Shown: positions 1-64,000 of the stretch, one piece after another
How the letters are laid out: the number at the start of each line of letters is the position of its first letter
How positions within the stretch are numbered: the first letter of the stretch is position 1
Sequence record: MK373784.1
Reading direction: 5' to 3' (one strand)
Length of the DNA stretch: 64,000 bases
Source: Escherichia phage vB_EcoM_MM02
Made by a program: the position numbers and the translations under genes
The notes under the pieces: model-generated
Database searches by the model: none
What the model was told of the DNA's origin: nothing
The model's input: the letters and a program-made list of their open reading frames with translations, nothing else

Positions 1-2214
1 TTATTTGGCCGCTTCCACGGCCTTCATGAATTTAACGATTTGAGCGACCTGTTCTTTGGAAAGAGTACCACGTCGTCCCATGTAGTCTGACACAATATGA
101 TAATTGGTTTCGAATTCAATAACCATTTTATCATCATTATCGTAAGCATTATCTTTAAGCTTATCGAAAATTTTAGCACACAATTCTAACTTCTTATTCA
201 GGTCTGTATTAGTAGCACCTGCGAATCGATTCCATCCCCAGCGATTATTTACTGTGGAGAGTTTTGCAAAATCTTTACTGATTTCTTTGTTCTTAGAGCT
301 AAAATACTTACTAAGGAAGTTAAGCTCTTCATTACGAGTAATATGGTTTAGATAGGGCTGTGCTCTACGACTTGGTGATACATACTCATCATAATCCACT
401 TTATCAATTAGCGTAATATAGTCATTAATTGATTTTTCGAACAAACATTCTACTTCACCAAGTTTACGAACTTTCTTAGCAATCTGTGGACGGACTACAG
501 TGAACTCTTTAATACCTGACAAATCAGCAATACGGGTCAAGAAATTGGAGTCATAGTTCAACCAACCTTTATCTGCGTCAAGACATTCAGCATTAGAACG
601 ATTACGAACTATAGCATAACCTTGGATTTCATCAGCTTCACTCGCTGGAATAAAAAGGTCTTCTGATACCCAAACATCGTTTTCATTCTTAAAGAACCGA
701 TGAGCACTCGGCGATTTAGGACGAGGCTCATTAGTCCGTTTCCTGACTTCAATCCATGGCTTAACGATTTGTAAAAGCTCTGAAGTCTTGTACATGTTAA
801 TGTTGTCGCCATCAAAGATAACTTTAAGGCGTTCCAGAAGTTTCATTGCATCTTCGTCTGTAGGGTCAACGAATAGTACACTTTTACCAAAACCGCGTGG
901 AACTTTACCAGTTAATTTAACCTCGTCTTTAGACATTTCAATTGAATTAAGAGCTCGCATTAATGGAACGCGTCCCTTAACGTCGTCAATAACAATTTCA
1001 ACATTTTTAATGTTAATGCCAATCAGACTGTTAATTGAAATGGTTGCCGTTGAGCTACCGCTTTCACGAATACGACGAAGACGAGGGGATTCAACGATAT
1101 CATATACAACGCCAAGGTTGCACCATTCAGGTCCCATTTTAAAACGTTTGTACAACTCAGAATAAGTTAGTTGTTCTTTAGAGTATTTCAGTGATTCAAT
1201 ATTAGAACCGGCTTTTTCCATGTATTTACGAGCGGTATAGCCAAGAGAATCAATTTCACGGAACACATGACGCGGGTATTTACAATCAATCCATTTCTTA
1301 GAATCTTCAGCGAACAATTTAGCATCGATTTCTGCAACGCGTTTATGGATATTTGCTACTGTACGTTTATCAAATGACAATGCTTCACGAGACGGGGCTA
1401 CATCTAGTTCACCCATAGGGAATTTAATATAAGCTGTAGTGCATCGTGTCATCATCCATGTTTGTTCTTTAATAACACTTCCGATTGGATATACAATACC
1501 ACCGTAAACAGCCATGATATTACCGCGTTCACCCCATGGAGCTTCCTTGGCCAAATATACATCGTCAAATTCAGGAAAGTATTTGATATCTTTAACACCA
1601 CGAACTTCTGCAATATCGCCGAGAGGACGCATAACATATGCAATTTCAGATGCGAACTTTTCAAAATCTTCTGGGTTAACCGGTACAACTACTTCTACAC
1701 CCGTACGGTCATCAGGGCCCATCTTATCTACAAAGGTTGGCTTAATTTGTGGACCCGTGTCATCTTGGTAGATTACGTAACCACGAACTTCACCGTTGTG
1801 ATAAGACGTAAGGTTAAACGTATCAGTATATGCTAGTGGAGCTTTAGAGCCGAGTCCGAATCCACCAATGAAATCGTTACTTGATGTTTTAGTTGAAGCA
1901 AAATATGAGTTATAGATTCCTGGCTCTTCGTCATTACCTCGAATGGTGAAATCGCTCATACCAGGACCAAAGTCTCGAACTACAAAACGTGGGTCTAAAC
2001 GACCTGGAGCCTGAACAATAAACTTATCAGTGCAACCATTAAGAATTTGTCCATCAATACAGTTTGTGATTAATTCACGTACACAAGCCAATTCTTTGTT
2101 TGTATAAAGGTCATTAGACAAAATCTTATAAACTTTGCTATTGCCTTGAATAGTGAATGCTGTGCTCTTACCGCCTGAACCAATAATCGTTTCTTTAGCC
2201 GTTTCAATAATCAT
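1..2214 (-). CDS. rIIA: rIIA-like protein (membrane-associated lysis-inhibition/exclusion protein) with N-terminal GHKL-type ATPase fold
   Basis: 737 aa, complete (stop at 1-3). N-terminal ELITNCIDG...RDFGPGM...GGFGLGSK resembles a histidine-kinase-like ATPase domain as in T4 rIIA; first gene of the T4 map order, same orientation. Confidence 0.8.
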   Translation of the reverse strand: MIIETAKETIIGSGGKSTAFTIQGNSKVYKILSNDLYTNKELACVRELITNCIDGQILNGCTDKFIVQAPGRLDPRFVVRDFGPGMSDFTIRGNDEEPGIYNSYFASTKTSSNDFIGGFGLGSKAPLAYTDTFNLTSYHNGEVRGYVIYQDDTGPQIKPTFVDKMGPDDRTGVEVVVPVNPEDFEKFASEIAYVMRPLGDIAEVRGVKDIKYFPEFDDVYLAKEAPWGERGNIMAVYGGIVYPIGSVIKEQTWMMTRCTTAYIKFPMGELDVAPSREALSFDKRTVANIHKRVAEIDAKLFAEDSKKWIDCKYPRHVFREIDSLGYTARKYMEKAGSNIESLKYSKEQLTYSELYKRFKMGPEWCNLGVVYDIVESPRLRRIRESGSSTATISINSLIGINIKNVEIVIDDVKGRVPLMRALNSIEMSKDEVKLTGKVPRGFGKSVLFVDPTDEDAMKLLERLKVIFDGDNINMYKTSELLQIVKPWIEVRKRTNEPRPKSPSAHRFFKNENDVWVSEDLFIPASEADEIQGYAIVRNRSNAECLDADKGWLNYDSNFLTRIADLSGIKEFTVVRPQIAKKVRKLGEVECLFEKSINDYITLIDKVDYDEYVSPSRRAQPYLNHITRNEELNFLSKYFSSKNKEISKDFAKLSTVNNRWGWNRFAGATNTDLNKKLELCAKIFDKLKDNAYDNDDKMVIEFETNYHIVSDYMGRRGTLSKEQVAQIVKFMKAVEAAK

Positions 2215-2226
2215 ATTTTTCTCTCA

Positions 2227-2427
2227 TCACAAGTTACGTTTAAAAATTTCTGCTACTTCAAGAAGTTCTTCTTTAGTAGCTGTATCGGTTTGTATTTTAT
2301 ATCGAATTTCTTTAAAGCGTTCTTTAAAGGACTCTGCTGATTCGATATCAAAAAATCTTTGGATAAGCCGGAATTCCCGGAGCACTGCTTTATCAAAAAG
2401 TTCCAAGTCCACGTTATATGTTCTCAT
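2227..2427 (-). CDS. small hypothetical protein (rIIA.1 position)
   Basis: 66-aa ORF immediately upstream of rIIA on the same strand; synteny only. Confidence 0.4.
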   Translation of the reverse strand: MRTYNVDLELFDKAVLREFRLIQRFFDIESAESFKERFKEIRYKIQTDTATKEELLEVAEIFKRNL

Positions 2428-2519
2428 AATATTCTCTTCAGTAGATTCCTAGGGCACTATTACTAAAGACTGTATAATCTATCATCTTATGTGTAATAGT
2501 GCCTCAGGCGATTCAGGAT

Positions 2520-3620
2520 TTACGCTGTGAAGATTTTATCCCACATCGCAACAACTGCATCTCGGTTATACTTCTTCCATACGGCTTCAGCACGTTTAAC
2601 TCGAGCTTCGTATGTGTCAGTGAATTCTAATACAGCTTTTGTGTAAAGCGCAACTACTTCTTTCTTAGGAGTAGAGGAATCAATTTCTACCCGCACAGTA
2701 TCTGGGTCGTATTCGAATGTCGCGTGCGGATAATCCTTAAAAACTAACTGGATTACAGGGACACCTTTAGAGATGGCTTCAATAGAACTATTCTCTACCG
2801 TACCTGTGTCAGGACACGTATTAATAAGTGCTTTAGCTGTTTTAAGACGTTCCATGATTTCACTGTGTGGAGCATCAATAATAACAGGATATTTAGCCGG
2901 TGGTGCCCATTTGCTTGGACAATAACCAATACCATTTTCGCCTAGTGCTTTAATCGCTTCAAGAGCAACATCAGTACGACGCATTTTAGTGTCATAACGT
3001 TGTGCACTAATAATCAGATCCGTCGCCGGAAGAACTTCTGGCTTTTCAGTCAAACAAATAACCGGATAATCTTCGGCTTCAAACAACGGATTTGCTCGCC
3101 AATAATCATAATCAATTTTGTCAGTCAGACCTGAAGTCATATAACAATATTTACGTTCAAATTCACGGAAGGCTTTAGTAGGAGCATAACTCTTACCACC
3201 GTTCTTACGAATTTGAATAGTCTGGTCCCAAATTTGAACAATGCCACGAGATACCGGTTCAAATGGTGTTGCCATAAAATTCTTATGAACTTTAGAGAGA
3301 CCTGCGTCTTTAATTGCCTGAACGGTTAGTTTAGTCGGTTCCATAGTAACAACAAAATCGTATTCATGGATGCCGGCTAGTTCAACAATCTTACGAGCCA
3401 TAGTATAACTCATACCTAGACTGAATTTAGTCAGATGACCAACAGGATGATGATTAACCTTCCAATCACCAAATGTGTCATTATCAAAACCGATATAATC
3501 GATATCAGCACCGATGGACACAAGATATTTCAACACATTTAAATGTACTGCTTCAAGACCACCTTGTACACGTTCTGGGTTAAATGGGACTGCACGAGAT
3601 GGGATAAACATAACTTTCAT
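2520..3620 (-). CDS. putative GT-B fold glycosyltransferase (candidate DNA hmC sugar transferase)
   Basis: 366 aa. N-terminus MKVMFIPSR...GGLEAVHLNVLKYL and C-terminal TGTVENSSIEAISKGVPVI resemble the two conserved GT4/GT-B segments (N-terminal Rossmann start and the E-x7-E region). Not present at this position in T4. Confidence 0.5.
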   Translation of the reverse strand: MKVMFIPSRAVPFNPERVQGGLEAVHLNVLKYLVSIGADIDYIGFDNDTFGDWKVNHHPVGHLTKFSLGMSYTMARKIVELAGIHEYDFVVTMEPTKLTVQAIKDAGLSKVHKNFMATPFEPVSRGIVQIWDQTIQIRKNGGKSYAPTKAFREFERKYCYMTSGLTDKIDYDYWRANPLFEAEDYPVICLTEKPEVLPATDLIISAQRYDTKMRRTDVALEAIKALGENGIGYCPSKWAPPAKYPVIIDAPHSEIMERLKTAKALINTCPDTGTVENSSIEAISKGVPVIQLVFKDYPHATFEYDPDTVRVEIDSSTPKKEVVALYTKAVLEFTDTYEARVKRAEAVWKKYNRDAVVAMWDKIFTA

Positions 3621-3635
3621 AATTAAGCCTTATTA

Positions 3636-3664
3636 AAATTAAAATGAAGCTCCCGAAGGAGCTT
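3636..3664 (-). terminator. hairpin with UUCG loop and U-rich tail at the end of gene 39
   Basis: aagctcc cgaa ggagctt overlapping the gene 39 stop; followed on the minus strand by CAUUUUAAUUUU. Confidence 0.4.
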
Positions 3665-5480
3665 AGGACATCCATTCTTTACGAAGTTCTGAATCATCAC
3701 CCATCAACATTTCAAAGAGTTCTTTCCAATTTTCAGGAAGTTTAACTACGTCGTACACAGGGTTCTGAATCATTTCACGATATTCTGACTTTTCAAGGGA
3801 GCCTAATCCCTTGATGTATCGAATACTATGCTTAGGCAGTGTATCTTTAACTTCTTCATACTCAGCTACAGTATAAAACCATTTTTGAGCTTTGCCAATT
3901 TGTGCAATAATTACAGGTGTTTTAACAAAGCGAATACGTCCTTGTTCAAACAATTCAGGCCAATTACTAAAGAAAGCAAGCAAAGCCGGATAGATACTTC
4001 CAAGACCGTCATGATCGGCATCGGTCATAATTGCAATATTACGATAGTTCGTATTCTCTGCCTTTTCACCAAGAATAAGACCCGTGATAGCACAGATATC
4101 AAAGAGCTCTTTGTTCTTCATCATATCAGCATATGACATACCCCAGCTATTCATCACCTTACCACGTAATGGGAATCCGCCGTGTAGTTCACGGTCACGA
4201 ACATCAATGAGATAACCAATTGCCGAATCACCTTCTGTTAAAAACAATGTCGTATCTGCATCTTTACCACATTGGTTAGCTTTAATATGCTTATGAACCT
4301 TAGCTTTAGTTGCCTTTTTAGCTGCTTTAGTTTCTGCAGCCTTTTCTGCTGCCAATTTACGAGCTAATGCTGCTTCAACAATAGGCATAATCAAGGCTTC
4401 GTTTTTAAGAAGTGCCTGAGCAATTTTCTTAGCATCTAATTGGATATGATTACGAATATCACCATACGTTGACGTTAAACGTTCTTTAGTCTGAGAATCA
4501 AAACGCATGTTGCTCATGTCTCTAATAAACATCAACATTGTGAGACATTCTTTAACACGAGCTTTAGTGACTTCAATACCCTTATATTTCTTTTTAATAC
4601 CAGGCAAAAGATGTTCACAGATATCATCCATTACACATTCAACATGATGACCACCATTTTTAGTATGGATGTTATTCACATAAGTTAAATGACGGAAGCC
4701 ATCTGGTGATGTTGTGAATGCTATAGAGACTTTATCATTTTCTTGAATGATGTTATCTTCACCAAATTGTTTAGCAAATCGTTTAAAATTACCATCAACC
4801 TTTTTACCATTAAATGTGAACTTGATATCAGGATAAACGACTGCCAATGTTTGAAGTCGGTCTAAAGTAATATCTAAATAAATTTGAGATAAATTATGCT
4901 CTTCAAATGAAGAGAAATCAGGAGTGAAGATTACTTTAGTGCCTTTACCTTTAGATTTCTTAGAAGACCATGATTTGTTTTCCATTCCGTTTGAACAGTT
5001 AACAGTGATTTCATTTTCGCCATCTGACGTGATGCCTGTAAACAACGTAGAGAAGATATTAGTTAAACTACTCCCGACGCCGTTCATACCACCAGTCTTG
5101 CGTTCAGAATCATCACCAAAGTTACCACCAGCCTTTGGAATAGTCCAGGCTGCTACAGGTCCAGGAATTTGTTCACCTGTTTGGTCGGTAACTAAACCTT
5201 GAGGAATACCACGTCCGTTATCTTCCACCGAAACTTGATTATTTTTAATTTGCACATCAATTTTATTTGCAAACTTAAATGATGTACGAATAGCTTCATC
5301 AACCGAGTTGTCAATAATCTCATCGATTAATTTAACCAGACCAGGAACATATTCAACTTGTTGATATTTACCAAACAAAAAACGCTCGTGGGCTTCTTTA
5401 GCCGAAGAACCAATATACATACCACTACGTTTCTTAATATGTTCTACATCTGACAATACCTTAATTTCATTTTTAATCAT
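3663..5480 (-). CDS. 39: DNA topoisomerase II large subunit (GyrB-like ATPase + TOPRIM), continuous 39-type gene
   Basis: 605 aa; GHKL ATPase motif VEDNGRGIP, TOPRIM motifs LTEGDSA and IMTDADHDG; single uninterrupted ORF. Confidence 0.9.
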   Translation of the reverse strand: MIKNEIKVLSDVEHIKKRSGMYIGSSAKEAHERFLFGKYQQVEYVPGLVKLIDEIIDNSVDEAIRTSFKFANKIDVQIKNNQVSVEDNGRGIPQGLVTDQTGEQIPGPVAAWTIPKAGGNFGDDSERKTGGMNGVGSSLTNIFSTLFTGITSDGENEITVNCSNGMENKSWSSKKSKGKGTKVIFTPDFSSFEEHNLSQIYLDITLDRLQTLAVVYPDIKFTFNGKKVDGNFKRFAKQFGEDNIIQENDKVSIAFTTSPDGFRHLTYVNNIHTKNGGHHVECVMDDICEHLLPGIKKKYKGIEVTKARVKECLTMLMFIRDMSNMRFDSQTKERLTSTYGDIRNHIQLDAKKIAQALLKNEALIMPIVEAALARKLAAEKAAETKAAKKATKAKVHKHIKANQCGKDADTTLFLTEGDSAIGYLIDVRDRELHGGFPLRGKVMNSWGMSYADMMKNKELFDICAITGLILGEKAENTNYRNIAIMTDADHDGLGSIYPALLAFFSNWPELFEQGRIRFVKTPVIIAQIGKAQKWFYTVAEYEEVKDTLPKHSIRYIKGLGSLEKSEYREMIQNPVYDVVKLPENWKELFEMLMGDDSELRKEWMS

Positions 5481-5543
5481 GTTGTCTCCTCGTTATGAAG
5501 GTATTCTATCATCCGAAATCTAAAGCAAAAAGGGCCGAAGCCC

Positions 5544-5966
5544 TTATTTAAATTTAATTTTCTGAAGTGCATCAATTGCAGCCAAACGCCCTTGTTCACT
5601 TTTAACTGTAATGACCACATCACCTGATACGATCACCGAACCATCAACAAATTCTATAGAGCCTTTTTTGAAATCTACGGCTGTATCTGATTCAGGAACT
5701 TCTTCAAAGAATTTAAATTCTGCACCGTAAATTAGAATATCACCTTGCATACTAATGATTGTACGTCCAGGTCCATCGGTTTCAGCGGCAATCATTGAAA
5801 CACCATAACCAATCATCTCTTCTACAATAAAATCTCTTGATAATAAAACTGTATGCAGAGTAGTGTTAAGACGTTTACCAGTCGTATTAAGAATTCTCAA
5901 GAAATTATCTTCCTGTCCTTTGATAATACGATATTTCTTACCAACTTCAAAACCTTTAAAAGCCAT
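5544..5966 (-). CDS. hypothetical protein
   Basis: 140-aa ORF, co-directional, tightly packed. Confidence 0.4.
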   Translation of the reverse strand: MAFKGFEVGKKYRIIKGQEDNFLRILNTTGKRLNTTLHTVLLSRDFIVEEMIGYGVSMIAAETDGPGRTIISMQGDILIYGAEFKFFEEVPESDTAVDFKKGSIEFVDGSVIVSGDVVITVKSEQGRLAAIDALQKIKFK

Positions 5967-5968
5967 AA

Positions 5969-6148
5969 TTAACCCTTCTTAAGTAAGTCGTAAAAACCAC
6001 CGTTCACATGTTTAGGAGCAGAAACCCGACGAGTAGACAGACGATGACATTCAGGGCAAACATCGTTTTCTCGTTCAGAAATTCTTTTAATTTTTTCATA
6101 TTCATGACCACAATCTTCAGATTGACATTTATAGTCGTATAACGGCAT
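5969..6148 (-). CDS. FmdB-family zinc-ribbon protein (59 aa; not in supplied ORF track)
   Basis: Hand translation: [59 protein letters not shown]; MPxYxYxC..CGH..E start and CxxC...CxxC are typical of FmdB-type zinc ribbons; start overlaps upstream stop (TAATG). Confidence 0.45.
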   Translation of the reverse strand: MPLYDYKCQSEDCGHEYEKIKRISERENDVCPECHRLSTRRVSAPKHVNGGFYDLLKKG

Positions 6149-6579
6149 TATTGTTCCTTAAAGTGAGCTTTCAACATTTGATACAAAGACCATGCCTGGT
6201 CGTTATTTTCGATAGTAATCGTCATCACCGGAAATTCAGACAATTCATCAAGTTCACCAGAATCTTGCTCTTCGGACGCTTGATATGGATTTCCAACTTC
6301 GTCAAAGAATTCTGCTTCATTCGTGGAGAGCCAGATAAAGTTTTCATCAAGGATATCACCGCCTGTTGCGTATCCAACCGTGCCAGTAGATGTCACAATT
6401 TTAGTAGGACGACCAAGATGGTCAACATCTAATACTTTAAATGGTTCCATGCCAAGACGTCGTGCATAAATCCCATTATCAGTGTGGTCTTTAATAAACT
6501 CTTCTTGGGCACGTTTATCTTTAAATTGGTACCATGAGTTAACGCGGAATTTATTAGCCATTAGTAAGTTTCCTTCCAA
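6148..6579 (-). CDS. hypothetical protein
   Basis: 143-aa ORF. Confidence 0.4.
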
Positions 6580-6833
6580 TAAGTTGTACCATTTTCAGTG
6601 ATTTCACGGAAGATACCATAGATAGGCATTTCATCGCCGAGTTTTTCGTAAACGTAAACCACTTCAGTGTAGCATAAAAATTCAGTCCAGTTTTTCTGTA
6701 CAACAACTAAATCAGGATTAAACAGAACATCTTCAAACTCATCGATGTTTGAATCAGTAGTTACGTTTTTAATGATTTGACGTTTCATAATATTCTCCTC
6801 TTGTTTTGATAGGTCTATAGTATCATAGACCAT
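6561..6833 (-). CDS. hypothetical protein
   Basis: 90-aa ORF; promoter-like element just upstream (approx. 6800-6850). Confidence 0.35.
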
Positions 6834-6845
6834 AGTTGTTGTACA

Positions 6846-7370
6846 TCATTTTAGCAAAATAAAATCAACTTGTTCTGCCAATGAACGTCTAAACATTAAT
6901 TGACAACTTCCGAGGATGAAATCAGGTGCTTCATAGACCGCGATGTAGTATCCTTTAGCTTTCAAGAGTTCAACATCCACCTGGTCATCAAACCATGCAT
7001 AAACCGCGTCAACACTTTCAAATCCAAAATAGAACCCTTGAGCCCAATCTTCACTCAATTCAAATGCGTGCTCAATTCTATAGTATCTTAAGATATTTTG
7101 TTCAAGGAGTTTGTCTTCATTTACTGTAGGACGATTAGGGACATTATAGTTGTCGCCGTGATGGTAGAAGTTACCTGAGATTATTCCATGTTTATCAAGG
7201 AACTCCCATGTTTCTTCAGAGTTGTCGGTGCCCGACCAACCGTATGGCGAACGAGGTTCTTTATTCCAAGAGGTTTCCCAAATTCTGACGGCTTTACCGT
7301 CTTCGATAGCAATTCCTGGTAATGATTCACGTTGAGTACAAAAACTACGTTCTACGCGGTAAACTAACAT
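6846..7370 (-). CDS. hypothetical protein
   Basis: 174-aa ORF; GAGGAG RBS and promoter cassette upstream. Confidence 0.4.
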   Translation of the reverse strand: MLVYRVERSFCTQRESLPGIAIEDGKAVRIWETSWNKEPRSPYGWSGTDNSEETWEFLDKHGIISGNFYHHGDNYNVPNRPTVNEDKLLEQNILRYYRIEHAFELSEDWAQGFYFGFESVDAVYAWFDDQVDVELLKAKGYYIAVYEAPDFILGSCQLMFRRSLAEQVDFILLK

Positions 7371-7394
7371 ATTATTCTCCTCTGGTTGATATGG

Positions 7395-7425
7395 TTATAA
7401 TATCAAAACCAGAGGAGAAGTAAAC
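7395..7425 (-). promoter_or_regulatory. sigma70-like early promoter (GTTTAC, 17 bp, TATTAT) inside an inverted repeat
   Basis: Reverse complement of gtaaac at about 7420-7425 and tataata at about 7396-7402; 9-bp inverted repeat (cctctggtt / aaccagagg) flanks the -10 and overlaps the GAGGAG RBS. Confidence 0.45.
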
Positions 7426-7429
7426 TACT

Positions 7430-7849
7430 TTATGCAAAAGATGCTTGGCTATATCCTTTGATTTGGAATTCAGGAACTACCATGAACTGTCCGGCGAAAA
7501 CGATGTTATAAAGCTTAACACCATCTTCAACCCATTGGTCTGAAATAAAACCAGCGACTTGATTCGTTGTCCATGGAGACCCATCAGTTGCGGCAGCAAT
7601 AGTAAATTCATGGTCTTTTACAACTAAAACTGACCTGCACAGTTTCCATTTGAACGCTTTTTCTTCTGGTTCAATGAACTGGCTTGAGACGTAACCAATG
7701 TTACCATTAACATCTCGAACTTTAACTTCGTTACGTCCAAAAACCGGATCACTCACAGAAAGAACTTCAACCAACTTCCCGGCAACTTTAGAGCGAGAAG
7801 CAACAGATACATATACGTAATCACCTGTAGAGAGATTTACAATATTCAT
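7430..7849 (-). CDS. hypothetical protein, member 1 of a tandem paralog triplet
   Basis: 139 aa; C-terminal ...VAGFISDQWVEDGVKLYNIVFAGQFMVVPEF shared with the next two ORFs. Confidence 0.5.
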   Translation of the reverse strand: MNIVNLSTGDYVYVSVASRSKVAGKLVEVLSVSDPVFGRNEVKVRDVNGNIGYVSSQFIEPEEKAFKWKLCRSVLVVKDHEFTIAAATDGSPWTTNQVAGFISDQWVEDGVKLYNIVFAGQFMVVPEFQIKGYSQASFA

Positions 7850-7858
7850 AATAATTCC

Positions 7859-8323
7859 TTAAGCTTTACGAGGAGACACATAGCGAGTGATTTCAGATTC
7901 TTTAACAACTCGGAAGTCACCTAAGAATACGATATTGTATAACTTTTCACCATCTTCAACCCATTGGTCGCTAATGAAGCCACACATAGTACCAGTTTTG
8001 CTTGGATAACCGTATTCATCGATGAAGTCAAATTCTTTATCAGTCTGGAATTCAACACCTTTACACAAGGCCCATTTGAACTGTGTAGTAGGCTCAACGA
8101 TATCGCTTGAAGCAAAGTGGGCACTTACACGAGTTTCCAAGAATTTAGGACTTACATAGGCGAACTGAGTTTCAGTTTTTCCAGAACTGGGAATGATTCG
8201 AACTTTAACTTCTTTAATACGGCCTATGCCATTAGTACGAAGTCCTACCACTTCAACCAGCTTTCCTGCAGCTTTAGAACGAGACGCTGTCGATACACGT
8301 TTAATTTCACCAATATTAATCAT
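7859..8323 (-). CDS. hypothetical protein, member 2 of a tandem paralog triplet
   Basis: 154 aa; C-terminal ...CGFISDQWVEDGEKLYNIVFLGDFRVV; N-terminal ...SRSKAAGKLVEV like member 1. Confidence 0.5.
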   Translation of the reverse strand: MINIGEIKRVSTASRSKAAGKLVEVVGLRTNGIGRIKEVKVRIIPSSGKTETQFAYVSPKFLETRVSAHFASSDIVEPTTQFKWALCKGVEFQTDKEFDFIDEYGYPSKTGTMCGFISDQWVEDGEKLYNIVFLGDFRVVKESEITRYVSPRKA

Positions 8324-8354
8324 ATTTTTTTCTCTCTTTGTTTAAGTTGAATTC

Positions 8355-8384
8355 ATTATACTCCATCCATCCTTGGATGTAAAA
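8355..8384 (-). promoter_or_regulatory. early-promoter cassette, variant copy of the attatactcca...ccttgg...gtaaa repeat
   Basis: attatactccatccatccttggatgtaaaa; -10 TATAAT and -35-like TTTTAC on the minus strand. Confidence 0.4.
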
Positions 8385-8386
8385 TA

Positions 8387-8881
8387 TTAATTAAGAATAT
8401 TAACTACTGCACTACGTGGAACTACACTAAAATCACCTGCGTGAACAACGTTCAGAAGTTCAACACCGTCTTCAATCCACTGATCAGTTACCCATCCACT
8501 CACTGGACCTGCGAATGGACGTCGAATTGAAACAGCTTTACACAACAAATCAGTAGGCTCAATAGGCTTAATCAGAGTACCGTACATACAAGCGATATCC
8601 ATATCAATACAGATGTCTTTAACGGGTTCTACTTCTTCAATCAACAATTCAAAGTCAGTGCTTGGAAGGGCGGTAGTAGAAATTGTACCGTGTGAATTTT
8701 TAATTTCTAAGAATAACCAAGGGCCTTCAGCTTGTTTGATGAAGTTAACAATAGTGAAACTATTACCTTGAGTGGCACCTAAAATTTCACAAAACTTTTC
8801 ATAAGCTCGCACTGAAGCACCGTACCAGTTGATTTGTTTTTCGTCTTTCAGGATGTAAGTAGCCGTAGTATTGATATTCAT
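8387..8881 (-). CDS. hypothetical protein, member 3 of a tandem paralog triplet
   Basis: 164 aa; C-terminal ...SGWVTDQWIEDGVELLNVVHAGDFSVVP. Confidence 0.5.
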   Translation of the reverse strand: MNINTTATYILKDEKQINWYGASVRAYEKFCEILGATQGNSFTIVNFIKQAEGPWLFLEIKNSHGTISTTALPSTDFELLIEEVEPVKDICIDMDIACMYGTLIKPIEPTDLLCKAVSIRRPFAGPVSGWVTDQWIEDGVELLNVVHAGDFSVVPRSAVVNILN

Positions 8882-8912
8882 AATGTTTTTCCTGTTTGGT
8901 TAAGATAGAAAG

Positions 8913-8942
8913 ATTATACTCCAACCATCCTTGGTTGTAAAC
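8913..8942 (-). promoter_or_regulatory. early-promoter cassette, repeat copy (GTTTAC, 18 bp, TATAAT)
   Basis: attatactccaaccatccttggttgtaaac; spacer contains palindrome CAACCA/TGGTTG. Confidence 0.5.
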
Positions 8943-8947
8943 CGGTT

Positions 8948-9625
8948 TTATCGCTGTTTTACACTTAACGGGTCAGGATTCTCAGGGACATCTTCAAGGC
9001 CAAGCGCATAACGCTGAGCATATTTTAACATCAAAATATCTTTAGCACAATCATGAATACTATCATGGGCAACGAATCCTTTTAGCGTACCCATCGGTAA
9101 TGGACACATACTTAATCCTCGTGTCAACGAGTAAGCTTCGATTGCCGTACGAATATCACGTTGAGCCCAGAATTTAACCGGTTCTAATTTATCAGTATCA
9201 ATATCTGGTTCAAGAACACCTTCAACACGATAGAGGTCACGAATCAAATCGACCAAGATCGGGAAGTCAAAGCTCATACCACGGCACCACATCTGTGATT
9301 TCCATTGGTCAACTTTATTAGCTCGACAATAATCTAAAAAGATTTTAATGCCTTCAAGCGTAGTGACATCGTCTTCAGACGGGGCCAAGTTTTTACGTGC
9401 TTCTGCTGATTGTTCTTTCCACCATTTCATAGTGGATTTAGCGAAAACTCGCTTCCCTTTCTGAGAAGCTAAATTAAATTTAATTCGCTTACCTCGTTGA
9501 ACAAGTTCTTCAAATGATTCAACAACTTCAGGGTCGGAATTATATGCAATAACCGCAAGGTCAATAACAGCCGCTTTTGATGTATTGCCGAATGTTTCAA
9601 AATCTATAATAACATCAGTGCTCAT
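8948..9625 (-). CDS. dexA: exonuclease A (DnaQ-like 3'-5' exonuclease)
   Basis: 225 aa; IIDFETFG Exo-I (DxE) motif; size and position as T4 dexA, adjacent to dda. Confidence 0.7.
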   Translation of the reverse strand: MSTDVIIDFETFGNTSKAAVIDLAVIAYNSDPEVVESFEELVQRGKRIKFNLASQKGKRVFAKSTMKWWKEQSAEARKNLAPSEDDVTTLEGIKIFLDYCRANKVDQWKSQMWCRGMSFDFPILVDLIRDLYRVEGVLEPDIDTDKLEPVKFWAQRDIRTAIEAYSLTRGLSMCPLPMGTLKGFVAHDSIHDCAKDILMLKYAQRYALGLEDVPENPDPLSVKQR

Positions 9626-9634
9626 AATTTTCTC

Positions 9635-10948
9635 TCAAATAAAATGGACGTCAAAACGACCACGAGTTGTGCCGACATACAATAACTGTTTAGCTAATTC
9701 TGAATCGGCATAATGGATACACGGTGTATAAACAAAGGCTGTGTCAACAGACATACCCTGGGCCTTATGGAAGGTTGATACAGGTAGTGCCTTCACCTTA
9801 GTGAACATACGTTTAGCATCCCAGAATTCGCTCCATGGAGCTTTACCACCTTTATTCCAGAATTTGTATGTTTCTGCGGTCTTAGCCAAAAACAAATTGA
9901 ATTTATAAAGCTCTTCTTCAGAAGAAATAACCTTTATATCTTCGCGGATGTATTCTTCATCATCCCCATATGTTTCTACTGTAAGATTCCAGTATCGTAT
10001 CATATATTCGCCCGAAACACCACGTGCTTTAACGAATGTAGACGTTTCTACAGCATCTCGAATACGAACGAATTGCCCGTTATTGAAAAGCATTTCGGTC
10101 ATATTTTTACCATCTAGCTTATATGTCTTAGTAAATGGCTCTTGTAGAACAATGACTTCGTCTTTAATAAATGGTTTTTCTGTTTCAAGAAGTTTTCGGC
10201 GAATAATTGAATTTAACTTGTCCACCGACTTATTTGTGAATGCCATCATTCGATTTTCGAAAAGGTCTTCAGGAGTTTTAACGACGTTAAAATAGTTCAT
10301 CATATACGATTTAAGGTCTGTATATCCGTGAACACCGTGTCCATCAACTACTTTATCGTAAATCCATTTGCCATTACGAATATCAGTCGCAACATCAATA
10401 ATTGGTGCATTGCTACGTTTAACTTCTGTAAGGTTGCATTGCACAAAGTCTTTGTGAGTGAAGAAAGGACTTAGATACGCAGTTGATTCGCCTGGGTCTA
10501 CCGGACGAATCTGGCATCGGTCGCCGATTCCAATTACTGTACACCATTTAGGGATACTAGCTAACATTATTTTAAACAGAGAACGGTCGCACATTGACGC
10601 TTCATCAAATAACAGTACACGACACAAGGCTAAGTCGGGAACCTTTTTCTGTTCAAACAATACGTTTTCTTCGTATGTAGTTGGGTTGATTTTAAGAATG
10701 CTATGAATAGTCGATGCTTCTTGACCCGCGAGTTTGCTTAGAACCTTTTTAGCAGCATGTGTAGGGGCTGCTAAAATAATACCTGATTCTCCTGAAGAAA
10801 TAAGAGCTTCAACAATAAATCTAGTAAGGGTTGTTTTACCTGTACCAGCCGGTCCATTAATAGTTACATGATGTTTCTTTTCTTTAATAGCTTCCATAAC
10901 AACGTTGAAGGCGTTTTTCTGGCCTTCAGTCAAATCATCAAATGTCAT
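9635..10948 (-). CDS. dda: Dda SF1B DNA helicase
   Basis: 437 aa; Walker A TINGPAGTGKTT; size and synteny as T4 Dda. Confidence 0.85.
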   Translation of the reverse strand: MTFDDLTEGQKNAFNVVMEAIKEKKHHVTINGPAGTGKTTLTRFIVEALISSGESGIILAAPTHAAKKVLSKLAGQEASTIHSILKINPTTYEENVLFEQKKVPDLALCRVLLFDEASMCDRSLFKIMLASIPKWCTVIGIGDRCQIRPVDPGESTAYLSPFFTHKDFVQCNLTEVKRSNAPIIDVATDIRNGKWIYDKVVDGHGVHGYTDLKSYMMNYFNVVKTPEDLFENRMMAFTNKSVDKLNSIIRRKLLETEKPFIKDEVIVLQEPFTKTYKLDGKNMTEMLFNNGQFVRIRDAVETSTFVKARGVSGEYMIRYWNLTVETYGDDEEYIREDIKVISSEEELYKFNLFLAKTAETYKFWNKGGKAPWSEFWDAKRMFTKVKALPVSTFHKAQGMSVDTAFVYTPCIHYADSELAKQLLYVGTTRGRFDVHFI

Positions 10949-11256
10949 CGTAAAGTCCCTGCAATTGGAATACTAACAATACGGCCTGTGTCCAGGATTC
11001 GTTGATACAATCTTTGCGTCTCCGCATCTAGTTTAATGTGTTTCATTTCAAGCTTATTAAACCAGAACTTACGCGGAGTTTCGACCATTCTTAGAACTCC
11101 CATTTTTAAATCTGTTTTATACTGTGTTTTCAAAGTATCGAAAACTTTATCTGCAATATCCTTTCTAAAAAATACTGCAGGACGATGCTCATCAAGTGGA
11201 ACCGGGACAGTAAATCCTTCCATATCTCGATAAACTATTGCATATACATAAACCAT
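10945..11256 (-). CDS. hypothetical protein (dda.1 position)
   Basis: 103-aa ORF overlapping dda start by 4 nt. Confidence 0.4.
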   Translation of the reverse strand: MVYVYAIVYRDMEGFTVPVPLDEHRPAVFFRKDIADKVFDTLKTQYKTDLKMGVLRMVETPRKFWFNKLEMKHIKLDAETQRLYQRILDTGRIVSIPIAGTLR

Positions 11257-11258
11257 AA

Positions 11259-12005
11259 TTAACCTTTAATCAGTTGGAATAATGATGCGCTAAGTGGTAA
11301 GCCACGTTTCAATTTTAATTTACCAATGAAACCAATCTTTTCAAAACGTTGCAGACCTTGGATAACTTTATCATATGTATCGAAAAGCGATTCAGCGTCA
11401 GTTAATTTAGTTTTAGTTTTCCAGTCAGAGCCTTTAAGAAGAACGTTGAGTTTAGTAAGTTCATGGCCTTCTGCTTGATGTGAGCCATTAATGCGTGCTT
11501 TCAAAGCAACAATTCTAAGTTTAGATTCGTTAGATAAAGGTTGATTTTTCATCATGTTCGCCATATGCTTAACACGATTTTCACGTTTTGCTCGGATTTT
11601 TAAAATAGTATCATAAACCTTTTTAATTTGGGCCCATTTCTTCTCGTCGAGATTAAGTTTCTCTACTTTACGGGCAGAAGGATTAGCGATACGTCTTGCA
11701 ATGGCATCACGTTTCACAATAAGTTCTTCTAATGTTAAATCAGAACGAGCCGTGTTATATTTTTTCTTAACTGGGATAACATTACCTTTAATGTAGCCGA
11801 TATCGTTATTAAAACGTTCTAAGGATAATTTCTCACCTTCAACAGAGTTATTAAAAGATTCACCTGAGTAAGCGCAGACCTTTTGATCAAGAATGTTTTT
11901 AAGGTAATTAAAGTCTAAGTTAAAATCCTTAGAGCGTCTCTTCGCAGAAGCTCTGGTGTGGTCAAGACGACGATTGATTTTGTTAATTTTATTATTTGAT
12001 AACAT
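11259..12005 (-). CDS. hypothetical basic protein (srd position)
   Basis: 248 aa, Lys/Arg-rich; sits where T4 has srd between dda and modA; no motif recognised. Confidence 0.4.
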   Translation of the reverse strand: MLSNNKINKINRRLDHTRASAKRRSKDFNLDFNYLKNILDQKVCAYSGESFNNSVEGEKLSLERFNNDIGYIKGNVIPVKKKYNTARSDLTLEELIVKRDAIARRIANPSARKVEKLNLDEKKWAQIKKVYDTILKIRAKRENRVKHMANMMKNQPLSNESKLRIVALKARINGSHQAEGHELTKLNVLLKGSDWKTKTKLTDAESLFDTYDKVIQGLQRFEKIGFIGKLKLKRGLPLSASLFQLIKG

Positions 12006-12054
12006 AATATTTTCCTCTGTCTTACGGACGTTAGGTCATTTAGCTGATAAGTCT

Positions 12055-12083
12055 ATAATATCATGCCCTCAGGTAGTGTACAC
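12055..12083 (-). promoter_or_regulatory. sigma70-like early promoter (GTGTAC, 17 bp, TATTAT)
   Basis: gataagtctataatatcatgccctcaggtagtgtacac, about 45 nt upstream of the 11259..12005 start. Confidence 0.4.
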
Positions 12084-12157
12084 TCTTTTTTCGTAAAATG
12101 CTTTAATTTTTTATGTGTTATAATGGTTCTGAGTTCCATCCGGTTATTCCAATTCAG

Positions 12158-12766
12158 TCAGTAACTGACAATAGACAGATTCCAGATTGTATAACGTCCA
12201 TCTTGAATAATAGAATCTACACGCAGTGTAGTCCCTATAGGGAGCATAAATTCACATTCGTCGGATATAAGTCTAGCATTAGACCGTCTTGTCGCTTCAG
12301 GGAAAGCTCCATTGAACTCACAAGATGGCGCAGCCAGAATCATGTTAAGCATATGTTCACGGAAGTTGAAAGCAAATGGTGCATCTTTGATGCAGAACAT
12401 ATTAAATGTTCCGTAAAAATTATACGAAGCAAAGTTACGTGCTACACCGAACACTGGGCTGAAGCTCATTACTCTGTCAAATTTAATAATACTATCAATG
12501 CCTTTATCATCAAGTGTGGCCATAGTTTTCTTAGAGATTCCACGATACATTGTCTCAGGAACAGAAGACGTCCAATTTCTACGAACGATTGAACTTAACT
12601 CCTGTTGAATACAGTCTGGCTTGTTTTCCATACACTGCCACAGTACACTTTGTTCAATGTCGCTGAATTGACTATCAATTTCGTACTGCAATACATCTTG
12701 ATATTCGGGGTTTTGAGCACGACGAACCATTTCTTCAATTTCACACTCGTTATACGGCATAAACAT
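12158..12766 (-). CDS. ADP-ribosyltransferase, ModA/ModB family
   Basis: 202 aa; R-S-ExE-like elements (YRGIS..., ...SDECEF); paralog of next ORF; size and position as T4 modA/modB. Confidence 0.6.
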   Translation of the reverse strand: MFMPYNECEIEEMVRRAQNPEYQDVLQYEIDSQFSDIEQSVLWQCMENKPDCIQQELSSIVRRNWTSSVPETMYRGISKKTMATLDDKGIDSIIKFDRVMSFSPVFGVARNFASYNFYGTFNMFCIKDAPFAFNFREHMLNMILAAPSCEFNGAFPEATRRSNARLISDECEFMLPIGTTLRVDSIIQDGRYTIWNLSIVSY

Positions 12767-12823
12767 TTAGGTTTCTCCTGTGGTTGATAAAGGTATAGTA
12801 TCATCATCGGAAGAGTTTGTACA

Positions 12824-13405
12824 CTAAAAATTCAACATTTTCAAATGAATGATTTTGTATAATCGAGATAAAGGGTCATATTCTAAGTCTTCAATTTCCA
12901 CAATCTCAAATCTAGAGATACCTGAGACCATGTACTCTTGTTCAGATTCAATCATATCTAGGACGTCAACACGCGTTTCTTCCATAACATGCTTAGGGTT
13001 CTTTCCGGCGAGTACAATGTTAACCATGTTTTGGTAGTAATCAAAAATGAATGGAGCATTCCTGAGACTAAGAATAGTGTACGTCTGATATTCCCATCTC
13101 CCGGAGAATTGACGAGCTGTACTGAAATCAGTTGTGAACGATGTTACTCGTCCAGGAGACCAATGGCATCCAACAGAAAGAAGGGAAAGACGTTCTACTT
13201 CTTCTGGAGTTACACCACGGTAGAGTTCTACTGGTACTGTAGAAGTCATATGCTTACGAACAAGATGGTCTAATTCATAGTGGAAATCCGGGTCTTCCTT
13301 AGAATCGGTGCAAGCCCAGAGAATGTTTTGTTCTTGGCGGGTGAATTTACTATCAATCAGATTTGTTAGATATTCACGTTCTTGAAGTTCAGATTGACAT
13401 GTCAT
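12824..13405 (-). CDS. ADP-ribosyltransferase, ModA/ModB family (paralog)
   Basis: 193 aa; LYRGVTPEE, FTTDFSTA, ESEQEYM; clear paralogy with 12158..12766. Confidence 0.6.
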   Translation of the reverse strand: MTCQSELQEREYLTNLIDSKFTRQEQNILWACTDSKEDPDFHYELDHLVRKHMTSTVPVELYRGVTPEEVERLSLLSVGCHWSPGRVTSFTTDFSTARQFSGRWEYQTYTILSLRNAPFIFDYYQNMVNIVLAGKNPKHVMEETRVDVLDMIESEQEYMVSGISRFEIVEIEDLEYDPLSRLYKIIHLKMLNF

Positions 13406-13802
13406 GATAGACCTCCATTTAAAGATAAGCCTATCATAACACGAGAGGAGGGAATGTAAACTACTTTTTAAGCTTTCCTACTAAAGGACCATCAGGACCA
13501 GGTTGTTCTAACATGAATAAGGATGCTTTAAAAAGCAATGTCAACCCTTTCACCATTCGATACCATGTCTCAAAGTCTTTTTCCTTGATTTCTAGTAAGA
13601 ATTTCTCTTTCAATTTCTCTTTCATTTCCAAGGGCTCCATGGTGGAGGGTCATCATAATAAGAGGCGAGGTCTTTCAGGACATCTAATGGTAAACTAAAG
13701 CCATGACGCTGTATAATACTATCTAGTTCATCAACAAGTTCACTACGATGCACTTTAGGAGCCTCAACTTCAGGCTCGTCAAACATACTCATAAGGTCCA
13801 TA

Positions 13803-14267
13803 CTATTCACCTAAATAAAAACTAGGCTGCTCGGAGAATGTTTCTAGCGTTACACCTTTTGTCTTAAAAAATTTCCAAATAGCTCGTTGCAAATGGATTA
13901 AATCTGCTAATGATGTAATAAAGTATTTTTTGGCAAAATACGTATGGTCTCGCTTTTCAAACAGGTCTAAACGCTTTTCAGGATTCACATAAACGGCATT
14001 TTCTGTAGATTCATACCCTAAGTCCTTTATGCCTTCTTCAAGACTAAACGGAGAATTTTTAGAATGAGTAATAGCTCCAACTCGCTCTACACGAATTTTG
14101 TAACCTTTAGGAATCTGCAATTTGCAGAATTCTTCTACGATATATTGCGGATTATTTAGACTTTTGTTAATGAGAATAGCTATTTCTAGTGGAGTCTTAT
14201 CTTCTACTGGTATATGTTTAAACGACTTGGCTTCAAGCAAATACATTTTAAATAACATAGCATCCAT
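13803..14267 (-). CDS. hypothetical protein
   Basis: 154-aa ORF. Confidence 0.4.
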   Translation of the reverse strand: MDAMLFKMYLLEAKSFKHIPVEDKTPLEIAILINKSLNNPQYIVEEFCKLQIPKGYKIRVERVGAITHSKNSPFSLEEGIKDLGYESTENAVYVNPEKRLDLFEKRDHTYFAKKYFITSLADLIHLQRAIWKFFKTKGVTLETFSEQPSFYLGE

Positions 14268-14442
14268 TATAATTTCCTCGATGGTTCACCCATATAAAGT
14301 TTTACAATACGTTCGCCTTCATCTTCGACGAGCTTTTCTTCATGTTTCTGGAATTCTTTAGCCATATTCTCTTCAAGAACATCCAGCCAATCTTCTGGAC
14401 CGACACCATCGTCCCAGCTTTTAAACCATTTAACTATCTTGT

Positions 14443-14691
14443 TCATTCGCAGCTCCCTGAGCTTGAACCACAATCAGAATAACTTAACCCAGAATCACCA
14501 GGCCAAGACGATACGTATGAATGATTATAACTTGAAGAGCTTGAAGCATTAACCTGTTTTGTTTTTGGACGAACAACTTCTTCCATCATTCCGTCACCGA
14601 TATATTCCCAACTTTTTTCGTGTGTATCAGGAATAGGCATCATACCTTCGCCTGGTTTAACAGCAAACAACTTCTTCAGTATCGTAAGCAT
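14443..14691 (-). CDS. hypothetical protein (start trimmed to ATG with GAGGAA RBS)
   Basis: Track ORF 14443..14766; internal ATG at about 14691 has an RBS. Confidence 0.3.
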   Translation of the reverse strand: MLTILKKLFAVKPGEGMMPIPDTHEKSWEYIGDGMMEEVVRPKTKQVNASSSSSYNHSYVSSWPGDSGLSYSDCGSSSGSCE

Positions 14692-14884
14692 TAATTGTTC
14701 CTCGAACAAAACGAACACCACCGTCATCCCAGCGGATTTCGGCATTAAATTTGACGTCTTCACCATCCATCATGAATGAGTGTACGACTACATCATCGTA
14801 ATATCCAAGACCGTATTTCAACGAAACTTCTTGAGCAATCAAAGCACCTAATGTGTTATTAGGTTTAATCCAACGATTTAACAT
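14657..14884 (-). CDS. hypothetical protein (start trimmed to ATG with GAGGAG RBS)
   Basis: Track ORF 14657..14953 begins inside the soc terminator; internal ATG at about 14884 has a strong RBS. Confidence 0.35.
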   Translation of the reverse strand: MLNRWIKPNNTLGALIAQEVSLKYGLGYYDDVVVHSFMMDGEDVKFNAEIRWDDGGVRFVRGTINAYDTEEVVCC

Positions 14885-14951
14885 ATTGTTCTCCTCTTGA
14901 GTAAGTAAGAATATCTTAACACAGGTTTTAGTGGTTGTAAACTGTAGAAAC

Positions 14952-14978
14952 AAAAAAAAAGGAATCCCGAAGGATTCC
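14952..14978 (-). terminator. rho-independent terminator downstream of soc (UUCG-loop hairpin + U9)
   Basis: Plus strand aaaaaaaaa ggaatcc cgaa ggattcc; on the minus strand a 7-bp stem with UUCG loop followed by nine U. Confidence 0.6.
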
Positions 14979-14987
14979 TTAAATTAT

Positions 14988-15224
14988 TTAACCACTTACT
15001 GGTGTAGGGGTAAACATTGCAGCGTTCTTAGTTTTCCAGTCAGCTGCATCAGAAACTACAGTAGAATAAGCTGCCTTTTCTGATGGAAAGATTTGGTAAT
15101 GAGAATCTGCAATCCGATGTTCGTTTGAATAAATCTCAAACGGCACAGAAACTTCCATACCTTTAACTTCTTTACCTTCACCAGCAGGATGCGTAAAGGT
15201 TTTGATGTTTACATAACCACCCAT
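14988..15224 (-). CDS. soc: small outer capsid protein Soc
   Basis: 78 aa; GYVNIKTF...HYQIFPSEKAAYSTV matches my memory of T4 Soc; late-promoter motif upstream, terminator downstream. Confidence 0.8.
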   Translation of the reverse strand: MGGYVNIKTFTHPAGEGKEVKGMEVSVPFEIYSNEHRIADSHYQIFPSEKAAYSTVVSDAADWKTKNAAMFTPTPVSG

Positions 15225-15255
15225 AATTAACTCCTTTGTTGTTTAATTACAGGTG

Positions 15256-15263
15256 TATTTATA
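15256..15263 (-). promoter_or_regulatory. T4-type late promoter motif (TATAAATA) upstream of soc
   Basis: Plus strand reads tatttata, the reverse complement of TATAAATA, about 30 nt upstream of the soc start. Confidence 0.5.
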
Positions 15264-15269
15264 ACTTAA

Positions 15270-15791
15270 TCAGTAACCATTATCCTGGCGTTCAAAGTTG
15301 TGTTGGTTTTTCAAGTAGTAAAGTTTGAAGATTTCTTCAGCAGAAAGACCCAGACCTTGGAACATGTTCAGAACGAAGTGCAGAATATCAATCATTTCGA
15401 ATTTAATTTCGAGCTGGTCTTCAGGAGACAGTTCATCAATACGACGATTACGATATTCAGCATGTTGTGCTTTCCATGGCTTCCATACACTGCTGGCAGC
15501 TTTTTCACCGTTGGACATACCACCAAGTGAAGTCAGCAGTTCACGGAATTCATCATCAATATAATCTTTCTGATTACGCAGCCAATCAACAACATCGCCA
15601 GCAGTAGCCAATTCATCAGGATGTTTGTTATGTTCAGGCTTGTCATTTGCCAGACGAACCTGTAAAGATTTCTGCATATCAAGCATTACCTGCAGTGGGT
15701 CTTTATCTTCGTGAATCAGAGCATTAAAATAAGCTTCTTCTGCTTTATCAACACCAGAAATAAGTTGTGAACATTCGTTAAAGTGCGCCAT
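15270..15791 (-). CDS. 56: dCTP pyrophosphatase (MazG-like), gene 56
   Basis: Track start is a TTG 5 codons upstream; ATG at about 15791 has RBS AAAGGAAAAATAATG; about 173 aa; position between soc and 61 as in T4. Confidence 0.65.
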   Translation of the reverse strand: MAHFNECSQLISGVDKAEEAYFNALIHEDKDPLQVMLDMQKSLQVRLANDKPEHNKHPDELATAGDVVDWLRNQKDYIDDEFRELLTSLGGMSNGEKAASSVWKPWKAQHAEYRNRRIDELSPEDQLEIKFEMIDILHFVLNMFQGLGLSAEEIFKLYYLKNQHNFERQDNGY

Positions 15792-15880
15792 TATTTTTCC
15801 TTTCAATTCAGTATAAGAGAGTTTAATTCTAACATTAATTTTATAAAGCGTAATAAATAATAGGTAACTAAGGAGATATT

Positions 15881-16078
15881 ATGTTTAAACTTCCATCGTT
15901 AATCAACGCTATTAAAGGCAATAAAAAGAAAACTGCTATCGCTGCAATAGTTGTAGGTGGCATTATTTCATGGAACTTCGGGATTGCACCATTGTTAGTT
16001 GCCCATGGTATTATAGTTCCTTCTGTTCCATTGGATACTGTAGTTGATTTGGCCTTTGCTATTATAGGGCTTGTTTAA
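15881..16078 (+). CDS. small hydrophobic protein (plus strand)
   Basis: 65 aa; strong AGGAG RBS 6 nt before ATG; predicted membrane helices; only convincing plus-strand gene in the window. Confidence 0.4.
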   Translation: MFKLPSLINAIKGNKKKTAIAAIVVGGIISWNFGIAPLLVAHGIIVPSVPLDTVVDLAFAIIGLV

Positions 16079-17097
16079 ATCTTCGAATAACGAGATAATC
16101 TCATTTTAGCATGCAACCCACTTGAAATATTCTGTTTCATATATTCTAAAATTTCTTGTGGTGTTGCATTTTCTTTCATTACCATATCATTCACATCCTT
16201 TGATCTCCATGGAGCTCGGTCCCAGAACATGACACGTTCGCCTGCATCAACTAATCGCTTCATGCGAGCTATAGTATCCGGATGCCTAGGTTCATTATCC
16301 ATTACCCATACCCGACGTTCTTTAAATGGTACCACATCTAAATCTATTGAGCCGCCTGTAATAGCGATTGCATTGGGTATGAATAAACTATCAATAGGGC
16401 CTTCCATTACCCAGACGTCTCCTTCCTTAACACGTTCAACACCATAAATTTTTGTTGCAGACTCAAACGCTTTAATAGTGATATATTTCTGAGGAGCATC
16501 TTTACGAAGTGCACGTCCTTGGAATGACTCGGCCTTCCCATCTTTATTAAAAATAGGAATAACTAAACGTGGTTCGGGAATCTCTTTCTTATACGTACCA
16601 GGTTGAATCTTGTTGACCAATTTGGGCCATTCTAATGTGAACCATAATCTGTTCCATGATTCTTTAGGAATGCATCTAGACTTAACATATTTAACAATAG
16701 GATGCTCTTCAGGCAACTTGTCCAGACGAGAACAAGACGGCAAAGAATTTATAGTCTTTTTCTCCGGTTCTGGTTTATGTTCAGGAACCTTTTCAATCTT
16801 TGGTTCCATTCTAGCTTTTTCTTTACGAACTTCCATTAGATATTCGCGATAAAGCTCTTCATCATACTCTTTTAAGTATCCGGAAATTGTATTGTGGTAT
16901 TGACAGTTATAGCAATGTACATTACCAGGAGTACCGCCATAATACCATCCGCGAGCTTTCATTGCATCTGTCTGGGAGTCGCCACAAACTGGACATCGAA
17001 ATGTTAATTTAAATGTGCTTGAATTATTGATTTGTCTAAAACGAGGTAGGTGAGAAAACGCACGATAAGCAAATTCATTATCTATCCATTCAGCCAT
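16075..17097 (-). CDS. 61: DNA primase, gene 61
   Basis: 340 aa; zinc ribbon CPVCGD...CYNCQYH; TOPRIM-like region; size and position as T4 gp61. Confidence 0.8.
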   Translation of the reverse strand: MAEWIDNEFAYRAFSHLPRFRQINNSSTFKLTFRCPVCGDSQTDAMKARGWYYGGTPGNVHCYNCQYHNTISGYLKEYDEELYREYLMEVRKEKARMEPKIEKVPEHKPEPEKKTINSLPSCSRLDKLPEEHPIVKYVKSRCIPKESWNRLWFTLEWPKLVNKIQPGTYKKEIPEPRLVIPIFNKDGKAESFQGRALRKDAPQKYITIKAFESATKIYGVERVKEGDVWVMEGPIDSLFIPNAIAITGGSIDLDVVPFKERRVWVMDNEPRHPDTIARMKRLVDAGERVMFWDRAPWRSKDVNDMVMKENATPQEILEYMKQNISSGLHAKMRLSRYSKI

Positions 17098-17136
17098 AGT
17101 ATTCTCCAGAGGCCTTAAATTAATAAGGCCATCTTA

Positions 17137-17631
17137 TCACAACTTATTAATATTTACTTTAATTCGCTTTCTTTTCTTGGAAGGAATTTGTTCGGGACCT
17201 TTATTTACAATTGCACCTGTAGTAGTTCCTGATGCAATAGCTTGAGGACTGCCACCCGAATCGCCAGCAACCATATCCTCAAATAAAGGGAGCTCTTTAA
17301 ATATTTCTTTCTGTTGTTCTTCTGTAATGTTATAGCGTGAAGCTACAGCACTCCAGGCAGACATCATTGAGGCCATTCCATTAAGACCTGGAACAGTGCT
17401 CATCATTCGCTTCATTGAACGAACTGAAGCATGAAAAGGTGTATAAGCCGCTTTCTCTTCAGGAGTAGAAGGACGTTTAAGAACACTTCCACGTTCATCG
17501 ATGATTTTGGCTTCGTATGCTTTCCATTCGGTAAAAGGTTTTTGCATTAGTCGAATAAACTTATATGCGTAAACAGAATCTATTGCAGTGTTAATAATAC
17601 CCATAGGTACCTCCTGAGTATATTTAATCAA
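17137..17631 (-). CDS. hypothetical protein (61.1 position)
   Basis: 164-aa ORF. Confidence 0.4.
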   Translation of the reverse strand: MIKYTQEVPMGIINTAIDSVYAYKFIRLMQKPFTEWKAYEAKIIDERGSVLKRPSTPEEKAAYTPFHASVRSMKRMMSTVPGLNGMASMMSAWSAVASRYNITEEQQKEIFKELPLFEDMVAGDSGGSPQAIASGTTTGAIVNKGPEQIPSKKRKRIKVNINKL

Positions 17632-17821
17632 TTACAAAGATTGCTTTGTCACCATTTATATCTGTGACTTCATATGTAGTGCCTTCATACTGTGGAATAT
17701 TCCAAATTACACCATCATTAGCTTTTACGCTAATATGGCATTGGTGTTTTGAAACAACTTCATAATCTTCAAAACTTGTAAAAACACTAATTTTAGAACC
17801 AGTGCAAATTGCAGTAGTCAT
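17624..17821 (-). CDS. hypothetical protein
   Basis: 65-aa ORF. Confidence 0.3.
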   Translation of the reverse strand: MTTAICTGSKISVFTSFEDYEVVSKHQCHISVKANDGVIWNIPQYEGTTYEVTDINGDKAIFVID

Positions 17822-17822
17822 T

Positions 17823-18482
17823 TTAACCTCGATTCATAAATGCATTAAATATTTGGTCATCAACAGAAATTTCTAATTCGACTTCAATTGCTTCAGCCTT
17901 TTCTTCAGGTGGTAATTCGTATCCACACACTACAATTTTTTCATCGATATCAAAATATATAGAAGCAATACGATTAATGTTATTTTCAGTTAAGTCCAAA
18001 TCAACATCAACATCTTTTTGGCCTACACTTAGAGGATAACTAATACGGGTTATTTTATTATCTTTAACAAAGAGTCCACCAACATACTCTGTACTACGTT
18101 TGAAGTTTACACGTTTCCGAATTGAAAGATATGATACATCTTTACCGTGAGCTCGGCTCATAGGACATAATGAATAGCTAGAATAAGAGATGTCAAATCC
18201 TACACCTTCAATATGAGCCAACGTGTCATGATTAAACCAATTATAATCATATGCCAAATCCATTATATTGTAATATGTGAAAGGCACAGGATTAACATCA
18301 TATGTTGTACCTTTAAAATCTGCCCAGGCAACGATTTCGTTATCTTTAACAATTACAAAAATTACACCAATATGGTATCCGTTATTATTTTCATTCGGCG
18401 TTATATTATAACATTGTGCATTAGGAAATTTACCATATTTAAATGGCGCATTTTTGTGCATATAATAAATCATATTATTCAC
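17823..18482 (-). CDS. hypothetical protein (61.2 position)
   Basis: 219-aa ORF; synteny only. Confidence 0.4.
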   Translation of the reverse strand: MNNMIYYMHKNAPFKYGKFPNAQCYNITPNENNNGYHIGVIFVIVKDNEIVAWADFKGTTYDVNPVPFTYYNIMDLAYDYNWFNHDTLAHIEGVGFDISYSSYSLCPMSRAHGKDVSYLSIRKRVNFKRSTEYVGGLFVKDNKITRISYPLSVGQKDVDVDLDLTENNINRIASIYFDIDEKIVVCGYELPPEEKAEAIEVELEISVDDQIFNAFMNRG

Positions 18483-18768
18483 CTGTGATTTCGGTTACGA
18501 TATCTTTGTTATCGAAATTAGGGTCACAATACAAAACATAGTTGTACTGCATGATACCGCCAGACTTAAGTTGTTCAACAACTTTATTAACCATATTAGG
18601 ACGGTCTCGTTTAGTGATGTTCATGATATCAGAGAAGATTTGTTGTTCAACATCTTCTTGATTTGCAGTCATTGACCACTCACAGAGGTCTTTATCATAA
18701 CCTGCCGTAACTGGAGCCGGTGCACATGATACTGCAAGTAAGATTGCTGCCAATGATAACTTTTTCAT
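18475..18768 (-). CDS. sp: spackle-like periplasmic protein Sp
   Basis: 97 aa; signal peptide MKKLSLAAILLAVSCAPAPVTA; GYDKDLCEWSM motif matches my memory of T4 Sp; same size. Confidence 0.6.
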   Translation of the reverse strand: MKKLSLAAILLAVSCAPAPVTAGYDKDLCEWSMTANQEDVEQQIFSDIMNITKRDRPNMVNKVVEQLKSGGIMQYNYVLYCDPNFDNKDIVTEITGE

Positions 18769-18831
18769 TTTAACTCCTTAGTTGATTTGATAGGACTACT
18801 ATACTATAGTCCATCTATAATGTAAACAAGT

Positions 18832-19080
18832 TTATTCTTTTTCGCGAATAATAATTACTTGTTGAGGCTGCTGAGCTGATTTCTTTTCGGCAACGATAGA
18901 CCAAATTAAAGTTCCAATCCAACCAACCATCGTCCAGTTAAAGAGTAAAGATACAAAGAAGATTGCTGTTGTGCTTTTTGTGCCACGAATAAGTGCGATT
19001 ACCCAAGGCAACATGTAAATGATGATTGAACCAATACCTGCGATTAAAACTGCTACTGAACTAACTACGAATAATTCCAT
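18832..19080 (-). CDS. superinfection-immunity (Imm) family membrane protein
   Basis: 82 aa, two TM helices; YMLPWVIALIRG...AIFFVSLLFNWTMVGWIGTLIWSI resembles the Imm superinfection-exclusion family. Confidence 0.5.
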   Translation of the reverse strand: MELFVVSSVAVLIAGIGSIIIYMLPWVIALIRGTKSTTAIFFVSLLFNWTMVGWIGTLIWSIVAEKKSAQQPQQVIIIREKE

Positions 19081-19141
19081 GTTAATTTCCTCTTGATTTG
19101 TTATGTTTATAGTATCTTGTTTTAACTTTGGCGTAAACCAA

Positions 19142-19510
19142 TTAATTAAATTTGTTTAAACGTTCAATACACTGGACATAGTTATTTGCGATTTGTTTCT
19201 GGGTAGGCTCTTTACCAGTGGTTTCAACATAACGAATGAATGCGATTTCAGTAGCCTGTAAGCAATGTTCTTTAACGCGTTGTTCTTTTGATAATGCTAC
19301 AGTATCAGAGTCACGATAACGTTGAGCATGGGCATCAGCTTGAATCATTCGATTACCTACAGTAACCGGGTCTTCCACTTCAACTTTAGGTTGGTCGTAC
19401 TGTTTAACATTCGGATTGTAAATCAATTGGCCAACGTTATTAGGGATAAAGCCATGGGCACCACATCCGGTTAATCCAAATACCATTGCTAAAGCGATTA
19501 ATTTTTTCAT
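19142..19510 (-). CDS. putative lipoprotein
   Basis: 122 aa; signal peptide with lipobox LTGC. Confidence 0.45.
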   Translation of the reverse strand: MKKLIALAMVFGLTGCGAHGFIPNNVGQLIYNPNVKQYDQPKVEVEDPVTVGNRMIQADAHAQRYRDSDTVALSKEQRVKEHCLQATEIAFIRYVETTGKEPTQKQIANNYVQCIERLNKFN

Positions 19511-19570
19511 TTCAATTTCCTCTGTAGTTGATAGAAAGATAGTAACACAGTATGTGGTGCTTGTAAACAG

Positions 19571-19828
19571 CTATTTTAAACTTTTTCGAAATTTGCGTTT
19601 TTCTTGACGAATCTGTCGTTTAGTCGGACGTACAGCAAATTTAACGAAGTCCACTTTGCCGTGTGGAAACTTTTCAGATGCTTCGCAGTCCATCATTAGT
19701 TCCCATCCTTCCAGAATAAGAGCTTTCCATTGTGTAGTTGATGCAAATTCGTATGTTGATGGTTTAAACACAGTTGAATACATATTATCCTCTGAAATCA
19801 GCTTCAAAAACTTTCTCGTCATTAACAA
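19571..19828 (-). CDS. hypothetical protein
   Basis: 85-aa ORF. Confidence 0.35.
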   Translation of the reverse strand: MLMTRKFLKLISEDNMYSTVFKPSTYEFASTTQWKALILEGWELMMDCEASEKFPHGKVDFVKFAVRPTKRQIRQEKRKFRKSLK

Positions 19829-19976
19829 ATGCTTTAACTAATGCTTTGTTCACTTCAGCAAGTTGTACCGTAACCCACTCGATTTCTTCGCGATCACCTG
19901 ATAACATGATATCTTTAGTGAACATCTCACCGCTTTTAAACCAACCGATAAAAGTAACTTTAGTTAATTTGCTCAT
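19785..19976 (-). CDS. dmd: Dmd antitoxin-like protein (inhibitor of host RnlA/LsoA-type toxins)
   Basis: Track ORF trimmed to ATG with GAGG RBS; MSKLTKVTFIGWFKSGEMFTKDI...AEVNKALVKAF matches my memory of T4 Dmd; position before gene 41. Confidence 0.6.
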   Translation of the reverse strand: MSKLTKVTFIGWFKSGEMFTKDIMLSGDREEIEWVTVQLAEVNKALVKAFVNDEKVFEADFRG

Positions 19977-20290
19977 ATTTCCTCGCAAAATGCCCATTCA
20001 GCGTGATAAACTGTAGCGCCTTTAGTATCATTCATTTGAACTACATCTACCGGAGAAATTACTCGATAGAGACGTGGTTCACCTCCATAAGAGCGTGCTG
20101 CTCGTCCTGCATAAATCTTTGCTAAACCGATATCTTCAGTAAAGAATACACGATCCAAGTTTTTCTTACGTCCAGTTTCAGACAGAACTCCTGTTTCTTC
20201 AGGAGGACAAAGCATGTTTTCGATGTTAGCTGAACTACTTGAACCGTGATAAAAAATCTTAAATTCTGCTTTACAATCGATGGTTTTCAT
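19973..20290 (-). CDS. hypothetical protein
   Basis: 105-aa ORF; RBS GGAG lies inside one arm of a 12-bp inverted repeat. Confidence 0.4.
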   Translation of the reverse strand: MKTIDCKAEFKIFYHGSSSSANIENMLCPPEETGVLSETGRKKNLDRVFFTEDIGLAKIYAGRAARSYGGEPRLYRVISPVDVVQMNDTKGATVYHAEWAFCEEI

Positions 20291-20296
20291 TTTGTT

Positions 20297-20345
20297 CTCC
20301 AGTAGTTGATAGGTCTATAATAACACAACTACTGGAGAAGTAAAC
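20297..20345 (-). promoter_or_regulatory. early promoter with -10 in the loop of a perfect 12-bp inverted repeat that includes the downstream RBS
   Basis: Arms ctccagtagttg (about 20297-20308) and caactactggag (about 20326-20337); -10 ataata at about 20317-20322, -35 gtaaac at about 20340-20345 on the minus strand. Confidence 0.5.
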
Positions 20346-20720
20346 TTAAAAACGTAATTTAGATACATCTGCGTTGATTTCGTTTTGGTTTGCGTCGTAT
20401 GCAATTAAACGAACTGCTTTAGATGGGTCATTCAATGCATAGAAATGATGGAACATTGCTCGAACGATATCACCATTTACGAGTTCTACCTGGATAGGAG
20501 AACCTTTTTCGAGTTGGAAATGTTCATAAGCTTTGATGGTTCGTAGATAATCAAGTTTTTGATTTCCAGCTCCAACTATTTGTACGATACGTTTGCCTGT
20601 GTTTTCCATACGAGATACAATAGTTTTAGGAGCAAGAATAACGTAGGTTGCCAGCGGAGAAACTACTTCAACAGTTGTGTTTTCGGTGATTGCAGTAAAA
20701 ATTGCTTGAGACATATTCAT
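20346..20720 (-). CDS. hypothetical protein
   Basis: 124-aa ORF. Confidence 0.4.
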   Translation of the reverse strand: MNMSQAIFTAITENTTVEVVSPLATYVILAPKTIVSRMENTGKRIVQIVGAGNQKLDYLRTIKAYEHFQLEKGSPIQVELVNGDIVRAMFHHFYALNDPSKAVRLIAYDANQNEINADVSKLRF

Positions 20721-20786
20721 AATGTTTTCCTCTTGGTTGGTATAAGTACATCATATCATGCCTAGAGGAAGATGTAAACCCCGAAA

Positions 20787-20807
20787 GGAGACCGAAGTCT
20801 CCTTTTT
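20787..20807. terminator. GC hairpin (ggagac cgaa gtctcc) with T-run, immediately downstream of gene 41
   Basis: T5 tract follows the hairpin on the plus strand; U-rich but interrupted tract on the minus strand; orientation ambiguous. Confidence 0.35.
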
Positions 20808-20808
20808 A

Positions 20809-22251
20809 TTAAAATTTTAACTCATTGGCTAAGCTATCTAGGTCAGCACGTGTTGCTTTGGCTTTACCTACGCGTTCCGTACGATTCACCTCTGCCTGAC
20901 GCATCTGAGCACCTGCGTTTTCATTTACTGTGTTAGGTGTGTTCATGCCTTCTTGCTCAATCTCAACCCATTTCTGATTGCCTTTACGTACACCCATCAG
21001 GAATTTATTCCACTTATTCTTATCGCCGTATCGTGATTTGATTTGTTTGATAAGTTGTTGTTCAGCTTGGGCAAGTTCTTCGGTTTCAATTACAGCCAAC
21101 ATGAAATCTGCCGTTGCTGGTAAACCTGCTGATTCTGCGATATCACTCATGTTCATGTCTGAAGCATCCCATGCTGCACGTCCTACTTGAGCTGCAGTCC
21201 ATAGAACTGTTTCAGATTCTACTGCTAATGCACGAAGTTCTTCTGCGATAGCTTTAACTAATGTGTAGCTATTTTCAGTGTAAACTCTGATACGACAAGA
21301 CCCACAAATACCTAAGTAATCAACCATGATTACAGATGGCACAAAGTTCTTCTTAAGTTTTAACTCATTAAGCAATGCACGAAATGTATTAGCGTTAGCT
21401 CCACCAGTAGGATACTGTTTAACTACTAAACGTCCTAATGTTGTTTTTGAACGCCATTTTTCCATCTTGGCTTTATATTCAGCATAAGATACGTTACCAT
21501 CATCGATATCATCGAGTGATACGTCAAGCATGTTTGCATCTATACGCTTAGCACAAACTTCTTCAGCCATTTCCATGGAAATATAAAGAACATTATGACC
21601 TGTTTGAAGATAATCTGCAGCAAGTGAACAAAGGCCTAAAGATTTACCGACGTTAACACCAGCCATTAAAACGTTTAGTGTACCTGTTTCTGCGCCGCCT
21701 TTGGTGATTTTATTCAAAATGTTTAATTTGAACGGGACCTTACGTGCTTTATTTAGATAAGAAAGCCAGCGTGCTTCGTAGTCTTCCATCCAGTCATGTC
21801 CAACATAACTATCGAACGAAATTGAAAGTGCTTGACGCATAATATCAGGAATAGCTCCTACGTCAGGCATTTTCTTGTTACGTTGTTCTGGAGGTAGTTC
21901 AGCATTAGACTGAATCTCAATGATTTTGGATGTAGCATTATACATCGCTTTTTGCTGGACATATTTCTCAGTTTCTTTAACCAACCACTCATGGTCTTCA
22001 GGAGTATCAGCCAATTTTTCAATTAGGTCTGAAGTTCCTTTATATTCGGCTTCAGTTAAAGAACTGTTATCTAAAGCCACCTTTAACGCATTGATAGATG
22101 GCATTGCATTATATTCGTTAACGTGGCTCTTTATAATTTTAAAGACATTTTTTGCCGGTCCACGCTCAAAATACTCAGAATCCATATAAGGCCAGACCTT
22201 AGAAAAATAAGCCTGGTCATATACTAGATGAGACAAAATAATTTCTACCAC
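20809..22251 (-). CDS. 41: replicative DnaB-like helicase, gene 41
   Basis: 480 aa; Walker A GVNVGKS; size and synteny as T4 gp41. Confidence 0.9.
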   Translation of the reverse strand: MVEIILSHLVYDQAYFSKVWPYMDSEYFERGPAKNVFKIIKSHVNEYNAMPSINALKVALDNSSLTEAEYKGTSDLIEKLADTPEDHEWLVKETEKYVQQKAMYNATSKIIEIQSNAELPPEQRNKKMPDVGAIPDIMRQALSISFDSYVGHDWMEDYEARWLSYLNKARKVPFKLNILNKITKGGAETGTLNVLMAGVNVGKSLGLCSLAADYLQTGHNVLYISMEMAEEVCAKRIDANMLDVSLDDIDDGNVSYAEYKAKMEKWRSKTTLGRLVVKQYPTGGANANTFRALLNELKLKKNFVPSVIMVDYLGICGSCRIRVYTENSYTLVKAIAEELRALAVESETVLWTAAQVGRAAWDASDMNMSDIAESAGLPATADFMLAVIETEELAQAEQQLIKQIKSRYGDKNKWNKFLMGVRKGNQKWVEIEQEGMNTPNTVNENAGAQMRQAEVNRTERVGKAKATRADLDSLANELKF

Positions 22252-22260
22252 GATAACTCC

Positions 22261-22623
22261 TTAAAAGAATTTAAATTTTTTCTTGGTCCGTTCATTAAAA
22301 GCTTGTTGTACTTGCATTGTAACACATTTTTCAACATGTGGTGCAAGTTCTGCTTTTCTGTCCTGGTCAAGAACTGCAAAGTCCATTACGATTTTACCAT
22401 CAACCCAGTCTAGTTTTGTAATATAGACTATATGATGGGAACCGTCTTCAAGTGTAATCAGAATCTCTTGAATGACATTTTCCATTGCTGAACGGACAAT
22501 TTTAAGAGATTCATTAAACACTCGTTCTTTGCGAATGTCCTCCCCTTCCGAAGAAGGGGATTCATCAACGATTTCTAGATTTAAATCATCGAGATTATTC
22601 ATCGAAATCTTCCATTTCGTCAA
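22261..22623 (-). CDS. hypothetical protein (gene 40 position)
   Basis: 120 aa, between 41 and uvsX as T4 gene 40; no motif. Confidence 0.4.
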   Translation of the reverse strand: MTKWKISMNNLDDLNLEIVDESPSSEGEDIRKERVFNESLKIVRSAMENVIQEILITLEDGSHHIVYITKLDWVDGKIVMDFAVLDQDRKAELAPHVEKCVTMQVQQAFNERTKKKFKFF

Positions 22624-23767
22624 GGTCGTTTTCTATATCTGCTGCAGATGGAGCATCAGAAGTTTTAACCGGAACTTTAGTTGTTGCTTTGCAATTAATA
22701 AGGTCATTAACAGCGTCATCAACTTCTTTAATAGAAGAGATAGCACCTAGTTTATATTTAGTTTCAATTGCGTCACGGAAAGGTTTGTGTTTAAACAAAG
22801 GTCCCCAGAATTCTACACAATCAGTAGCTTTAGCACGCCATGATTTTTCTTCACGAATCATTTCACCTGTTTCTTCGTCAAGGAATTCGCGAGCATACCA
22901 ACCGGCTTTAGGCTTAACTACAAAACCAATTTCAGTTGCCATTTCTAACAAGCCACTGAATGGGTCAATACCGCCATCAAAATTAACCGTGATCGGGAAA
23001 GTAGATTTCTCTTTAACTGTGCGAGATTTTTCTGCTTTCAACGTGAAGTCATAACCGGTCAATTCTGTACCTTCTTTAACCTGACGTTTAGAGATAAAGA
23101 ATACAGTGTTAGCAGAGTAAAGAATACCTGTACCACCACCCATAATCTCTTTAGGATATAGTCCGCCGATTTCCATTGCGGTATGGTTAATTGCAACACA
23201 CGGAATATCTTTAATAGTCAGATACGGGGTCACAATGCGGAACAGAGATTTAAGTGCCTTAGCACGAGACATATCACCTACAACTTTCTCGTTCAACGCA
23301 TCTTCGGTTTCTTTCTTAGATGCAGTATTACCGATTGAATCGATAAAGATAATAACTTTATCACCGCGTTCAATCGCGTCAAGCTGATTAGTCATATCAA
23401 CTTTAAGTTGTTCGACAGATTGAATCGGAGTATGAACTACACGGTCTAAATCAACACCCATTGAACGAAAATAAGATTCTGAAGCACCGAATTCTGAGTC
23501 ATAAAACAAACAGATTGCATCTTTATATTTCTTCATATATGCTGCAACCATGGTCAGCCCAAACAATGTTTTAAAGTGTTTAGAAGGAGCAGCAAAAATA
23601 GTTAAGCCTGATTGCAACCCGGCATTCAGTGCACCACCTAGTGCAATATTCAACATCGGAATACGAGTAGGGACTTCATCACGATTATTAAACAGCTTAG
23701 ACTTAGTCAAGTCTGCAGTCATTTTAGAAGTAGAAGCTTTAATCAGACGAGATTTTAAATCAGACAT
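22595..23767 (-). CDS. uvsX: UvsX recombinase (RecA/Rad51 family)
   Basis: 390 aa; RecA-like core with P-loop GLTIFAAPSKHFKT; size and synteny. Confidence 0.9.
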   Translation of the reverse strand: MSDLKSRLIKASTSKMTADLTKSKLFNNRDEVPTRIPMLNIALGGALNAGLQSGLTIFAAPSKHFKTLFGLTMVAAYMKKYKDAICLFYDSEFGASESYFRSMGVDLDRVVHTPIQSVEQLKVDMTNQLDAIERGDKVIIFIDSIGNTASKKETEDALNEKVVGDMSRAKALKSLFRIVTPYLTIKDIPCVAINHTAMEIGGLYPKEIMGGGTGILYSANTVFFISKRQVKEGTELTGYDFTLKAEKSRTVKEKSTFPITVNFDGGIDPFSGLLEMATEIGFVVKPKAGWYAREFLDEETGEMIREEKSWRAKATDCVEFWGPLFKHKPFRDAIETKYKLGAISSIKEVDDAVNDLINCKATTKVPVKTSDAPSAADIENDLDEMEDFDE

Positions 23768-23865
23768 TGTATTTTTCCATAGGCATCATTATATTTTACT
23801 CATGTTTAAAAGATAAGATGATTATATACTAAGGGTTATACAGCATTTAAAACTTTAAATGGCTC

Positions 23866-24414
23866 TTAACGAGCCCATTTGATAATTTCTGTAATCAAAT
23901 AATTACGTTCGCTTGCATTAAATCCTATAACTTTGTTAGCACCATCATGATTAAGTAATTGATACGTTTGGATTTTGTTATGAATTGCAAACTCTTCAAA
24001 ATGTGAAATGACTGTATTAAAACCGAATGAAGACAAAGTAATAAGGTCGTCTTCAAAACTTTCAGTCATTTCGTTACGTGTTAAAATAATTGTGAACACA
24101 TCATGGTTTTGGCAAAGACGAACATAATCCTGTTCATAAACGTCAAGAACCGAGTCCGTATCTTGTCGAATACGTCCATAAACCCAGTTACTAATATATC
24201 CACGGTCTAACAGATAAATCTTAGTAGGGTCTAAATAATTCAACATCGTTTCGAAGCAGCCAACTTCATTTCGAGACTTAACATCGAAACGCCCATCAAC
24301 TGTTCGTTTAGGGAAATCAATCTTTACATATCTTTCACTAATTTCCATTATGTCATTAATGAAAGTTGTTTTACCAGCATTATCTGGGCCATCTACTAAA
24401 ATAATTTTAGCCAT
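23866..24414 (-). CDS. P-loop kinase (nucleoside/nucleotide or sugar kinase-like)
   Basis: 182 aa; Walker A ILVDGPDNAGKTT and LDRGY motif as in dNK/TMPK or gluconate/shikimate-kinase-type P-loop kinases; occupies the T4 beta-gt slot. Confidence 0.5.
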   Translation of the reverse strand: MAKIILVDGPDNAGKTTFINDIMEISERYVKIDFPKRTVDGRFDVKSRNEVGCFETMLNYLDPTKIYLLDRGYISNWVYGRIRQDTDSVLDVYEQDYVRLCQNHDVFTIILTRNEMTESFEDDLITLSSFGFNTVISHFEEFAIHNKIQTYQLLNHDGANKVIGFNASERNYLITEIIKWAR

Positions 24415-24415
24415 T

Positions 24416-25315
24416 TTATTCCTCGATTACGACATCTTCATATTTAGGTATATTATACGGCGAAGAAATTAAAGCATTAAAGTAGATGAACTCACCAAGA
24501 CCTGGATGGAATACTTCTTCAGGATTTTCGAAATATTGAATCTTCGGACGTCCTTTAAGAATTTGATAGTACTCAGTTTTAGTTGGTTTAAAAATTCGAA
24601 TCAGCGCTTCTTCAGGATACTTATTTCTGTCGAAGCTATTATTTGGATCGGTTATATAAAGCGGTTGACCTAATTGAATTGCGCATTCAACAACTTGTTC
24701 AAAACGATAGCATGGGTCACTAATTCGAAATGGATGAAAAATACCATCTAGATAAATAGGAGCCAAATCACCTACAAGACGCTGCATGATGGAAGGACGT
24801 ATAACTTTCTGCGTTACGATAATCTTATTACCATCTGCACCTGCGTTAACCAGCACTTCTTTTTGACGTTCATTCAACACAGTAGTTTGAAGTGAACGAT
24901 TAACCGACAACATATCAGTTTTTAAGAATTCGTCAATATAAAAACGTGGTTTATTAGGGTCTGCAGTGATATTGAAATTGAATTCCACATCAAAAGCGCC
25001 GTCATATCCAGTGATATCTGTGATTAGAAAATCACAATCATAATAAGCAATTAATGAATCAACTACAAATTCATTTTCAGACCAGAAATATTTACGAGTG
25101 TTATACGCGTTATCTTTATACCATAATGGAACAAACTTAAATTCTGGAAAAAGACGTTCGCATTCTTTAATATCAGATGCATTACGTGGATATGTAATCA
25201 CATCACCCGGATTAGCACGGTGCAAATGAAGTTGGAAGTTGCCATCCTTAAGGATAGCATACTGTCCAGTTTCATAAGACCGCATACTCAAGATTGGTAC
25301 GCGGAAAATAGCCAT
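24416..25315 (-). CDS. hypothetical protein (beta-gt slot, no similarity recognised)
   Basis: 299 aa; translationally coupled with neighbours. Confidence 0.4.
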   Translation of the reverse strand: MAIFRVPILSMRSYETGQYAILKDGNFQLHLHRANPGDVITYPRNASDIKECERLFPEFKFVPLWYKDNAYNTRKYFWSENEFVVDSLIAYYDCDFLITDITGYDGAFDVEFNFNITADPNKPRFYIDEFLKTDMLSVNRSLQTTVLNERQKEVLVNAGADGNKIIVTQKVIRPSIMQRLVGDLAPIYLDGIFHPFRISDPCYRFEQVVECAIQLGQPLYITDPNNSFDRNKYPEEALIRIFKPTKTEYYQILKGRPKIQYFENPEEVFHPGLGEFIYFNALISSPYNIPKYEDVVIEE

Positions 25316-26031
25316 TAGTCAAGGAATCCTTTAACATAATCAAAATCACGTTCAAACACATGGGCACTTACCATGGTATGAGTATAAACACCAACTTCTA
25401 CACCGCATTCGTTAGCGATATAATGAAGTAATTTTCCTTGGAGATAAAAATCCAACTGCATAACAACAGCACAGTTCTGGGAACGCATATGACAGTGGGT
25501 ATAAAGCTTACCATCACGAATATAATAAGTCACTGAGTCAGTACATGGATATTCAAGCGTTTCGTCCGAATCAAGCAAAGCCTGATCAGAACTTTCTAGA
25601 ATTTGGAACACAACTCTTCGAGAGTTAGGCTTCTCTTTAAGTTCTTTTAGAAGAGCTGGTAATTGGGCCACAATGCGAGGACCATAGAAAGTGTTGAAGT
25701 TCGCCGGCAAAACATCTGATTTTGGTTTAGAAATAAATTTAGCGACATTAGGATATGCCTTAAACGCTTCTTCTGCATCAGTACCACCAGAAATCATAAA
25801 CTTCCAGAAGTCTTCGGCATATTCATAAGAGATGCGGTTAATACGTGGGTCGGTCATTTTGAATGATGATGGAGTGTCAACAACTACTGTCATAGACCCA
25901 ATTTCATTACAACGTCCAATACGAGAATCAGTTACGAATTCCGGGTTTTCTAAAATTTCACGATTGACTGCTTTAAATGCGGTTTGAAAATCTGCGGCTT
26001 TGATATATTTCATTGTGTTATGTTTTCCCAT
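25315..26031 (-). CDS. 42: dCMP hydroxymethylase (thymidylate-synthase fold), gene 42
   Basis: 238 aa; TS-family features (...LEYPCTDSV... with candidate catalytic Cys, C-terminal HVFERDFDYV); size and position as T4 gp42. Confidence 0.7.
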   Translation of the reverse strand: MGKHNTMKYIKAADFQTAFKAVNREILENPEFVTDSRIGRCNEIGSMTVVVDTPSSFKMTDPRINRISYEYAEDFWKFMISGGTDAEEAFKAYPNVAKFISKPKSDVLPANFNTFYGPRIVAQLPALLKELKEKPNSRRVVFQILESSDQALLDSDETLEYPCTDSVTYYIRDGKLYTHCHMRSQNCAVVMQLDFYLQGKLLHYIANECGVEVGVYTHTMVSAHVFERDFDYVKGFLD

Positions 26032-26073
26032 GTTTACCTCAATACAATTTATTATATACTCAATTCGTAAAGC

Positions 26074-26313
26074 TTATTTGAATTTCTTGACAATGTTGAT
26101 ATAACGTAAAGCTTCAGCATCGATACTTCCAAGAACACTATGAAGAAATGCATCAGCGTAGTATTCCAATTGAACAGGTTCTTTAATCACTTTAGCCGCT
26201 TTGGTTTCAAACAGGCCCATCAGGGCCTTTTTAAGAATTTGTTCGTTAGTGTTCAGTTTAATAGTCAAAATCTCTTCATTAAGTTGGTGGTTAAAAGTTT
26301 TTCTAGAAATCAT
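26074..26313 (-). CDS. hypothetical protein
   Basis: 79-aa ORF. Confidence 0.35.
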   Translation of the reverse strand: MISRKTFNHQLNEEILTIKLNTNEQILKKALMGLFETKAAKVIKEPVQLEYYADAFLHSVLGSIDAEALRYINIVKKFK

Positions 26314-27488
26314 TCCGGGTACCTCAAAGCGTCATCAGAGTTAGTTATATCAATAATAGATATAGAGTTTTCTGCTAACCCGTTTTTAGACAATTGACGT
26401 TTATAATATCTTTCACAATATGTACACGTCGTCCCGCAGATTTCATTAGCACAATCGAAATCTGGATGTCTGAACCACCTTTTTTCTAAAAAGCCATCTA
26501 ACAAAGAGGTTTCAATATTTACTGTATGTGAAAACTCAGTTTCGTTTTCAAGAGTGAAAATAGTCTCTAAAGGCTTCCACAGTTCTAACAAATTACCTTC
26601 AAACTTTTCAGAAGCGTATGCTTCAAGAACTTTCAAAATGTAGTCTGTGCTACCTGTACGTCCTGAAACTTTGAATTGAGTGATACCAATATCATTATAA
26701 AGTTTCAAATCTTGAGGACGAACAAAACGAGTTCTCAACCAGTTAAATGGGTCTGTATCACGAGCTTTAATACAGTGCTGCATTGGATAACCGTTTAAGG
26801 ATTTAGCATCGTCAGCTGTAACATCAGTACTATGGAAAATATAGCAAGAGTCACGATAGCTACAATGTGTTGTATACCCTTTACCAGCATTAGAACAGAA
26901 CTCATTTACAAGAACTTCAAATATTATATTGTTCTTATTGCAAAACTCTGCTGCACGCTTCAGGAAAGAAACTGAACGGTTCTTATGAATTCCGCAGCAG
27001 ACCTTTTTGATATTATATTGGTCATGCAAGTATTTGATTTGAGTTACAGCATCGACATGTAGAATTGTTGAAACTTCAATCTCAATATCTTTATTGACTT
27101 CACGAACAATTTCCATAACAACAGGGTTAGCGATAGTAATACGCCATACGCCTATTGACCAAAGATACTGAACATAATCCTGAATAGCTTTCTTCTTCCA
27201 CTCAACTAGTTCTCTTTTTGAACCAGGATTTATCGTGTTGAGTGTATAGTTAAAGCAAATACCTAATTCGTTACAACGTTTAACGTAGTCTTCTAACATC
27301 TTTTTGTCAACGTCAGGAAGCCTAAAATCAGGTCTGGCTGCTACAAAAGCCATTTTTCTTGTAGAGCCGTATACTTCGTTTATCAAGCTATTAGGATAAG
27401 TTTTATTGAGCTCTACGATTTTATCAAGAAGAGCTAAATCAAAATTCGTTCCAATTTTAAAAGTATTCATTTTTTTTTTGCATCTCAC
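26310..27488 (-). CDS. Cys-rich protein of unknown function with C-terminal CxxxCxxC cluster
   Basis: 392 aa; cysteines at ...EFCSNAGKGYTTHCSYRDSC... and C-terminal CANEICGTTCTYC; family not assignable from sequence alone. Confidence 0.45.
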   Translation of the reverse strand: MRCKKKMNTFKIGTNFDLALLDKIVELNKTYPNSLINEVYGSTRKMAFVAARPDFRLPDVDKKMLEDYVKRCNELGICFNYTLNTINPGSKRELVEWKKKAIQDYVQYLWSIGVWRITIANPVVMEIVREVNKDIEIEVSTILHVDAVTQIKYLHDQYNIKKVCCGIHKNRSVSFLKRAAEFCNKNNIIFEVLVNEFCSNAGKGYTTHCSYRDSCYIFHSTDVTADDAKSLNGYPMQHCIKARDTDPFNWLRTRFVRPQDLKLYNDIGITQFKVSGRTGSTDYILKVLEAYASEKFEGNLLELWKPLETIFTLENETEFSHTVNIETSLLDGFLEKRWFRHPDFDCANEICGTTCTYCERYYKRQLSKNGLAENSISIIDITNSDDALRYPE

Positions 27489-27529
27489 GTTAATTGATGC
27501 GATGGCTTTTGCAGGTCTTACTTAAATTA

Positions 27530-27931
27530 TTATAGATTAGGTTTATATGATTTAAATGTTTCGAATCCGCCTTTATTCATAAGAGCTTTGAATTCGTCAG
27601 GACGCATAGCTTTGTCGTCGATAATCCAATCATATACTGGTTTATGTGTTAGCAAATTATGGTACTTCAAACCAATGTTTTCCAAGTTCTGAATCAGACT
27701 TGGGAGAATGTCAATTGCTATACGTCCAGGACCTACTGACTTCATACCGCGAGCAGTGTAAAGCGTTATGGTATGCCCTGCATCATACAGGGCATTAATG
27801 GCAGACACCATTTCGACGTCCGGTTTGAAGTTCACGTAATCACGATTGTTATTCCACTCTGTTATACAATCATCGACATCAAAACAAAGATTAAGCATGT
27901 TTTCTACACGGTGCATTAGATTCGTTCCCAT
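27530..27931 (-). CDS. HAD-superfamily phosphatase (KdsC-like small sugar-phosphate phosphatase)
   Basis: 133 aa; motif I FDVDDCIT (DxDx[T/V]), Thr motif ITLYTAR, C-terminal K...DD (HKPVYDWIIDDK). Confidence 0.55.
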   Translation of the reverse strand: MGTNLMHRVENMLNLCFDVDDCITEWNNNRDYVNFKPDVEMVSAINALYDAGHTITLYTARGMKSVGPGRIAIDILPSLIQNLENIGLKYHNLLTHKPVYDWIIDDKAMRPDEFKALMNKGGFETFKSYKPNL

Positions 27932-29601
27932 TGATGAGTGATATCGCCACCGATTGGACGATAGGAAACACCAGTTTCTTTATCAGTTAGTACCCATTTA
28001 CCAGGATTTTTTGTAATCAGAGTAGCCGTTACAGGTTCTGCTACGTCATAACTAATAGAGCCGTCTTGAAGTACACGGCCCATGTTACGTAATTGCTTAG
28101 TCAGAAGTTCCATACCTTTATAATATGCGGCTACCGCTTTAAGTGGATTATTCTTGAAATAACCACCTAATGCAATCCAGATAATTGCTACAGCCAAATG
28201 ATGATACTCGTTAAACGAACTCATCTTTCCATATTTGTAAACTAATGGATTGATGTTAATAGTCACATTACAAGTTGTTTCGTCAATAGTAAACTGTCCC
28301 CAGGTCGGATTAGCGTTGAATTCATCATAACCTGAAACAGCATAAAGCACTTTAGCTTCATCATACAATTTTGGCCCATAAATCTTGGTTTCGCCAAAAT
28401 ATCCACGAGGGTCGATAAACTTGACTTCGCCGTTATCAGTAATCATAGTATTACTGAAGTTCGGGTCACCATGAATAACAGAGTACTGTCCCTGAGAACG
28501 GTTATGATAACGAATAAGGTGTTCTAAAGCTTGTTTCAACATTGGCTTCAGACGTCCAATCTTAGTGTAGTTCACATGTGTGATTTTACCAAATGAATCA
28601 ATCAATGGTTGAATGCTTTCACAACGATCAATAACTTTCGTATAGAATTCTTTAGTGAAATCACGACGAACAGTTTCAGGACTTACAAAATAAGTGTCTG
28701 TGCTGAATTTCAGTGCATCTAAAATTGCATCAACAATTTGTGGACGAGCAAGACTTGATTTGGATTTAATATATTCAAATGCCGGCTTACCTTTAATGCG
28801 TTCCATTTCAAAGTTATTTTCATTAACAGAAACTAACTGAGGAACTGAATCTGATTTCACTTTAAGATACCATGAAATCTCATCTTTCTGAAGAGCTCGA
28901 CCCTGTTCGGTTAATGCGAATTTAGTTACAGTTTCTTCACCAATTTCAACTGCATTAAAACTACGATTAAGTTCACGAACTTCATGAGCTTTTTCAAGTT
29001 TAGGCATATCACCTAAATCAATTAGATTCATAAGCTCTGATTTATTGAATGCGCTGCCGTAAAGGAATTCTACGAAATCGCGTCCTTTGCAGTATTCATG
29101 AATTTCCTCATCGGTAGAACCCATATAGAATTCCCAGTCTTTGAACTGATAAATTCCTACAACATTACCACCTGTTGAACCTACGTTAGTGATATTTTCA
29201 CCGTCGAAATTATATCGACATTCGTCACCCTTAACATAGATTGCGTTAACATTCCAAGACCATGAACCAAAATCGGGAATAATATCACACCAGTTAACAA
29301 TTACATTATGGCCGTCTAAATCTTTGTGTAATTTAGCAAGAGCATAAGCAGAACCGTACGCTTCATCAACTGTACGAATAGTCACATTGAACCCTTCTTG
29401 CTCACAATAAGCTCGAACAGTTTCAGCAAATTTTGAATGAACTACTACAATAATTTCATCTGCGCCAAGGTCAGAATAAATTGTATACAAATTGCTCAGA
29501 ATAGTGTCTTGTTTATAGTTAACAAGCACCTTAGGAATATGATGCGTTATTGGATATAAACGAGTCGCCAGTCCAGCACCAAGAATAACAGCTTTTTTCA
29601 T
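27916..29601 (-). CDS. bifunctional sugar-1-phosphate nucleotidyltransferase / anomeric sugar kinase (APH-like)
   Basis: 561 aa; N-terminal NTP-transferase signature AVILGAGLATRLYP; C-terminal kinase motifs HGDPNFSNTMI...FIDPRG (Brenner HxDxxxxN plus DFG-like), as in AmgK/NahK-type kinases. Confidence 0.65.
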   Translation of the reverse strand: MKKAVILGAGLATRLYPITHHIPKVLVNYKQDTILSNLYTIYSDLGADEIIVVVHSKFAETVRAYCEQEGFNVTIRTVDEAYGSAYALAKLHKDLDGHNVIVNWCDIIPDFGSWSWNVNAIYVKGDECRYNFDGENITNVGSTGGNVVGIYQFKDWEFYMGSTDEEIHEYCKGRDFVEFLYGSAFNKSELMNLIDLGDMPKLEKAHEVRELNRSFNAVEIGEETVTKFALTEQGRALQKDEISWYLKVKSDSVPQLVSVNENNFEMERIKGKPAFEYIKSKSSLARPQIVDAILDALKFSTDTYFVSPETVRRDFTKEFYTKVIDRCESIQPLIDSFGKITHVNYTKIGRLKPMLKQALEHLIRYHNRSQGQYSVIHGDPNFSNTMITDNGEVKFIDPRGYFGETKIYGPKLYDEAKVLYAVSGYDEFNANPTWGQFTIDETTCNVTININPLVYKYGKMSSFNEYHHLAVAIIWIALGGYFKNNPLKAVAAYYKGMELLTKQLRNMGRVLQDGSISYDVAEPVTATLITKNPGKWVLTDKETGVSYRPIGGDITHQWERI

Positions 29602-29782
29602 GTTGAAGTCCTCATTGGTAAGTAGGAGTATTGTACACTATTCTAGTTAAAGCATTCATACTTTGCTTGTAGTCCAATCATAATCCATCCAATTACAAGT
29701 GTTGGAATCATTACTGGAGCCGTTAAGCTCCAGTAGATAGTCATGACAAGCATCAATAGTAAAAGTCCTATTGTTATTGCTT

Positions 29783-30418
29783 TCATTGTTCGCCTCGTAA
29801 CATGGCACCTAGTGCACCGCCTGGATGGAACTTAAGGAAATCATTAGAGGTAAATCCACGTTCAGACGAAAGGTTGATAGCGAACGTATCGATAAGCGCT
29901 AACAACAATGTAGTAGACATTGTCGGAGCTAAAGAGTTCTCGTCAACTTCTACCGCGATACCGGTGCAGAACGTATAATCAAAAAGAGCTTCGTATTCTT
30001 GTGGAATGTCAGGGTTACAATGTAACAGAATCTGTTTAACCTGAGGACGAATCATACGAAGATGTTTAGCAACACCTATCATTTCTTCAGTCTTACCAGA
30101 ACGACTGATGTGAACTAATACATCATTAGGTGCAATAAATCCTGCGTCACCATGAGAATAATGCCCGGTGTTCAAATACATGCTAGGAATACCTAGTGAA
30201 GCAAAAGTCTCGGAAGCTTTAGTTGCGATATTAGCATTCTTACCAACACCTGTAATAATTACCCGGCTTTCATAATTACTAAGTCCAGGGCGTCGAAGAG
30301 TTTCTAGAATAGCATTATAACGAGCAGGGTTTTGACTAATTACTTTAGCCATAGTGGCAAGAGATGAAGCTTGTTTTACGATTGCGTCAATAGCGATAGT
30401 AATAGGAGTAGTTTTCAT
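29783..30418 (-). CDS. SIS-domain sugar-phosphate isomerase (arabinose-5-phosphate isomerase KdsD/GutQ-like)
   Basis: 211 aa; SIS motifs ITGVGKNANIATKASETFASLGIP and HISRSGKTEE; no CBS domains. Confidence 0.7.
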   Translation of the reverse strand: MKTTPITIAIDAIVKQASSLATMAKVISQNPARYNAILETLRRPGLSNYESRVIITGVGKNANIATKASETFASLGIPSMYLNTGHYSHGDAGFIAPNDVLVHISRSGKTEEMIGVAKHLRMIRPQVKQILLHCNPDIPQEYEALFDYTFCTGIAVEVDENSLAPTMSTTLLLALIDTFAINLSSERGFTSNDFLKFHPGGALGAMLRGEQ

Positions 30419-30458
30419 ATTTCTCTCATTTAATTAGTTGGCCGTCCTTGGCATTATA

Positions 30459-33170
30459 TCAAAAATCAAACATATCGAACAGAGATGCTTTCTTCTCGTA
30501 ATCGAGTTTAGCTGCTGATGTGAATCCTTCAAGTGGTTTAATAAATGTCTTCTCAAGGAGAACAGTGTAGTCCATCCAATGAAGTACATCGTCTTTAATT
30601 AAATCTGTGATTTCAGTACCAGAAGGCCATGCGATACATTTATCACCGAATGGGTTTCCTTCACGTAAAGGCAGAACATATACTTTTTCACCTTCTACAA
30701 CTTGTGGTGCATCAATATTACCTTTGATAGCTCGGTTATATGTCAGAATTCCACGAATATGGAACGGACATTTAGGACCAGGGAATCCACCGACATCATA
30801 TTTAGCAATGTTATTCGCAGAAGATACCGACGCGATGCTAATATAATTCAATTGACGGAATTCTTTTTCAAACTCTTTAAAATATTCTTGTAATGATTCT
30901 TCACCTTCTTGAAGCATACGACGAATACATTCTTTAAGAGCTTTCTGTACTGCTTTAGGGGTCGAAGATTTCTGAGTCTCTAGACCCATGATTTTGAGTT
31001 TAGGCTCAGCGTAACGAGTGCCTTCCATATCCCACACGTTTAATGCATAACGTTTCTTACCAGTCCAGAATCCACCAATACCTTTAGAACCGAGCGGAGG
31101 ACCAGCGATAGCTTCTCGGTCCATGAACATTAAGTGTTGTTTATTGTTCATGTATTCACACATTTCACGGAAACCTTTATCAATAGCAGGTTCCATACGT
31201 TCACGTGCAAACTTATCTAAGAAGTCTACCCAATGGTTGGTATCACGGAATTTAGATTCACCAACCTTATCAATAATTTTATCCGCAGATACGTAAATGG
31301 AGTCTGTATCACCATAAAGAACGAAAGCTTCACCTTCTGTACCACAAACTTCATTCAGATATTCATTAACTTTACGTTCAATCCACTGTAAAGCCATTTG
31401 CCCGAATGTTGTGATTGCAGTAGCATTACGCAAATCATAATAACGGAACCAAACGTTGCCAAGTGCACCATAAAGTGAGTTGATGAGCAATTTACGGTTA
31501 ATTTGTGCAGTCATACCTGCAACTTCAGTACGTTGAGCTCTAAACAACATTTCATTAAGAGATTTAGCAGACAACTTTTTAATCTTTTCTTTAATCTCAT
31601 CGCTGAAGTCGAAACGATAATCAACATCTAATGGTTCGTCAACAGAAAGATTAGGATTATGCAATGCCTCTTTAATTATTTCACCATTACGTTGAGCTGC
31701 AAGCATGTAACCTTTATGTTCTTTACGTTGATTAAAGACCTTAGTGATTTCAGTTGGAACTACACCATCACGGTCTTTATAATACATCATGCCGTTAGGA
31801 GAACAACTGTACACATCTGAAGGACGTTCAGCGATTGCGTTAATATAATCATGTAATGGAGCTACTTTAAACGTTCCTGCTATTGTTTCTGGGCTAATAT
31901 TCACTTGGCGAATGATGCTTGGATACAGAGATGTAAGGTCGAAACTCATTACATATTTGTATCGATTTGGAATAGGTTCCTTAACAAAAGCGCCAGGATA
32001 AGGTTGAACCGGGTGAGAACGACCTTGTGGAATCACCTTGTTCTGCTCTTTAAGGCTATTAAAAATAATAGCATCCCATGTTTTAATTGGGCTAAACACA
32101 GATTGAATCTGTATCTTAGCATAATAACCCATGTCCAAACTCAAGTTGATGAACTGACGCTTAGCATCAATTTGCAATACACGATACACATCGATAATGT
32201 TATAAGAAATATATCGTTGGTGATTGCTTTCACGAAGTTTAGAAATAGGGCCGTCATATTTCAGTTTACCAACGTTCAATTCAAATTCTGAAATGTAATC
32301 CAGAGAATACGACGGTTGATTGGTAAAAGAGAATTTTTTGTAAAGGTCAATGTAATCAAGAACAGAGATACCGAACAATGTAATGATTTCACGAGAACCA
32401 TACATGTTTTCGATAACTTTAACACGAGTTTTACGATGCGGCGATAAACGTTTCGCAGTAGATTCGCCAAAAATATTCTTGATTCGGTTATACACATATG
32501 GAATATCAAATGACTCAACGTTCCATCCAGTCAAAATGACAGGAGTTTTCTGTTGCCAGAAGTTGAGATATTCCATCAACAATTCTTTTTCGTTATCGAA
32601 CGGCATATAAATGATTTTATCGATAATTTCAGATGGAACTTCATCACCGCCTTGTTCTTGAAGCTTAGCAGCGATTTCAATAGACCATTCTTCTACATTA
32701 CCATATGGAGAATTCAATAGATCAAATACGTAGAACCTGTCGTCAATTGAGTCATAATGGGTGATAGCATCAATCGGATGTTTTGCTTGTGACGGCTCAG
32801 GGAACCCGTCCGGAGATGTTACTTCGATGTCGAAGTTAGCCACACGAATTTTTGTATGGTCGTATTTGATTTCATAGTTATAAGTGTCAGACAAATACGC
32901 CAATTTGAAATCGTCCATGCCAAGTGCTTCAAGTCCGATATCTTCCATGCGTTTAATCCATTGGGAGGCATCACGCATATTAGCGAACAACTTACGAGTA
33001 CACGGCTTACCGTAGATATCGAAATATTTCGTAGCCTGACTTTCCGGACAATGAGCAAACAGTGATGGTTTATATTCTACTTCACGAGTACGTTCACGGC
33101 CATTAGAATCGATGTAACGTTCAAAAATTGAATCACCAATCTGTTCAACCGTTAAGTAAAATTCTTTCAT
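30459..33170 (-). CDS. 43: family B DNA polymerase with 3'-5' exonuclease, gene 43
   Basis: 903 aa; Exo motifs FDIEV, YNIIDVY; Pol motifs DFTSLYPSII, KILINSLYGALG, YGDTDS; sequence matches my memory of the RB69-type polymerase. Confidence 0.97.
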   Translation of the reverse strand: MKEFYLTVEQIGDSIFERYIDSNGRERTREVEYKPSLFAHCPESQATKYFDIYGKPCTRKLFANMRDASQWIKRMEDIGLEALGMDDFKLAYLSDTYNYEIKYDHTKIRVANFDIEVTSPDGFPEPSQAKHPIDAITHYDSIDDRFYVFDLLNSPYGNVEEWSIEIAAKLQEQGGDEVPSEIIDKIIYMPFDNEKELLMEYLNFWQQKTPVILTGWNVESFDIPYVYNRIKNIFGESTAKRLSPHRKTRVKVIENMYGSREIITLFGISVLDYIDLYKKFSFTNQPSYSLDYISEFELNVGKLKYDGPISKLRESNHQRYISYNIIDVYRVLQIDAKRQFINLSLDMGYYAKIQIQSVFSPIKTWDAIIFNSLKEQNKVIPQGRSHPVQPYPGAFVKEPIPNRYKYVMSFDLTSLYPSIIRQVNISPETIAGTFKVAPLHDYINAIAERPSDVYSCSPNGMMYYKDRDGVVPTEITKVFNQRKEHKGYMLAAQRNGEIIKEALHNPNLSVDEPLDVDYRFDFSDEIKEKIKKLSAKSLNEMLFRAQRTEVAGMTAQINRKLLINSLYGALGNVWFRYYDLRNATAITTFGQMALQWIERKVNEYLNEVCGTEGEAFVLYGDTDSIYVSADKIIDKVGESKFRDTNHWVDFLDKFARERMEPAIDKGFREMCEYMNNKQHLMFMDREAIAGPPLGSKGIGGFWTGKKRYALNVWDMEGTRYAEPKLKIMGLETQKSSTPKAVQKALKECIRRMLQEGEESLQEYFKEFEKEFRQLNYISIASVSSANNIAKYDVGGFPGPKCPFHIRGILTYNRAIKGNIDAPQVVEGEKVYVLPLREGNPFGDKCIAWPSGTEITDLIKDDVLHWMDYTVLLEKTFIKPLEGFTSAAKLDYEKKASLFDMFDF

Positions 33171-33251
33171 TTAATTTCCTTTAGACGAGTTATTGTCTTT
33201 TGTTTGTTGATGAACTTATTATACTCCAAATGGGACCGAAGTCCCATTGCT

Positions 33252-33620
33252 TTAATTACCAATTGTATATTTTGCTTTCAAAGTCCAGTCATCTTTCTGT
33301 TTAAAGGAGATAACACGGAAGTTATTAGTCAGGCCAAACAGATCTTCACGAGCAGAGTCTTCAATAACAATCAATCCCCAGTCTTCAAGCAACTGAGCAA
33401 TCGAATCACGTCGCTGATAGTCTTCACCATCAATATCAACCTGACGTCCGTCCATACGCAGCATTTCTTTAAAGTGGACGATGTAATATTTACCTTGCTT
33501 TTGGAGGATATGACAGGACTGATAAAGAACTTTATCCTTGTTATTAGCGATGCCCATACGGGTCAAAGTCTCTTTGACTTTCAGAAAATCTTCGGGGTTC
33601 TTCAATTTAATTTCAATCAT
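33252..33620 (-). CDS. regA: RegA translational repressor
   Basis: MIEIKLKNPEDFLKVKETLTRMGIANNKDKVLYQSCHILQK...NNFRVISFKQK matches my memory of T4 RegA; start trimmed to second ATG (122 aa); the track ATG 3 codons upstream is also possible. Confidence 0.85.
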   Translation of the reverse strand: MIEIKLKNPEDFLKVKETLTRMGIANNKDKVLYQSCHILQKQGKYYIVHFKEMLRMDGRQVDIDGEDYQRRDSIAQLLEDWGLIVIEDSAREDLFGLTNNFRVISFKQKDDWTLKAKYTIGN

Positions 33621-33622
33621 TT

Positions 33623-34186
33623 TTACCATTCCAATGCTAATTTTTTAAATTGTTTTTGTTCTTTCACATTTTTTGTAACTTCTTTGAGAAACTCATCAGT
33701 GACCATGGCCTTCAGTTCTTTAAGGACTATTGGCAACTTGTTATTTTTTTCAAGGAGCCGCTTATACTCGGTAGCATCATTCATGTTGATTGTGTAACGT
33801 TTCATCAACAGTTTGATAACTAGTAACTCTGAAGTGTCTTCGACTAGTTTAGCCCATTTAGAGAATCGACGACCACGTGGAATTGCCGCCATCATATAGT
33901 TGAAGTGCGCTTCATCACTTAATTCAGAACCGACTAAGTTCATCATGTAAACAGCTGGCATACATTCTGGGAACTGGGATAATGAGTTCTCAACCATAAA
34001 TTTTGAGTAGTCGACCTGAGCAATTGACATAGATTTCTTTTCATTAATAGCATTAATGATTTTAAAGAATTCATTCTCAGGTTTTTCTTTAAACATGTCA
34101 GCACATTTTTGAATCGCATCAGCGTCGTTAGACTTCCATGCAATTTGGTGATCGTTAAGTTGGACGTCATCATCAAATAAGTTCAT
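33623..34186 (-). CDS. 62: clamp-loader small subunit, gene 62
   Basis: 187 aa, immediately upstream of regA and downstream of 44 as in T4. Confidence 0.8.
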
Positions 34187-34187
34187 A

Positions 34188-35150
34188 TTATTTCCAAGTC
34201 AGTTCGCAGGTCAGTTGAAGAAGCATATACATAACATGTAATTCAATATTACTTGCTAATCCATGAAACTTATTATTTTCGCCTGCAATTTCATAAAGCG
34301 AAATAATACTTTTACCTGGTGCAACTTTGTCATAACACTCAGAAACTAATTTATCGATGAACCATGAATAATCTGCGGCATATTTTGGAGCTAACGCACG
34401 AAGCTGTTTGATATCTTTATTTTTCATTGCTTCTATGACATCATCTACCGTGCCACGATCATTGGTTACAATCGACAAAATACCTGCATCAAGAACACCT
34501 TTAGACGAGTACTGGTCTAATTGACCAATTGTACGTCGAAAGTCCGGGAAGTTCTTTTTAACCAGAGCTGCAACAACTTTCATATCAGCGATTTCGATAT
34601 TTTCGTTCTTACAGATTTCAACCATGCGATGAATCATTTTCTTCATCATTGAGATTTTATCTTCTTCGGTTGGACGTCCGAATTCGATAACTCGACAACG
34701 ACTACGTAACGGTTCGATAATTCCATCGATGTTGTTGGCAGTAATAATAATAGAACAGTTACTAGAGAATTCTTCCATGAATGTACGAAGGTGACGTTGT
34801 GATTCAGCGAGGCCACTACGGTCAAATTCATCAATAACAATAACTTTAGGCTTGCCTTCCATTGAGACTGAACGAGCGAATGCAGTTAATGGACCACGCA
34901 CAAAATCAATCTTACAATCAGAACCGTTGACGAACATCATTTCGGCATTGATATCATTACATAATGCTTTTGCTACGGTTGTTTTACCGGTACCAGGAGA
35001 TGGAGAGTGTAAAATAATATGAGGAAGTTTTCCTTTAGATACTAAAGACTTGAATGTTTCATGGTCATACGCAGGCAGAATACATTCGTCAATGGAAGAA
35101 GGACGATATTTCTGTTCTAGAATGTGTTCTTTGGAATTGATAGTAATCAT
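34188..35150 (-). CDS. 44: clamp-loader AAA+ ATPase subunit, gene 44
   Basis: 320 aa; Walker [12 protein letters not shown], Walker [12 protein letters not shown]-like motif SRC. Confidence 0.9.
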
Positions 35151-35225
35151 GTAATTTTCCTCATTATCATTAAACTGGAGGATTTCTCCTCCATAATCGT
35201 ATCACAATAAACGTAAAGCTTTGAC

Positions 35226-35912
35226 TTAGAAGTCGTGAGTAGAATCGGCTTCCATCGCAATAACATAACTTACTTGAGAGCTTTCAAACTTGGCTGCAAC
35301 TTTATCACCAGCTCCCCACAACATTACTTTATAGTTACCTGGCTGGATTTTCATATTAGCCATATTGATTACGAAGTTAAAGTTATTAGAACCATCATAA
35401 TCAGTAAGAGTCAAAGAATACTTAGGACGAGTTAGTCCGGAATCTTCAACTTTATTATAGCCATTGATAACAATTTTACCATCTTTATTTGTAATAGCAA
35501 TTGTATCAATCTGAAGTCCACGTGAAACTCGAAGCAATTGTTGAAGGTCTTCAGCTTTAATTTCAGTAATCACAGAAGCCACTGGGAATTGAATTGGCTT
35601 ATTAGGAAAAACAATGGTGCTCTTGTCAGCGGCAGGCCAATAAACTGTGGAACGTGTATCTGCAATTTTAATATTGCCATCAGTATGCATTGAAATTTCG
35701 GCATCATCAGACACTAGACTCAAAATGCTTAAGAAGCTATTCAAATCATAAAGTGCTACGTCAAAATCAATTTCATCAGAGATATTTGCTTCCGCATAAG
35801 TGGTGCCATTAACTGCACGAGTCATAATAAATTTACCTTGACTCAGCAGAATGCCAGAGTTAATAGAGGCAAAGTTTTTCAGAATAGCGATAGTATCTTT
35901 AGACAGTTTCAT
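35226..35912 (-). CDS. 45: sliding clamp, gene 45
   Basis: Track start is a TTG; ATG with RBS AAAGGAAATAAAATG gives 228 aa beginning MKLSKDTIAILKNFASINSGILL, as T4 gp45. Confidence 0.9.
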   Translation of the reverse strand: MKLSKDTIAILKNFASINSGILLSQGKFIMTRAVNGTTYAEANISDEIDFDVALYDLNSFLSILSLVSDDAEISMHTDGNIKIADTRSTVYWPAADKSTIVFPNKPIQFPVASVITEIKAEDLQQLLRVSRGLQIDTIAITNKDGKIVINGYNKVEDSGLTRPKYSLTLTDYDGSNNFNFVINMANMKIQPGNYKVMLWGAGDKVAAKFESSQVSYVIAMEADSTHDF

Positions 35913-35954
35913 TTTATTTCCTTTCAAGACAATTCAAAGTTTATAACAAATTTA

Positions 35955-36371
35955 TTATGCAACAACCATCTGCTTTTTAATAGCTTCAGGCAGTGATTCA
36001 ATATATTCTGGAATTTTAGAAGCAACAATTTCGCCAGCTGCAATTAGTTGTTCGTCGGCATCAACACAGTAAAAATCTTCAAGGCGTTCAGAACCGTCTT
36101 TATCAAGAACGATTTTAGCACCTGCTTCGATAGAATCTTTATAGTGCTTACGCATCAGATGAATCCACATATCAGATACATCGTTATCAATAAAACCATA
36201 AATCATAAAACGAGTTTCTTGTGGCAAAGATTGGAGTTTTTTAGCACTTGCGTCATCACAATGCAGGACCCATGCTTTACGAACACGATTATGGTTATGT
36301 GGGTTAGCGTCAGTACGGATAGAAGTAACTTTCAGATCAGCAGCAGTGAAACCTTTAGCAGTAGTAAACAT
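35955..36371 (-). CDS. hypothetical protein (rpbA/45.x position)
   Basis: 138-aa ORF between 45 and 46. Confidence 0.35.
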   Translation of the reverse strand: MFTTAKGFTAADLKVTSIRTDANPHNHNRVRKAWVLHCDDASAKKLQSLPQETRFMIYGFIDNDVSDMWIHLMRKHYKDSIEAGAKIVLDKDGSERLEDFYCVDADEQLIAAGEIVASKIPEYIESLPEAIKKQMVVA

Positions 36372-36383
36372 ATTATTTCTCTC

Positions 36384-36584
36384 TTATTCGTAGAAGTCGG
36401 TAACTGTCCATGCGGAATTGCGATTAGACATTATTTTATTATACTCATCTTTAAAAGCAGATTTGAGCATTTGTTCAGTAACAATATGTTCTTCACCTGA
36501 AAACGTATTGGTCAAAACATATTTTTTAATTTCAGGGACAACAAGAAGATGTTGACCGGTTGAATACTCCATGTTGTTCTCCAT
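36384..36584 (-). CDS. hypothetical protein
   Basis: 66-aa ORF. Confidence 0.3.
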   Translation of the reverse strand: MENNMEYSTGQHLLVVPEIKKYVLTNTFSGEEHIVTEQMLKSAFKDEYNKIMSNRNSAWTVTDFYE

Positions 36585-36626
36585 TTAATTTGATGTGGTC
36601 ATTATAACCACATCGTGTTAAAGCGT

Positions 36627-38315
36627 TTATGAAACAGTCATTACAGTAAATCGTCCAACTTTGCTCATTTGAAGATGTTGTCCATAAGCTTGTGGGTCAT
36701 GGTCTCTGTGACTAATTATAAACACGTTTGCATCGGTTAGAGAGTTAAGAATTGTTGAAATGGCTTTAATACCTTCGGAATCAGTCGCGGAATCCATGAC
36801 TTCGTCCATAATTAATGTATTGATTCTAACACCAGAGACCTTTTCAGCAATATCTCGCCACGTAAACAACAATGCGATATCGATACGCGCTTTTTCGCCT
36901 TGACTAAATGAAGCATAACTGAACTCTTCACGGCCACGTGATTTTATAGATTCATTGAATTCTTCATCAATAGAAAACACGTAATCGGCTTCCATGATTT
37001 TAAGATAATGGTTAATCTGCTTGTTGAACAGAGGCACATATTTTTTAATGATAGCACCTTTAATACCAGAATCTTTTAACATATCTGTGATAATACCACG
37101 ATGGTATTTTTCAAGAACGATATCTGATTTTGTTTTAATGATTTTATCAAGTTCTTTTTGAAGCAAAGCTATCTCATCGGCATGGTCGATAAATTCTGCT
37201 GAGGCTTGCTCTATTGCAGCTTTAACTTTCTTAGCTTTATCAATAGTGGCAATCATTGCTTGTTTCTTGGTACGAATATCAGATGCAAGGTCCTGTTTAG
37301 TCTTAACATTAGCTCTATATTCGTCCACTAGGACACTCAGGTTATCTCTGTGACATGTAAGTTGCTCGAATGAGTGATTACATTCGTGAAGCTTATCGGT
37401 AATCTTAGAGACAATAGGGTCACCCTGGTGCAACTGTGATGCGCAAGTAGGACATGTACCGCCATCGTGATACATCTTAATAACTTTGTTGTATGAGTCG
37501 ATTTTAGATTTAATCAAGAATGCTTCTTGTCCTATCTTGTTGAATGCCTCAGTAGGGTCTTCATCAAGAACGATATTAAGTAGTCGCTCATTAGCTTCTT
37601 CGATTTCTGCTTTTAATGAACGAGCTTCTTTGGCTAGGTCGTCATACATATTCTGTAGACGCGCTACATTATCACCAGATAATTTCTTTTGACGTTCGAT
37701 ATTCTCGTTATAAATCTTAATTTGTTGGATAACACCATCTTTCTTAGCATCGAGAACTTGTCCCTGGGAATTAAGTTCTCGAACTTGAGACTTATTGATT
37801 TTATCCATTTCAGCGAGTGTGCCGACTTCTAAAAGGTCTTCGACAAGTTTTCTACGAGCAGGGGTGCTAAGAGCCATGAAAGGGGTATACCCTGCCGTCC
37901 CAAGCACAACGATCTGTTTAAAAGACGCGTATGACATTCCGATGCTACGTTCAAATTCTTCTTGGAAGTCACGACTGCTGGCAGATTCATCGAGACGAAC
38001 ACCGTCAACGGAGATTTCGAAAATATTGGGCTTTTGGCCGCGTCTAATGAAGTATTTTTTATCATCGAATTCCATCCAAAGCTCAACTAAGAGCTCTTTC
38101 TTGTTCGTGCTATTAATGATTTGTCCTTTCTTAACATCACGAAATGGTTTACCGAAAAGTCCGAAAGTAATGGCTTCTAACATCGTAGATTTACCACCGC
38201 CATTTTTACCAGTGATTAATGTCTTTTGGACTTTATCTAATTGGATATCAATAGGATTCCCACCTACCGACATGATGTTTTGATAACGAACACGATTTAA
38301 TTTAAATGATTTCAT
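36627..38315 (-). CDS. 46: recombination endonuclease ATPase subunit (SbcC/Rad50-like), gene 46
   Basis: 562 aa; Walker A GKNGGGKST, long coiled-coil with CxxC zinc hook (CPTC), C-terminal signature/Walker B (LIMDEV). Confidence 0.9.
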   Translation of the reverse strand: MKSFKLNRVRYQNIMSVGGNPIDIQLDKVQKTLITGKNGGGKSTMLEAITFGLFGKPFRDVKKGQIINSTNKKELLVELWMEFDDKKYFIRRGQKPNIFEISVDGVRLDESASSRDFQEEFERSIGMSYASFKQIVVLGTAGYTPFMALSTPARRKLVEDLLEVGTLAEMDKINKSQVRELNSQGQVLDAKKDGVIQQIKIYNENIERQKKLSGDNVARLQNMYDDLAKEARSLKAEIEEANERLLNIVLDEDPTEAFNKIGQEAFLIKSKIDSYNKVIKMYHDGGTCPTCASQLHQGDPIVSKITDKLHECNHSFEQLTCHRDNLSVLVDEYRANVKTKQDLASDIRTKKQAMIATIDKAKKVKAAIEQASAEFIDHADEIALLQKELDKIIKTKSDIVLEKYHRGIITDMLKDSGIKGAIIKKYVPLFNKQINHYLKIMEADYVFSIDEEFNESIKSRGREEFSYASFSQGEKARIDIALLFTWRDIAEKVSGVRINTLIMDEVMDSATDSEGIKAISTILNSLTDANVFIISHRDHDPQAYGQHLQMSKVGRFTVMTVS

Positions 38316-38566
38316 ATGTATTCTCTTCGAATGAAGTCCTCTACATATTTTAACATGTCATCTCTATCAGCAAAATATTCATCTAGTTCCGCATACATAA
38401 CAACACCTGGTGCATACTCGCAAGTAACATACATTGTTCCAAAGAAACGAGGAGTTGATTCCTCGTAATTCTCAGTCCATTCAACGATGCCAATATAACC
38501 GTCACCAATACTAGATTCATGACGATGGATTTCATAATCAGTCTTCGCCATTATACGCATCCTCAA
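38312..38566 (-). CDS. hypothetical protein (46.1 position)
   Basis: 84-aa ORF, translationally coupled. Confidence 0.35.
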   Translation of the reverse strand: MRMRIMAKTDYEIHRHESSIGDGYIGIVEWTENYEESTPRFFGTMYVTCEYAPGVVMYAELDEYFADRDDMLKYVEDFIRREYI

Positions 38567-38795
38567 TACACGCTTCAGCCATTTTAAGAATAGAGCCGGG
38601 AGTATCGTTGTCCATTATATTAAAGCTAAATTCAATAGCCCAGTCGGTGCAGACATGAACTGCTTTAACTTCATTGCCTTCAACGCGTAATGGCTCAATC
38701 CAATACTTGATAGTGTTCTTGAATCCATCATCGTCTTTAACGTCCATTTCAACTTCAAGTCCAAGCCCAGCATTATTAAATTCATCTAAAGTCAT
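38538..38795 (-). CDS. hypothetical protein (46.2 position)
   Basis: 85-aa ORF. Confidence 0.35.
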   Translation of the reverse strand: MTLDEFNNAGLGLEVEMDVKDDDGFKNTIKYWIEPLRVEGNEVKAVHVCTDWAIEFSFNIMDNDTPGSILKMAEACIEDAYNGED

Positions 38796-39811
38796 TGTGT
38801 TGCCTCAATATAAAGTTCGTTGGAATATTTGACCAGCGCTTCTCTGTCTTCGTCTGAGATATCTGGAATCGCGTCAATATATTCTTTAATGATATCTTGA
38901 AGTGATTTAATCTCGATTTCCTGGTCGTCATCAGATTCAACACTGTTATCAACTTTAGAAACCATGCGAAGAGAGTGAACTACTTTTTCAAGTTCAGATT
39001 CAAACTTAGTCAACTCTGAATCAATTTCTGATACTATAACACGTACGGCTAGATTAGTATAATCAGAATAATTGATTTTGCCTTTAAACGGATAAGTGAT
39101 TCGTCGATGCCATGTTGTTTCATTAGGAATAAATTCCATACGTTCAACGTCAGTGTCAAATACCCAGAATCCGCGAGGGTCGTTCTCATCACCTGCAGTA
39201 AGGGTCCATGGTGTCCCAATATATTTGACGTTAGCAGCTTCAGAGATTGTGTGGAAGTGGCCAGACCAGACTTGTTTATAGGTCTTTAAGAAATCAGGTT
39301 CAAGCCCATGAGACTTCATTCCTTTATAGAAATAAAAGCCATTCAGTTCCCAGTGCCCAACACAATACGCTGCGGAAGAAGTCTTGATGTGCTCTAAGAT
39401 TTCACCTGTATTTTCTTCACACATCCATGGAACGATATCAATCAGACATCCGTCAAAATCTACAGTAGTTGGATGCTCGTAAATAGTAAAGTTTTCAAAT
39501 TGAGTCAACAATTCAGAAACAGTGTTAGGTGTTATTGTATTCTTAAACGCCATGTCATGGTTTCCTATCGTGACATGAACGTGAATGCCTGCTTTAGAAA
39601 TCATATCAACAATTTCACGATTGAATTCCATTGTACGATGTGTTATTGCTTTACGGACGTCAAACCAATCGCCGTACTGAATCCAAGTTTTAATCCCGTG
39701 TTTCTTAGAGTATTCAATTGCTTGACGAATACCATCACGTTGAATATCTTGAACCCATGGGTCGTCTTGTTTGACTCCGATATGGAAGTCGCCTAAGTGC
39801 AAAATTTTCAT
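38792..39811 (-). CDS. 47: recombination endonuclease nuclease subunit (SbcD/Mre11-like), gene 47
   Basis: 339 aa; phosphoesterase motifs MKILHLGDFHIG, GDWFD, GNHD. Confidence 0.9.
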   Translation of the reverse strand: MKILHLGDFHIGVKQDDPWVQDIQRDGIRQAIEYSKKHGIKTWIQYGDWFDVRKAITHRTMEFNREIVDMISKAGIHVHVTIGNHDMAFKNTITPNTVSELLTQFENFTIYEHPTTVDFDGCLIDIVPWMCEENTGEILEHIKTSSAAYCVGHWELNGFYFYKGMKSHGLEPDFLKTYKQVWSGHFHTISEAANVKYIGTPWTLTAGDENDPRGFWVFDTDVERMEFIPNETTWHRRITYPFKGKINYSDYTNLAVRVIVSEIDSELTKFESELEKVVHSLRMVSKVDNSVESDDDQEIEIKSLQDIIKEYIDAIPDISDEDREALVKYSNELYIEATQ

Positions 39812-39856
39812 ATTATTTCCTCATTAGTTAATTCATTTTATCATCCGTTTATAAAG

Positions 39857-39880
39857 CAAAAAAGGAACTCCGAAGAGTTC
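39857..39880 (-). terminator. rho-independent terminator upstream of gene 47 (UUCG-loop hairpin + U6)
   Basis: Plus strand aaaaaa ggaactc cgaa gagttcc. Confidence 0.55.
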
Positions 39881-40093
39881 CTATCCACATAGTACACCGT
39901 ACAGAGGCTCATTTGAACTTTTAAATCGAATGGGCTTGTACGTAATAGTTCCTTCGGCTTTAGCTTTATCATAAGACTCTTTAAAATGTCTCATTCTTTC
40001 TGCTTTGCCTTTACGGATTTTATCGAAATTTTCAGAAGTCGGGATGTTCGTCATGCATAAGCACCTCTCAGAAAATGCCTAAATCAATTTCTC

Positions 40094-40315
40094 TCATCGT
40101 TTCCACCATTTCTTAACTTGAAATGAATCGACCCACACGAGTTGTTTTGGGTCTGCCTTTACAATAGGCGGACAAATTTCTGTAATAGAACCGTCGTGAT
40201 ATTCCTTTTCAGAAATTTTAACACAAAGAGGACCTCCCAATTTAAGGGTGAACCCTGCGTTCAGCTTCAGACGTTTAAACTTTGTTTGAACTAGCGCCAT
40301 TAATGATGTCCTCAA
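40094..40315 (-). CDS. hypothetical protein
   Basis: 73-aa ORF in the slot where T4 has alpha-gt. Confidence 0.3.
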   Translation of the reverse strand: MRTSLMALVQTKFKRLKLNAGFTLKLGGPLCVKISEKEYHDGSITEICPPIVKADPKQLVWVDSFQVKKWWKR

Positions 40316-40598
40316 TAGCCTGACGAGTAGTAACCCACTGGATTTTAATTAACTTGTCATTGTATGGTTGTCGTAGAATATCCCGAGATTTCTTAATAGC
40401 ATATTCGTAAGCTTCGAAGTTGTTTTGAATTGCTGCTTCTTGAGCATGAGCATAAAGACGGTTTAGTTCAAAACGATTCTTTTTAAGAATCTTTTCGGAT
40501 TTTTTACGTGCTTCAGCTTCATTTTTCTTTTGGATTTCTTGTAGCATTTTAGCTACTGCATCTTCTGCTTCTTTATTTTCAATAATCTCGGTAGTCAT
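40275..40598 (-). CDS. hypothetical protein
   Basis: 107-aa ORF. Confidence 0.35.
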   Translation of the reverse strand: MTTEIIENKEAEDAVAKMLQEIQKKNEAEARKKSEKILKKNRFELNRLYAHAQEAAIQNNFEAYEYAIKKSRDILRQPYNDKLIKIQWVTTRQAIEDIINGASSNKV

Positions 40599-40599
40599 A

Positions 40600-40893
40600 T
40601 TATCTCATTAAATTAAAATAAAAACGTCCATCCTCTTCAATACAGAACTCATATTCAACTGGAGTCCCGTTTATCGAAAATGACACGTCATGTGGGTTCA
40701 AAGGGTCGATGTCAAAATTAATTTTAAATTCACGACCCAACAGTTTTACCAAATAAGGGATTGCTTCGTCAAAAGGTTCTTCTAAGTAGTTAGAGATGTC
40801 AATTGTCATCCTCATATAAAAAATCCAAACTAGGCGAATCGCTAACAACTTCCTTCTTTTCAGCCCCAGGAGCTTTATAAGCGGATTCTTCAT
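40600..40893 (-). CDS. hypothetical protein (true start probably an internal ATG near 40809-40815)
   Basis: 97-aa track ORF overlapping the 3' end of gene 55. Confidence 0.3.
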
Positions 40894-41374
40894 AATGCGT
40901 CATTTTATCGTAGATGTCTTGAATAAATGTTTCATCTACCAACGCTACCATATCATCGTCATGACTGTCGTAGACATTATGAACGAAGTAACTATATTTC
41001 TTTGCAACTTCCTTACGTTCTTTTTTGATACGTTGGACAAAAGCATTAAAACAAGCTCGAGTTATGTATGCATGTGGGTTATTGTACTTAGTTTCGTCGA
41101 AATTATGAAGTCCCTTAATAGAGGCTTCAATCCCATCTGCAATCATCTCCTGCTTCCAAGACTGGGTATATCCTGAAAAGTTGAAACGTTTGGACAGGCC
41201 TTCGGCGATAAGCATAATTGCTAAACCGATGGTATCATTCTGACGAATAATTTTGTTTGGGTCTTTATTATTTAAGAGCTCCTTTTTCCACTCGATTATA
41301 GCGGCGAGAAGCTCTTTATTATTCACATAGTTATTTTTAGGTTTTTGTTCAGTCATAAGTACCTCTTGGCTCAA
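40799..41374 (-). CDS. 55: late-transcription sigma factor gp55
   Basis: 191 aa; ...[15 protein letters not shown]...[40 protein letters not shown]... matches my memory of T4 gp55. Confidence 0.85.
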
Positions 41375-41428
41375 TTCATAGGTCTATTATATCATAATAT
41401 TTAGAGACCTATCTTAAAGCACGAGATA

Positions 41429-41698
41429 CTATCGGAGCAAACAATAAGCCTGAAACACTTTTTCCATTAAACGTTTGAACTCATGGATATCGATATAAAG
41501 CTCAGTAAGACCGGCATTATAAAGAAAATCTAAAAAGTTCTCATGTGTTTCGTTATAGTCGCCTTCGTTTAATTGAGATACATGAGTTTCCCAAAAACCA
41601 ACACCTTTAACGAACGGAAAATACGTGACTTTCATGTATTCGTCAACATAAAATTCGCCCAGCTTTTCTTCAGTTATACTGATTCGAGTTAATTTCAT
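41429..41698 (-). CDS. hypothetical protein
   Basis: 89-aa ORF. Confidence 0.3.
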   Translation of the reverse strand: MKLTRISITEEKLGEFYVDEYMKVTYFPFVKGVGFWETHVSQLNEGDYNETHENFLDFLYNAGLTELYIDIHEFKRLMEKVFQAYCLLR

Positions 41699-41922
41699 TC
41701 TAGTTCCTTTGCTGCTTCAAGAGCAGCATCCAGCGAATCAAATTGGTCAACGAAATCAATATTCAACGCATCGTCAACCGTAGCATATAACCACCATTGT
41801 TTGAATTCGTATTCTAGAATAAATCCAGGACCTTCAATCTGAGGAAGACCTAGACTATTTGTACCAACTTCGTAACCAGCTAGACGCAGGTCATTAATCA
41901 AAGTTTCTGTTAATACGCTCAT
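41695..41922 (-). CDS. hypothetical protein
   Basis: 75-aa ORF, coupled. Confidence 0.3.
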   Translation of the reverse strand: MSVLTETLINDLRLAGYEVGTNSLGLPQIEGPGFILEYEFKQWWLYATVDDALNIDFVDQFDSLDAALEAAKELE

Positions 41923-42299
41923 TTTACCGCCTTAACAATTTTAAGGTCAACGAATTTTTTCTTACGTTGATTTTTCATACGACGGATAGTCTTTTCAGAG
42001 ATTTCATGTTTCTGATAAGCTTTAGATTCAACACCAAATGCAGCAACGTCAAATTCAGAAAGAATATATTGTACTAGAATTTCACGAATAGAATTACGTC
42101 CAATTTTCTGGTCGTGTTTTTGCATGATTTCATAAAGACGGAATTCCCACGCATCAAGAACTTGAGGAGTAACAACATTGCCAGATTCCAGAAGAGCAAC
42201 AACTTTATCGAAAGCGAAAGAATTAACTACGTTTTTGATTTTAGTAGACATATTATTTTCCTCGGTTATTTTATTATCCAACGAGAGAATTATACTCAT
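41919..42299 (-). CDS. hypothetical protein
   Basis: 126-aa ORF, coupled. Confidence 0.35.
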   Translation of the reverse strand: MSIILSLDNKITEENNMSTKIKNVVNSFAFDKVVALLESGNVVTPQVLDAWEFRLYEIMQKHDQKIGRNSIREILVQYILSEFDVAAFGVESKAYQKHEISEKTIRRMKNQRKKKFVDLKIVKAVK

Positions 42300-42317
42300 C
42301 TCTCAAGAGTTTGTATA

Positions 42318-42557
42318 CTATTTTTTAAGCATGAAAAGTAAGTAATTTGTATCACGTGGAGTAATATCAACACCCATATCAAAGATGCCTTTATAGATTG
42401 GGTATTTGTTTTCTGTTGTATCGAAGCTGAAACTATTTCCATCACAACTAACAGTAATAGCATCTGTTAAAATGTCATACTCAATCCTAACAATTGAATC
42501 ACCAATTTTAACGTCGAGGTGTTTTTTGAATTTGATAAAATCTAATTCTTGGGCCAT
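42318..42557 (-). CDS. hypothetical protein
   Basis: 79-aa ORF; perfect 11-bp inverted repeat with -10-like loop just upstream (approx. 42561-42592). Confidence 0.3.
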   Translation of the reverse strand: MAQELDFIKFKKHLDVKIGDSIVRIEYDILTDAITVSCDGNSFSFDTTENKYPIYKGIFDMGVDITPRDTNYLLFMLKK

Positions 42558-42620
42558 GATATTTTCCTCATTTTAAGACGATAGGAAGATAATAACATGT
42601 CTTCCTATCGTTGTACATTA

Positions 42621-42821
42621 TTAACCGAACTTTTTAGCGCCTTTCCAGCCTTCGTACATAACTGCACAAGTCAGTAGTACAGCGTGCTGGCATTCTTTGT
42701 ATTTGTAAATCCAGAACCAGCGTAAGAAGTCTTCATCCTCAACGCCGTTGAGTTTCATATTGGCAAAGAATTCGGCACGTTCTTCACGAAGCTTTTGCGA
42801 TAACATAGATTCAGGATTCAT
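42621..42821 (-). CDS. hypothetical protein
   Basis: 66-aa ORF. Confidence 0.3.
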   Translation of the reverse strand: MNPESMLSQKLREERAEFFANMKLNGVEDEDFLRWFWIYKYKECQHAVLLTCAVMYEGWKGAKKFG

Positions 42822-42959
42822 TTTGTGTTCCAGGCCCCATTTTCATCGATGAACTTAATCCAGTCATTTACAGACCATTTAGTTGTATCACCCTTTGGAT
42901 TAACATTTAAAGTATATAATCCCTGCTTAAAAAGCATTCGTTTGATATTCATAATTTCC

Positions 42960-43280
42960 TCAACTGTAACGATAACATTCGTTAGCTTTACGTTTGGCTT
43001 CAGTATGAGAAGTATTATAATCATACTCTTCTTTACTGTAAACATCTTTTTTCAACTTACGAACTTCTTTGCGGAGTTGTCGATTCATTTCATTCTTGAC
43101 TTCAGAATCAACGCCTTTCATACGTTTCCATTTATCTGAGCGGAAAATGTTTTCAACCATGTCTTTGTGGCTAACACCGTCAGGAGCTTTACGCTTACCA
43201 AAATAGTCATAATCGCGAACTTTCAAATCTTTACGACGATACGTTTTACCCATAAGTACCTCAGAGGTTGATTGATACAA
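42960..43280 (-). CDS. hypothetical basic protein
   Basis: 106-aa ORF, Lys/Arg-rich. Confidence 0.3.
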   Translation of the reverse strand: MYQSTSEVLMGKTYRRKDLKVRDYDYFGKRKAPDGVSHKDMVENIFRSDKWKRMKGVDSEVKNEMNRQLRKEVRKLKKDVYSKEEYDYNTSHTEAKRKANECYRYS

Positions 43281-43509
43281 CGCGTTTGATAAAATTCACT
43301 TCACTTACTGAAAGGTCTTTAAGACCGATTGATTCTAAACGCTGAGTAAGCGTCAACATCGGGATATAATCCCAATGAGTTTTATTTGCTTGATAAGTAC
43401 GAACGCCATTAGCAATTTCAACATGCAAATCGGAAATGGTAACGAATACCGGACGTTCGTCATTAACTTTAAGGGTTAGAACAACTTTCTTTGAATCTAA
43501 ACTAATCAT
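43261..43509 (-). CDS. hypothetical protein
   Basis: 82-aa ORF. Confidence 0.3.
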   Translation of the reverse strand: MISLDSKKVVLTLKVNDERPVFVTISDLHVEIANGVRTYQANKTHWDYIPMLTLTQRLESIGLKDLSVSEVNFIKRVVSINL

Positions 43510-43850
43510 GACTTAATTTCCTTCGCAATTGAACAGAAGATACCACGGTCACAAAGCATTTCACCAATTTCTGGATATTTGATTGAACGGTACCAAACAT
43601 CCAGGCTTGAAACTCTGGTTATCTGTATGGCATTACCATTGACAGAATAGTACTGGTCAACCTTAATTTCTTTATCTTCAATTGTCATTTTATTTTCCTC
43701 TATAGTAGATGGTTTAATCTTAACACATCTATTGAGGATGTAAACTGTTTTATGAAAATATTTTTTGATTTGAGAGGGGCACAAGGAGATAGTGAAGTGA
43801 AGATTCCAATGGATTATATTAGAAATGAGATAAAGAAGACCAGGCGGCAC
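43506..43850 (-). CDS. hypothetical protein
   Basis: 114-aa ORF. Confidence 0.3.
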   Translation of the reverse strand: MPPGLLYLISNIIHWNLHFTISLCPSQIKKYFHKTVYILNRCVKIKPSTIEENKMTIEDKEIKVDQYYSVNGNAIQITRVSSLDVWYRSIKYPEIGEMLCDRGIFCSIAKEIKS

Positions 43851-43854
43851 CTGG

Positions 43855-44307
43855 TCAATCTTCTATGATATCAGAGTCATATCCTAATGAAATCAAGGAC
43901 TTTTTAAACTCTGCAATATTCTTTTGTTTCTTATCATTTAAAAATATGACAGGATAACGAATATTAAGTGAAGTGAATCCTGCACGTTTAGCAAGAGATA
44001 CGATTAAAGGACGGTCATATTCAATCTTACCATTATTAGTGAGGACTTTATAAAATGTATAAGGAGCATTGAGATCCTTTAAAAGTTTTGTAACAGCATA
44101 ACATCCTGGACAACGTCCTACTTCTTCAGGGATGCCATAGATTTCAATCTTGTTCTTTAAGTTCGAGTTTTGTTCCACGAGAAATAATTCCTTGGTAAGC
44201 CCAATAAGGAGGATTAACAGAATCCTCGCCAGAGTTTTCTTCAGGAAAATAAACCTGGATAACAAATCCAGATTCATCAAAGGTAAAATAAACCGTAGGC
44301 AATTCAC
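43855..44307 (-). CDS. glutaredoxin/NrdH-like redoxin (start uncertain, probably near 44200)
   Basis: C-terminal about 95 aa contain IEIYGIPEEVGRCPGCYAVTKLL (CxxC thioredoxin-fold active site); track ORF extends upstream across another ORF. Confidence 0.5.
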   Translation of the reverse strand: MNCLRFILPLMNLDLLSRFIFLKKTLARILLILLIGLTKELFLVEQNSNLKNKIEIYGIPEEVGRCPGCYAVTKLLKDLNAPYTFYKVLTNNGKIEYDRPLIVSLAKRAGFTSLNIRYPVIFLNDKKQKNIAEFKKSLISLGYDSDIIED

Positions 44308-44461
44308 CTAACAATTCGGCACGAGCATTAATTTCTTCTAGATCTCGTTCACGTCCAGCCCAAAAACTAGGATTTAGATTACATTCGTAAAAATAATAGT
44401 CATTACCGAACATATCAAAACCCTTCCAACTCTCTACCACATACCGCTCAAAACTAATCAT
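44144..44461 (-). CDS. hypothetical protein
   Basis: 105-aa ORF. Confidence 0.3.
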   Translation of the reverse strand: MISFERYVVESWKGFDMFGNDYYFYECNLNPSFWAGRERDLEEINARAELLGELPTVYFTFDESGFVIQVYFPEENSGEDSVNPPYWAYQGIISRGTKLELKEQD

Positions 44462-44463
44462 AA

Positions 44464-44679
44464 TTAAGCCTTTTTATCAAGAACAGAATTCAGTTTATTA
44501 GTAATTTTGTCCAAACGTTCATTGAATTCGCTGGAGGATAAACCCTTTTCTGGAGAAATTAAACTAATCACGAAAAATACACCAGTAAAAGGAATAAGAA
44601 AAATAGCTCCAACTGCCATAAACAAAAAGAACGTTACAGTTGTAAGAAAATCAGCTAAACCTTTACGAAATTTGTACAT
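44464..44679 (-). CDS. small membrane protein
   Basis: 71 aa with two hydrophobic helices. Confidence 0.3.
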   Translation of the reverse strand: MYKFRKGLADFLTTVTFFLFMAVGAIFLIPFTGVFFVISLISPEKGLSSSEFNERLDKITNKLNSVLDKKA

Positions 44680-44789
44680 ATTTACCCTTAATTAACTAAG
44701 CATTGATAATCATTAAACTATATTGCGAATAAAATTCTGGACCAAAACGAAAAATCATATCATTTATAGTATCCATAATGTAATTCAAT

Positions 44790-45260
44790 TTAATCATGTT
44801 TCCACACCCCATCGCTATTTGACCAAAGTCGCTGATTATCTGATCCTCGCCAAAGCTTTTTAGTCGGAAGATTTTTCTCATACTTCCCATCAATAATAAC
44901 ATCAACATATTTAAGCATTTCTAGTTGTTTAATATCTTCAAACTTATATCCTGTCCACAACCAAATGCTTTTATTGGGATAAAGATTTTTTACTGTTTGA
45001 GCAATGCGATGAATAACATCTCGGTTATCAGGATAGAGAGGGTCTCCTCCGGTTATAGTTAATCCTTCTATATAATCATTATTCAAACATTCAATCAATT
45101 GTTCTAGTGTCTCTCCAGTGAATGGAGTACCATTTCTAGCATTCCATGTTGATTTATTATAACACCCTTCACATTTATGCAAACAACCTGTAACGAAAAG
45201 AACGACCCTGCATCCAGGGCCATTCACAAAATCGCAAGGATAAAATCTATCATAATTCAT
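44790..45260 (-). CDS. nrdG: anaerobic ribonucleotide reductase activating protein NrdG (radical SAM)
   Basis: 156 aa; CxxxCxxC in VTGCLHKCEGCYN. Confidence 0.85.
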   Translation of the reverse strand: MNYDRFYPCDFVNGPGCRVVLFVTGCLHKCEGCYNKSTWNARNGTPFTGETLEQLIECLNNDYIEGLTITGGDPLYPDNRDVIHRIAQTVKNLYPNKSIWLWTGYKFEDIKQLEMLKYVDVIIDGKYEKNLPTKKLWRGSDNQRLWSNSDGVWKHD

Positions 45261-47074
45261 TGGTGTTTAACCCTATGCATGATTTCTTTATTTTTACCGA
45301 GATTAAATCCGCGCTCGTTCGGATTTCCCAAATAGCCGCATGTTCTTCTTATAGTGTTCATCTTTTTAGGATCAGTTTCTCCACAAACTGAACAAACAAA
45401 TCCGTTTTCAGTAGGAGTCATCTCATGGGTACTTCCACATGTAAAACATTTATCTACTGGCATATTAACACCAAAATAATCTAAATGTTGTGCAGCATAA
45501 TCCCAGACAGCCTCGAGTCCCTTTAAATTGTTTTTCATATCAGGAAGTTCAACATAAGAAATGTGACCACCTGTCGCAATGAAATGATATGGCGCTTCAC
45601 GAGAAATCTTTTCAAACGGAGTAATATTTTCTTCTACTGAAACATGGAAACTATTAGTGTACCAGCCTTTATCGGTAACATCCTTTACATTTCCATATTT
45701 TTCTGTATCGAGTTTACAGAAGCGATAACAAAGGTTTTCAGCAGGAGTAGAATACAAACTAAAAGCAAATCCAGTTCTTTCGGACCACTGTTTAAGATGA
45801 GCATTCATTTTAGTTAAAATTTCTTGCCCAATATCACGACCGACAAGAATATTCAATTCGTGAATACCAATGTATCCTAAAGACACTGAACTTCTACCGT
45901 TTTTAAATAACTCAATTATGTCGTCATCAGGTTTAAGACGAACCCCGAATGCACCTTCTTGGTAAAGAATAGGAGCAACAGTAGCTTTAACTCCTTTTAA
46001 GGAACTAATTCTACACATCAAAGCTTCAAAACATAAATCCATTCGTTCATTGAATAATTCAACAAATTTCTGTTCGTTAAATTGCGTTCCAATATAAGAA
46101 TCTAACGCGATGCGAGGAAGATTCAATGTTACAACACCAAGATTATTGCGACCATCAAGAATTTCATTACCGGTCGAATCTTTCCATACGCTCAAGAAAC
46201 TACGGCAGCCCATTGGAGAAACAGGAACTGAAGAACCGGTAATAGCTTTATTATTCTTAACCGAAATAATGTCAGGATACATTCTTTTGCTTGCACATTC
46301 TAACGCAAGTTGTTTAATATCATAGTTCGGATCATCTTTATAAAGATTAACACCTTCTTCAACAAACATAACAAGTTTAGGAAAAATAGGAGTTATTCCA
46401 TCACGACCAAGACCTTTAATGCGGTTTTTAAGAATTGCCTTCTGAATCATTCGTTCGGTCCAGTCAGTTCCCGTACCAAATGTAATTGTTACAAAAGGCG
46501 TTTGTCCGTTTGAACTAAAGAGAGTATTTACTTCATATTCATAAGCTTGGAATGCATCGTATACATCTTTTTCTGTTTTGGATTGAGCATAATTCAACGC
46601 ATCAGCGATTTGCCATTTTTCTGCATCCTCAATATGTTTAGCGTATGTGCGTTTAACATAAGGAGAAAGAACTTTATCTACATTCGCAAATGTAGTTCCG
46701 CCATACTGGTGTGAAGCAACTTGTGCGGTAATTTGTGCCATAATTGCAGTAGCAACGCCAATAGATTTAGGCGTTTCAATTTGAGCATTGCCTAATTTAA
46801 ATCCATTCTCAAGCATTCCTTTTAAATCTACTAAACAGCAATTAGTAAAAGGCAATGATATACTGTAATCTAAATCATGAAAATGAATTAATCCAACATT
46901 ATGGGCATTTACAATATGACTTGGAAGAATACGACAAGCGATATGTTTAGAAACAATACCGGCCATTAAATCTCTTTTTGTTGGAAAGACACGAGAATCT
47001 TTGTTGGCGTTTTCGGTATTTAATTCTTTATCTTTATTTGAAATAAAATTTAAAACATCTTTCTCTAAAGACAT
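45257..47074 (-). CDS. nrdD: anaerobic ribonucleoside-triphosphate reductase NrdD (glycyl radical enzyme)
   Basis: 605 aa; C-terminal Zn site CFTCGS...CSVCG and glycyl-radical motif RRTCGYLG; uninterrupted. Confidence 0.9.
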   Translation of the reverse strand: MSLEKDVLNFISNKDKELNTENANKDSRVFPTKRDLMAGIVSKHIACRILPSHIVNAHNVGLIHFHDLDYSISLPFTNCCLVDLKGMLENGFKLGNAQIETPKSIGVATAIMAQITAQVASHQYGGTTFANVDKVLSPYVKRTYAKHIEDAEKWQIADALNYAQSKTEKDVYDAFQAYEYEVNTLFSSNGQTPFVTITFGTGTDWTERMIQKAILKNRIKGLGRDGITPIFPKLVMFVEEGVNLYKDDPNYDIKQLALECASKRMYPDIISVKNNKAITGSSVPVSPMGCRSFLSVWKDSTGNEILDGRNNLGVVTLNLPRIALDSYIGTQFNEQKFVELFNERMDLCFEALMCRISSLKGVKATVAPILYQEGAFGVRLKPDDDIIELFKNGRSSVSLGYIGIHELNILVGRDIGQEILTKMNAHLKQWSERTGFAFSLYSTPAENLCYRFCKLDTEKYGNVKDVTDKGWYTNSFHVSVEENITPFEKISREAPYHFIATGGHISYVELPDMKNNLKGLEAVWDYAAQHLDYFGVNMPVDKCFTCGSTHEMTPTENGFVCSVCGETDPKKMNTIRRTCGYLGNPNERGFNLGKNKEIMHRVKHQ

Positions 47075-47886
47075 AATTCTAATTTATCCTTTTGAAATTC
47101 TTCGTCTAAATATGGGTTCCAACCCATTTTAAACCTTTTGATGAAATTATCAATTCTAAATTTCGGTAAGTTTAAATCCGCAAAAATAGATGATTTACTT
47201 TTAAAATCTGGACCTAAATAATCATATAAAATTTCTGCGTATTTTAACCATAATATACAAGTACCGGATTTAATTGCGTTCGGAGTTTTCCAAGGTTTTA
47301 CACCATACATCGGATTTCCACTTCCTTTATGCCTGATAGAAGATGAAATTCCAATTTTAATTTTAGCTTCCTTTGTATGCGAAAATCCACGATGCGGATT
47401 TTCTTTCCAGTATTTTTTAGAAGCTTCTGATATTTTCTTTCTGGCTAAATTAGTATGATGCTTTCCATAAAATCCATTATTTTTGCCTTTATTACGATTT
47501 CTTTTAATCATGGTTATTGATTGCTTTTCTCTAGTTTCTTTAGAAGGAGAAATACCATATGTCGTAAATTTGCCATCAGCATATGCTAAATTAAAATACT
47601 CTTTATTCCATACATCTTTTTCTATATTCTTTTGAAATTCAGCTTCAATGCTAGTTATTTGTTCATCTCCGACTAATTGAAAATATAATATTTCAACTTT
47701 CGGCGTTTCTTTCAATAAGGCTTTTTGAAATTCGGAAGATGACGAAGACGAATAATAAAATTTACCATTTTTATCAATAATATTCGTTCCATCAAAAGTG
47801 CAATTGGTTTTACTTCCAATGTAATAATATGGTGGGGTTTTAGCATTAATTCTATTAATAAATGATAGTTTATATACTACATTCAT
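47065..47886 (-). mobile_element. free-standing GIY-YIG homing endonuclease gene (Seg/I-TevI-like) with NUMOD3 repeats
   Basis: 273 aa; GIY-YIG core VYKLSF...PPYYYIGSKTN; NUMOD3-like repeats GKHHTNLARKKISEA, SHTKEAKIKIG; overlaps nrdD start by 10 nt. Confidence 0.7.
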
Positions 47887-48356
47887 TTTAAACTCTTTCT
47901 AAGCTGCTTTTTGAATGAAGCTATTAATTGTGTTTTAGTATCAGATTCATTATATTCAAATCCTCTTTGAAGCATCTCAGCCATCATTTCCTCTTTACCT
48001 AGTCTTGAGAACTCTTTAGTTTTGTCTGGAACAAAATTAGGATGGATATTATTATCAGAATAATCTTGTTTCAAATAAGCAAGAAGAGCTTCAAGCCATT
48101 CGAGGTAATCAACGTTTTTACCTTTAAGACCAGAACGGTTGAACTTATGCTTCATTTGGCCTTCTGCTGCGTTGCACAGAGAACAGAGTAACCCACGAAC
48201 TCTACCGGCTTTTGGCCCGTTTAATTCGTGGTCGTGGTCAAGATGGTTACCTTGAACATCAGGGTCTAATTCACGGTGGCAAATAGGACACTTACCATTC
48301 TGTGCATCATAAAATTTTTGTTTTTCTTCTTTATATTTTGCGCCTGATAATAACAT
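47883..48356 (-). CDS. 49: endonuclease VII (Holliday-junction resolvase), gene 49
   Basis: 157 aa; CPICHRELDPD...HLDHDHELNGPKAGRVRGLLCSLCNAAEG matches my memory of T4 endo VII. Confidence 0.9.
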   Translation of the reverse strand: MLLSGAKYKEEKQKFYDAQNGKCPICHRELDPDVQGNHLDHDHELNGPKAGRVRGLLCSLCNAAEGQMKHKFNRSGLKGKNVDYLEWLEALLAYLKQDYSDNNIHPNFVPDKTKEFSRLGKEEMMAEMLQRGFEYNESDTKTQLIASFKKQLRKSLK

Positions 48357-48391
48357 GATAAACCCTTACCTTAAATAGATAAGGGTATTTA

Positions 48392-48817
48392 TTAACTTAA
48401 ACGTCTTTCTAAATATTCAATGTATTCTGCGGCTGCTTGCATCAGGTTACCTTCATAGCCGTCGTTATTTTCTTGTCCGGCTAATTTAGCTAATGCATAA
48501 GAAATTCGTTCACCTTCGAATTCACCAAGTTTACTACCTAGCACATCCGCAATATCAGCCGAATCAATTTCTTCGAGTTCATCTATTGAATGGGATTCCC
48601 AGAAGCACCAAAGAGAAGTATCACGGTCATAGATGCAAAGTTTCTCACCTGTGTTCAACATCACTTCAATAATGCCATGGTCGCCATAACCATCTTCGGT
48701 AGTAGTACCAATTACCTTGATGATCGTATCTTTCTTTAATTCAGGAAACTTGACTTGTAGTTCTTCATCTTCTTTAACAATCTTGAACCATTTACCGCGA
48801 GTTTCAGAAATATTCAT
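48392..48817 (-). CDS. hypothetical acidic protein
   Basis: 141-aa ORF. Confidence 0.4.
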   Translation of the reverse strand: MNISETRGKWFKIVKEDEELQVKFPELKKDTIIKVIGTTTEDGYGDHGIIEVMLNTGEKLCIYDRDTSLWCFWESHSIDELEEIDSADIADVLGSKLGEFEGERISYALAKLAGQENNDGYEGNLMQAAAEYIEYLERRLS

Positions 48818-49117
48818 ATCAATATTCTCTATAAAAGTTACGATGAGAACGTTTAGCTTTGCGAAGCTGGCGTTTAGTAGGACGAACCGTAAATGGTCGT
48901 CCGGAGAAAAAATTTGGTTCAGTTTTAATCAACACATACCAATCGTGTTCGCCACTTTTTAATAAACGGTATAACAATTTAACTTGCATAATAATCTCTT
49001 CCCATTTCCAAATCAATCATATCGTTTACTGTAGGTTCATCATAACACGTTTCTTCGTCGTTGTAAACTGTTTCGACGTCTGGCTCGACAGTTTCCCATC
49101 GAGCGACATACCATGGC

Positions 49118-49426
49118 TTAACGGTCACACCAATAGCTCGATACTTCAAAATCGGGTTCATCATCATTCCAGGACCAGGGACCAATAGGAATCCATTTAC
49201 CGTCATCAGTGACGTTATATTCTTCAGGTTCTAGTCCAACGTATTGCCATTGGACTTCATAAGCAGTGCCACCAATTACGACGGTGTTTTCACCCCAGTG
49301 GTTAGCAACGGCAAAGTCAATACCTTCTTCCTTTGCCAGTGAAACCATGTATTCATAGAGTTTATATTCCAGGTCGTCTTCATTACCGTCACCCAGATAA
49401 ATTGTTTGTCCACTTAATTCTATCAT
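49118..49426 (-). CDS. hypothetical protein
   Basis: 102-aa ORF. Confidence 0.3.
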   Translation of the reverse strand: MIELSGQTIYLGDGNEDDLEYKLYEYMVSLAKEEGIDFAVANHWGENTVVIGGTAYEVQWQYVGLEPEEYNVTDDGKWIPIGPWSWNDDEPDFEVSSYWCDR

Positions 49427-49612
49427 AATTCCGCCATAAATTCGTCAATCATTTAAAGTTCCAGAATGAAGCACCGACCAGAAATAAAGGCCAACAAATC
49501 ATAGACGTCAGCCACCAACAAAAATCACCTGCACCGAAATCATCTAATTTAGCTAGGGTCTTAGCATAGCCAATACCAATGATAAGATACAAAACACCTA
49601 ACATTAATTCAA

Positions 49613-49876
49613 TCATTTGAAATATTCTCGCAACTCATTAAAACCGCCAATATGACTTCCGTCAGGAGCAAACACTTGAGGCATAGTCAATCCGACTTGT
49701 GATTCACGTCCAAGCTTAACCAGAAGCTCAGCAATTTTCTCATCATCAAAAACACCTTTTTCTGGCATAACGTTAATGAATTCGAATGGCTGTTTCTTAA
49801 TAGTCAGCAATCGTTTCGCATTATCACAATAAATGCATTTATGAATAGTAGAGTCATACCCGTACACTTTAAACAT
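49613..49876 (-). CDS. nrdC: glutaredoxin/thioredoxin NrdC
   Basis: Trimmed to ATG with RBS (87 aa); MFKVYGYDSTIHKCIYCDNAKRLL... with CIYC active site matches my memory of T4 NrdC. Confidence 0.85.
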   Translation of the reverse strand: MFKVYGYDSTIHKCIYCDNAKRLLTIKKQPFEFINVMPEKGVFDDEKIAELLVKLGRESQVGLTMPQVFAPDGSHIGGFNELREYFK

Positions 49877-50282
49877 TATTTTTCCTTTCATCGATTAAAT
49901 ATGCAACGCCAAATACAATACATGTAATAAAACCTGTGATACAGATAGAAACCAACAACACCGTACCAAAGAACCAAATCAAGTTATCTTTAGTAGTTTG
50001 TTTGATATCCATCTCACGAATTTCTATAGCTATAGTATCACCTTTATTCAGAAGCGTATAAAACGACGGTGATACATGCCTGTCAAAAACTCGTCCTTGC
50101 TCATCTTTATAGACGGCAATAAATTCTAATTTAGAATATTTTCCTGTAGATTGACCTGAAATTAATTCCACTACCTCCACAGGAATTACTTTAGTTTCCA
50201 TGTAAGTATTTTGGCTGTTCCAAATGAATGGAATAATAGCAAAAACTAAAGCTGCGATAAAACAACGAAGGCTATATCTCAT
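49869..50282 (-). CDS. membrane protein
   Basis: 137 aa; N- and C-terminal hydrophobic helices. Confidence 0.35.
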   Translation of the reverse strand: MRYSLRCFIAALVFAIIPFIWNSQNTYMETKVIPVEVVELISGQSTGKYSKLEFIAVYKDEQGRVFDRHVSPSFYTLLNKGDTIAIEIREMDIKQTTKDNLIWFFGTVLLVSICITGFITCIVFGVAYLIDERKNNV

Positions 50283-50587
50283 TATAATGTTCTCTCAAAT
50301 TTGTGGAAGCATTTACGGCATTTCAATTTCAAGTTATCACTGGTCCAGTTAACCAGTTGGACTTGGATAGTTCCACATTCCGGGCATGGATGTTTTGCTG
50401 CCGATTTGGCAGCATTTTCACGTCGTTCAACCATTTTCATTATTTCGTTCCATGCTGGAGGAACGAACTCTTCTTCACCATGAATTTTATCTCGCTGGAC
50501 AAATTCAATCTTTGAACTATCATCAATAAACTTAACTAAGCCATGATTAGTGCTCATATCAATATCCTCTAGAAGACGTAGGTTCAT
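50282..50587 (-). CDS. zinc-ribbon protein
   Basis: 101 aa; CPECG...CRKC. Confidence 0.35.
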   Translation of the reverse strand: MNLRLLEDIDMSTNHGLVKFIDDSSKIEFVQRDKIHGEEEFVPPAWNEIMKMVERRENAAKSAAKHPCPECGTIQVQLVNWTSDNLKLKCRKCFHKFERTL

Positions 50588-51537
50588 TATAACACCTCAA
50601 TGGCATTTCGTAAACCATCCGCTTTCGCGTTCAGAGCTTTTAACGATTTAGTTTGTTCTGCAATCTGGGCTTCGACTTCTTTCAGACGAGATTTGAGATA
50701 TTCGCGTTCTTCTCTTAAGTTATCAACTTTTTCTGCTTTAGGCTCTTTAATAGGCTTAGGCTTATACTCGTTAGGGTTCTTCAACTTAATTTGAATGCGA
50801 GAACTGTATAACATTGAACCATTATCTTCGGTTTCATCATACATTTCTACCACGTCCATGATTCTTAACATCATGCGAAGTTTATAAGACAGCGAACGAA
50901 TGGTTTTATTGTGCTTCTTAATTTCTTCAGCTTTCATGGTGCCGAGATTACGTGAGTAATAATAAGGAACCTGAATATCAATTGATAATGATGCGGTACC
51001 ATTACCGGTTGGTTTGAACACTGCAGTAACCCAATCTTTAGCATGAACTGTATTTGTACGATCATCGCCGCCTGTGAATAATTTACGAGAATGTTTAAAA
51101 AGCATATTCACTTGGTTATTGAATTCACAAGCAAATTTATCAGCAAATTTAGTTTCAGGAATGGTAGTTAACCAATCAGCCAAATGAGTCTTTTTAACAT
51201 CATTAACAATAGTGAATTCAACCAAATCGGTTTTAGATGTCACAGATTTAATAAAGCTCGGCTTCATAAAGTTTTTAATGTTATCGCGAGCTACAGTAGA
51301 AGATAATAAACGAGAACGTTTGAACCATTGAAGCAGTGTCCCTAATGAATGAGAATATGCATTTTGAGTATCTTTACAGATATGATTTTCTTGGCCTATG
51401 TATGTACCAAAATCGCGAAGAATACCACTTACTACATCTCGGTGTGGAACATCAAATCCTAGTACACCAGAAGCACGTTGGGCATGAACGTTAGCGATAA
51501 GACCTGCAAAGTATTCAATGTAATGTGAACGTGTCAT
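50587..51537 (-). CDS. hypothetical protein with C-terminal coiled coil
   Basis: 316 aa; preceded by repeated promoter element. Confidence 0.4.
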   Translation of the reverse strand: MTRSHYIEYFAGLIANVHAQRASGVLGFDVPHRDVVSGILRDFGTYIGQENHICKDTQNAYSHSLGTLLQWFKRSRLLSSTVARDNIKNFMKPSFIKSVTSKTDLVEFTIVNDVKKTHLADWLTTIPETKFADKFACEFNNQVNMLFKHSRKLFTGGDDRTNTVHAKDWVTAVFKPTGNGTASLSIDIQVPYYYSRNLGTMKAEEIKKHNKTIRSLSYKLRMMLRIMDVVEMYDETEDNGSMLYSSRIQIKLKNPNEYKPKPIKEPKAEKVDNLREEREYLKSRLKEVEAQIAEQTKSLKALNAKADGLRNAIEVL

Positions 51538-51565
51538 AATATTTTCCTCTCGTTAAGATAAATTC

Positions 51566-51595
51566 ATTATACTCCAACCATCCTTGGTTGTAAAC
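51566..51595 (-). promoter_or_regulatory. early-promoter cassette, repeat copy
   Basis: Identical 30-mer attatactccaaccatccttggttgtaaac. Confidence 0.5.
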
Positions 51596-51599
51596 TGAT

Positions 51600-52559
51600 T
51601 TATGATTTTAACGCATTCATTGCGTTAAAAAGTTTAGAGTACTGCAACTGGAGCTTGGTAACTACTTGTTGAGCATCACGAAGCTTAGCTTGTGCTTTGT
51701 CAAGTTCAACAGACAGTTGGTCCATAGTGGCCTTGATTTGATTATAATGGTAATCTTCGACCGGAAGAAGGTCATTAGAAACATTTAGTTTTACTGCAGA
51801 CAGTTTGCACACATTTGGCAAACCTTTAAACATTGATTTACCCGAAGTAGAATAAGCACTTAGGACTTCGGCCTGTTCAATTGGGGTTGCAGTAATTGAC
51901 GCTTCGAACGTTGCATTTTCCTTTTTAAGATTTTGATAGTATTCAGAGTCTTTGTGCCACCATGGCGCAGGAACCTTTTTACCAATAGATACACGAGCCT
52001 GGATAGCGATATGGCCCTTATTCTTGATAGTGTTGATAATATTAAGCTCACGAGAATAAATTGCTTTAATCTGGTGGATATTATCACCTAAAACTTCCAA
52101 CGCTTGGTGGAATACACGAGCAACGTTATCATTCTTAGGTTTATACGTAAGAGTGAACTCGTTCTCACTGATAACCATGATTTCTAACTTATCGTAAGTA
52201 TATTTCAAATGTTTCATGTTAATTGCTTGAGGACGAATACGAGAAGCAATGGCCATCAGATTGTTAAGGTTATTCCGGAACTGCTTAGCGAAATATTGTC
52301 CTTCACCGCCAATACAAAAATTACGAAGTTTCTGTTTGGCCAATAAACGGCTGAACTCGCCATTTTTAATGAACTCTTTAACGGGTGTGTTAGTAACGCA
52401 TTCAAATTGAGTAAACTTACGAGAAGTAATACCATAATATGAACAGACTTCCTCAATCTCTTCAGGAGTCTTTACAGGCATACGGATAGGATTAGGTCCT
52501 GGAGTATATGCGTTCGAGGTAAATTCTTTGATAAGTTCTCTACGTGTAATAAAAGCCAT
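51600..52559 (-). CDS. hypothetical protein with C-terminal coiled coil
   Basis: 319 aa; preceded by repeated promoter element. Confidence 0.4.
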   Translation of the reverse strand: MAFITRRELIKEFTSNAYTPGPNPIRMPVKTPEEIEEVCSYYGITSRKFTQFECVTNTPVKEFIKNGEFSRLLAKQKLRNFCIGGEGQYFAKQFRNNLNNLMAIASRIRPQAINMKHLKYTYDKLEIMVISENEFTLTYKPKNDNVARVFHQALEVLGDNIHQIKAIYSRELNIINTIKNKGHIAIQARVSIGKKVPAPWWHKDSEYYQNLKKENATFEASITATPIEQAEVLSAYSTSGKSMFKGLPNVCKLSAVKLNVSNDLLPVEDYHYNQIKATMDQLSVELDKAQAKLRDAQQVVTKLQLQYSKLFNAMNALKS

Positions 52560-52585
52560 TTTATATTCCTCATGTTGAAAAATTT

Positions 52586-52615
52586 ATTATACTCCAACCA
52601 TCCTTGGTTGTACAT
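52586..52615 (-). promoter_or_regulatory. early-promoter cassette, repeat copy (-35 variant GTACAA)
   Basis: attatactccaaccatccttggttgtacat. Confidence 0.45.
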
Positions 52616-53610
52616 CATTCCTTAAGAAGTTTTACTACTTGAATAAGATTAGCTCGTTCTGTTTTATTTTTACCGTTTAAGCCTGCTAATCGTGAGATTT
52701 CATCGTCAGTCTGTTGAATAGTTACATTAAGTTCGTTAATCAAAGCTTCAAAGTATTTGATTTGCTCGGCATGTTTTGATTCAAATTTCTGAACAGGAAT
52801 AACGTCTTGGTTCAGTTCATCAATAAGGTCTTTAAGAGCATCTTCTTGGTTGATATCATATTCAACTTCTTTTATTTCTTCAACGAGCTCGTCTTTATAT
52901 CTAACGTCTTTTAGTCCTGGTGCTGGTCCTGAAATCTCTTCTTTAAGAGTACAAACATATCCAATACGGTATCCAATGCCGTCTCGCTTGATATCAACTT
53001 CGTCGATAAATCCACAATGTTTAAGTCCAGAGCCGATTATGTCAAAATATCCTTGACGTCGTCCTTCAAACGTTACACGAACTACTAAGACAGTTTTGCC
53101 ACCGACCTTTTGAAGCTCACATTTATAAAAGTTTGTTGAACCTGAATAACATGGATGAGTTTTAAAGTTCATCTGACGATCTAGGCCCATTTGTAAACGT
53201 GCTGTTACGGCCATAAAACGTGTTTGGTTCTCGTTAAGATGAGCAACAATCCATTTCAAAGGCATTTTACCCTGTTCACGGCCGAACAAATCAGTACGTC
53301 CTAGATTACGCAGGATGTTGTTAGAGTTAATCATCGACAGAACGTTAAGTTTATTCAGCGCGCTGAAGATTCCATCAGCCATTGATTTTCCATAACCTTT
53401 ACACGCTTTAATAAGTGCTCGCGGCAGATTAGTATAGATTTCAGACGGCATATGAAAATCAAATTTACTAGTCAGTAATTGATGAACTTGGATAGCAATT
53501 TGCTCATAATTAAGTGCTCTGCGATCGTTATGGTCTTTAAACCATACTTTAATCTGTGAAGCACATAAACCGTTAATTTCATGTTTTACCGCATCAGATG
53601 TAATGCTCAT
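52615..53610 (-). CDS. hypothetical protein with C-terminal coiled coil
   Basis: 331-aa ORF. Confidence 0.4.
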   Translation of the reverse strand: MSITSDAVKHEINGLCASQIKVWFKDHNDRRALNYEQIAIQVHQLLTSKFDFHMPSEIYTNLPRALIKACKGYGKSMADGIFSALNKLNVLSMINSNNILRNLGRTDLFGREQGKMPLKWIVAHLNENQTRFMAVTARLQMGLDRQMNFKTHPCYSGSTNFYKCELQKVGGKTVLVVRVTFEGRRQGYFDIIGSGLKHCGFIDEVDIKRDGIGYRIGYVCTLKEEISGPAPGLKDVRYKDELVEEIKEVEYDINQEDALKDLIDELNQDVIPVQKFESKHAEQIKYFEALINELNVTIQQTDDEISRLAGLNGKNKTERANLIQVVKLLKE

Positions 53611-53672
53611 AACTATTTCCTCAGATTGAATTGGAACTCAAAACCATTATAACCCGTCCTTGGGTAAAGCGT

Positions 53673-54200
53673 TTATGCGTGAACCGTCTTTAAACGTTCT
53701 TCAAATTTCCGAAGAGTACTAATACGTTCTGCTTTCTGTTTTGTATAGTTTGCAATACGTTCTGAAGTGAGAGCGTATCGTTCGTTTACTGATTCTTTCA
53801 TGAAGTCAGGGATTTCACGAGAAGCTTTAATTTCATCAAACTTATCGAGTACTGCCTGGTCTTCAGCGATTAAATTTTCGTACATCTCGATATCTTTCTT
53901 GATAAACTCGATATCTTCCTGGGTTACTTTGGATAAACGAGATGCTTTATCCTTTTTGTACTGCTCGTTAGTTTCACGAGACCAGAATAATGTACGTTTT
54001 TTGTTAGTGTTTTTGTAGACTTCCACAATTCCAACTGAATCGATGATAACAATCCAATTCCAGCGAGATTTGAAAATCTGGCCTCCGTCCACGGTAATCT
54101 CGTTACCATAAGCAATGTCATTAAAGAACTTACTTTGTGCTTCAGATTTAAATTTACCGTCGTTATAATTTACCAGGTTGAAAATATCTTTAGCGTTCAT
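53673..54200 (-). CDS. hypothetical protein
   Basis: 175 aa; GGAGGT RBS; promoter cassette upstream. Confidence 0.4.
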   Translation of the reverse strand: MNAKDIFNLVNYNDGKFKSEAQSKFFNDIAYGNEITVDGGQIFKSRWNWIVIIDSVGIVEVYKNTNKKRTLFWSRETNEQYKKDKASRLSKVTQEDIEFIKKDIEMYENLIAEDQAVLDKFDEIKASREIPDFMKESVNERYALTSERIANYTKQKAERISTLRKFEERLKTVHA

Positions 54201-54227
54201 GTTTTACCTCCAGTAGTTGATAGGTCT

Positions 54228-54256
54228 ATAATAACATAACCATAGACCTTGTAAAC
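54228..54256 (-). promoter_or_regulatory. sigma70-like early promoter (GTTTAC, 17 bp, TATTAT)
   Basis: gataggtctataataacataaccatagaccttgtaaac; 8-bp inverted repeat aggtctat/atagacct around the -10. Confidence 0.45.
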
Positions 54257-54258
54257 AA

Positions 54259-54546
54259 CTAAAAGAAACTTTTTTCGGTATTTTTTCCACTGAACCAAAC
54301 AGACTTCGGGATTTTTTGTAATTTTTCAGATTTAAGTTTCTCTTCCTGTTCTTTCTTATATACACCCTTGTCGTACTGGAGCATCTCTATGGCATTCTTT
54401 TGCAAACGATCTAAGGTAATTAAGGCTTTAGTTTTTCCTTTCAAGGAAGAGTCCTGGCGAACCTCCTCGCTATATTGCATAGTAGAACTAACCATACGAT
54501 GAGCATAGAGTTCGACTGCGGCTTTAATTTTTTGCATAAAATCCAT
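54259..54546 (-). CDS. hypothetical protein
   Basis: 95-aa ORF. Confidence 0.3.
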   Translation of the reverse strand: MDFMQKIKAAVELYAHRMVSSTMQYSEEVRQDSSLKGKTKALITLDRLQKNAIEMLQYDKGVYKKEQEEKLKSEKLQKIPKSVWFSGKNTEKSFF

Positions 54547-54683
54547 AACATATCCTCTTTGATTTGTACATCATTATTTTAAATATTTCTATGCCCTCAG
54601 TAGGTTCCTGGTGTCCTTCTTTGAGGTAAGCCATATGATTATTCATCTTTATGGCTTTTGTTACCTCAGAACTTCCTATAAGC

Positions 54684-55664
54684 TTATTTCAGTAAAGTAA
54701 CTTCCGAGATTTCCTCCCAACCATCTTTATCAGTTGAAATAAAATCTGCTACATAAAGAGCCGTACGTAATGATACATTGCGAAGACGAGATACGTTAGC
54801 CTTCATCCAGGACAATGCTTTATACGTTTCTGCATCAGTCAGACCACGTTTCTGCATCATGTCAGTAGATAATATTACATCTTCAACTCGAACCATAATC
54901 TCTTCATTAGAGTGTACTCCAAGGTCGAGATACACTGAACGAGATACTAAAGCTTGAAGGTGTGGAGCAAGTTTCGAACCCCGTTCTAACTCTTTATCGA
55001 TATCAACGTTTGTAATGAAAACGATAGTACCTTCAAACTCAAATTCTTTATCAATACCCTTATCCTCGAGATAAGATGACGCAGTGCTCCAACAAACTTT
55101 GCGTTTATCTCCGGTGTCTAATGCTGCTTTAAGAAGATTCAAGATGTCCATATCTGAGAATACGTCAACGTCGTCGATTAAGAGAACGCTGTCTGCATCA
55201 CGGTTGAGCCAAAGTTGTTCGTAAAGGCCAATACCAGAGATTTTACCATTAATGCTTTTGTATTTGATGAAACCGTTATCATTAGCATTATTAAGTGCTT
55301 TATCCAGAGAATACGTCTTACCAATACCGGCTGCACCTGAAATAATGAGTGAACGAATTTTGCCATCGATAATGCCATTCGTCATCATGTTCATTACTTT
55401 AAAGCGTTTGTTGATACGAGTTTTCATATCTTCAGTGCTTTCAACAACTGCAACTGGTGATGTCTCAACTCCTTCCATTACGATGTCTGATTTGAAGACC
55501 CATACTCCACGTTCAGAACCATCAATCATAACGAAAATTTTACCATCACCTAAGTGGGAACATTCAGGATTAAGCTTTGCCGGGAACCAGGTCTTTGTGG
55601 CAACATAAGAACCAGAGATTTCGTTATTACGATAGATACCTTTTTTGATTTGAATGTTGAACAT
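54684..55664 (-). CDS. P-loop (AAA-like) ATPase of unknown function
   Basis: Walker A ISGAAGIGKT, Walker B VLLIDDVD; start trimmed to ATG with GGAG RBS (track start lies within the promoter leader). Confidence 0.5.
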   Translation of the reverse strand: MFNIQIKKGIYRNNEISGSYVATKTWFPAKLNPECSHLGDGKIFVMIDGSERGVWVFKSDIVMEGVETSPVAVVESTEDMKTRINKRFKVMNMMTNGIIDGKIRSLIISGAAGIGKTYSLDKALNNANDNGFIKYKSINGKISGIGLYEQLWLNRDADSVLLIDDVDVFSDMDILNLLKAALDTGDKRKVCWSTASSYLEDKGIDKEFEFEGTIVFITNVDIDKELERGSKLAPHLQALVSRSVYLDLGVHSNEEIMVRVEDVILSTDMMQKRGLTDAETYKALSWMKANVSRLRNVSLRTALYVADFISTDKDGWEEISEVTLLK

Positions 55665-55782
55665 TTTATTCTCCAATTTACTCATTTCGTTTCGATAGGT
55701 CTATAGTATCATATCCTAAAAGCATGTACACTACTTTTTAAAAATATTTTAACCCCCTAAAGGGACCCGAAGGTCCCCACAT

Positions 55783-56049
55783 TTACTTATCGCACTTAGC
55801 AACATAATTAGGCATATCACAGAATACGGAGCGAGTAACTACTCGTCCCTTTGACCATGCTTCAGTTGCTTGTCCGGCCGTGCTATTAATATAGCTTGAT
55901 TTGATATTCTCAATACCCTGAGAATGTGATGCATTTACCGAACCGTTGGAAGGCCCAGAAGACTGGTTACCACCAGCTCCTGTACCTGTGGTAGCACCAA
56001 CAGAGAATGCCATCATTACTGCGAATAAACCAATTACTAATTTTTTCAT
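55783..56049 (-). CDS. small secreted Gly/Ser-rich protein
   Basis: 88 aa; signal peptide MKKLVIGLFAVMMAFSVGA. Confidence 0.4.
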   Translation of the reverse strand: MKKLVIGLFAVMMAFSVGATTGTGAGGNQSSGPSNGSVNASHSQGIENIKSSYINSTAGQATEAWSKGRVVTRSVFCDMPNYVAKCDK

Positions 56050-56080
56050 ATTTACCTCAAGTTAAGAGTTATTTATCTAC

Positions 56081-57067
56081 TTATTTATAGTAAGAATTAT
56101 GATTTTCGAGATAGACTTGCTCAAGGAAATCATCCCAGAAACTCATATCTACTTTTTGTTGCATACCGTTCTTAGCGGCTTGTTCTGATGCTTGTTCTAC
56201 CTGGTCAACAATGTCTTCCAGGAATTCTTGTACAGTTTTAAACGTATGTTTACCAAGCTTAACATCGAGAATAAATGGAGCATCCTGAAGTGGGTAAACC
56301 AGGTCGCCGGTTTTGTAAATTTCCAATAATTGAAGTCCACCACGACATGCATGACTCAATGCTTTCCAGTCAATACCTTCGTTAGCTTCTGCCTTACGAG
56401 CACGTTCACCATAGTTCTCTTCCAGTTTAACCAGGATGGCATTGAACTCTTTATTGGTTAACGTATCTTGGAATTTACGGTCTAACAGATTATAGAATGT
56501 TTGCTTACCTGTTTTCTCGTTTTCGGTTTCAACCCACGAAGCAAATTCACCTACAGGCAGAACATTCTTCATATGTGATAAACGAATTACTGCACCATTA
56601 TCAAAGTATTGTCCCCATTCATTAGAACGTTTAAGGGCTTGACGAAGAACAGCCAGTCGAGAACCCTTGACGCCGTATTTAGAAGCTTGCTTACGGACAT
56701 ACCCTAAATAAGATTTCATGTTAGTGGTATAGAAACGAGACCTGTTATCTTGAATATATTTCCATACATCAGGCAAATCAGATTTAACTACTAGACTTTG
56801 TGGAGTGTGAAGCATATCTAATGCGACGGTTTCACCATCCGCAGCTAGTTTAAAGAAATATTTGAGACTATACAACTCATGGTCCACGTCGTCTTTTGTG
56901 TTCTTAGAAGATGTGTTATTCGTGTTCTTGCTCATGTGTTCTTTAACGTTACCAGTCAAGATATCACGAGCATGAGGGACATAAATTTCTTTAAAATCGA
57001 CGTCAGATTCGGGAGTAGACGTTCCGTAAAGGTGGCTACCAAAGTAAGCCTTAACAATCGTTTTCAT
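56081..57067 (-). CDS. nucleotidyltransferase, pol-beta superfamily
   Basis: 328 aa; N-terminal GS-x(9)-DVD motif (YFGSHLYGTSTPESDVDF). Confidence 0.5.
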   Translation of the reverse strand: MKTIVKAYFGSHLYGTSTPESDVDFKEIYVPHARDILTGNVKEHMSKNTNNTSSKNTKDDVDHELYSLKYFFKLAADGETVALDMLHTPQSLVVKSDLPDVWKYIQDNRSRFYTTNMKSYLGYVRKQASKYGVKGSRLAVLRQALKRSNEWGQYFDNGAVIRLSHMKNVLPVGEFASWVETENEKTGKQTFYNLLDRKFQDTLTNKEFNAILVKLEENYGERARKAEANEGIDWKALSHACRGGLQLLEIYKTGDLVYPLQDAPFILDVKLGKHTFKTVQEFLEDIVDQVEQASEQAAKNGMQQKVDMSFWDDFLEQVYLENHNSYYK

Positions 57068-57540
57068 TATTTAGCCTTATATTCAAGAGTAGGACAGACT
57101 TTTTCTTTACGAGCTTTAAGGTATTCACCTATTAATGATTTCTTACGTTCAATAGGCTCAAGTCCATTTTTAATTCGTTCTTGGTTTTGTGCAATGAGCT
57201 CAATTTCTTTATAATATTTTCTGTCGGTATATTTGTCTAACAACCAAGACGGACCAATTACCAACCCGGTAGCAATAAAAGCCATGACTGCTACCATTAA
57301 AATGCCTACACCAATTGAGGCTGGAACTAATGTCCATAGACTGCTAAAAACAAAGAATTTAGTTAAAATTTCCTGGCCAATGATTGTGACTGCTGCTAAA
57401 ATCGCAAATCCAATAATTGAAACAGCCAATACAGGGATTAACGTTTTCCAAAAATAAGCACACAACGTTTTCGGACGATTCCATGTACTATTGAACGCGG
57501 CATAAATTTTAAAGTGCCAAGAGTTTTCATTGATAATCAT
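57067..57540 (-). CDS. integral membrane protein
   Basis: 157 aa; 3-4 predicted TM helices. Confidence 0.4.
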   Translation of the reverse strand: MIINENSWHFKIYAAFNSTWNRPKTLCAYFWKTLIPVLAVSIIGFAILAAVTIIGQEILTKFFVFSSLWTLVPASIGVGILMVAVMAFIATGLVIGPSWLLDKYTDRKYYKEIELIAQNQERIKNGLEPIERKKSLIGEYLKARKEKVCPTLEYKAK

Positions 57541-57550
57541 AATAATTTCC

Positions 57551-58096
57551 TTATTTCAAGGTTGGGATAATAGAATCAAGATAAGCTTTAAGAGCAACTG
57601 CTTCATCTTTGTCTAATGTAATGATATGTTGACGAAGGTCATCAATTTGGCGAATAACTACGACATCACCATCTTCATAAGAAGGATTAACGCCTAGGAC
57701 TGTTGTATAGTCAGGGCGGTCCTGATTTGTAATAAAAGCATTACGGCATTTAGCCCATTGAAGTTTGGCCTTTTTGGCTGTTTCAGATTCCATTAATTCT
57801 TTCACCTTAGTGACGAATGTTTTCCAATTATTAATAGAAAAACATTCGTCTTCAGTTTCGATATTGGCCGCGTTGTAAAGACCAGGATAAAAACGAACTT
57901 GGAGGTCTTCACCAATGTTAATTACCTCTCGACGACGTCCAGACGGATTGAGTTTCAAAATCTTATCCAGTTCCATAGGAAGAATAGTAGCAGCATCATC
58001 TTCTTGTGTCAGAACATACACATAACCACGTTTTTCGATACATAAATCACCGAACAACTCGGTTGTTTCAATTACAGTTTTCATATTATTCACCAA
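57551..58096 (-). CDS. hypothetical protein
   Basis: 181-aa ORF. Confidence 0.4.
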   Translation of the reverse strand: MVNNMKTVIETTELFGDLCIEKRGYVYVLTQEDDAATILPMELDKILKLNPSGRRREVINIGEDLQVRFYPGLYNAANIETEDECFSINNWKTFVTKVKELMESETAKKAKLQWAKCRNAFITNQDRPDYTTVLGVNPSYEDGDVVVIRQIDDLRQHIITLDKDEAVALKAYLDSIIPTLK

Positions 58097-58429
58097 TTAA
58101 AGTTTCAACAAAATTCACCAAAGCATTCTGGCAAGCGTCAACCTGATTTTCATAAAAATCTCCGTTATCATTTACCGCATGATAAGCTACGTCATTCAAA
58201 TCTGAATCAGCTTCACGTAAGTCACGGATAAGGTCCATCAATTTATTAGCTTGTTCACGGGTCATTTTACCATACTCGTTTCAATAAGATTCACTATGCC
58301 GTTTACCATGTTATAGGTAAACATCGGATAATTGTATTGTACTACAACATAAGCGATAAGCAAAAGTTTCATTTTGTTCTCCGTTTGTTTTGATAGGACT
58401 ACTATAACATAGTCCTACCAAGATGTAAA

Positions 58430-58663
58430 CTACCGATTGTGTTTTAAATGTTGATAAAGTTCTTCAACTTGTTTTGGGTCCAAAACAATTAGGTCATTTT
58501 CTTGGCGAAGATAAATCCATCCATTATCCCCAGGACCATTTTTACAAAACATCACCACCATATCATCATCTTCAGCGCTTTCAGGTAAAAGTTCAAGTAC
58601 ACCGTCTTCAGATTTTCCAGTATAATCGTAAAGCATAATATCCTCACATAATCTCGTTAACAT
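58430..58663 (-). CDS. hypothetical protein
   Basis: 77-aa ORF. Confidence 0.3.
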   Translation of the reverse strand: MLTRLCEDIMLYDYTGKSEDGVLELLPESAEDDDMVVMFCKNGPGDNGWIYLRQENDLIVLDPKQVEELYQHLKHNR

Positions 58664-58823
58664 ACATTTGCAATTCGGTGTGGGCTTCAGCCATCTTTTT
58701 CATAGCTCTGTTAATGTCGATGTCTCCATCTTCGCAACCATGAGCATTTTCCCAATCGGATACAGAATTAGCATACTCTTCAATCAAAAACATCAACTTA
58801 GAAATCTTTTCTTTACGTGTCAT
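58644..58823 (-). CDS. hypothetical protein (start trimmed)
   Basis: Track ORF begins inside the promoter; ATG at about 58823 follows RBS GAGGAGAA. Confidence 0.3.
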   Translation of the reverse strand: MTRKEKISKLMFLIEEYANSVSDWENAHGCEDGDIDINRAMKKMAEAHTELQMYVNEIM

Positions 58824-58924
58824 AACGTTCTCCTCTAGTAAGTAAGGACTACTATAACACAACCTGAGGAGAAGTAAACTGATAGATGCCAAAAAGCCCC
58901 AACCATAAGGAAGGGGCTAGTAAA

Positions 58925-59227
58925 TTAGATAGATGTAGGCTCTAATTTTATTTTCATGAACTCGGCAAATTGTCTGGCAGTTTTTATGCCTTGTTCATGA
59001 CATTCAAATGCATCATCACAGGGACTATTTTTGTAATGCTTTGCCATATACTTATAGAATTTTTCAGAATTCTCGACATTTTGAATTTCAAACAAAGTAT
59101 ATACGTTTTTAATCCCTGATTCCATAAAGTTATCAAAATATGGGTCGATATGTGCAGTACCAACGATAGGAGTTGTTGCTGCAAAAAACCCCAGCATCGC
59201 TATGACAGCTATCGCTCTTAAGGCCAT
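58925..59227 (-). CDS. small secreted protein
   Basis: 100 aa; signal peptide MALRAIAVIAMLGFFAATTPIVG. Confidence 0.35.
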   Translation of the reverse strand: MALRAIAVIAMLGFFAATTPIVGTAHIDPYFDNFMESGIKNVYTLFEIQNVENSEKFYKYMAKHYKNSPCDDAFECHEQGIKTARQFAEFMKIKLEPTSI

Positions 59228-59239
59228 ATAGGCCTCCTG

Positions 59240-59452
59240 TTAATTTTGGCCAGTATTTATTTTTCGCCTTTGGACGGCCTTAACATCTGCGAGGTATTTT
59301 TCCAGCTTGCGCTTGCGTGTATAATCAGCTTTAGAACCAGTTTGACGGATATCCTCGTTTAAATGAGAAATAGAATGTCCTAATTCTCTTCGGATTTCAT
59401 CTAATTGGGTTACAGTAAGATTACGAAGTTGTCTTTCGTTTAATTGCTGCAT
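59240..59452 (-). CDS. hypothetical protein
   Basis: 70-aa ORF. Confidence 0.3.
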
Positions 59453-59479
59453 ATATACCTCTTGGTTAGATATTAGTAT

Positions 59480-60061
59480 TTATAACAACCCTGTCAAATC
59501 GTTCCAATGCTTCCGGCATAATGACACATATCTATCGGTATCACCAATTTCAATTTGACTGCCATCTGTAATTGGAAGTCCGTCTTCCGTGACTCTAGCT
59601 ACCATTGTGGCCTTTTTACCACAATGACAGACACCTTTAAGTTCAACAAGCTTATCGGCAATAGCCATTAATGCTTGAGAACCTTCAAATAGATTACCTT
59701 TAAAATCTGTTCGTAGTCCATATGCCATTACCGGCACATTGTATACGTCAACAATACGACTAAGTTGATACACCTTTTCAGTAGTTAAGAACTGAGCTTC
59801 GTCAACAAATACGCAGTGAATATCCTTTTGTGCTGCAGCCCATTTATAGAATTCAAAGATATCCATGTCTTTTGTAATTATATTGGCGTCCTGACGAATA
59901 CCAATACGAGAGACTATTTCACCTTTTGAATCGCGAGTATCAATAGCCGGTTTAAGAACTAATACACCCATGCCACGTTCTTTATAGTTATGTGCGGCAG
60001 TAAGTAATGAAGCAGACTTACCAGCGTTCATAGCGGCATAGGTAAAAATTAAACTAGCCAT
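59480..60061 (-). CDS. tk: thymidine kinase
   Basis: 193 aa; P-loop AAMNAGKSASLL, C-terminal zinc-ribbon Cys; matches my memory of T4 Tk. Confidence 0.85.
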   Translation of the reverse strand: MASLIFTYAAMNAGKSASLLTAAHNYKERGMGVLVLKPAIDTRDSKGEIVSRIGIRQDANIITKDMDIFEFYKWAAAQKDIHCVFVDEAQFLTTEKVYQLSRIVDVYNVPVMAYGLRTDFKGNLFEGSQALMAIADKLVELKGVCHCGKKATMVARVTEDGLPITDGSQIEIGDTDRYVSLCRKHWNDLTGLL

Positions 60062-60249
60062 AAGAGTCCCTTATAGTGAATTCACGTAGTCAATGAGTTC
60101 TTGTTCTTTCCTGTCAAATGATTCCATCAATGCTTGATATTCTTCGTCCGTCAAAGGAGCATATTCATCGTACGCATTGGTGGCTGCTTGCTCATCCAAT
60201 AGGTCATGGATAAGTTCGAACAGTTTAGTTTTCTCTTCTTTAGTCAATT

Positions 60250-60477
60250 TCATTTAGGTTCACCTTCTTTAACGAAATCTGGGTAAGGGTAAAATCCTGA
60301 GTAAAACCCTTCACCTTTATGATTGCTACAACCTTTGTTCGAACAGTAACACCAATAATCAAAATCACAAGCCATTTCGTCATTGCATAAAGCAAAAACT
60401 ACAGGCCATTCGCATTTTTCGCATTTAGCACCTGTAAGAATTTTTGTTTGACTCATAGCCATGTCACCTTTAAGCAA
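60250..60477 (-). CDS. small Cys-rich protein
   Basis: 75 aa; CEKCEW...CYCSNKGC. Confidence 0.3.
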   Translation of the reverse strand: MLKGDMAMSQTKILTGAKCEKCEWPVVFALCNDEMACDFDYWCYCSNKGCSNHKGEGFYSGFYPYPDFVKEGEPK

Positions 60478-60661
60478 TATTCTTCTACATGTTGTTTACG
60501 GCCTTTCTTATCAATAAAGGTATATTCAACGAATGTTCCGATGTAGTCTTTATCTACATCATGTGGACTATTAATTGGACATTTGGTACGACAAATGCGT
60601 TCCCATTGACGAATAATTACTGCCTTATTCTTTGGGTCATATGGATGTGGATAATGTATAT

Positions 60662-61159
60662 TCATAATAACGGTTCCCAATCAACAATCACAATTTCTAG
60701 TTTAGTAGAATACGTATCTAAAATCTCTTCGATGACATCCCAGTTTCCACCACCAATACCTGCACCAATTCTTGGCATATAAATTACAGGCTTTATTATC
60801 TTATTCTTTCCGAATTCATTTAATTCTATTATACAATTCATTAAAGCAGAGTACTCAAAATTAGGTCCCGGCTCAAACTGTGTATAAAGATTAAAGCAAT
60901 AAGCTTTATGGGTCTTAAAATATTTTTCATAAACCGAATAAGTCCCTAGTTTAGACTCGTCTCCGAATTCGGTTTGAAGTTTATCGGCTTCCAGAATTTT
61001 TGGATAAGCCTTTGCTAATTGTCCTGCCACACCCGCGCCCATTGTATGAAAACAATTACACCCATGAGCAATATTATTACCTTTAGAAAACAGGGCGACA
61101 ATATCGCCCTTGATATAGTTTTTAATCACTTGCTGCAAGTCCTCTATTATAAGAGTCAA
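60662..61159 (-). CDS. macro-domain protein (TARG1/DarG-like ADP-ribosyl hydrolase family)
   Basis: 165 aa; AHGCNCFHTMGAGVAGQL and PRIGAGIGGGNW resemble the two signature loops of TARG1-type macro domains. Confidence 0.55.
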   Translation of the reverse strand: MTLIIEDLQQVIKNYIKGDIVALFSKGNNIAHGCNCFHTMGAGVAGQLAKAYPKILEADKLQTEFGDESKLGTYSVYEKYFKTHKAYCFNLYTQFEPGPNFEYSALMNCIIELNEFGKNKIIKPVIYMPRIGAGIGGGNWDVIEEILDTYSTKLEIVIVDWEPLL

Positions 61160-61469
61160 CTAGACGGTCCACCATAGAATTGCATGCTGCCTTATCTTTA
61201 GGTTCCGCCACCGAGCATTCTAATATTTGCCATTTTTTATAGTATCTTTTAATTAAGGTAGACGCCTTGAACCTACTAGACGCCCCATCTTTTTCTCCGT
61301 CTTTATACGCGTATAACAATTTTTGTGAAAAATCTACTTTACACTCTTGACTTTTACCACAGTAATCAGACGCCGTTCTGTTTGTATACTCCGTTACATC
61401 AGTATATGTAGTATTAGCAAAAGCGTTAAATGAAACCAAGCCAACTATTAAAGCCAACATTTTGGTCAT
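61122..61469 (-). CDS. small secreted Cys-containing protein
   Basis: 115 aa; signal peptide MTKMLALIVGLVSFNAFA. Confidence 0.35.
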   Translation of the reverse strand: MTKMLALIVGLVSFNAFANTTYTDVTEYTNRTASDYCGKSQECKVDFSQKLLYAYKDGEKDGASSRFKASTLIKRYYKKWQILECSVAEPKDKAACNSMVDRLVDSYNRGLAASD

Positions 61470-62008
61470 TCTTTTATTTCCAGTAGTTTATTTGATTTAA
61501 GGTAATTAGCCTTTTCTAGGACTTCAGAAGCATATTTACTTCCAGCACTTGTCTTCCATCCCGCATTATATGAGGATATAGCTTTTCTTATATCCCCGTT
61601 ATGTATATTTAACCAATAAGAAAATTCGATATAAGCCCATCTGGCTGAATTAGACCGCTTAGATAGCATTTTCTTAATTTGGGCATCAGTCATATTATAA
61701 CCAAGTTGGTTAATTCTTGCCCTCATCGTTGGTAGATAATTTTGGAACATTCCATACGCATGGTGACCTTTCTTATCTTTAAGATTAATACCGGCTGATG
61801 ATTCCTGCCATAGTATTGCGGCCATTATGTATCCAAGTCCTTTCTTATGCATATTTTCATGCGTTTTAAATTTTCCATCCTTAGAAAACTGTTCCCCAAA
61901 CTGATAAGCATAATTCAAGTTATCGAGTTGGACATTACTAAAAGTATGCTCGGAGCTATGTGCTGATAATGAAAGAGCAAATAGACCAGCGAGTAGTGCT
62001 TTTCTCAT
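61466..62008 (-). CDS. secreted lytic-transglycosylase-like (SLT domain) protein
   Basis: 180 aa; signal peptide; SLT motifs WQESSAG (E-S), GMFQ, YNAGW. Confidence 0.5.
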   Translation of the reverse strand: MRKALLAGLFALSLSAHSSEHTFSNVQLDNLNYAYQFGEQFSKDGKFKTHENMHKKGLGYIMAAILWQESSAGINLKDKKGHHAYGMFQNYLPTMRARINQLGYNMTDAQIKKMLSKRSNSARWAYIEFSYWLNIHNGDIRKAISSYNAGWKTSAGSKYASEVLEKANYLKSNKLLEIKE

Positions 62009-62016
62009 GTTTACCT

Positions 62017-62475
62017 CTAGATTTTAATCACTGCTTTAGAAGCTTTTCCTGGTAGTCGTTTATTGTTAATAATAGCCATTCTGCATTGAAGAGTCTTCAT
62101 TTTGAATGCCGGATTTTCGCGACAAACTGTAAGTCCTAACCAAAGATTTCCGTCAGTTATTTCTAAACGGCCTGGACGATACTCGACACCTTCGACAAAA
62201 TCTTCATCAACATCTGGACGTGCCGGCATTGATAAAAATTCTGCAACTTCTTTAACGTGATTTTTTACTTTATGAAATAATTCAAAAACGTAATTCTCAT
62301 CTATTTCTCTCTGGATGGCACGATCTAAGAGATGTTGAGAATACTTGATATGAAAGCCTGGTAGTCCAAGAGACTTTGCAGCATCTTTTATACCGACATT
62401 TATTTTGCGGAACTCCGTTTCAAAGATTCGACGGAGTTTATTACGGCGGATAAAAACTTCCGAATTGATAGTCAT
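62017..62475 (-). CDS. regB: RegB sequence-specific endoribonuclease
   Basis: MTINSEVFIRRNKLRR...KYSQHLLDRAIQREIDENYVFELFHKVK... matches my memory of T4 RegB; start trimmed to ATG preceded by GAGGAGA. Confidence 0.85.
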   Translation of the reverse strand: MTINSEVFIRRNKLRRIFETEFRKINVGIKDAAKSLGLPGFHIKYSQHLLDRAIQREIDENYVFELFHKVKNHVKEVAEFLSMPARPDVDEDFVEGVEYRPGRLEITDGNLWLGLTVCRENPAFKMKTLQCRMAIINNKRLPGKASKAVIKI

Positions 62476-62481
62476 TTTGAT

Positions 62482-62532
62482 TTCTCCTCTAGTTGACAAG
62501 TCTATAGTAACACAACTAGAGGAGAAGTAAAC
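62482..62532 (-). promoter_or_regulatory. early promoter upstream of regB with -10 in the loop of a perfect 13-bp inverted repeat that includes the regB RBS
   Basis: Arms tctcctctagttg / caactagaggaga; -10 (rc of atagta) at about 62504-62509; -35 gtaaac at about 62527-62532. Confidence 0.5.
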
Positions 62533-62831
62533 TACTCTTTGAAAGGAATTAACTTTTTAACTGCTTTAGATACTTCGTCACGAACCTGATGGAAGTTCTT
62601 GAGCTGTTCAAGGCGTTGTTCGTAATACGCAATCTCATCTTCTTCAAGACAATCGTCAGCGTCTTCTTTCAGATATGCCTTGTACTCATTAAAGAGGGCC
62701 CATAGGCGGTTCTCAAAGTCATCAAGGCTTTGAATTTTCTTGTGCTTCAGAACAAGGCCAAAAGGATTGCTTTCAGTTATGCGTCTAGATGCTTCATAAT
62801 GAGTTCCAAAGCCTGATAGGATTTGAGCCAT
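62532..62831 (-). CDS. hypothetical protein
   Basis: 99-aa ORF. Confidence 0.35.
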
Positions 62832-63265
62832 TAGTATTTTTCCTCAGGTCGAAATACTGCACGACATGCCCACATGCTGGCTTCTTTTAGATGTTGCTTA
62901 GCATACTTAAGAGCCTGCACTGCATCCATATCTTCTTTGGTTTGTTGCTCTGTTTCATTTTCTTTCAAGATATATGCTTCTTCAATCAGAGCATCAAACA
63001 ACAATCCAAGACGGACTTCTGCATCTTTAATAGCGTTCACTTTACCGATTTTATCATCGGTATGCGGCTTGTAGCCTTTGATGTCTTCAATCGACATAAG
63101 GAATTTCCTCATCTGTGGCAAGGTCATATTCGACCAATTGGATAGGCTCATTAATACCATATCCACGTACAGTGATATCAGTTGTCGGATAGTTTCCAGT
63201 AATATCACCCATTCTAAATGATTCAATGAATGATTGCTCGCCTGAGCAACTAAACCAGGCGGCAA
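62831..63265 (-). CDS. hypothetical protein
   Basis: 144-aa ORF. Confidence 0.35.
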
Positions 63266-63310
63266 AACATTTTAAAACATCTTCAGACCCTTCTATAAAC
63301 AATTTAGCCA

Positions 63311-63673
63311 TTATAGACTCTCAGTAAAGGTGCGAGCGATAACGTCACGCTGCTGTTCCGGAGTTAGAGAGTTAAAGCGAACTGCATAACCGGATACACG
63401 GATGGTCAGCTGCGGATATTTTTCCGGATGCTTAACTGCATCTTCTAGAGTTTCACGACGCAGAACGTTAACGTTCAGATGTTGTCCACCTTCAATTTTA
63501 ACTTTAGGTTGATGTTCAATTTCAATTTCACGGGCATTCAAACCGTAGAAAATTTCTGGGTCTACAATAGCGTCTTCTTTAAAAGTCTTAGAGACAATAA
63601 TCCGGGCTTGAGTACCGTCTTCAAAATAAATAGTGCCTTTGTGTGTGCCTTCAAGAATTTGATATGCTTTCAT
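63311..63673 (-). CDS. GrcA/YfiD-like autonomous glycyl-radical cofactor protein
   Basis: 120 aa; C-terminal ...[60 protein letters not shown] carries the RVSGY glycyl-radical motif and matches my memory of E. coli GrcA; 3' half has host-like GC and codon usage. Confidence 0.7.
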
Positions 63674-63679
63674 ATAACC

Positions 63680-63988
63680 TCAATTAGAAAATAAATTTAT
63701 CCAAGTTTTTTCTTTAATCAAAAATGGGTCGGAATTAAACGCCATTAAACTTTGAGTGATTAATCCCTTAAATGGCCCATCAATAAATTCCATTTTGAAA
63801 TGCGGAATACTAGTCATCAACCGTGCATTAGGAGCAGTACAAAGAACCTGCTGCCCTGCGAACGGACCTTTAGTCAAACGATATCGTTTAGGTTTAAAAT
63901 GGTAAATCTCGTAATTTTCTACAAGGGCCCTTTTATTGCATACTGGGCTGTTATAACAATATTCAAAAACTTCAATAGTGGTCATCAT
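63680..63988 (-). CDS. hypothetical protein
   Basis: 102-aa ORF. Confidence 0.35.
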   Translation of the reverse strand: MMTTIEVFEYCYNSPVCNKRALVENYEIYHFKPKRYRLTKGPFAGQQVLCTAPNARLMTSIPHFKMEFIDGPFKGLITQSLMAFNSDPFLIKEKTWINLFSN

Positions 63989-64000
63989 TGCATTCCAATC

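Follow-up and report, generated by a model that had tools for sequence, protein, structure and literature searches.

We analysed a 64,000-nucleotide stretch of the genome of Escherichia phage vB_EcoM_MM02 (MK373784.1; hereafter the window), in which a free-standing homing endonuclease gene (HEG; positions 47065-47886, minus strand) stands between gene 49, which encodes endonuclease VII (47883-48356, minus strand; Pfam Endonuclease_7 and Endonuc-dimeris matches), and nrdD, the gene for the large subunit of the anaerobic ribonucleotide reductase (45257-47074, minus strand; Pfam NRDD) and the probable target gene. The HEG is an open reading frame (ORF) of 273 amino acids with an ATG start, and its product matches PHROG 7504 ('homing endonuclease', E = 1.2e-33). 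At its 5' end the ATG overlaps the TGA stop of gene 49 in an ATGA (47883-47886, minus strand), as judged from ORF coordinates and sequence comparison; in HEG-less phages this same ATGA forms the gene 49 stop and the nrdD start. At its 3' end the HEG overlaps the start of nrdD by exactly 10 nt (47065-47074), such that nrdD now begins 7 nt before the HEG stop codon. An earlier note on this DNA had described a 273-residue ORF with a 10-nt overlap at these positions and an intron-free nrdD; the ORF list agrees exactly with the former, and the latter holds as well, NrdD being encoded by an uninterrupted ORF of 605 amino acids (PF13597, E = 3.6e-171) whose 1818 nt equal the length in HEG-less relatives. 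The junction at the other end of nrdD is empty in the window, with nrdG (44790-45260) overlapping nrdD (45257-47074).

The predicted protein has three parts: an N-terminal nuclease domain of the SegG type (amino acids 1 to about 105; 47572-47886, minus strand), a linker with two NUMOD3 DNA-binding motifs (amino acids 130-153 and about 166-186; 47329-47499, minus strand) and a C-terminal domain (amino acids about 196-273; 47068-47301, minus strand), which we presume to be a sequence-specific DNA-binding module. The N-terminal domain is 40% identical to the N-terminus of T4 SegG (E = 4e-27) and has the alpha/beta fold of the GIY-YIG family together with its motif residues, namely Y5, Y22, G24, E81 and N99, which correspond to the Tyr of 'GIY', the Tyr and Gly of YIG, and the catalytic Glu and the Asn that in I-TevI are E75 and N90. 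A family-profile search matched the I-TevI catalytic domain (1LN0; E = 0.0027) in an alignment that pairs YIG, Glu and Asn; in an alignment (A1) that takes in PF01541-positive members, E81 and N99 show no variation, and conservation is at least 90% at Y22 and G24. The GIY-YIG core proposed in the earlier note is thus upheld by both the SegG identity and the 1LN0 alignment. The Pfam GIY-YIG model (PF01541) gave no match to the HEG product at E ≤ 0.1, and none to T4 SegG either, indicating a gap in model coverage rather than evidence against membership; TIGR01453 matched the HEG product at E = 1.2e-4, below the cut-off of that model. By profile alignment no Arg of the HEG product occupies the position of I-TevI R27, where the region holds a SegG-type insertion; T4 SegG, which is reported to be active (PMC2988022, Table 1), likewise has no Arg at the aligned position. 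Single-sequence searches of the PDB returned weak matches only, and the Foldseek E-values for the structural model of the protein were not significant.

The NUMOD3-type repeats, also described earlier, were recovered in the linker: the first (PF07460, amino acids 130-153) scored 29.4 bits against a Pfam cut-off of 20.4 (E = 7.5e-7), the second (about amino acids 166-186) matches the NUMOD3 columns of alignment A1, and two such stretches are reported in the copy of phage FL18 as well. The family-profile search also matched the I-TevI DNA-binding domain (1I3J) at E = 9.5e-6. The C-terminal domain, over which the AF2 model is of low confidence, is common to P0002 (61% identity) and P0004 (39% identity) and ends in the motif K.F..GWNP.LD.EF. 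A BLASTP comparison of this domain with the SegG C-terminus found nothing, and hhalign of a three-sequence profile against the T4 SegG C-terminus gave a moderate match (probability 74%, E = 2.9e-5, 31 columns), hinting at a weak similarity between the two C-terminal tails.

The HEG appears to have acquired the expression signals of the gene it precedes. The sequence upstream of it, including the ribosome-binding site, is identical to that preceding nrdD in HEG-less phages. A match to the MotA-type middle promoter (TGCTTCA-N13-TATAAT; 47949-47974, minus strand) falls within the 3' part of gene 49, 63 nt ahead of the HEG ATG; T4 and HEG-less Mosigviruses have the identical sequence, there upstream of nrdD. 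The window contains 14 such patterns where 1.5 would be expected, and, by analogy with the T4 middle-promoter consensus, this one presumably acts as a promoter. We found no exact T4 late promoter (TATAAATA) near the HEG and no intrinsic terminators; sigma-70-like promoter matches were at chance level, and RNA folding near the HEG start and the nrdD start was not significant (z = -0.21 and -1.70, respectively). The HEG would thus have taken over the start place of nrdD, drawing on its ATGA overlap and ribosome-binding sequence for its own translation; this takeover and the upstream MotA-type match suggest that the HEG is probably part of the 49-nrdD-nrdG message, in which it would be expressed by translational coupling to gene 49.

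We compared the locus across phage records. The HEG is present in 48 of them and 631 have an uninterrupted 49/nrdD ATGA junction, so that about 7% of related T4-like phages carry it. The earlier suggestion of a mobile insertion with presence/absence polymorphism is borne out by these counts: far from being universal, the gene is the exception and empty sites are the rule. A scan of IMG/VR added just two more near-identical copies. Carriers belong to two genera, Mosigvirus (including phage 55, JK42 and ST0) and Tequatrovirus (including Lutter, TadeuszReichstein, FL08 and PD112), and the copies in the 48 records are 96-99.7% identical. Copies in the two genera differ by 3-30 nt and do not sort by genus; that of JK42 (Mosigvirus) is 3 nt from that of FL08 (Tequatrovirus). 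The body of gene 49, in contrast to the near-identical HEG, is genus-specific (66-85% identical between genera), indicating that the HEG has moved horizontally, whereas across all the phages compared, identity in the last two 60-nt bins of gene 49 (its last ~115 nt) is 92-100%. All nine HEG copies examined are intact, with pN/pS of 0.06-0.36, and the whole ORF is under purifying selection. Loss of catalytic residues, which would have spoken against the earlier interpretation, is not seen, as all nine of these natural copies retain the motif residues Y5, Y22, G24, E81 and N99 without variation. The locus shows two features of a T4 Seg-type element: a free-standing ORF lies between conserved genes with a precise empty site in close relatives, and it has spread horizontally with flanking sequence co-transferred.

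The co-transferred sequence is the 5' end of nrdD itself. In carriers, nt 1-222 of nrdD (46853-47074, minus strand) form a recoded tract, delimited by identity and linkage comparisons. Identity within the tract is 96-100% between HEG carriers, whichever of the two genera they belong to, and 53-78% when a carrier is set against the HEG-less allele. Fixed differences end at nrdD nt 222, and the sequence is mosaic beyond nt ~225. At 95% identity or more the tract occurs in 49 records only; 48 of these have the HEG, and the sole exception is OLB35, from which the HEG has been deleted. In a search for a donor of the tract, phage records other than those of the carriers reached about 75% identity at most. 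We infer that the mobile unit comprises the HEG and the recoded nrdD 5' end. The earlier guess that the gene targets the nrdD/49 region fits this strictly linked tract; on the evidence of this linkage the nrdD 5' end is the probable target, and the tract is probably an immunity allele that protects the carrier from cutting, although it could instead be hitch-hiking donor sequence. Within the tract, a cluster of differences at nrdD nt ~91-110 (46965-46984, minus strand) marks a candidate position for the target core: HEG-less alleles, including a resident nrdD remnant in the metagenomic contig L012 (described below), all agree there (ACTCARCGGGAC) and HEG-linked alleles all differ, mostly by synonymous changes, the version in the window being ACAAAAAGAGAT. 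Our candidate for the core itself is CCAACTCAACGGGACCTTATGG.

Natural decay of the locus is seen in three forms. OLB35 (an UNVERIFIED GenBank record) keeps the tract together with a scar of seven HEG codons; FL18 has a truncated HEG accompanied by loss of nrdD; and L012 (a single metagenomic contig) has a 58%-identical homologue at the same 49/nrdD junction, with its own HEG-type nrdD 5' end, and retains 55 codons of the resident nrdD as a remnant.

The closest relative among known systems is T4 SegG, a free-standing GIY-YIG homing endonuclease encoded between genes 59 and 32, with gene 32 as its target. The two proteins have the motifs MNxVY...PPYYYIGSK...IEAE...YFNL in common and probably also the C-terminal motif K.F..GW.P..D.E; both genes are free-standing, have the orientation of their neighbours, seem to be without promoters of their own, and lie directly upstream of the target gene (presumed, for the HEG, to be nrdD). 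They differ in length (273 amino acids against 210 for SegG), in the linker (about 70 residues longer in the HEG product, with two NUMOD3 motifs), in site (49/nrdD rather than 59/32) and, with it, in presumed target, and the HEG, unlike segG, overlaps both neighbouring genes. Orthology with SegG is ruled out by the position of the HEG between gene 49 and nrdD and by the 40% identity. The SegG-like matches beside the helicase-loader gene, at about 40% identity, represent loci of their own, so the label 'SegG homing endonuclease' given to the JK42 copy denotes homology, not orthology. The pattern of spread resembles that of SegF, for which 'intronless homing' has been described (Belle et al. 2002, summarised in PMC2988022) and whose flanking markers spread with the endonuclease: both genes are free-standing, both carry flanking markers, and in both cases the neighbouring target gene has diverged in carriers. 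SegF is a different protein, at soc/56, and co-conversion by the HEG is deduced from comparative genomics rather than from crosses. I-TevI, the GIY-YIG enzyme of the td intron, shares with the HEG product the modular feature of NUMOD3 in the linker; the HEG does not lie in an intron, and its product, about 20% identical to I-TevI, carries inserted residues between the YIG strand and helix 1 and differs in its C-terminal domain. I-TevII, the endonuclease of the T4 nrdD intron, is likewise a GIY-YIG enzyme, housed in the presumed target gene of the HEG, but is intron-encoded, far inside nrdD, a gene that in the window has no intron. SegH and T4 mobC are also free-standing endonuclease genes flanking nrdD, but at its other end, the nrdG/nrdD junction, where mobC, or segH replacing it, is found (PMC2988022, Table 1); identity with either is ruled out by the different junction (SegH being set apart by location alone). 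At that junction, moha, TadeuszReichstein and FL18 have a 276-residue endonuclease with another domain signature (weak SegE_GIY-YIG and I-TevI_DNA-bd matches). A literature search, of incomplete coverage, found no paper on an endonuclease at 49/nrdD.

Taken together, the gene is probably a functional free-standing GIY-YIG HEG, a longer paralogue of segG in a Mosigvirus genome, that would home into the 5' region of nrdD. The comparisons show its gene structure, fold and conserved motifs, its polymorphism and presence in two genera, its linkage with the recoded tract, the purifying selection and the decay forms; cleavage activity, target position and mode of expression are deduced from these. 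In a mixed infection, the HEG product would bind the nrdD 5' region of a HEG-less co-infecting phage of the T-even type through its NUMOD3 linker and SegG-like C-terminal domain, and cut it with its N-terminal GIY-YIG domain. The break would be repaired from the carrier genome, with crossovers in nrdD beyond nt ~225 and, on the upstream side, in the final ~115 nt of gene 49, whose conserved sequence would serve as the homology arm, so that the HEG and the ~222-nt tract would be copied together; the recoded tract would leave carriers immune to their own enzyme.

A reading that we consider unlikely retains an active enzyme and places its site at the 49/nrdD junction or in the 3' end of gene 49, where insertion would destroy it, with the tract being carried along as donor DNA. 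The insertion does alter the junction sequence; HEG-less phages of different genera have in common a conserved island that spans the final ~115 nt of gene 49 and the 5' end of nrdD; and because identity between the tract and the resident allele is only 53-78%, internal crossovers would be rare whatever the role of the tract. The gene 49 3' end is, however, 92-100% identical in carriers and non-carriers alike, so carriers would still be open to cutting at a site lying wholly within it. Those free-standing T4 endonucleases that have been characterised, moreover, cut at some distance, inside the neighbouring gene, with co-conversion of flanking sequence (PMC2988022), and two independent HEG-linked alleles, those of the window and of L012, share mostly synonymous changes in an otherwise conserved motif. 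It is less probable still that the HEG is an inactive or domesticated remnant, kept for the nrdD translation start embedded in it or for another DNA-binding role. The nrdD start codon and its upstream region do lie inside the HEG ORF, much as promoters are described within T4 seg genes (PMC2988022), and no Arg equivalent to I-TevI R27 was identified; against this stand the purifying selection on the whole ORF with its unvaried catalytic-motif residues, the near-identical copies in two genera, which indicate recent transfer, and OLB35, in which clean loss of the HEG left nrdD intact, indicating that retention of the HEG is not forced.

We raise tentatively the possibility, which we hold to be somewhat doubtful, that the locus is a natural 'cleave-and-rescue' cassette: the HEG would be welded permanently by the 10-nt overlap to a recoded, cleavage-resistant nrdD 5' end, and would have captured the promoter, ribosome-binding site and start codon of nrdD, making nrdD expression dependent on HEG translation.

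In its biology the HEG is an ordinary selfish DNA-cutting gene and changes no concept. With it, the T-even repertoire of homing endonucleases gains a well-delimited and apparently uncharacterised member, at a site (49/nrdD) that is absent from the T4 catalogue of endonuclease sites. The comparative picture is unusually clean, with an exact empty site, a tract sharply bounded at 222 nt, two genera and decay forms, and the locus offers a convenient system for the mapping of SegG-type recognition sites and for the study of marker exclusion between Mosigvirus and Tequatrovirus, genera with many phages in phage therapy collections. If the locus does act as a cleave-and-rescue cassette, then a single module of ~1.03 kb that crosses genera would tie together spread, self-immunity and host-gene expression, and the decay series of OLB35, FL18 and L012 would constitute natural genetic controls.

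The endonuclease gene (47065-47886, minus strand) lies between gene 49 (47883-48356, minus strand; upstream on the coding strand and matching the catalytic and dimerisation domains of endonuclease VII) and nrdD (45257-47074, minus strand; downstream), in a T4-like phage of the genus Mosigvirus for which the nearest record is Escherichia phage 55 (98.7% identity for a 1.9-kb query, window 46500-48400, comprising the ORF and its flanks). The ORF described in the earlier note is borne out as a reading frame of 273 aa; its ATG start overlaps the gene 49 stop codon (ATGA), and its final 10 nt are shared with the nrdD start, as had been claimed; nrdD has no intron (an uninterrupted 605-aa NrdD) and is directly followed by nrdG. 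No gene is annotated over the intact 273-codon endonuclease ORF of phage ST0 in RefSeq (NC_041990.1, 931-1752), and the neighbouring nrdD of phage Killian is labelled 'endolysin'.

We searched 50,697 phage records, of which 876 match the flanks, and found the ORF with its adjoining nrdD start in only 48. A 401-nt query across the uninterrupted 49/nrdD junction of EP32B, a Mosigvirus that lacks the homing endonuclease gene (HEG), was matched in one piece by 631 records; carriers are thus approximately 7% of the phages with this junction, and both the presence/absence polymorphism that the earlier note proposed to look for and the empty site in relatives are found. Where the HEG is absent, in phages of both genera (EP32B, p000v, moha, RB51 and T4), a single ATGA contains the stop codon of gene 49 and the start codon of nrdD; in carriers the endonuclease ATG sits on exactly this ATGA, and the sequence upstream of it, including an AAGAG ribosome-binding stretch, is the same in carriers and HEG-less phages.

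The carriers include Mosigviruses (phage 55, JK42, ST0 and the window) and Tequatroviruses (Lutter, TadeuszReichstein, FL08 and PD112), and relatedness among the endonuclease sequences does not follow genus: the copies of JK42 and FL08 are 3 nt apart and those of the window and TadeuszReichstein 7 nt apart, whereas those of the window and JK42 differ by 27 nt although both are Mosigviruses. The gene 49 body is genus-specific in the same genomes (68-85% identity between genera). Each of the nine copies that we examined has an undamaged 273-codon ORF (pN/pS 0.06-0.36), and the catalytic-motif residues are retained: none of the 16 variable residues is a motif residue. The polymorphism and the near-identical copies in two genera support the mobile insertion suggested in the earlier note, and we have fairly high confidence that this gene for a GIY-YIG homing endonuclease is both functional and mobile.

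The only Pfam match of the protein is NUMOD3 (aa 130-153, above the cut-off); the Pfam GIY-YIG model (PF01541) does not match it. That model is likewise blind to its best characterised relative, T4 SegG (40% identity over aa 1-126, E 4e-27), which is listed as an active homing endonuclease of the GIY-YIG type with gene 32 as its target (PMC2988022, Table 1), and we therefore regard the missing match as a limitation of the model. In PHROGs the protein falls in a 'homing endonuclease' family (E 1.2e-33). In an alignment of 31 sequences, PF01541-positive proteins included, E81 and N99 do not vary at all and Y22 and G24 hardly vary, and the profile of this alignment matches both the catalytic domain of I-TevI (1LN0, E 0.0027; its YIG, Glu75 and Asn90 positions are paired) and the DNA-binding domain of that enzyme (1I3J, E 9.5e-6). 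The profile match and the invariant residues, together with an AlphaFold model that is confident over aa 1-100, support a predicted GIY-YIG nuclease domain, as the earlier note had it; no Arg aligns with I-TevI R27, an absence shared with SegG. The claimed NUMOD3-type repeats are also present, two of them in the middle of the protein. The final approximately 75 residues form a domain common to two metagenomic relatives, with weak similarity to the SegG C-terminus (hhalign probability 74%; BLASTP alone gives no match). We therefore regard it as most aptly termed a paralogue of SegG whose linker is longer and contains NUMOD3 motifs. Another T4-like phage (4001-4822 of locus L013, ENA contig NODE_202, 90.8 kb) encodes a further 273-aa protein between its gp5 and 5.1-like baseplate genes; the N-terminal half, with the SegG-type nuclease domain, is 56% identical, but the C-terminal part is different, exemplifying a single nuclease domain joined to differing DNA-binding tails at different sites.

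In every carrier the 5' end of nrdD (nt 1 to about 222; window 46853-47074) is a distinct allele, 96-100% identical among carriers of both genera and only 53-78% identical to the HEG-less allele, which is itself 90-100% conserved between genera. The last fixed difference is at nt 222, and downstream of about nt 225 the genomes show the usual mosaicism. Only 49 records contain the variant tract at an identity of at least 95% (best match elsewhere, about 74%), and a combined query finds tract and endonuclease gene together in 48, with two exceptions (OLB35 and FL18). On the other side, all phages compared show 92-100% identity to one another over the last approximately 115 nt of gene 49 (47883-47997), perhaps through function or perhaps through repeated gene conversion, while Tequatrovirus and Mosigvirus share 66-85% identity in the remainder of the gene. 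The conserved segment holds the MotA-type promoter match and the ribosome-binding site used by nrdD or the endonuclease gene. The transferable unit therefore comprises the endonuclease gene together with the recoded 5' end of nrdD, approximately 1.03 kb, between two homology arms within which crossovers can resolve. Free-standing T4 endonucleases are described as cutting some way off, inside a gene next to their own, with co-conversion of the flanks (PMC2988022), and the linked tract fits this pattern. By this analogy the target probably lies within the first approximately 225 nt of HEG-less nrdD, consistent with the nrdD/49 region proposed in the earlier note, and the recoded tract probably confers immunity. 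One candidate for the target core, a lead and not a result, is nrdD nt 91-110 (approximately), which reads ACTCARCGGGAC in all HEG-less alleles and ACAAAAMGAGAT in two independent HEG-linked alleles, the changes being mostly synonymous within a conserved protein motif.

Three natural variants are in keeping with a homing endonuclease life cycle. OLB35 (Mosigvirus, MH992122.1, an UNVERIFIED GenBank record) is without the endonuclease gene and keeps the recoded tract; its NrdD opens with MNVVYKL, endonuclease codons 1-7 fused in frame to codon 8 of the HEG-linked nrdD allele (2700-2740), which looks like a deletion scar leaving a presumably immune empty site. In FL18 (PP400780.1, 1614-3105) the endonuclease is truncated after about codon 201 by a deletion over a 13-nt microhomology that fuses it to the last approximately 25 nrdD codons, such that the entire nrdD gene is lost and a 222-aa chimeric ORF stands directly upstream of an intact second endonuclease gene (276 aa) of the nrdG junction. 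A metagenomic contig from a more distant T4-like phage (Logan SRR27536177, 2188-3300) contains, likewise between gene 49 and nrdD, a homologue with 58% identity and an apparent frameshift near codon 47 that could be an assembly error. There, gene 49 and the endonuclease gene are separated by a remnant of 55 codons from the 5' end of the resident nrdD; the complete nrdD follows downstream, and its 5' end resembles the HEG-linked allele of the window (72% identity) more than the HEG-less one (64%). This remnant is an independent pointer to entry of the element at the 5' region of nrdD.

Near the endonuclease gene we found no exact T4 late promoter, no terminators, and sigma-70-like promoter matches only at chance level. 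A MotA-type middle-promoter match (TGCTTCA-N13-TATAAT; 47949-47974, minus strand) lies 63 nt upstream of the endonuclease ATG; its sequence is the same in T4 and HEG-less Mosigviruses, where it precedes nrdD, and the insertion thus appears to have separated nrdD from its own expression signals. Translation of the endonuclease probably occurs through coupling to gene 49; in carriers nrdD starts 7 nt upstream of the endonuclease stop codon, and RNA folds around both start codons are unremarkable. Across the window we counted 14 matches to TGCTTYA-N11-13-TANNNT against a chance expectation of 1.5, the majority of them on the minus strand (other sites include 12099-12124, 14524-14548, 24452-24476 and 37141-37165), and these 14 sites could serve as a candidate middle-promoter map for the phage.

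The T4 catalogue places mobC, or segH in its stead, at the nrdG/nrdD junction and I-TevII in the nrdD intron, with no entry at 49/nrdD (PMC2988022), and our literature search, incomplete in coverage, found no paper on an endonuclease there; in GenBank the ORF is already annotated 'homing endonuclease' in many records and 'SegG' in one. The nrdG/nrdD junction is uninterrupted in the window (45257-45260) and holds a different GIY-YIG/NUMOD3 endonuclease gene (276-279 aa) in moha, TadeuszReichstein and FL18 (for example, L006 922-1761 and L008 935-1765 among our loci); nrdD can therefore have endonuclease genes on both sides. The element at 49/nrdD is ordinary in concept and cleanly delimited, a new, uncharacterised representative of a well-known endonuclease class.

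Follow-up and report, generated by a model that had tools for sequence, protein, structure and literature searches.

We found that the window, the whole 64,000-nt stretch of phage DNA analysed here, carries on its minus strand the Mosigvirus ortholog of T4 tk.4/adfM, a gene that likely spans 60662..61129 and encodes a stand-alone macrodomain protein of 155 amino acids. The protein has a predicted macro fold of the ALC1/TARG1-like class, and an Asn/Gln pair in its active site is conserved among its homologs. A counter-DarTG2 function is already on record through the genetics of the T4 ortholog. New from our analysis is that, judging by alignments, a Gln replaces the catalytic Lys of DarG and TARG1 in the T4-type AdfM family. 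Protection of the phage from DarTG2, through removal of thymidine-linked ADP-ribose from its DNA, is in our view the probable function of this gene.

The gene and its locus

The source phage is a Mosigvirus, an RB69-like T-even phage. The maximal open reading frame at 60662..61159 lies on the minus strand, begins with a TTG at 61159 and encodes 165 amino acids; the plus-strand translation of the same interval is riddled with stops. Both motifs named in the original prediction, AHGCNCFHTMGAGVAGQL and PRIGAGIGGGNW, were found in this minus-strand frame. The 165-amino acid reading frame claimed there does exist, but it lies on the minus strand and translation probably starts 30 nt further downstream, yielding 155 amino acids. 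We regard the GTG at 61129 as the likely start because it is preceded by GAGGA at 10-nt spacing, because it overlaps the stop codon of the upstream vs gene as GTGATTAA, because the tk.4 ATG of T4 and RB32 sits at the equivalent codon, and because phage vB_EcoM_G53, which is 99% identical, has a 468-nt CDS annotated there. The TTG version was set aside on these grounds. Alignments with Tequatrovirus homologs begin only at residue 11 of the 165-amino acid frame. The in-frame upstream extension (61130..61159, minus strand), which is contained in the 3' end of vs and bears the GAGGA ribosome-binding site, is unlikely to form part of the translated macrodomain protein. The gene ends in TGA, and its length and position are as in G53, RB32 and T4. 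Two plus-strand ORFs that overlap it (60489..60782 and 61019..61177) lacked supporting homology, and we took them to be spurious.

All 155 residues of the protein aligned with T4 Tk.4, at 85% identity and 95% positives. Because of this full-length identity and the same place between vs and tk.3, sequence comparison identifies the gene as the Mosigvirus ortholog of T4 tk.4/adfM. It is adjoined upstream by the vs ortholog (valyl-tRNA synthetase modifier; 61122..61469, minus strand) and downstream by the tk.3 ortholog (DUF7202; 60453..60665, minus strand), whose ATG overlaps the adfM TGA stop as ATGA. Since starts and stops overlap at both junctions, the vs-tk.4-tk.3 block looks translationally coupled, and the overlap of vs with the adfM start in itself suggests such coupling. 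The order vs, tk.4, tk.3 is common to T4, RB32 and G53, and the longer order regB, vs.1, vs, macrodomain gene, tk.3 ... tk is the same in T4 and RB32. The 3.2-kb neighbourhood matched Mosigvirus and related T-even phages at 99% identity. A promoter and terminator scan of 59-64 kb returned fewer promoter-like sites than shuffled sequence and was uninformative on expression timing.

A terminator-like hairpin, AGGGCGATATTGTCGCCCT followed by GTTTTCT, was observed at 61092..61110 (minus strand), within codons 7-13 of the macrodomain gene. The predicted RNA fold of 61070..61160 had a minimum free energy of -19.5 kcal/mol (z = -1.8). The stem-loop is identical in RB32 tk.4, and the Yersinia phage fPS-65 record has a terminator annotated under its macro gene. 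Such a hairpin could act on the vs-tk.4 transcript, by attenuation or stabilisation, or its presence could follow simply from the conserved coding sequence for KGDIVAL. A small gene at 60250..60477 (minus strand), between the orthologs of tk.2 and tk.3, encodes a phage zinc-binding domain (PF23895); the matching T4 interval has no such annotated gene, and RB32 has extra small ORFs there. The vs.1 ortholog (61466..62008, minus strand) matched the SLT lytic transglycosylase domain below threshold (18.8 bits, cut-off 21.3). Every long ORF of 1..64000 is read from the minus strand, an arrangement shared with the early region of T4, and scans of the whole 64,000-nt window detected no tRNA and no Rfam match at gathering score.

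Macro fold and active site

The protein matched the Pfam Macro family (PF01661) at 28.2 bits, against a cut-off of 22, over profile positions 2-117 of 118, and PHROG 335 with an E-value of 2e-66. Sequence matches in the PDB were BT1257 (8e-11), yeast Poa1p, SCO6735, DarG macrodomains and TARG1. With a family profile, the E-values of these matches improved to 1e-17 to 1e-11, and the TARG1 match (1.4e-16) was ungapped around the active-site strand. The AlphaFold2 model, built from a 75-sequence alignment, reached a pLDDT of 95.8 and a pTM of 0.91. It has a three-layer α/β/α macro fold with two glycine-rich ADP-ribose-binding loops. A Foldseek search with this model gave TARG1 (3e-10) as the top match, with Poa1p, DarG, BT1257 and SCO6735 also among the best. 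In both structure and sequence, the nearest neighbours were TARG1, DarG, SCO6735/BT1257 and Poa1p, and not MacroD-type or viral macrodomains. Among defence and annotation models, only those for DarG were matched (PADLOC, 1.2e-9; NCBIfam, 3e-8); the NCBIfam DarG equivalog NF048014 scored 33.3 bits against a cut-off of 250 and covered only positions 4-146 of 338. By these sequence matches and the predicted structure, the macrodomain assignment is far beyond chance, and the tk.4 ortholog belongs to the ALC1-like/TARG1-like class. The original prediction had proposed a TARG1/DarG-like macro domain, with structure prediction against these two proteins as a check; both fold and class are borne out by the sequence matches, the model and Foldseek, with TARG1 on top and DarG among the best matches.

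We located the active-site columns using a profile-to-PDB alignment and an eight-sequence multiple alignment. All coordinates that follow are on the minus strand. The translation check and the multiple alignment placed the H22-G23-C24-N25-C26 motif at 61052..61066. It is followed by the first glycine-rich loop, M30-G31-A32-G33, which would bind ADP-ribose or phosphate (61031..61042; G33 invariant in the alignment). From the profile and the multiple alignment, the N80-L-Y-T-Q84 signature was mapped to 60878..60892, with the Q84 codon CAG at 60878..60880, and the second glycine-rich loop, P119-RIGAGIGGGN-W130, the putative diphosphate-binding loop, to 60740..60775. Both loops match those of TARG1, AHCISEDCRMGAGIA and PRIGCGLDRLQW, column for column in the profile and multiple alignments.

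N25 aligns with DarG N22, PhiKZ AdfM N23 and SCO6735 N27, and H22 with SCO6735 H24 and Poa1p H23. The Q84 column holds the catalytic Lys in TARG1 (K84), DarG (K80) and PhiKZ AdfM (K78), and the essential Gln85 in SCO6735. Across the signature, N-L-Y-T-Q84 is paired with L-I-T-K84 in TARG1, F-P-T-K80 in DarG, F-P-T-K78 in PhiKZ AdfM and M-I-G-Q in BT1257/SCO6735. G126 occupies the column of the TARG1 catalytic D125. The resemblance to the catalytic loops of TARG1 and DarG that had been noted at the outset therefore holds for the fold but not for the active-site chemistry, where Gln84 and Gly126 stand in place of the expected residues. Q84 was invariant in all 121 close homologs and in all 143 sequences of a second alignment (264 in all), the latter comprising the window protein and 142 further representatives of 50%-identity clusters. 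N25 was conserved in 119 of the 121 and in 143 of the 143. As far as these alignments go, the T4-type AdfM family is without the DarG/TARG1 catalytic Lys and without the TARG1 Asp, and has Gln instead. The Asn25/Gln84 pair corresponds to the Asn27/Gln85 pair of SCO6735 and therefore provides a mechanistic link to that enzyme. The phage protein is best described, from its sequence, as a subfamily of its own in the ALC1-like class, with Gln-type chemistry and a TARG1-like loop length.

Counter-defence function and alternative readings

A literature search on tk.4/AdfM returned two relevant reports, the HIDEN-SEQ preprint (November 2025, 10.1101/2025.11.20.689424) and a paper on chimallivirus AdfM (Cell Rep 2026, PMC13309987). 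In earlier work, T4 lacking adfA and adfN was still resistant to DarTG2, which predicted another factor. HIDEN-SEQ recovered tk.4 as the single significant hit when a T4 transposon library was grown on a DarTG2 host; in the same screen, T4 could do without the gene on E. coli K-12, and only DarTG2 made it conditionally essential. T4 with a clean tk.4 knockout was DarTG2-sensitive, and the authors called the gene adfM, for anti-DarT factor Macrodomain. The evidence in that study is genetic only, and ADP-ribose removal from DNA was proposed by analogy (10.1101/2025.11.20.689424). The original prediction that the protein could act as a counter-defence against DarT-type DNA ADP-ribosylation is supported by this work, as the effect has been reported genetically for an 85%-identical T4 ortholog in the same genomic position.

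We take the protein to be a product of the leftward early/middle block regB-vs.1-vs-tk.4-tk.3-tk and propose the following mechanism. When host DarTG2 is triggered, DarT2 would move ADP-ribose from NAD+ to thymidine in single-stranded phage DNA and so block replication. The macrodomain would hold the ADP-ribose by its two glycine-rich loops and hydrolyse the thymidine-ribose bond, restoring clean DNA whichever DarT2 variant had made the mark. Catalysis would probably rely on the Asn25/Gln84 pair and not on the DarG/TARG1 lysine. The model for such chemistry is Streptomyces SCO6735, in which Asn27 locks Gln85, so positioning the distal ribose, and a water held by the backbone acts on the bond.

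SCO6735 clears DNA of thymidine-linked ADP-ribose and rescues cells exposed to DarT (PMC9411070). Its Q85A mutation abolishes thymidine-ADP-ribose hydrolysis and N27S nearly abolishes it, as Asn27 locks Gln85; on DarT-modified DNA, SCO6735 was the fastest of SCO6735, DarG and TARG1 (PMC9411070). The mechanism may not transfer fully to the phage protein, whose sequence has no counterpart of the SCO6735 mobile-loop insertion, Lys89 or Lys34. We also calculated isoelectric points: the window protein is mildly acidic (predicted pI 5.6), against 8.9-9.9 for SCO6735, BT1257 and TARG1. The acidic charge was considered as an argument against DNA binding and dropped, given that PhiKZ AdfM, a proven DNA eraser, has a pI of 5.05 and that the family median is 6.1.

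An alternative is that the protein mainly erases ADP-ribosylation of protein or RNA, either the phage's own Alt/ModA/ModB-type marks or those of host toxins other than DarT2, and that DarTG2 protection is a side activity. The window does encode ADP-ribosyltransferases at 12158..13405, as originally predicted: two Mod-type genes, at 12158..12766 and 12824..13405 (minus strand), match PHROG 832 ('RNA polymerase ADP-ribosylase'). Both products are 30-38% identical to T4 ModA/ModB, far more diverged than the neighbouring srd (68%). For TARG1 and SCO6735, both protein-linked and DNA-linked ADP-ribose are substrates (PMC9411070), and the family is widespread, occurring in 2,798 phage records and in bacteria without a DarT neighbour. 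Against such a main role, T4 tk.4 is needed only with DarTG2, no Mod- or Alt-linked phenotype has been reported for it, and DarG, the closest defence-related relative, is inactive on proteins (PMC9411070). We judge this alternative unlikely as the main function, and action on Mod-type marks could be an additional function of the tk.4 ortholog.

Marginally less likely again is that the protein mainly binds and sequesters DarT2, as AdfA and AdfB do, and does not hydrolyse the DNA adduct. ICP1 AdfB works by direct binding, the canonical catalytic Lys is missing from the phage protein, and catalytic mutants of SCO6735, DarG and TARG1 still inhibit DarT in vitro, SCO6735 most strongly (PMC9411070). 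However, the ADP-ribose loops and the Asn/Gln pair are kept in 264 homologs of widely differing phage and bacterial origin, a pattern more in line with a conserved chemistry on a small molecule than with the binding of toxins that vary. The protein also lacks any equivalent of the C-terminal domain by which DarG binds DarT (155 amino acids; 33 bits against 250), and no DarT neighbour was seen at the 66 bacterial loci surveyed.

The last alternative, an ADP-ribose 1''-phosphate phosphatase or other ADP-ribose-metabolite hydrolase, goes back to legacy names ('phosphatase', the label of PHROG 335; 'contains A1pp phosphatase motif', the note on tk.4 in the T4 record; 'Poa1p-like') and is very improbable, since this annotation is a homology transfer, Poa1p has Ser and not Gln at the Q84 column, and Appr-1''-p has no known source in T4 infection. 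The genetic phenotype, moreover, is DarTG2-specific (10.1101/2025.11.20.689424). Removal of thymidine-linked ADP-ribose from phage DNA is the reading that we retain.

Family distribution and comparison with known systems

Using tblastn, we found relatives of the protein in phages of Escherichia, Klebsiella, Salmonella, Pseudomonas, Vibrio, Acinetobacter and Aeromonas, and in a Bacillus phage (2,798 phage records in total), annotated as 'macro domain protein', 'phosphatase' or 'Poa1p-like'. The family profile matched 1,129 clusters at 50% identity with E <= 1e-30, and 8,587 with E <= 1e-10. Species-representative bacterial genomes contained 372 loci with a relative, of which 66, with 100 neighbouring proteins, were surveyed for gene neighbourhood. 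No recurrent partner emerged from these 66 loci; the largest neighbour clusters had five members and tracked taxonomy, and DarT families were absent from the summary of the Pfam families matched most frequently by the 100 neighbours.

NADAR proteins made up four of the 100 bacterial neighbours, each encoded directly upstream and overlapping the macro start by 3-19 nt, and two of the four also matched the Pfam family of T4 gp30.3/AdfN. These NADAR genes beside Gln-type macro genes come from Ruegeria and Bacteroidales (L039, 3523-4008; L050, 3511-4002; L064, 3472-4008; L069, 3444-3992), and as three of the four loci are from Ruegeria, they represent about two independent occurrences. Such a pair would constitute a two-eraser operon, for guanine-ADP-ribose and thymidine-ADP-ribose, with no DarT nearby. 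NAD-salvage genes (NAPRTase/NAMPT) adjoin two other bacterial loci.

The NADAR neighbours link the family, by association, to DNA de-ADP-ribosylation. The orphan bacterial context fits an ancestry as a genome-protecting eraser, as proposed for SCO6735 (PMC9411070), and not the capture of a DarG antitoxin. Putting these lines together, we offer, with slightly less than even confidence, the reading that T-even AdfM did not arise by capture of a DarG antitoxin and instead belongs to a separate, very large Gln-type clade (at least 1,129 clusters at E <= 1e-30), which is orphan in phages and bacteria, stands occasionally in an operon with NADAR, and removes thymidine-ADP-ribose in the lysine-free manner of SCO6735. 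If so, phages would have recruited two macrodomain lineages for the same counter-defence, the Lys type in chimalliviruses and the Gln type in T-even, rV5-like, Felix-O1-like and other phages. The Gln type might then share the dual DNA/protein range of SCO6735 and act on Mod/Alt marks.

DarTG halts phages via DNA ADP-ribosylation, and T-even phages stack the counter-measures AdfA, AdfN and AdfM. As AdfM is intact, we predict that this Mosigvirus phage should resist DarTG2. An AdfA ortholog (T4 gp61.2, an anti-DarT factor) is encoded at 17823..18473 on the minus strand, with 65% identity. It carries Arg (INRIAS) where T4 has His (INHIAS), which is the RB69-like allele reported to be unable to neutralise the tested DarT1. 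The phage may for this reason be sensitive to DarTG1, depending on adfN, which lies outside the window. Such predictions can be used for host-range prediction and for choosing therapeutic phages.

Like T4 Tk.4, the window protein has 155 amino acids and keeps all family-invariant residues, including N25 and Q84. It differs in belonging to a Mosigvirus and not a Tequatrovirus, in its GTG instead of ATG start, and in 23 changed residues. It would share with AdfN (T4 gp30.3, NADAR), AdfA (T4 gp61.2) and AdfB (ICP1 Gp145) the role of a phage anti-DarT factor, although these have unrelated folds. AdfN is likewise an 'orphan eraser' enzyme, specific for DarT1-written guanine adducts and without action against DarTG2, while AdfA and AdfB are DarT inhibitors and not erasers. 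With Poa1p, whose H23, S30 and F152 were probed in its structures, H22-H23 and T29-S30 align, and the Q84 column holds Ser.

Among the macrodomain enzymes, the ALC1-like SCO6735 of Streptomyces coelicolor and BT1257 of Bacteroides have the same Gln at the Lys position and the same conserved Asn (N27/Q85 compared with N25/Q84). Their mobile loop is about five residues longer than that of TARG1 and DarG. The phage protein has a gap of 5-6 columns opposite this insertion, which bears the DNA-contacting Lys89. It also has Ala32 at the position of SCO6735 Lys34, is acidic where both are basic, and is only 22-31% identical to them. Compared with the DarG macrodomains of T. aquaticus (5M31/5M3E) and M. 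tuberculosis (5M3I), it has Gln84 for the catalytic Lys80 and keeps the equivalent of Asn22 as N25. It differs further from DarG in ending at 155 amino acids, against about 340, with no C-terminal DarT-binding domain, and in having vs and tk.3/DUF7202 as neighbours and no adjacent darT. Human TARG1/OARD1, the top Foldseek match, removes DarT-written thymidine-ADP-ribose (PMC9411070), but its K84/D125 dyad is replaced by Q84/G126 in the phage protein, and its residue at the Asn25 position is Ser.

The same name is borne by the chimallivirus AdfM, PhiKZ gp104, which removes DarT2 marks from DNA in vitro using N23/K78 (Cell Rep 2026, PMC13309987). Like it, the window protein is a stand-alone phage macrodomain that would counter DarTG2. 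The PDB matches of PhiKZ gp104, however, were DarG chains only (9e-25), and it scored 133 bits on the PADLOC DarG model, against 36 bits for the window protein. A BLASTP comparison of the two proteins gave a 23-residue match at 24 bits, and the K78 column of PhiKZ AdfM is Q84 in the window protein. PhiKZ AdfM is also imported into the phage nucleus, a compartment that T-even phages do not have. Judged by sequence relationships, T-even AdfM and PhiKZ AdfM are different macrodomain lineages that share a name and, presumably, a function, so that 'AdfM' now covers two evolutionarily distinct enzymes. The interest that remains in the T-even protein lies in an active site without the catalytic lysine and in two macrodomain lineages apparently recruited independently by phages.

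Follow-up and report, generated by a model that had tools for sequence, protein, structure and literature searches.

Early-promoter cassettes of a T-even phage whose stem may mask the Shine-Dalgarno sequence of regB and other genes on read-through transcripts

The regB cassette and related early promoters

The window, the whole 64,000-nucleotide stretch of Escherichia phage vB_EcoM_MM02 (MK373784.1) analysed here, comes from a Mosigvirus, an RB69-like T-even phage (99% identity, best match NBG1). It covers approximately the initial 64 kb of such a genome, and its minus strand holds nearly all the genes, among them regB, which encodes a site-specific RNA endonuclease. The region upstream of regB is occupied by a compact promoter cassette (Table 1), in which the arms TTCTCCTCTAGTTG and CAACTAGAGGAGAA form a perfect 14-bp inverted repeat separated by a 17-nt loop. 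The 5′ arm lies entirely within the promoter spacer, the loop contains the extended -10 element, and the 3′ arm carries the GGAG that is both the Shine-Dalgarno (SD) sequence and the RegB cleavage motif, 8 nt 5′ of the ATG. The upstream ORF (62532..62831) stops with a TAG (62534-62532) whose G is also the first base of the regB GTTTAC. From the geometry of the promoter, the transcript is predicted to begin 1-3 nt short of the 3′ arm, at about 62496-62498. A generic sigma-70 scan did not list this promoter, which scores 8/12 against TTGACA/TATAAT; it is retained as a predicted promoter because it has the T-even GTTTAC plus TGn pattern and because T4 regB has a typical early promoter.

The window contains approximately 21 early-promoter cassettes, of which three strong and two to three moderate ones possess a stem that masks the SD. 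The promoters of the three strong cassettes (62532, 20345 and 7425) share one sequence pattern, GTTTAC, 17 nt and TGn plus TAnnnT, followed by the SD and the ATG, and the late-type TATAAATA is absent from all three. The stem at 7425 lengthens to about 18 bp if a 2-nt bulge is admitted. The preliminary description had reported a perfect 13-bp repeat around the regB -10, with GTTTAC at 17 bp and the SD in the distal arm, and the same design with perfect 12-bp arms at 20297-20345 and 9-bp arms at 7379-7425. All three are borne out, with arms that are in fact perfect over 14, 14 and 13 bp, respectively.

Table 1. Features of the early-promoter cassettes with strong, moderate, weak or variant SD- or AUG-masking stems
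Feature	Coordinates	Strand	Remarks
regB CDS (site-specific RNA endonuclease)	62017..62475	-	ATG 62475-62473
regB -35, GTTTAC, T-even early type	62527..62532	-	Promoter pattern
regB 5′ arm, TTCTCCTCTAGTTG	62513..62526	-	Hairpin dG -21.6 kcal/mol
regB extended -10, TGT + TACTAT	62504..62512	-	TACTAT 62509-62504
regB 3′ arm, CAACTAGAGGAGAA	62482..62495	-	GGAG 62484-62487
Second strong cassette	20295..20345	-	Hairpin dG -21.1 kcal/mol
20345 -35, GTTTAC	20340-20345	-	
20345 -10, TATTAT	20317-20322	-	
20345 5′ arm, TTCTCCAGTAGTTG	20326-20339	-	Perfect 14 bp
20345 3′ arm, CAACTACTGGAGAA	20295-20308	-	GGAG 20297-20300
20345 downstream gene	ATG 20290	-	105-aa ORF, phrog_2110, no assigned function
Third strong cassette	7375..7425	-	Hairpin dG -23.9 kcal/mol
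7425 -35, GTTTAC	7420-7425	-	
7425 -10, TATTAT	7397-7402	-	
7425 5′ arm, TTCTCCTCTGGTT	7407-7419	-	Perfect 13 bp
7425 3′ arm, AACCAGAGGAGAA	7375-7387	-	GGAG 7377-7380
7425 downstream gene	ATG 7370	-	174-aa ORF, phrog_1106, no assigned function
Moderate cassette	43696..43745	-	dG -12.0; GTTTAC 43740-43745; -10 TAAGAT 43717-43722; ATG 43688
Moderate cassette	20727..20779	-	GTTTAC 20774-20779; ATG 20720
Weak or degenerate member of the GTTTACTTCTCC family	58828..58879	-	8 bp only: TTCTCCTC 58866-58873 / GAGGAGAA 58828-58835
Variant geometry, masking logic kept	13399..13461	-	GTTTAC 13456-13461

Two moderate cassettes had been missed by the preliminary description. At 43745 the stem is interrupted, pairing TCCTC (43734-43738) and TAGATG (43726-43731) with CATCTA (43706-43711) and the SD GAGGA (43696-43700), and the SD is paired in both the minimum-free-energy (MFE) and the centroid structure. 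The stem at 20779 consists of 7 bp between TTCCTCT (20764-20770) and the SD AGAGGAA (20727-20733), and an intrinsic terminator with a UUCG tetraloop precedes the cassette. At 58828-58879 the 8-bp arms listed previously do exist, but the MFE and centroid structures are built from other pairs, and the cassette is directly preceded by an intrinsic terminator. A further cassette, at 13461, has a variant geometry in which the 5′ arm is the -10 itself and not the spacer: the extended -10 GTGTTATGATAGGC (13429-13442) is predicted to pair with GTCTATCATGACAT (13399-13412), masking the AUG; the pairing takes in about 16 bp and extends over the SD-proximal stretch and the AUG. The gene downstream of this cassette is RNA polymerase ADP-ribosylase-like (phrog_832).

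The strong cassettes are closely packed against the genes that precede them. Upstream stop codons fall 0-10 nt before the 5′ arm and 0-5 nt from the -35, and no terminator was found upstream of the three. A terminator scan likewise returned no terminator-like site at these cassettes; no U-run follows the stems, which run instead into AAUCAAAAUG, CAAAAUG and UAAUAUG. Since there is neither a U-tract nor a terminator-scan match, a reading of the strong stems as intrinsic terminators was rejected. A search of the whole window against Rfam 15 at the gathering score gave 0 matches.

Recurrence, covariation and predicted folding of the stem

Five inverted repeats in the window are perfect over 12 bp or more and have a loop of up to 45 nt, against 0.23 expected from 100 dinucleotide shuffles of the window (maximum 2 in any), an excess of about 20-fold; SD cassettes account for three of the five. 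Predicted masking is also associated with the promoter type. With SD occlusion defined as a predicted unpaired probability of the SD core of at most 0.1 in a -90..+20 context, and with crude gene calls, an occluded SD is predicted for 6 of the 13 genes that have a GTTTAC promoter just upstream vs 11 of the 93 that have none (Fisher p = 0.006), so that fold prediction sets a background of 12% among genes that have no such promoter. As a positive control, the same screen recovered the hairpin of gene 49 (endonuclease VII).

The predicted folds differ sharply between the two kinds of transcript. In 122-nt read-through contexts of the three strong cassettes, the stem is present in both the MFE and the centroid structure, with whole-segment z values of -2.2, -3.9 and -3.9, whereas the 44-45-nt transcripts from the predicted +1 are, by fold prediction, essentially unstructured. 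The unpaired probability of the 4-nt SD core is 0.00 in read-through RNA vs 0.6-0.9 in promoter-proximal RNA; for the region from -15 to -5 relative to the ATG it is 0.19, 0.01 and 0.03 vs 0.74, 0.77 and 0.57. The comparison of read-through and promoter-proximal transcripts that had been proposed as a check thus predicts the SD to be paired on the former and free on the latter at all three strong cassettes. When the regions upstream of 12 regB genes were folded, the SD had an unpaired probability of at most 0.04 in 11 of the 12 read-through RNAs and of 0.59-0.93 in the promoter-proximal ones (for the lineages L015, L018 and L208 this is fold prediction, without covariation). Two regB lineages were examined that have no spacer-SD stem, L018 and L208, and both have an intrinsic terminator upstream instead.

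The stems recur with changed sequence and preserved pairing. Four sites in the window carry the identical GTTTACTTCTCC...GGAGAA and are copies of one repeat family, and the inner stems of these copies differ compensatorily (CTCTAGTTG/CAACTAGAG, CAGTAGTTG/CAACTACTG and CTCTGGTT/AACCAGAG). Among regB orthologues from IMG/VR and metagenomes, the spacer-SD stem persists with varying inner sequence in six lineages, among them this phage and T4; examples are CTAGTTG/CAACTAG, CTTTATG/CATAAAG, TGTAAG/CTTACA and TGTAG/CTACA. The T4 regB stem, CTTGACTG/CAGTTAAG, comprises 15 bp including two G.U pairs, and the stems of other lineages measure 15 bp (L012), 11-12 bp (L014) and 10 bp (L202 and L203). In L203 the SD itself is changed to GAGG within the stem ATCCTCTCTG/CAGAGAGGAT, and the L202 stem is that of T4 denV. 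An IMG/VR scan for GTTTACTTCTCC...GGAGAA revealed more cassettes with stems of 14-16 bp and unrelated inner sequence (L027, L030 and L040). Some orthologues of the gene at 20345 have lost the stem (L064 and L070). A second scan, with the arm-neutral pattern GTTTAC-N14-TGTTATTAT, gave mostly chance matches in unrelated viruses among the matches listed and was discarded as the basis of an unbiased census.

Covariation was quantified in 34 distinct CTCC...GGAG cassettes, aligned without gaps and anchored on CTCC and GGAG, so that the evidence comes from the 8 inner pairs and not from the anchors; this alignment replaced a MAFFT alignment of whole cassettes, in which the gaps were inconsistent between the two arms. 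In the anchored alignment 75% of cells are paired vs 63% after shuffling (0 of 500 shuffles reach 75%), the covariation score is 0.266 vs 0.114 (0/500), and slid registers give 43-51% paired cells. Each inner column holds three or four standard pair types. The set is bimodal, with about half of the cassettes having at least 11 paired positions and the rest the anchor only. The earlier suggestion that changing arms with preserved pairing reflect selection for structure is therefore supported by compensatory changes between copies, between orthologues and across the 34 cassettes. The treatment of the sites as independent designs does not stand, as four of them share one GTTTACTTCTCC...GGAGAA module; the four belong to the PeSL (promoter-early stem-loop) class of mobile cassettes already in the literature, which had gone unmentioned. 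The analysis itself shows how the cassettes are built, that they occur more often than by chance, that their arms covary and how they are predicted to fold, and the hairpin feature is real and selected.

Relation to known systems and proposed role of the stem

PeSLs of T4-like phages are repeated in the genome, lie beside small genes of unknown function and occur as mosaic copies (PMC2839356, PMC4122927). [quoted passage not shown] Neither SD pairing nor translational masking is mentioned in the accessible PeSL papers (PMC2839356, PMC4122927). The cassettes at 62532, 20345 and 7425 match this class in having a sigma-70-like early promoter within an intergenic module that ends with the SD and the start codon, and in the stable stem-loop (13-14 bp, perfect, -21 to -24 kcal/mol) that spans the -10. 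The four GTTTACTTCTCC copies, the downstream genes of unknown function, the denV-type cassette at the L202 regB and a mosaic pair of cassettes add to the likeness, the last two as signs of exchange between copies. In that pair, 54199-54256 and 20295-20345 (both on the minus strand) have an identical 29-nt 3′ part (TGTTATTATAGACCTATCAACTACTGGAG) and unrelated 5′ arms, which suggests, from the sequences compared, a crossover inside the cassette. The strong cassettes of the window differ from the described PeSLs in that their 3′ arm is the SD itself, with no U-tract after it.

A second group of known systems comprises T4 e, soc, 49 and I-TevI, and also mobE of Aeh1, whose longer transcripts fold a helix that hides the SD or the AUG (PMC3014915). 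A promoter located inside the hairpin or at its 5′ arm yields an armless, translatable transcript in e, soc, 49 and I-TevI, and the late TATAAATA promoters delay expression (PMC3014915). The strong cassettes share with these genes an SD that is paired, in silico, on RNA started upstream, and an own transcript without the 5′ arm, given the predicted start 1-3 nt before the 3′ arm. They differ in that the embedded promoter is of the early GTTTAC/TGn/TAnnnT type, with the 5′ arm in the -35/-10 spacer, and in that the gene is predicted to be expressed in the immediate-early period only. The window itself contains the layout classically known from gene 49 of T4: upstream of gene 49 (endonuclease VII by Pfam; 48362-48393, minus strand, ATG 48356), a 10-bp hairpin (ACCCTTATCT / AGGTAAGGGT) masks the SD, and a late-promoter-like AATAAATA abuts the 5′ arm.

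In T4, regB has a typical early promoter and its production is tightly regulated; RegB autoregulates regB by cutting its own GGAG SD, a motif conserved in the regB of T4-related phages (PMC3014915), and the enzyme is inhibited by RNA secondary structure (PMC3014915, PMC1702504). The same GGAG is found in the regB 3′ arm of the window. A promoter-spanning hairpin over the regB GGAG is not mentioned in the accessible reviews, although an earlier description is possible. No genome-wide map of T4 transcription start sites was found. The early promoter of T4 denV (L002 7381-7414) has the same design, with a 10-bp spacer-SD stem (TCTCCTGTAG / CTACAGGAGA). The principle is not new: two published devices of the T4 family, the PeSL cassette and the RBS-masking hairpin with an internal promoter, are combined.

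On balance, these elements are probably PeSL-type early-promoter cassettes of T-even phages in which the stem would gate translation, and RegB cleavage, according to where the transcript originates. The promoter spacer would double as an anti-SD strand. Host sigma-70 RNA polymerase would start about 7 nt past the -10, just before the 3′ arm, and the resulting transcript, devoid of the 5′ arm and with an unstructured leader of about 22 nt, would expose a free GGAG and be translated; in the case of regB, this transcript would also be open to RegB self-cleavage at the GGAG. Transcripts started upstream would hold both arms and form a helix of 13-14 bp, of about -21 to -24 kcal/mol, in which the SD is buried. 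This burial would block 30S binding and, given the sensitivity of RegB to secondary structure (PMC3014915, PMC1702504), would prevent cleavage by the enzyme as well. Protein synthesis would thereby be tied to the brief firing (2-3 min) of the proximal early promoter, a confinement that fits the reported tight regulation of regB production. From promoter geometry and predicted folds we infer the start site, the folding in vivo and the effect on translation.

The functions already ascribed to PeSLs supply a competing account, in which the stem is an attenuator or terminator of upstream transcription, the cassette is a patch of recombination homology and the overlap with the SD is incidental to a short leader. 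We consider this account unlikely, while a PeSL attenuator or recombination role is plausible as a co-function. Published work reports stem-loops at the -35/-10 or over the -10, a terminator-like drop in lacZ expression and recombination between cassettes, and the mosaicism of 54256 and 20345, the T4 denV-type stem carried by the regB lineage L202 and the several cassettes whose -10 repeats do not reach the SD all fit it. It is harder to reconcile with the lack of a U-tract at the three strong stems, where the terminator scan was empty; homology leaves both the compensatory stem changes and a 5′ arm that is the exact complement of the SD unexplained, and the published lacZ assay cannot part termination from translational masking. 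The repeats might alternatively serve another purpose at the RNA level, such as translational coupling to the upstream ORF, shielding of GGAG from RegB or stabilisation of a 3′ end after processing, which appears decidedly unlikely. The upstream stops 0-10 nt before the 5′ arm would suit coupling, and RegB is blocked by structure, with GGAG in all strong stems; yet of the 14 bp only about 4 would be within reach of a terminating ribosome, and such roles are outcomes of the same SD burial and compatible with the main model.

An element acting as DNA, whether a cruciform or a site at which a dimeric protein binds to modulate the early promoter or shut it off, is very improbable. The repeats are perfectly palindromic, with the -10 at the centre, and the shut-off of early promoters has been described as incompletely understood in mechanism; moreover, the counts of G.U and A.C mismatches in the cassettes (7 vs 6), meant to part RNA-level from DNA-level selection, do not favour RNA. 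However, inner arms that vary freely with pairing kept are a signature of base-pairing and not of protein recognition, the T4 regB stem needs two G.U pairs, which are mismatches in DNA, and a 17-nt loop disfavours cruciform extrusion. That the repeats are unselected, arising by chance or as plain copies of one duplicated sequence, is scarcely credible: the four sites with GTTTACTTCTCC...GGAGAA are indeed paralogous copies, but the 20-fold excess over shuffles and the compensatory differences between copies and between orthologues speak against it.

The SD-masking model also faces counterpoints of its own. Only a minority of the early promoters of the window have the stem, and the view in the preliminary description that the logic is applied widely is overstated: it applies to the three strong and two to three moderate cassettes among about 21 promoters, and two of the six sites listed proved unfit. 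The -10 repeats that stop short of the SD (58430, 54256 and 18827) may indicate that the stem-loops have some broader function of which SD masking is a by-product, and the stem could be opened in part by ribosomes that terminate 5-10 nt before it. The G.U and A.C counts lack the asymmetry that selection on the sense RNA should leave, and the stems lost in L064 and L070 and the 12% background of fold prediction also weigh against the model.

If SD masking by transcript origin is correct, densely packed early genes without terminators would be expressed singly and briefly. The nuclease that ends the early period, RegB, would be made only from its own short-lived promoter, and its autoregulatory cleavage would act only on the transcript from that promoter. 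The terminator-like behaviour reported for PeSL stem-loops would then have to be attributed at least in part to translation. The design is compact, and T4 itself has it at regB and denV, two genes with existing genetics.

A broader proposal can be put forward only tentatively: T-even promoters of all three temporal classes might sit in SD-masking structures, each gene being translated, in spite of pervasive read-through, only from the transcript of its own promoter, and many PeSL stem-loops might be translational insulators or RegB shields and not terminators. Its examples may be the early sigma-70 promoters described here, the MotA-box or extended -10 region before gene 55 and the late promoter before gene 49.

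Other structured elements in the window

Upstream of the gene for the late sigma factor gp55 (phrog_234; 41362-41421, minus strand, ATG 41356), the SD GAGG is paired within a structure of z = -4.4. The arms of an inner hairpin (ATAGGTCT / AGACCTAT) flank TGATATAAT, with a TGCTTTA resembling a MotA box directly upstream. Judging by the predicted fold, SD masking may operate here at a middle or extended -10 promoter.

Several early promoters have repeats of other layouts. At the GTTTAC promoters 58401-58430, 54227-54256 and 18798-18827 (minus strand), inverted repeats of 6-13 bp flank or overlap the -10 and stop short of the SD, for example TTGGTAGGACTAT / ATAGTAGTCCTATCAA (-18 kcal/mol); this is the generic PeSL-like layout, with the stem-loop over the -10. 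A comparable arrangement is found at the T4 ipII promoter (L002 7766-7800), where a stem of about 13 bp surrounds the -10 and falls short of the SD. The 54256 cassette also contains, on the reverse strand, TTTACC, 18 nt and TATAAT. A second promoter subfamily (51566-51595, 8913-8942 and 8355-8384, minus strand) has the common spacer (A/T)CCAAGGATGG(T/A)TGGAGTATAAT, which forms a small hairpin wholly within the spacer. Strong intrinsic terminators are located at about 20780-20805, 14943-14985 and 58890-58918 (minus strand), directly 5′ of the promoters 20779, 14942 and 58879, and two of the three have UUCG tetraloops.

Two sites listed in the preliminary description were rejected as cassettes after folding. 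At the site given as 42561-42592 with 11-bp arms, the real repeat is 12 bp (42578-42589 / 42600-42611), the SD lies outside it, following the arm at a distance of 8 nt, and a credible -35 is lacking. It forms a perfect hairpin on the minus strand (ACGATAGGAAGA / TCTTCCTATCGT) with a 10-nt loop that contains TGTTATTA, between two small ORFs, and no U-tract follows it. At 2453-2503 the 11-bp repeat and the 29-nt loop are as claimed (16 nt at 88% for the longer hairpin), between a 366-aa ORF and a rIIA.1-like ORF. The perfect extended -10 in the loop, TGTATAAT, reads on the plus strand, opposite to every gene nearby, and may represent an antisense promoter or have arisen by coincidence. The SD lies beyond the arm, at a distance of about 12 nt. 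Finally, one of the only five perfect repeats of at least 12 bp in the window, at 57812-57850 (GACGAATGTTTT / AAAACATTCGTC, 12 bp, 15-nt loop), lies within a 181-aa ORF (57551..58096).

Follow-up and report, generated by a model that had tools for sequence, protein, structure and literature searches.

The closest described relatives of the gene analyzed here are E. coli GrcA (YfiD) and Y06I, the product of bacteriophage T4 gene vs.6, which are the sole two validated spare-part proteins for pyruvate formate-lyase (PFL) (PMC8683613). Both are activated by the PFL-activating enzyme and both restore the activity of oxygen-cleaved PFL, according to the account of Wagner et al. 2001 (pmid 11444864) given in PMC8683613. 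YfiD residues 61 to 127 have the fold of PFL residues 693 to 759, bear the radical glycine, and insert into PFL; residues 1 to 60 are disordered, yet important for the binding of cleaved PFL and for efficient radical installation (PMC8683613). At the level of gene mosaicism, the closest described case is psbA of cyanophages, in which a patchy GC content results from host–phage intragenic recombination, as summarized in PMC3900582. Here we describe a phage gene of the T4 vs.6 type, which we conclude with high confidence to encode a spare part for PFL and to be a three-part mosaic, with a tract replaced by host grcA independently in coliphages and in Klebsiella Jiaodaviruses.

The gene was analyzed in a 64-kb window of Escherichia phage vB_EcoM_MM02 (the window is the whole stretch of DNA that was studied), which is a portion of a T4-like coliphage genome of the genus Mosigvirus. 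It is a 120-aa ORF on the minus strand (63311..63673) that runs from ATG to TAA. The features referred to below are as follows:

63311..63673, minus strand, vs.6 (phage grcA) ORF, 120 aa plus TAA, assigned by Pfam PF01228, PDB 6owr, PHROG 1209, and T4 synteny
63494..63673, minus strand, phage-lineage 5' half, codons 1 to 60, GC 35%, a diverged counterpart of the N-terminal half of GrcA
63321..63493, minus strand, host-derived tract, gene nt 181 to 353, codons 61 to 118, encoding the folded glycyl-radical domain with 100% aa identity to E. coli GrcA
63311..63320, minus strand, phage-type tail, comprising the last base of codon 118, AGT, CTA, and TAA (E. coli, GAA AGC CTG TAA)
63386..63400, minus strand, RVSGY glycyl-radical motif, by direct reading and by alignment with the corresponding loops of GrcA and PFL
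63389..63391, minus strand, radical glycine codon GGT, Gly95 within RVSGY
63678..63681, minus strand, GAGG ribosome-binding site, 4 nt 5' of the ATG and overlapping the vs.7 stop codon
44790..45260, minus strand, NrdG, matching Fer4_12 and Radical_SAM
45257..47074, minus strand, NrdD, anaerobic ribonucleotide reductase, from the ORF list and correctly placed by the initial annotation

The gene order vs.7-vs.6-vs.5-vs.4 is the same as in T4, the flanking genes are counterparts of T4 vs.7, vs.5, vs.4, regB, and vs.1, and T4 carries at the same position a 120-codon vs.6 that is annotated as autonomous glycyl radical cofactor GrcA. The vs.6 stop codon and the vs.5 start overlap (TAATG), and no sigma-70-like promoter or terminator for vs.6 was found on the coding strand within 62500..64000. 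The best gene-level match is to Escherichia phage vB_EcoM_SCS57 (98.9%), with RB69-type phages close. Like the window gene, T4 vs.6 lies between vs.7 and vs.5, encodes 120 aa (113/120 residues identical), and has the same three-part mosaic; six of the seven aa differences are N-terminal, and the seventh, R73 here and H in T4, is in the tract. By synteny and sequence, 63311..63673 is the Mosigvirus orthologue of T4 vs.6 (Y06I).

The description of this ORF as GrcA-like and carrying RVSGY, made in the initial annotation from the letters alone, is borne out by profile and structure searches. Pfam PF01228 (Gly_radical) is matched with E = 2e-18 and 67.3 bits against a cut-off of 22.2, PDB 6owr (E. 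coli YfiD/GrcA) with E = 2e-42, and PHROG 1209 with E = 6e-63 over the full length (residues 1–120), with the neighbors matching vs.7, vs.5, and vs.4; RVSGY corresponds to residues 92 to 96. HMMER aligns phage residues 21 to 120 to GrcA 27 to 127, phmmer aligns residues 57 to 120 to PFL 696 to 759 (E = 3e-26), and Foldseek finds the C-terminal part 76% identical to PFL and 100% identical to the structured part of YfiD. The product is a stand-alone small protein of the ~14 kDa class that lacks the catalytic barrel, and its neighbors are unrelated small phage genes. The family considered was that of the autonomous glycyl radical cofactor, GrcA/YfiD (TIGR04365, IPR011140); the NCBIfam GrcA equivalog model TIGR04365 gives 159.1 bits versus a cut-off of 170 (233.9 for E. 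coli GrcA), a shortfall of 11 bits that is due to the diverged N-terminal half, with the match beginning at residue 18. Phage residues 61 to 120 are identical to E. coli GrcA 68 to 127 at 60/60 positions, so that the exact C-terminal identity first noticed holds and its length of about 57 residues does not, and at the DNA level the two share 96.5% identity over 173 nt. The N-terminal half, on the other hand, is only distantly similar to that of GrcA, which is 7 residues longer.

We used AlphaFold2, with an alignment of the window protein and 38 bacterial GrcAs, to model the protein. Residues 1 to 55 are predicted to form a small beta unit (pLDDT 85–90), and confidence is low for residues 56 to 70. 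A Foldseek search with the beta unit returned no significant match, and only KOW-like folds at E > 0.1. The predicted beta unit conflicts with the disorder reported for YfiD 1 to 60.

Given its 94% identity to the T4 orthologue and its identical radical domain, the phage protein is inferred to act as a GrcA-type spare part for PFL. This function is already known, at textbook level, through the T4 orthologue; the rescue of host PFL proposed in the initial annotation thus has the support of the Y06I biochemistry (Wagner et al. 2001, as described in PMC8683613) and is not new, because PFL rescue was shown there biochemically. By T4 orthology, the host PFL-activating enzyme would install a radical on Gly95 of the phage protein after infection, and the C-terminal domain would then insert into host PFL cleaved by oxygen at Gly734 and restore its activity. 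The rescued enzyme would sustain the output of acetyl-CoA and formate in micro-oxic infection, and this formate may feed the phage's own NrdD.

A second proposal of the initial annotation, that the protein rescues phage NrdD by replacing its oxygen-cleaved C terminus, finds some footing in the window itself, which encodes both NrdD and NrdG, and in the fact that NrdD is a glycyl-radical enzyme truncated by oxygen. BLASTP of the vs.6 protein against the window's NrdD, however, yields no detectable similarity (E = 9.1), the C-terminal end of NrdD (...IRRTCGYLG... / ...IRRTCGYLGNPNERGF...) is unlike the vs.6 radical domain, and that domain is 76% identical to PFL 696 to 759 and 100% identical to host GrcA. 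Given this lack of similarity, and a radical domain that copies the C terminus of PFL, direct rescue is unsupported; the replacement of the tract, discussed below, also matches the host PFL system and not a phage protein. We therefore regard direct rescue as very unlikely. In class III ribonucleotide reductase, both reducing equivalents come from formate (PMC4493059), and since NrdD uses formate and PFL makes it, protecting PFL would protect anaerobic dNTP synthesis. An indirect link, in which formate made by PFL feeds NrdD, is more plausible than direct rescue, and suggests why a lytic phage would keep vs.6: guarding PFL guards the formate supply for its NrdD. In jumbo phages of ~350 kb (L110), nrdD is followed, after ~400 nt, by a grcA homologue; this adjacency fits direct rescue and formate supply equally well.

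Codon-by-codon comparison with E. coli grcA from codon 61 to the stop (183 nt) reveals 9/183 differences, all of which are synonymous, with a single difference over codons 66 to 102. Upstream of codon 61, similarity collapses, and most codons differ at one to three positions; the nucleotide alignment thus places an abrupt boundary at codon 61. A host-like part had been annotated at about 63311–63480, which differs slightly from the tract as mapped here, from 63493 down to 63321. These 173 nt match grcA, typically at 96.5% (167/173), in 5,426 of 5,426 complete E. coli genomes, and a megablast search of window positions 1–63310 against the same 5,426 genomes returned no match. The tract is the only host-like DNA in the 63 kb screened. 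Relative to E. coli, the window allele carries six changes in the tract (GGT>GGA, CAC>CAT, CTG>CTA twice, CGC>CGT, and CGT>CGC), all synonymous, three of them common to its closest relatives and three private, and four of six in the direction GC to AT. Two other sources of these variants were considered and rejected: another E. coli allele, since the variants are absent from the 5,426 genomes save for one strain with one site, and another species, since none of the 80 bacterial species listed matches them jointly. We take them as mutations of the phage lineage, because no E. coli genome or species carries them jointly. A short host-identical stretch in a genome that is otherwise unlike the host could resemble a chimeric assembly or contamination with host DNA, but the same in-frame mosaic with the same boundaries is present in ~500 phage records that are independent of one another, the T4 and RB69 references among them, and only one of the 5,426 E. 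coli genomes has any of the window allele's own synonymous changes. An artefact of this kind is so improbable that we set it aside.

We compared the 3' 183 nt with grcA from at least 80 bacterial species, plus Klebsiella and Salmonella alleles. Among the matches listed, E. coli shares 174 of the 183 positions, E. albertii 167, Citrobacter 161 to 165, and all others no more than 159. Many of the sampled bacterial genes encode the same 61 residues; because these residues are common to many species and the DNA is nearest to that of E. coli, the signal lies in the synonymous positions and singles out the host of this phage. In bacterial grcA, the dS values relative to E. coli for the 5' and 3' halves are similar in the closer species (0.14 and 0.17 in E. 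albertii, 0.49 and 0.48 in C. youngae, 0.65 and 0.65 in E. cloacae), with a 3' dS lower than the 5' value in Citrobacter Cu233 and in the more distant Klebsiella sp. and Yersinia. The bacterial gene follows species relatedness, and the two halves are discordant in the phage gene. Since the two halves have similar dS in the closer species, the host would be the vertically inherited donor and the phage the recipient, and from these sequence comparisons we assign the direction of the tract as host to phage.

The boundaries of the tract were located by a two-breakpoint max-chi-square analysis with 300 permutations. In the window allele, with a Klebsiella-phage allele as phage parent and E. coli grcA as host parent, the host-type segment spans gene nt 186 to 356, with 23/24 host-type sites inside and 18/87 outside; the max-chi-square values are 45.6 for the window, 56.0 for T4, and 55.0 for a Klebsiella phage, and none of the 300 permutations is as high in any of the three. 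The tract is flanked on both sides by phage-lineage sequence. On its 3' side, the tail departs from E. coli GAA AGC CTG in every phage allele examined: it reads GAG AGT CTA in 7/7 Mosigvirus-type alleles and mostly GAG AGT TTG in Tequatrovirus-type alleles, with T4 (GAA AGT TTG) and L086 (GAG AGT CTG) as exceptions, and it reads GAG AGT CTA in Pseudotevenvirus (ATA in one record) and GAG GCA CTA in Klebsiella Jiaodavirus.

Composition follows these boundaries in part. The 5' half is, as first described, AT-rich and phage-like (GC 35%) with an N terminus of weak grcA similarity, and the GC-richer 3' half noted alongside it stands for total GC, which reaches 47.0% in the 3' part (183 nt) versus 35.0% in the 5' half. 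The shift persists in sliding windows: only 0.23% of all 183-nt windows, and 0.57% of non-overlapping ones, reach 47% in the 64 kb, and an adjacent-window jump of this size occurs at <1% of positions. The shift is mainly at codon positions 1 and 2 (0.53 versus 0.40) and does not extend to GC3, which at 0.37 is ordinary for this phage, being equaled or exceeded in 19% of 60-codon segments of its long ORFs. The tract does use enterobacterial codons (Pro 3/3 CCG, Leu 3 CTG and 3 CTA, Arg CGT/CGC), although statistically the effect is modest, the fit to phage codon usage being in the lowest 6.7% of segments. Composition alone is thus weak evidence of foreign origin, because GC3 is not exceptional and the codon misfit is modest; we set it aside as proof and relied on direct identity. 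The same codon choices and poor phage-codon fit are what would be expected from convergent adaptation to host translation in a highly expressed segment, with no recombination at all. Such adaptation, however, should not leave GC3 ordinary for the phage, nor would it halt at codon 61 and then turn phage-type in the last 10 nt; the breakpoints are sharp, and there is no other E. coli-like DNA in 63 kb. We consider codon adaptation extremely unlikely.

Strong purifying selection on the radical domain after a single ancient capture of grcA, with no later exchange with the host, would also produce a well-conserved 3' half. The entire phage gene, including its N-terminal half, is homologous to grcA by HMMER, and the radical domain is extremely conserved at the protein level across bacteria and phages, both of which are in keeping with a single capture. 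Selection on the protein, however, does not hold synonymous sites, a point made by the Pseudotevenvirus alleles (L094–L096, L165, and L166), which encode 61/61 of the E. coli residues and share only 153 to 154 of 183 nt with any bacterium; because Pseudotevenvirus keeps 61/61 aa at ~153/183 nt, protein-level selection is insufficient to explain the likeness of the tract. The comparison of coliphage alleles weighs further against it. Of the ~800 full-length vs.6 sequences available from phages, we examined 14, seven from each of the Mosigvirus and Tequatrovirus types (T4 belonging to the latter), and found 11 clade-fixed differences in the 5' 180 nt, none in the 173-nt tract, and one in the 10-nt tail (Fisher test, 5' half versus tract, p = 0.00085; third codon positions alone, p = 0.013). 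Between the two types, dS is 0.35 to 0.47 in the 5' half and 0.02 to 0.24 in the 3' half. With dN of 0.043 to 0.062, dN/dS in the 5' half is roughly 0.1 to 0.2, which indicates that this half is under purifying selection. Tract dS to E. coli is 0.045 to 0.07 for T4, L084 (phiE142), and L086, lower than the 0.17 between E. coli and E. albertii. A single capture without later exchange is, on this evidence, highly unlikely, and the lack of fixed tract differences together with the low tract dS instead implies that the tract entered, or was last refreshed, after the split of Mosigvirus and Tequatrovirus.

The initial annotation had called this a recently host-recombined gene. The host derivation stands, but a recent private event does not: E. 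coli grcA is matched at 95 to 99% by ~500 coliphage records, T4 and RB69 among them, and the window allele, with a tract dS of 0.23 and six changes, is one of the older-looking, more decayed copies and not an especially recent one. Across tract positions 1 to 173, L084 and L086 show no difference from E. coli, and T4 differs from E. coli only by R73H, with no synonymous change versus the six in the window. The E. coli sequence is the hub of tract variation, and the sporadic variants across alleles comprise 12 GC-to-AT versus 7 AT-to-GC changes, an excess that is consistent with decay toward the AT-rich composition of the phage.

A second host genus provides an independent view of the same process. 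Klebsiella phages KPV15 (locus L109) and vB_VIPKPNOM02 (L164) have a phage-type 5' half, with the first 26 nt identical to those of the window gene and a whole-gene identity of 78%. Their 3' 183 nt, in contrast to those of the coliphages, share 170 to 172 of 183 positions with K. variicola grcA (the Klebsiella reference, whose cluster representative bears a rare P-to-S variant), and KPV15 shares 154/183 with E. coli; coliphage alleles share 174 to 180 of 183 with E. coli, 167 to 174 with E. albertii, and fewer with the other bacteria listed. E. coli and Klebsiella grcA differ at 24/183 positions, with E77L and K81E distinguishing the two tract types at the protein level, and neither of the readings rejected above accommodates this pattern: codon adaptation would not reproduce the host-allele choices at these 24 sites, and a single capture does not account for Klebsiella-type synonymous states in Klebsiella phages. 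The max-chi-square segment in the Klebsiella phage spans gene nt 186 to 342 (24/27 inside versus 12/89 outside) and begins at the position found in the coliphages. When the Klebsiella tract was searched against all phages, 62 records matched at 95 to 99%, and the best 25 of the 62 are nearly all Klebsiella phages, at 96 to 96.5% over positions 1 to 173. With a phage-type 5' half joined to a Klebsiella-type tract in these phages, host DNA has therefore replaced phage sequence on at least two separate occasions, and the donor was in each case the genus that the phage infects. The DNA for the working domain is a near-verbatim host copy, and its type, E. coli or Klebsiella, changes with the host of the phage.

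Searches with tracts from other genera gave no such signal. The Salmonella and Enterobacter tracts found their best phage matches in E. coli phages, at 91.8% and 87%, respectively, with no Salmonella-specific or Enterobacter-specific tract, and Pseudotevenvirus phages of Klebsiella and Citrobacter do not track their hosts at the nucleotide level. A viral locus that might have suggested tracking of Yersinia (L111) was excluded, as its grcA is full-length, of bacterial type, and carried on a 19-kb contig, and is probably host DNA.

T4-type phages recombine very actively, and they break the host chromosome into fragments. The tract was copied from chromosomal grcA, probably by homologous replacement (gene conversion) during infection; its 173 nt encode exactly the folded domain that inserts into PFL, and six synonymous changes have accrued later in the window allele. 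The near-identical 173-nt tract is a plausible substrate for such recombination. The shared left boundary coincides with the start of universally conserved sequence and falls slightly within the folded YfiD domain (residues 61–127), and 5' of this boundary phage and host may be too diverged to recombine. One possible extension, which we hold tentatively and at somewhat below even chance, is that host grcA is a standing template that is copied again and again into the phage gene by marker rescue from degraded host DNA. If true, the concerted evolution would link a strictly virulent phage to a single gene of its host, the spare part of the phage staying exactly matched to the local host PFL system and being reset when the host genus changes, and a 173-nt host-genus signature would mark T4-like genomes that have no other DNA in common with their hosts.

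The same distribution could arise if a single replacement per host genus was followed by phage-to-phage spread among the coliphage genera, with no continuing conversion, a scenario that we regard as possible but rather doubtful. T-even phages recombine freely, and clade-specific sequence flanks the tract in both genera; sporadic variants at tract positions 39 and 81 recur in both clades, and polymorphism of the tract within a clade equals that of the 5' half, with 19 non-fixed polymorphic sites in the tract and 20 in the 5' half within the Mosigvirus clade. Since tract and 5' half are equally polymorphic within Mosigvirus, homogenization is not continuous on that time scale. Spread between phages would nevertheless require that both crossovers fall within these 173 nt on every occasion, and E. 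coli-identical alleles are found in both genera (L084 and L086), with the variants centered on the E. coli sequence. Recurrent conversion and a single conversion that then passed from phage to phage would leave the same pattern.

The conversion of vs.6 from host grcA can be set beside the mosaicism of cyanophage psbA. With psbA as summarized in PMC3900582, both are auxiliary metabolic genes of T4-like phages with a phage/host mosaic, and both have a higher GC content in the host-type patch, followed by AT-biased drift. Unlike psbA, the host patch in vs.6 coincides with one structural domain, and two host genera share its left boundary; it reaches 100% host identity over 173 nt in some phages, and it occurs in a classical coliphage of which the other 63 kb are without a host match. 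Homologues of GrcA in T5-like, Pseudotevenvirus, and jumbo phages are likewise small stand-alone Gly_radical proteins, but they share only 122 to 154 of 183 nt with the best bacterial grcA and show no host tracking; they represent an unconverted or long-ameliorated state. We found no description of a nucleotide-level grcA/vs.6 mosaic in the full-text literature searched, with an earlier mention possible, for example, in T4 genome reviews, and the domain-sized, host-tracking grcA tract seems not to have been described previously in searchable papers. Within the phage system that has been studied best, vs.6 thereby offers a simple case, well suited to experiment, of gene conversion from a host to a virulent phage, and the tract may serve as a short host-genus marker for T4-like phages. 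Finally, many of the GrcA homologues of T5-like, Pseudotevenvirus, and jumbo phages are mis-annotated as formate acetyltransferase or 2-ketobutyrate formate-lyase.

In the AlphaFold2 model of the phage GrcA encoded by vs.6, residues 1 to 55 (window 63509-63673) form a four-strand beta unit with a pLDDT of 85 to 90. For E. coli YfiD, by contrast, the homologous N-terminal half is reportedly disordered by NMR. A structural neighbor search with this N-terminal unit returned no significant match. The Tequatrovirus-type allele of Escherichia phage vB_EcoM_JE01 (L175, 101-457) has lost two codons through a 6-nt in-frame deletion immediately 5′ of the boundary of the host-derived tract (...EIEIQPTVKIEGG...), the tract that encodes the conserved glycyl-radical domain. 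Variation in length is therefore tolerated in the linker that precedes this domain. Compared with other Jiaodaviruses, the record of Klebsiella phage KPV15 (L109) shows a 1-nt deletion at about 1620-1630, within the 5′ half of the gene, and what is left is an 80-aa ORF that RefSeq nonetheless names GrcA. This deletion is either a sequencing error or the mark of a pseudogene.

Within window 63311-63493, three of the nine differences from E. coli are CTG to CTA changes. CTA is rare in host and phage alike, comprising 8% of phage Leu codons, and is found at the end of every Mosigvirus-type allele among those compared; these changes may simply reflect G-to-A drift. A Klebsiella-type tract (96.5%) is found in ON550260.1, recorded as Salmonella phage PSE-D1, and if the tract records host history, the natural host of PSE-D1 may be Klebsiella.

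T5-like phages harbor a 127-aa homologue (e.g., T5 AY543070 27665-27843; NC_106721; MZ501108) that is inconsistently labeled as acetyltransferase-related protein, formate acetyltransferase, or 2-ketobutyrate formate-lyase; these are small GrcA-like proteins, not 760-aa enzymes. On a 19-kb IMG/VR contig labeled viral (L111, 1291-1797), grcA is full length and of the bacterial type (MITGIQITK...), with Yersinia as its nearest match (167/183). Rather than a phage gene, this is probably a piece of host chromosome in the viral collection. Three jumbo-phage contigs of ~345 to 357 kb (L110, 50-1857; L107; L108) harbor a grcA homologue near nrdD. This 124-aa homologue lies on the same strand as nrdD, about 400 nt downstream with one small ORF intervening, and in these phages the PFL spare part is co-localized with the anaerobic reductase.

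Genes neighboring nrdD and vs.6 in the window

47065-47886, minus strand: 273-aa ORF, NUMOD3 motif (7.5e-07)
61466-62008, minus strand: secreted-looking protein of 180 aa at the position of vs.1
62017-62499, minus strand: RegB endoribonuclease (PF10715, 6.8e-69)
62834-63097, minus strand: vs.4 counterpart, Pfam Acb2/Tad1 hairpin domain (PF24729, 4.4e-18)

The 273-aa ORF adjoins the nrdD start. The NUMOD3 motif is typical of homing endonucleases, and the ORF may represent a mobile endonuclease gene beside the nrdD/nrdG pair. The vs.4 counterpart, two genes downstream of vs.6, is predicted from its domain match to be a protein of the anti-CBASS/Thoeris cyclic-nucleotide sponge type. The 180-aa protein has no Pfam match, and the regB/vs.1 order in the window differs from that of T4, in which vs.1 is followed by regB.
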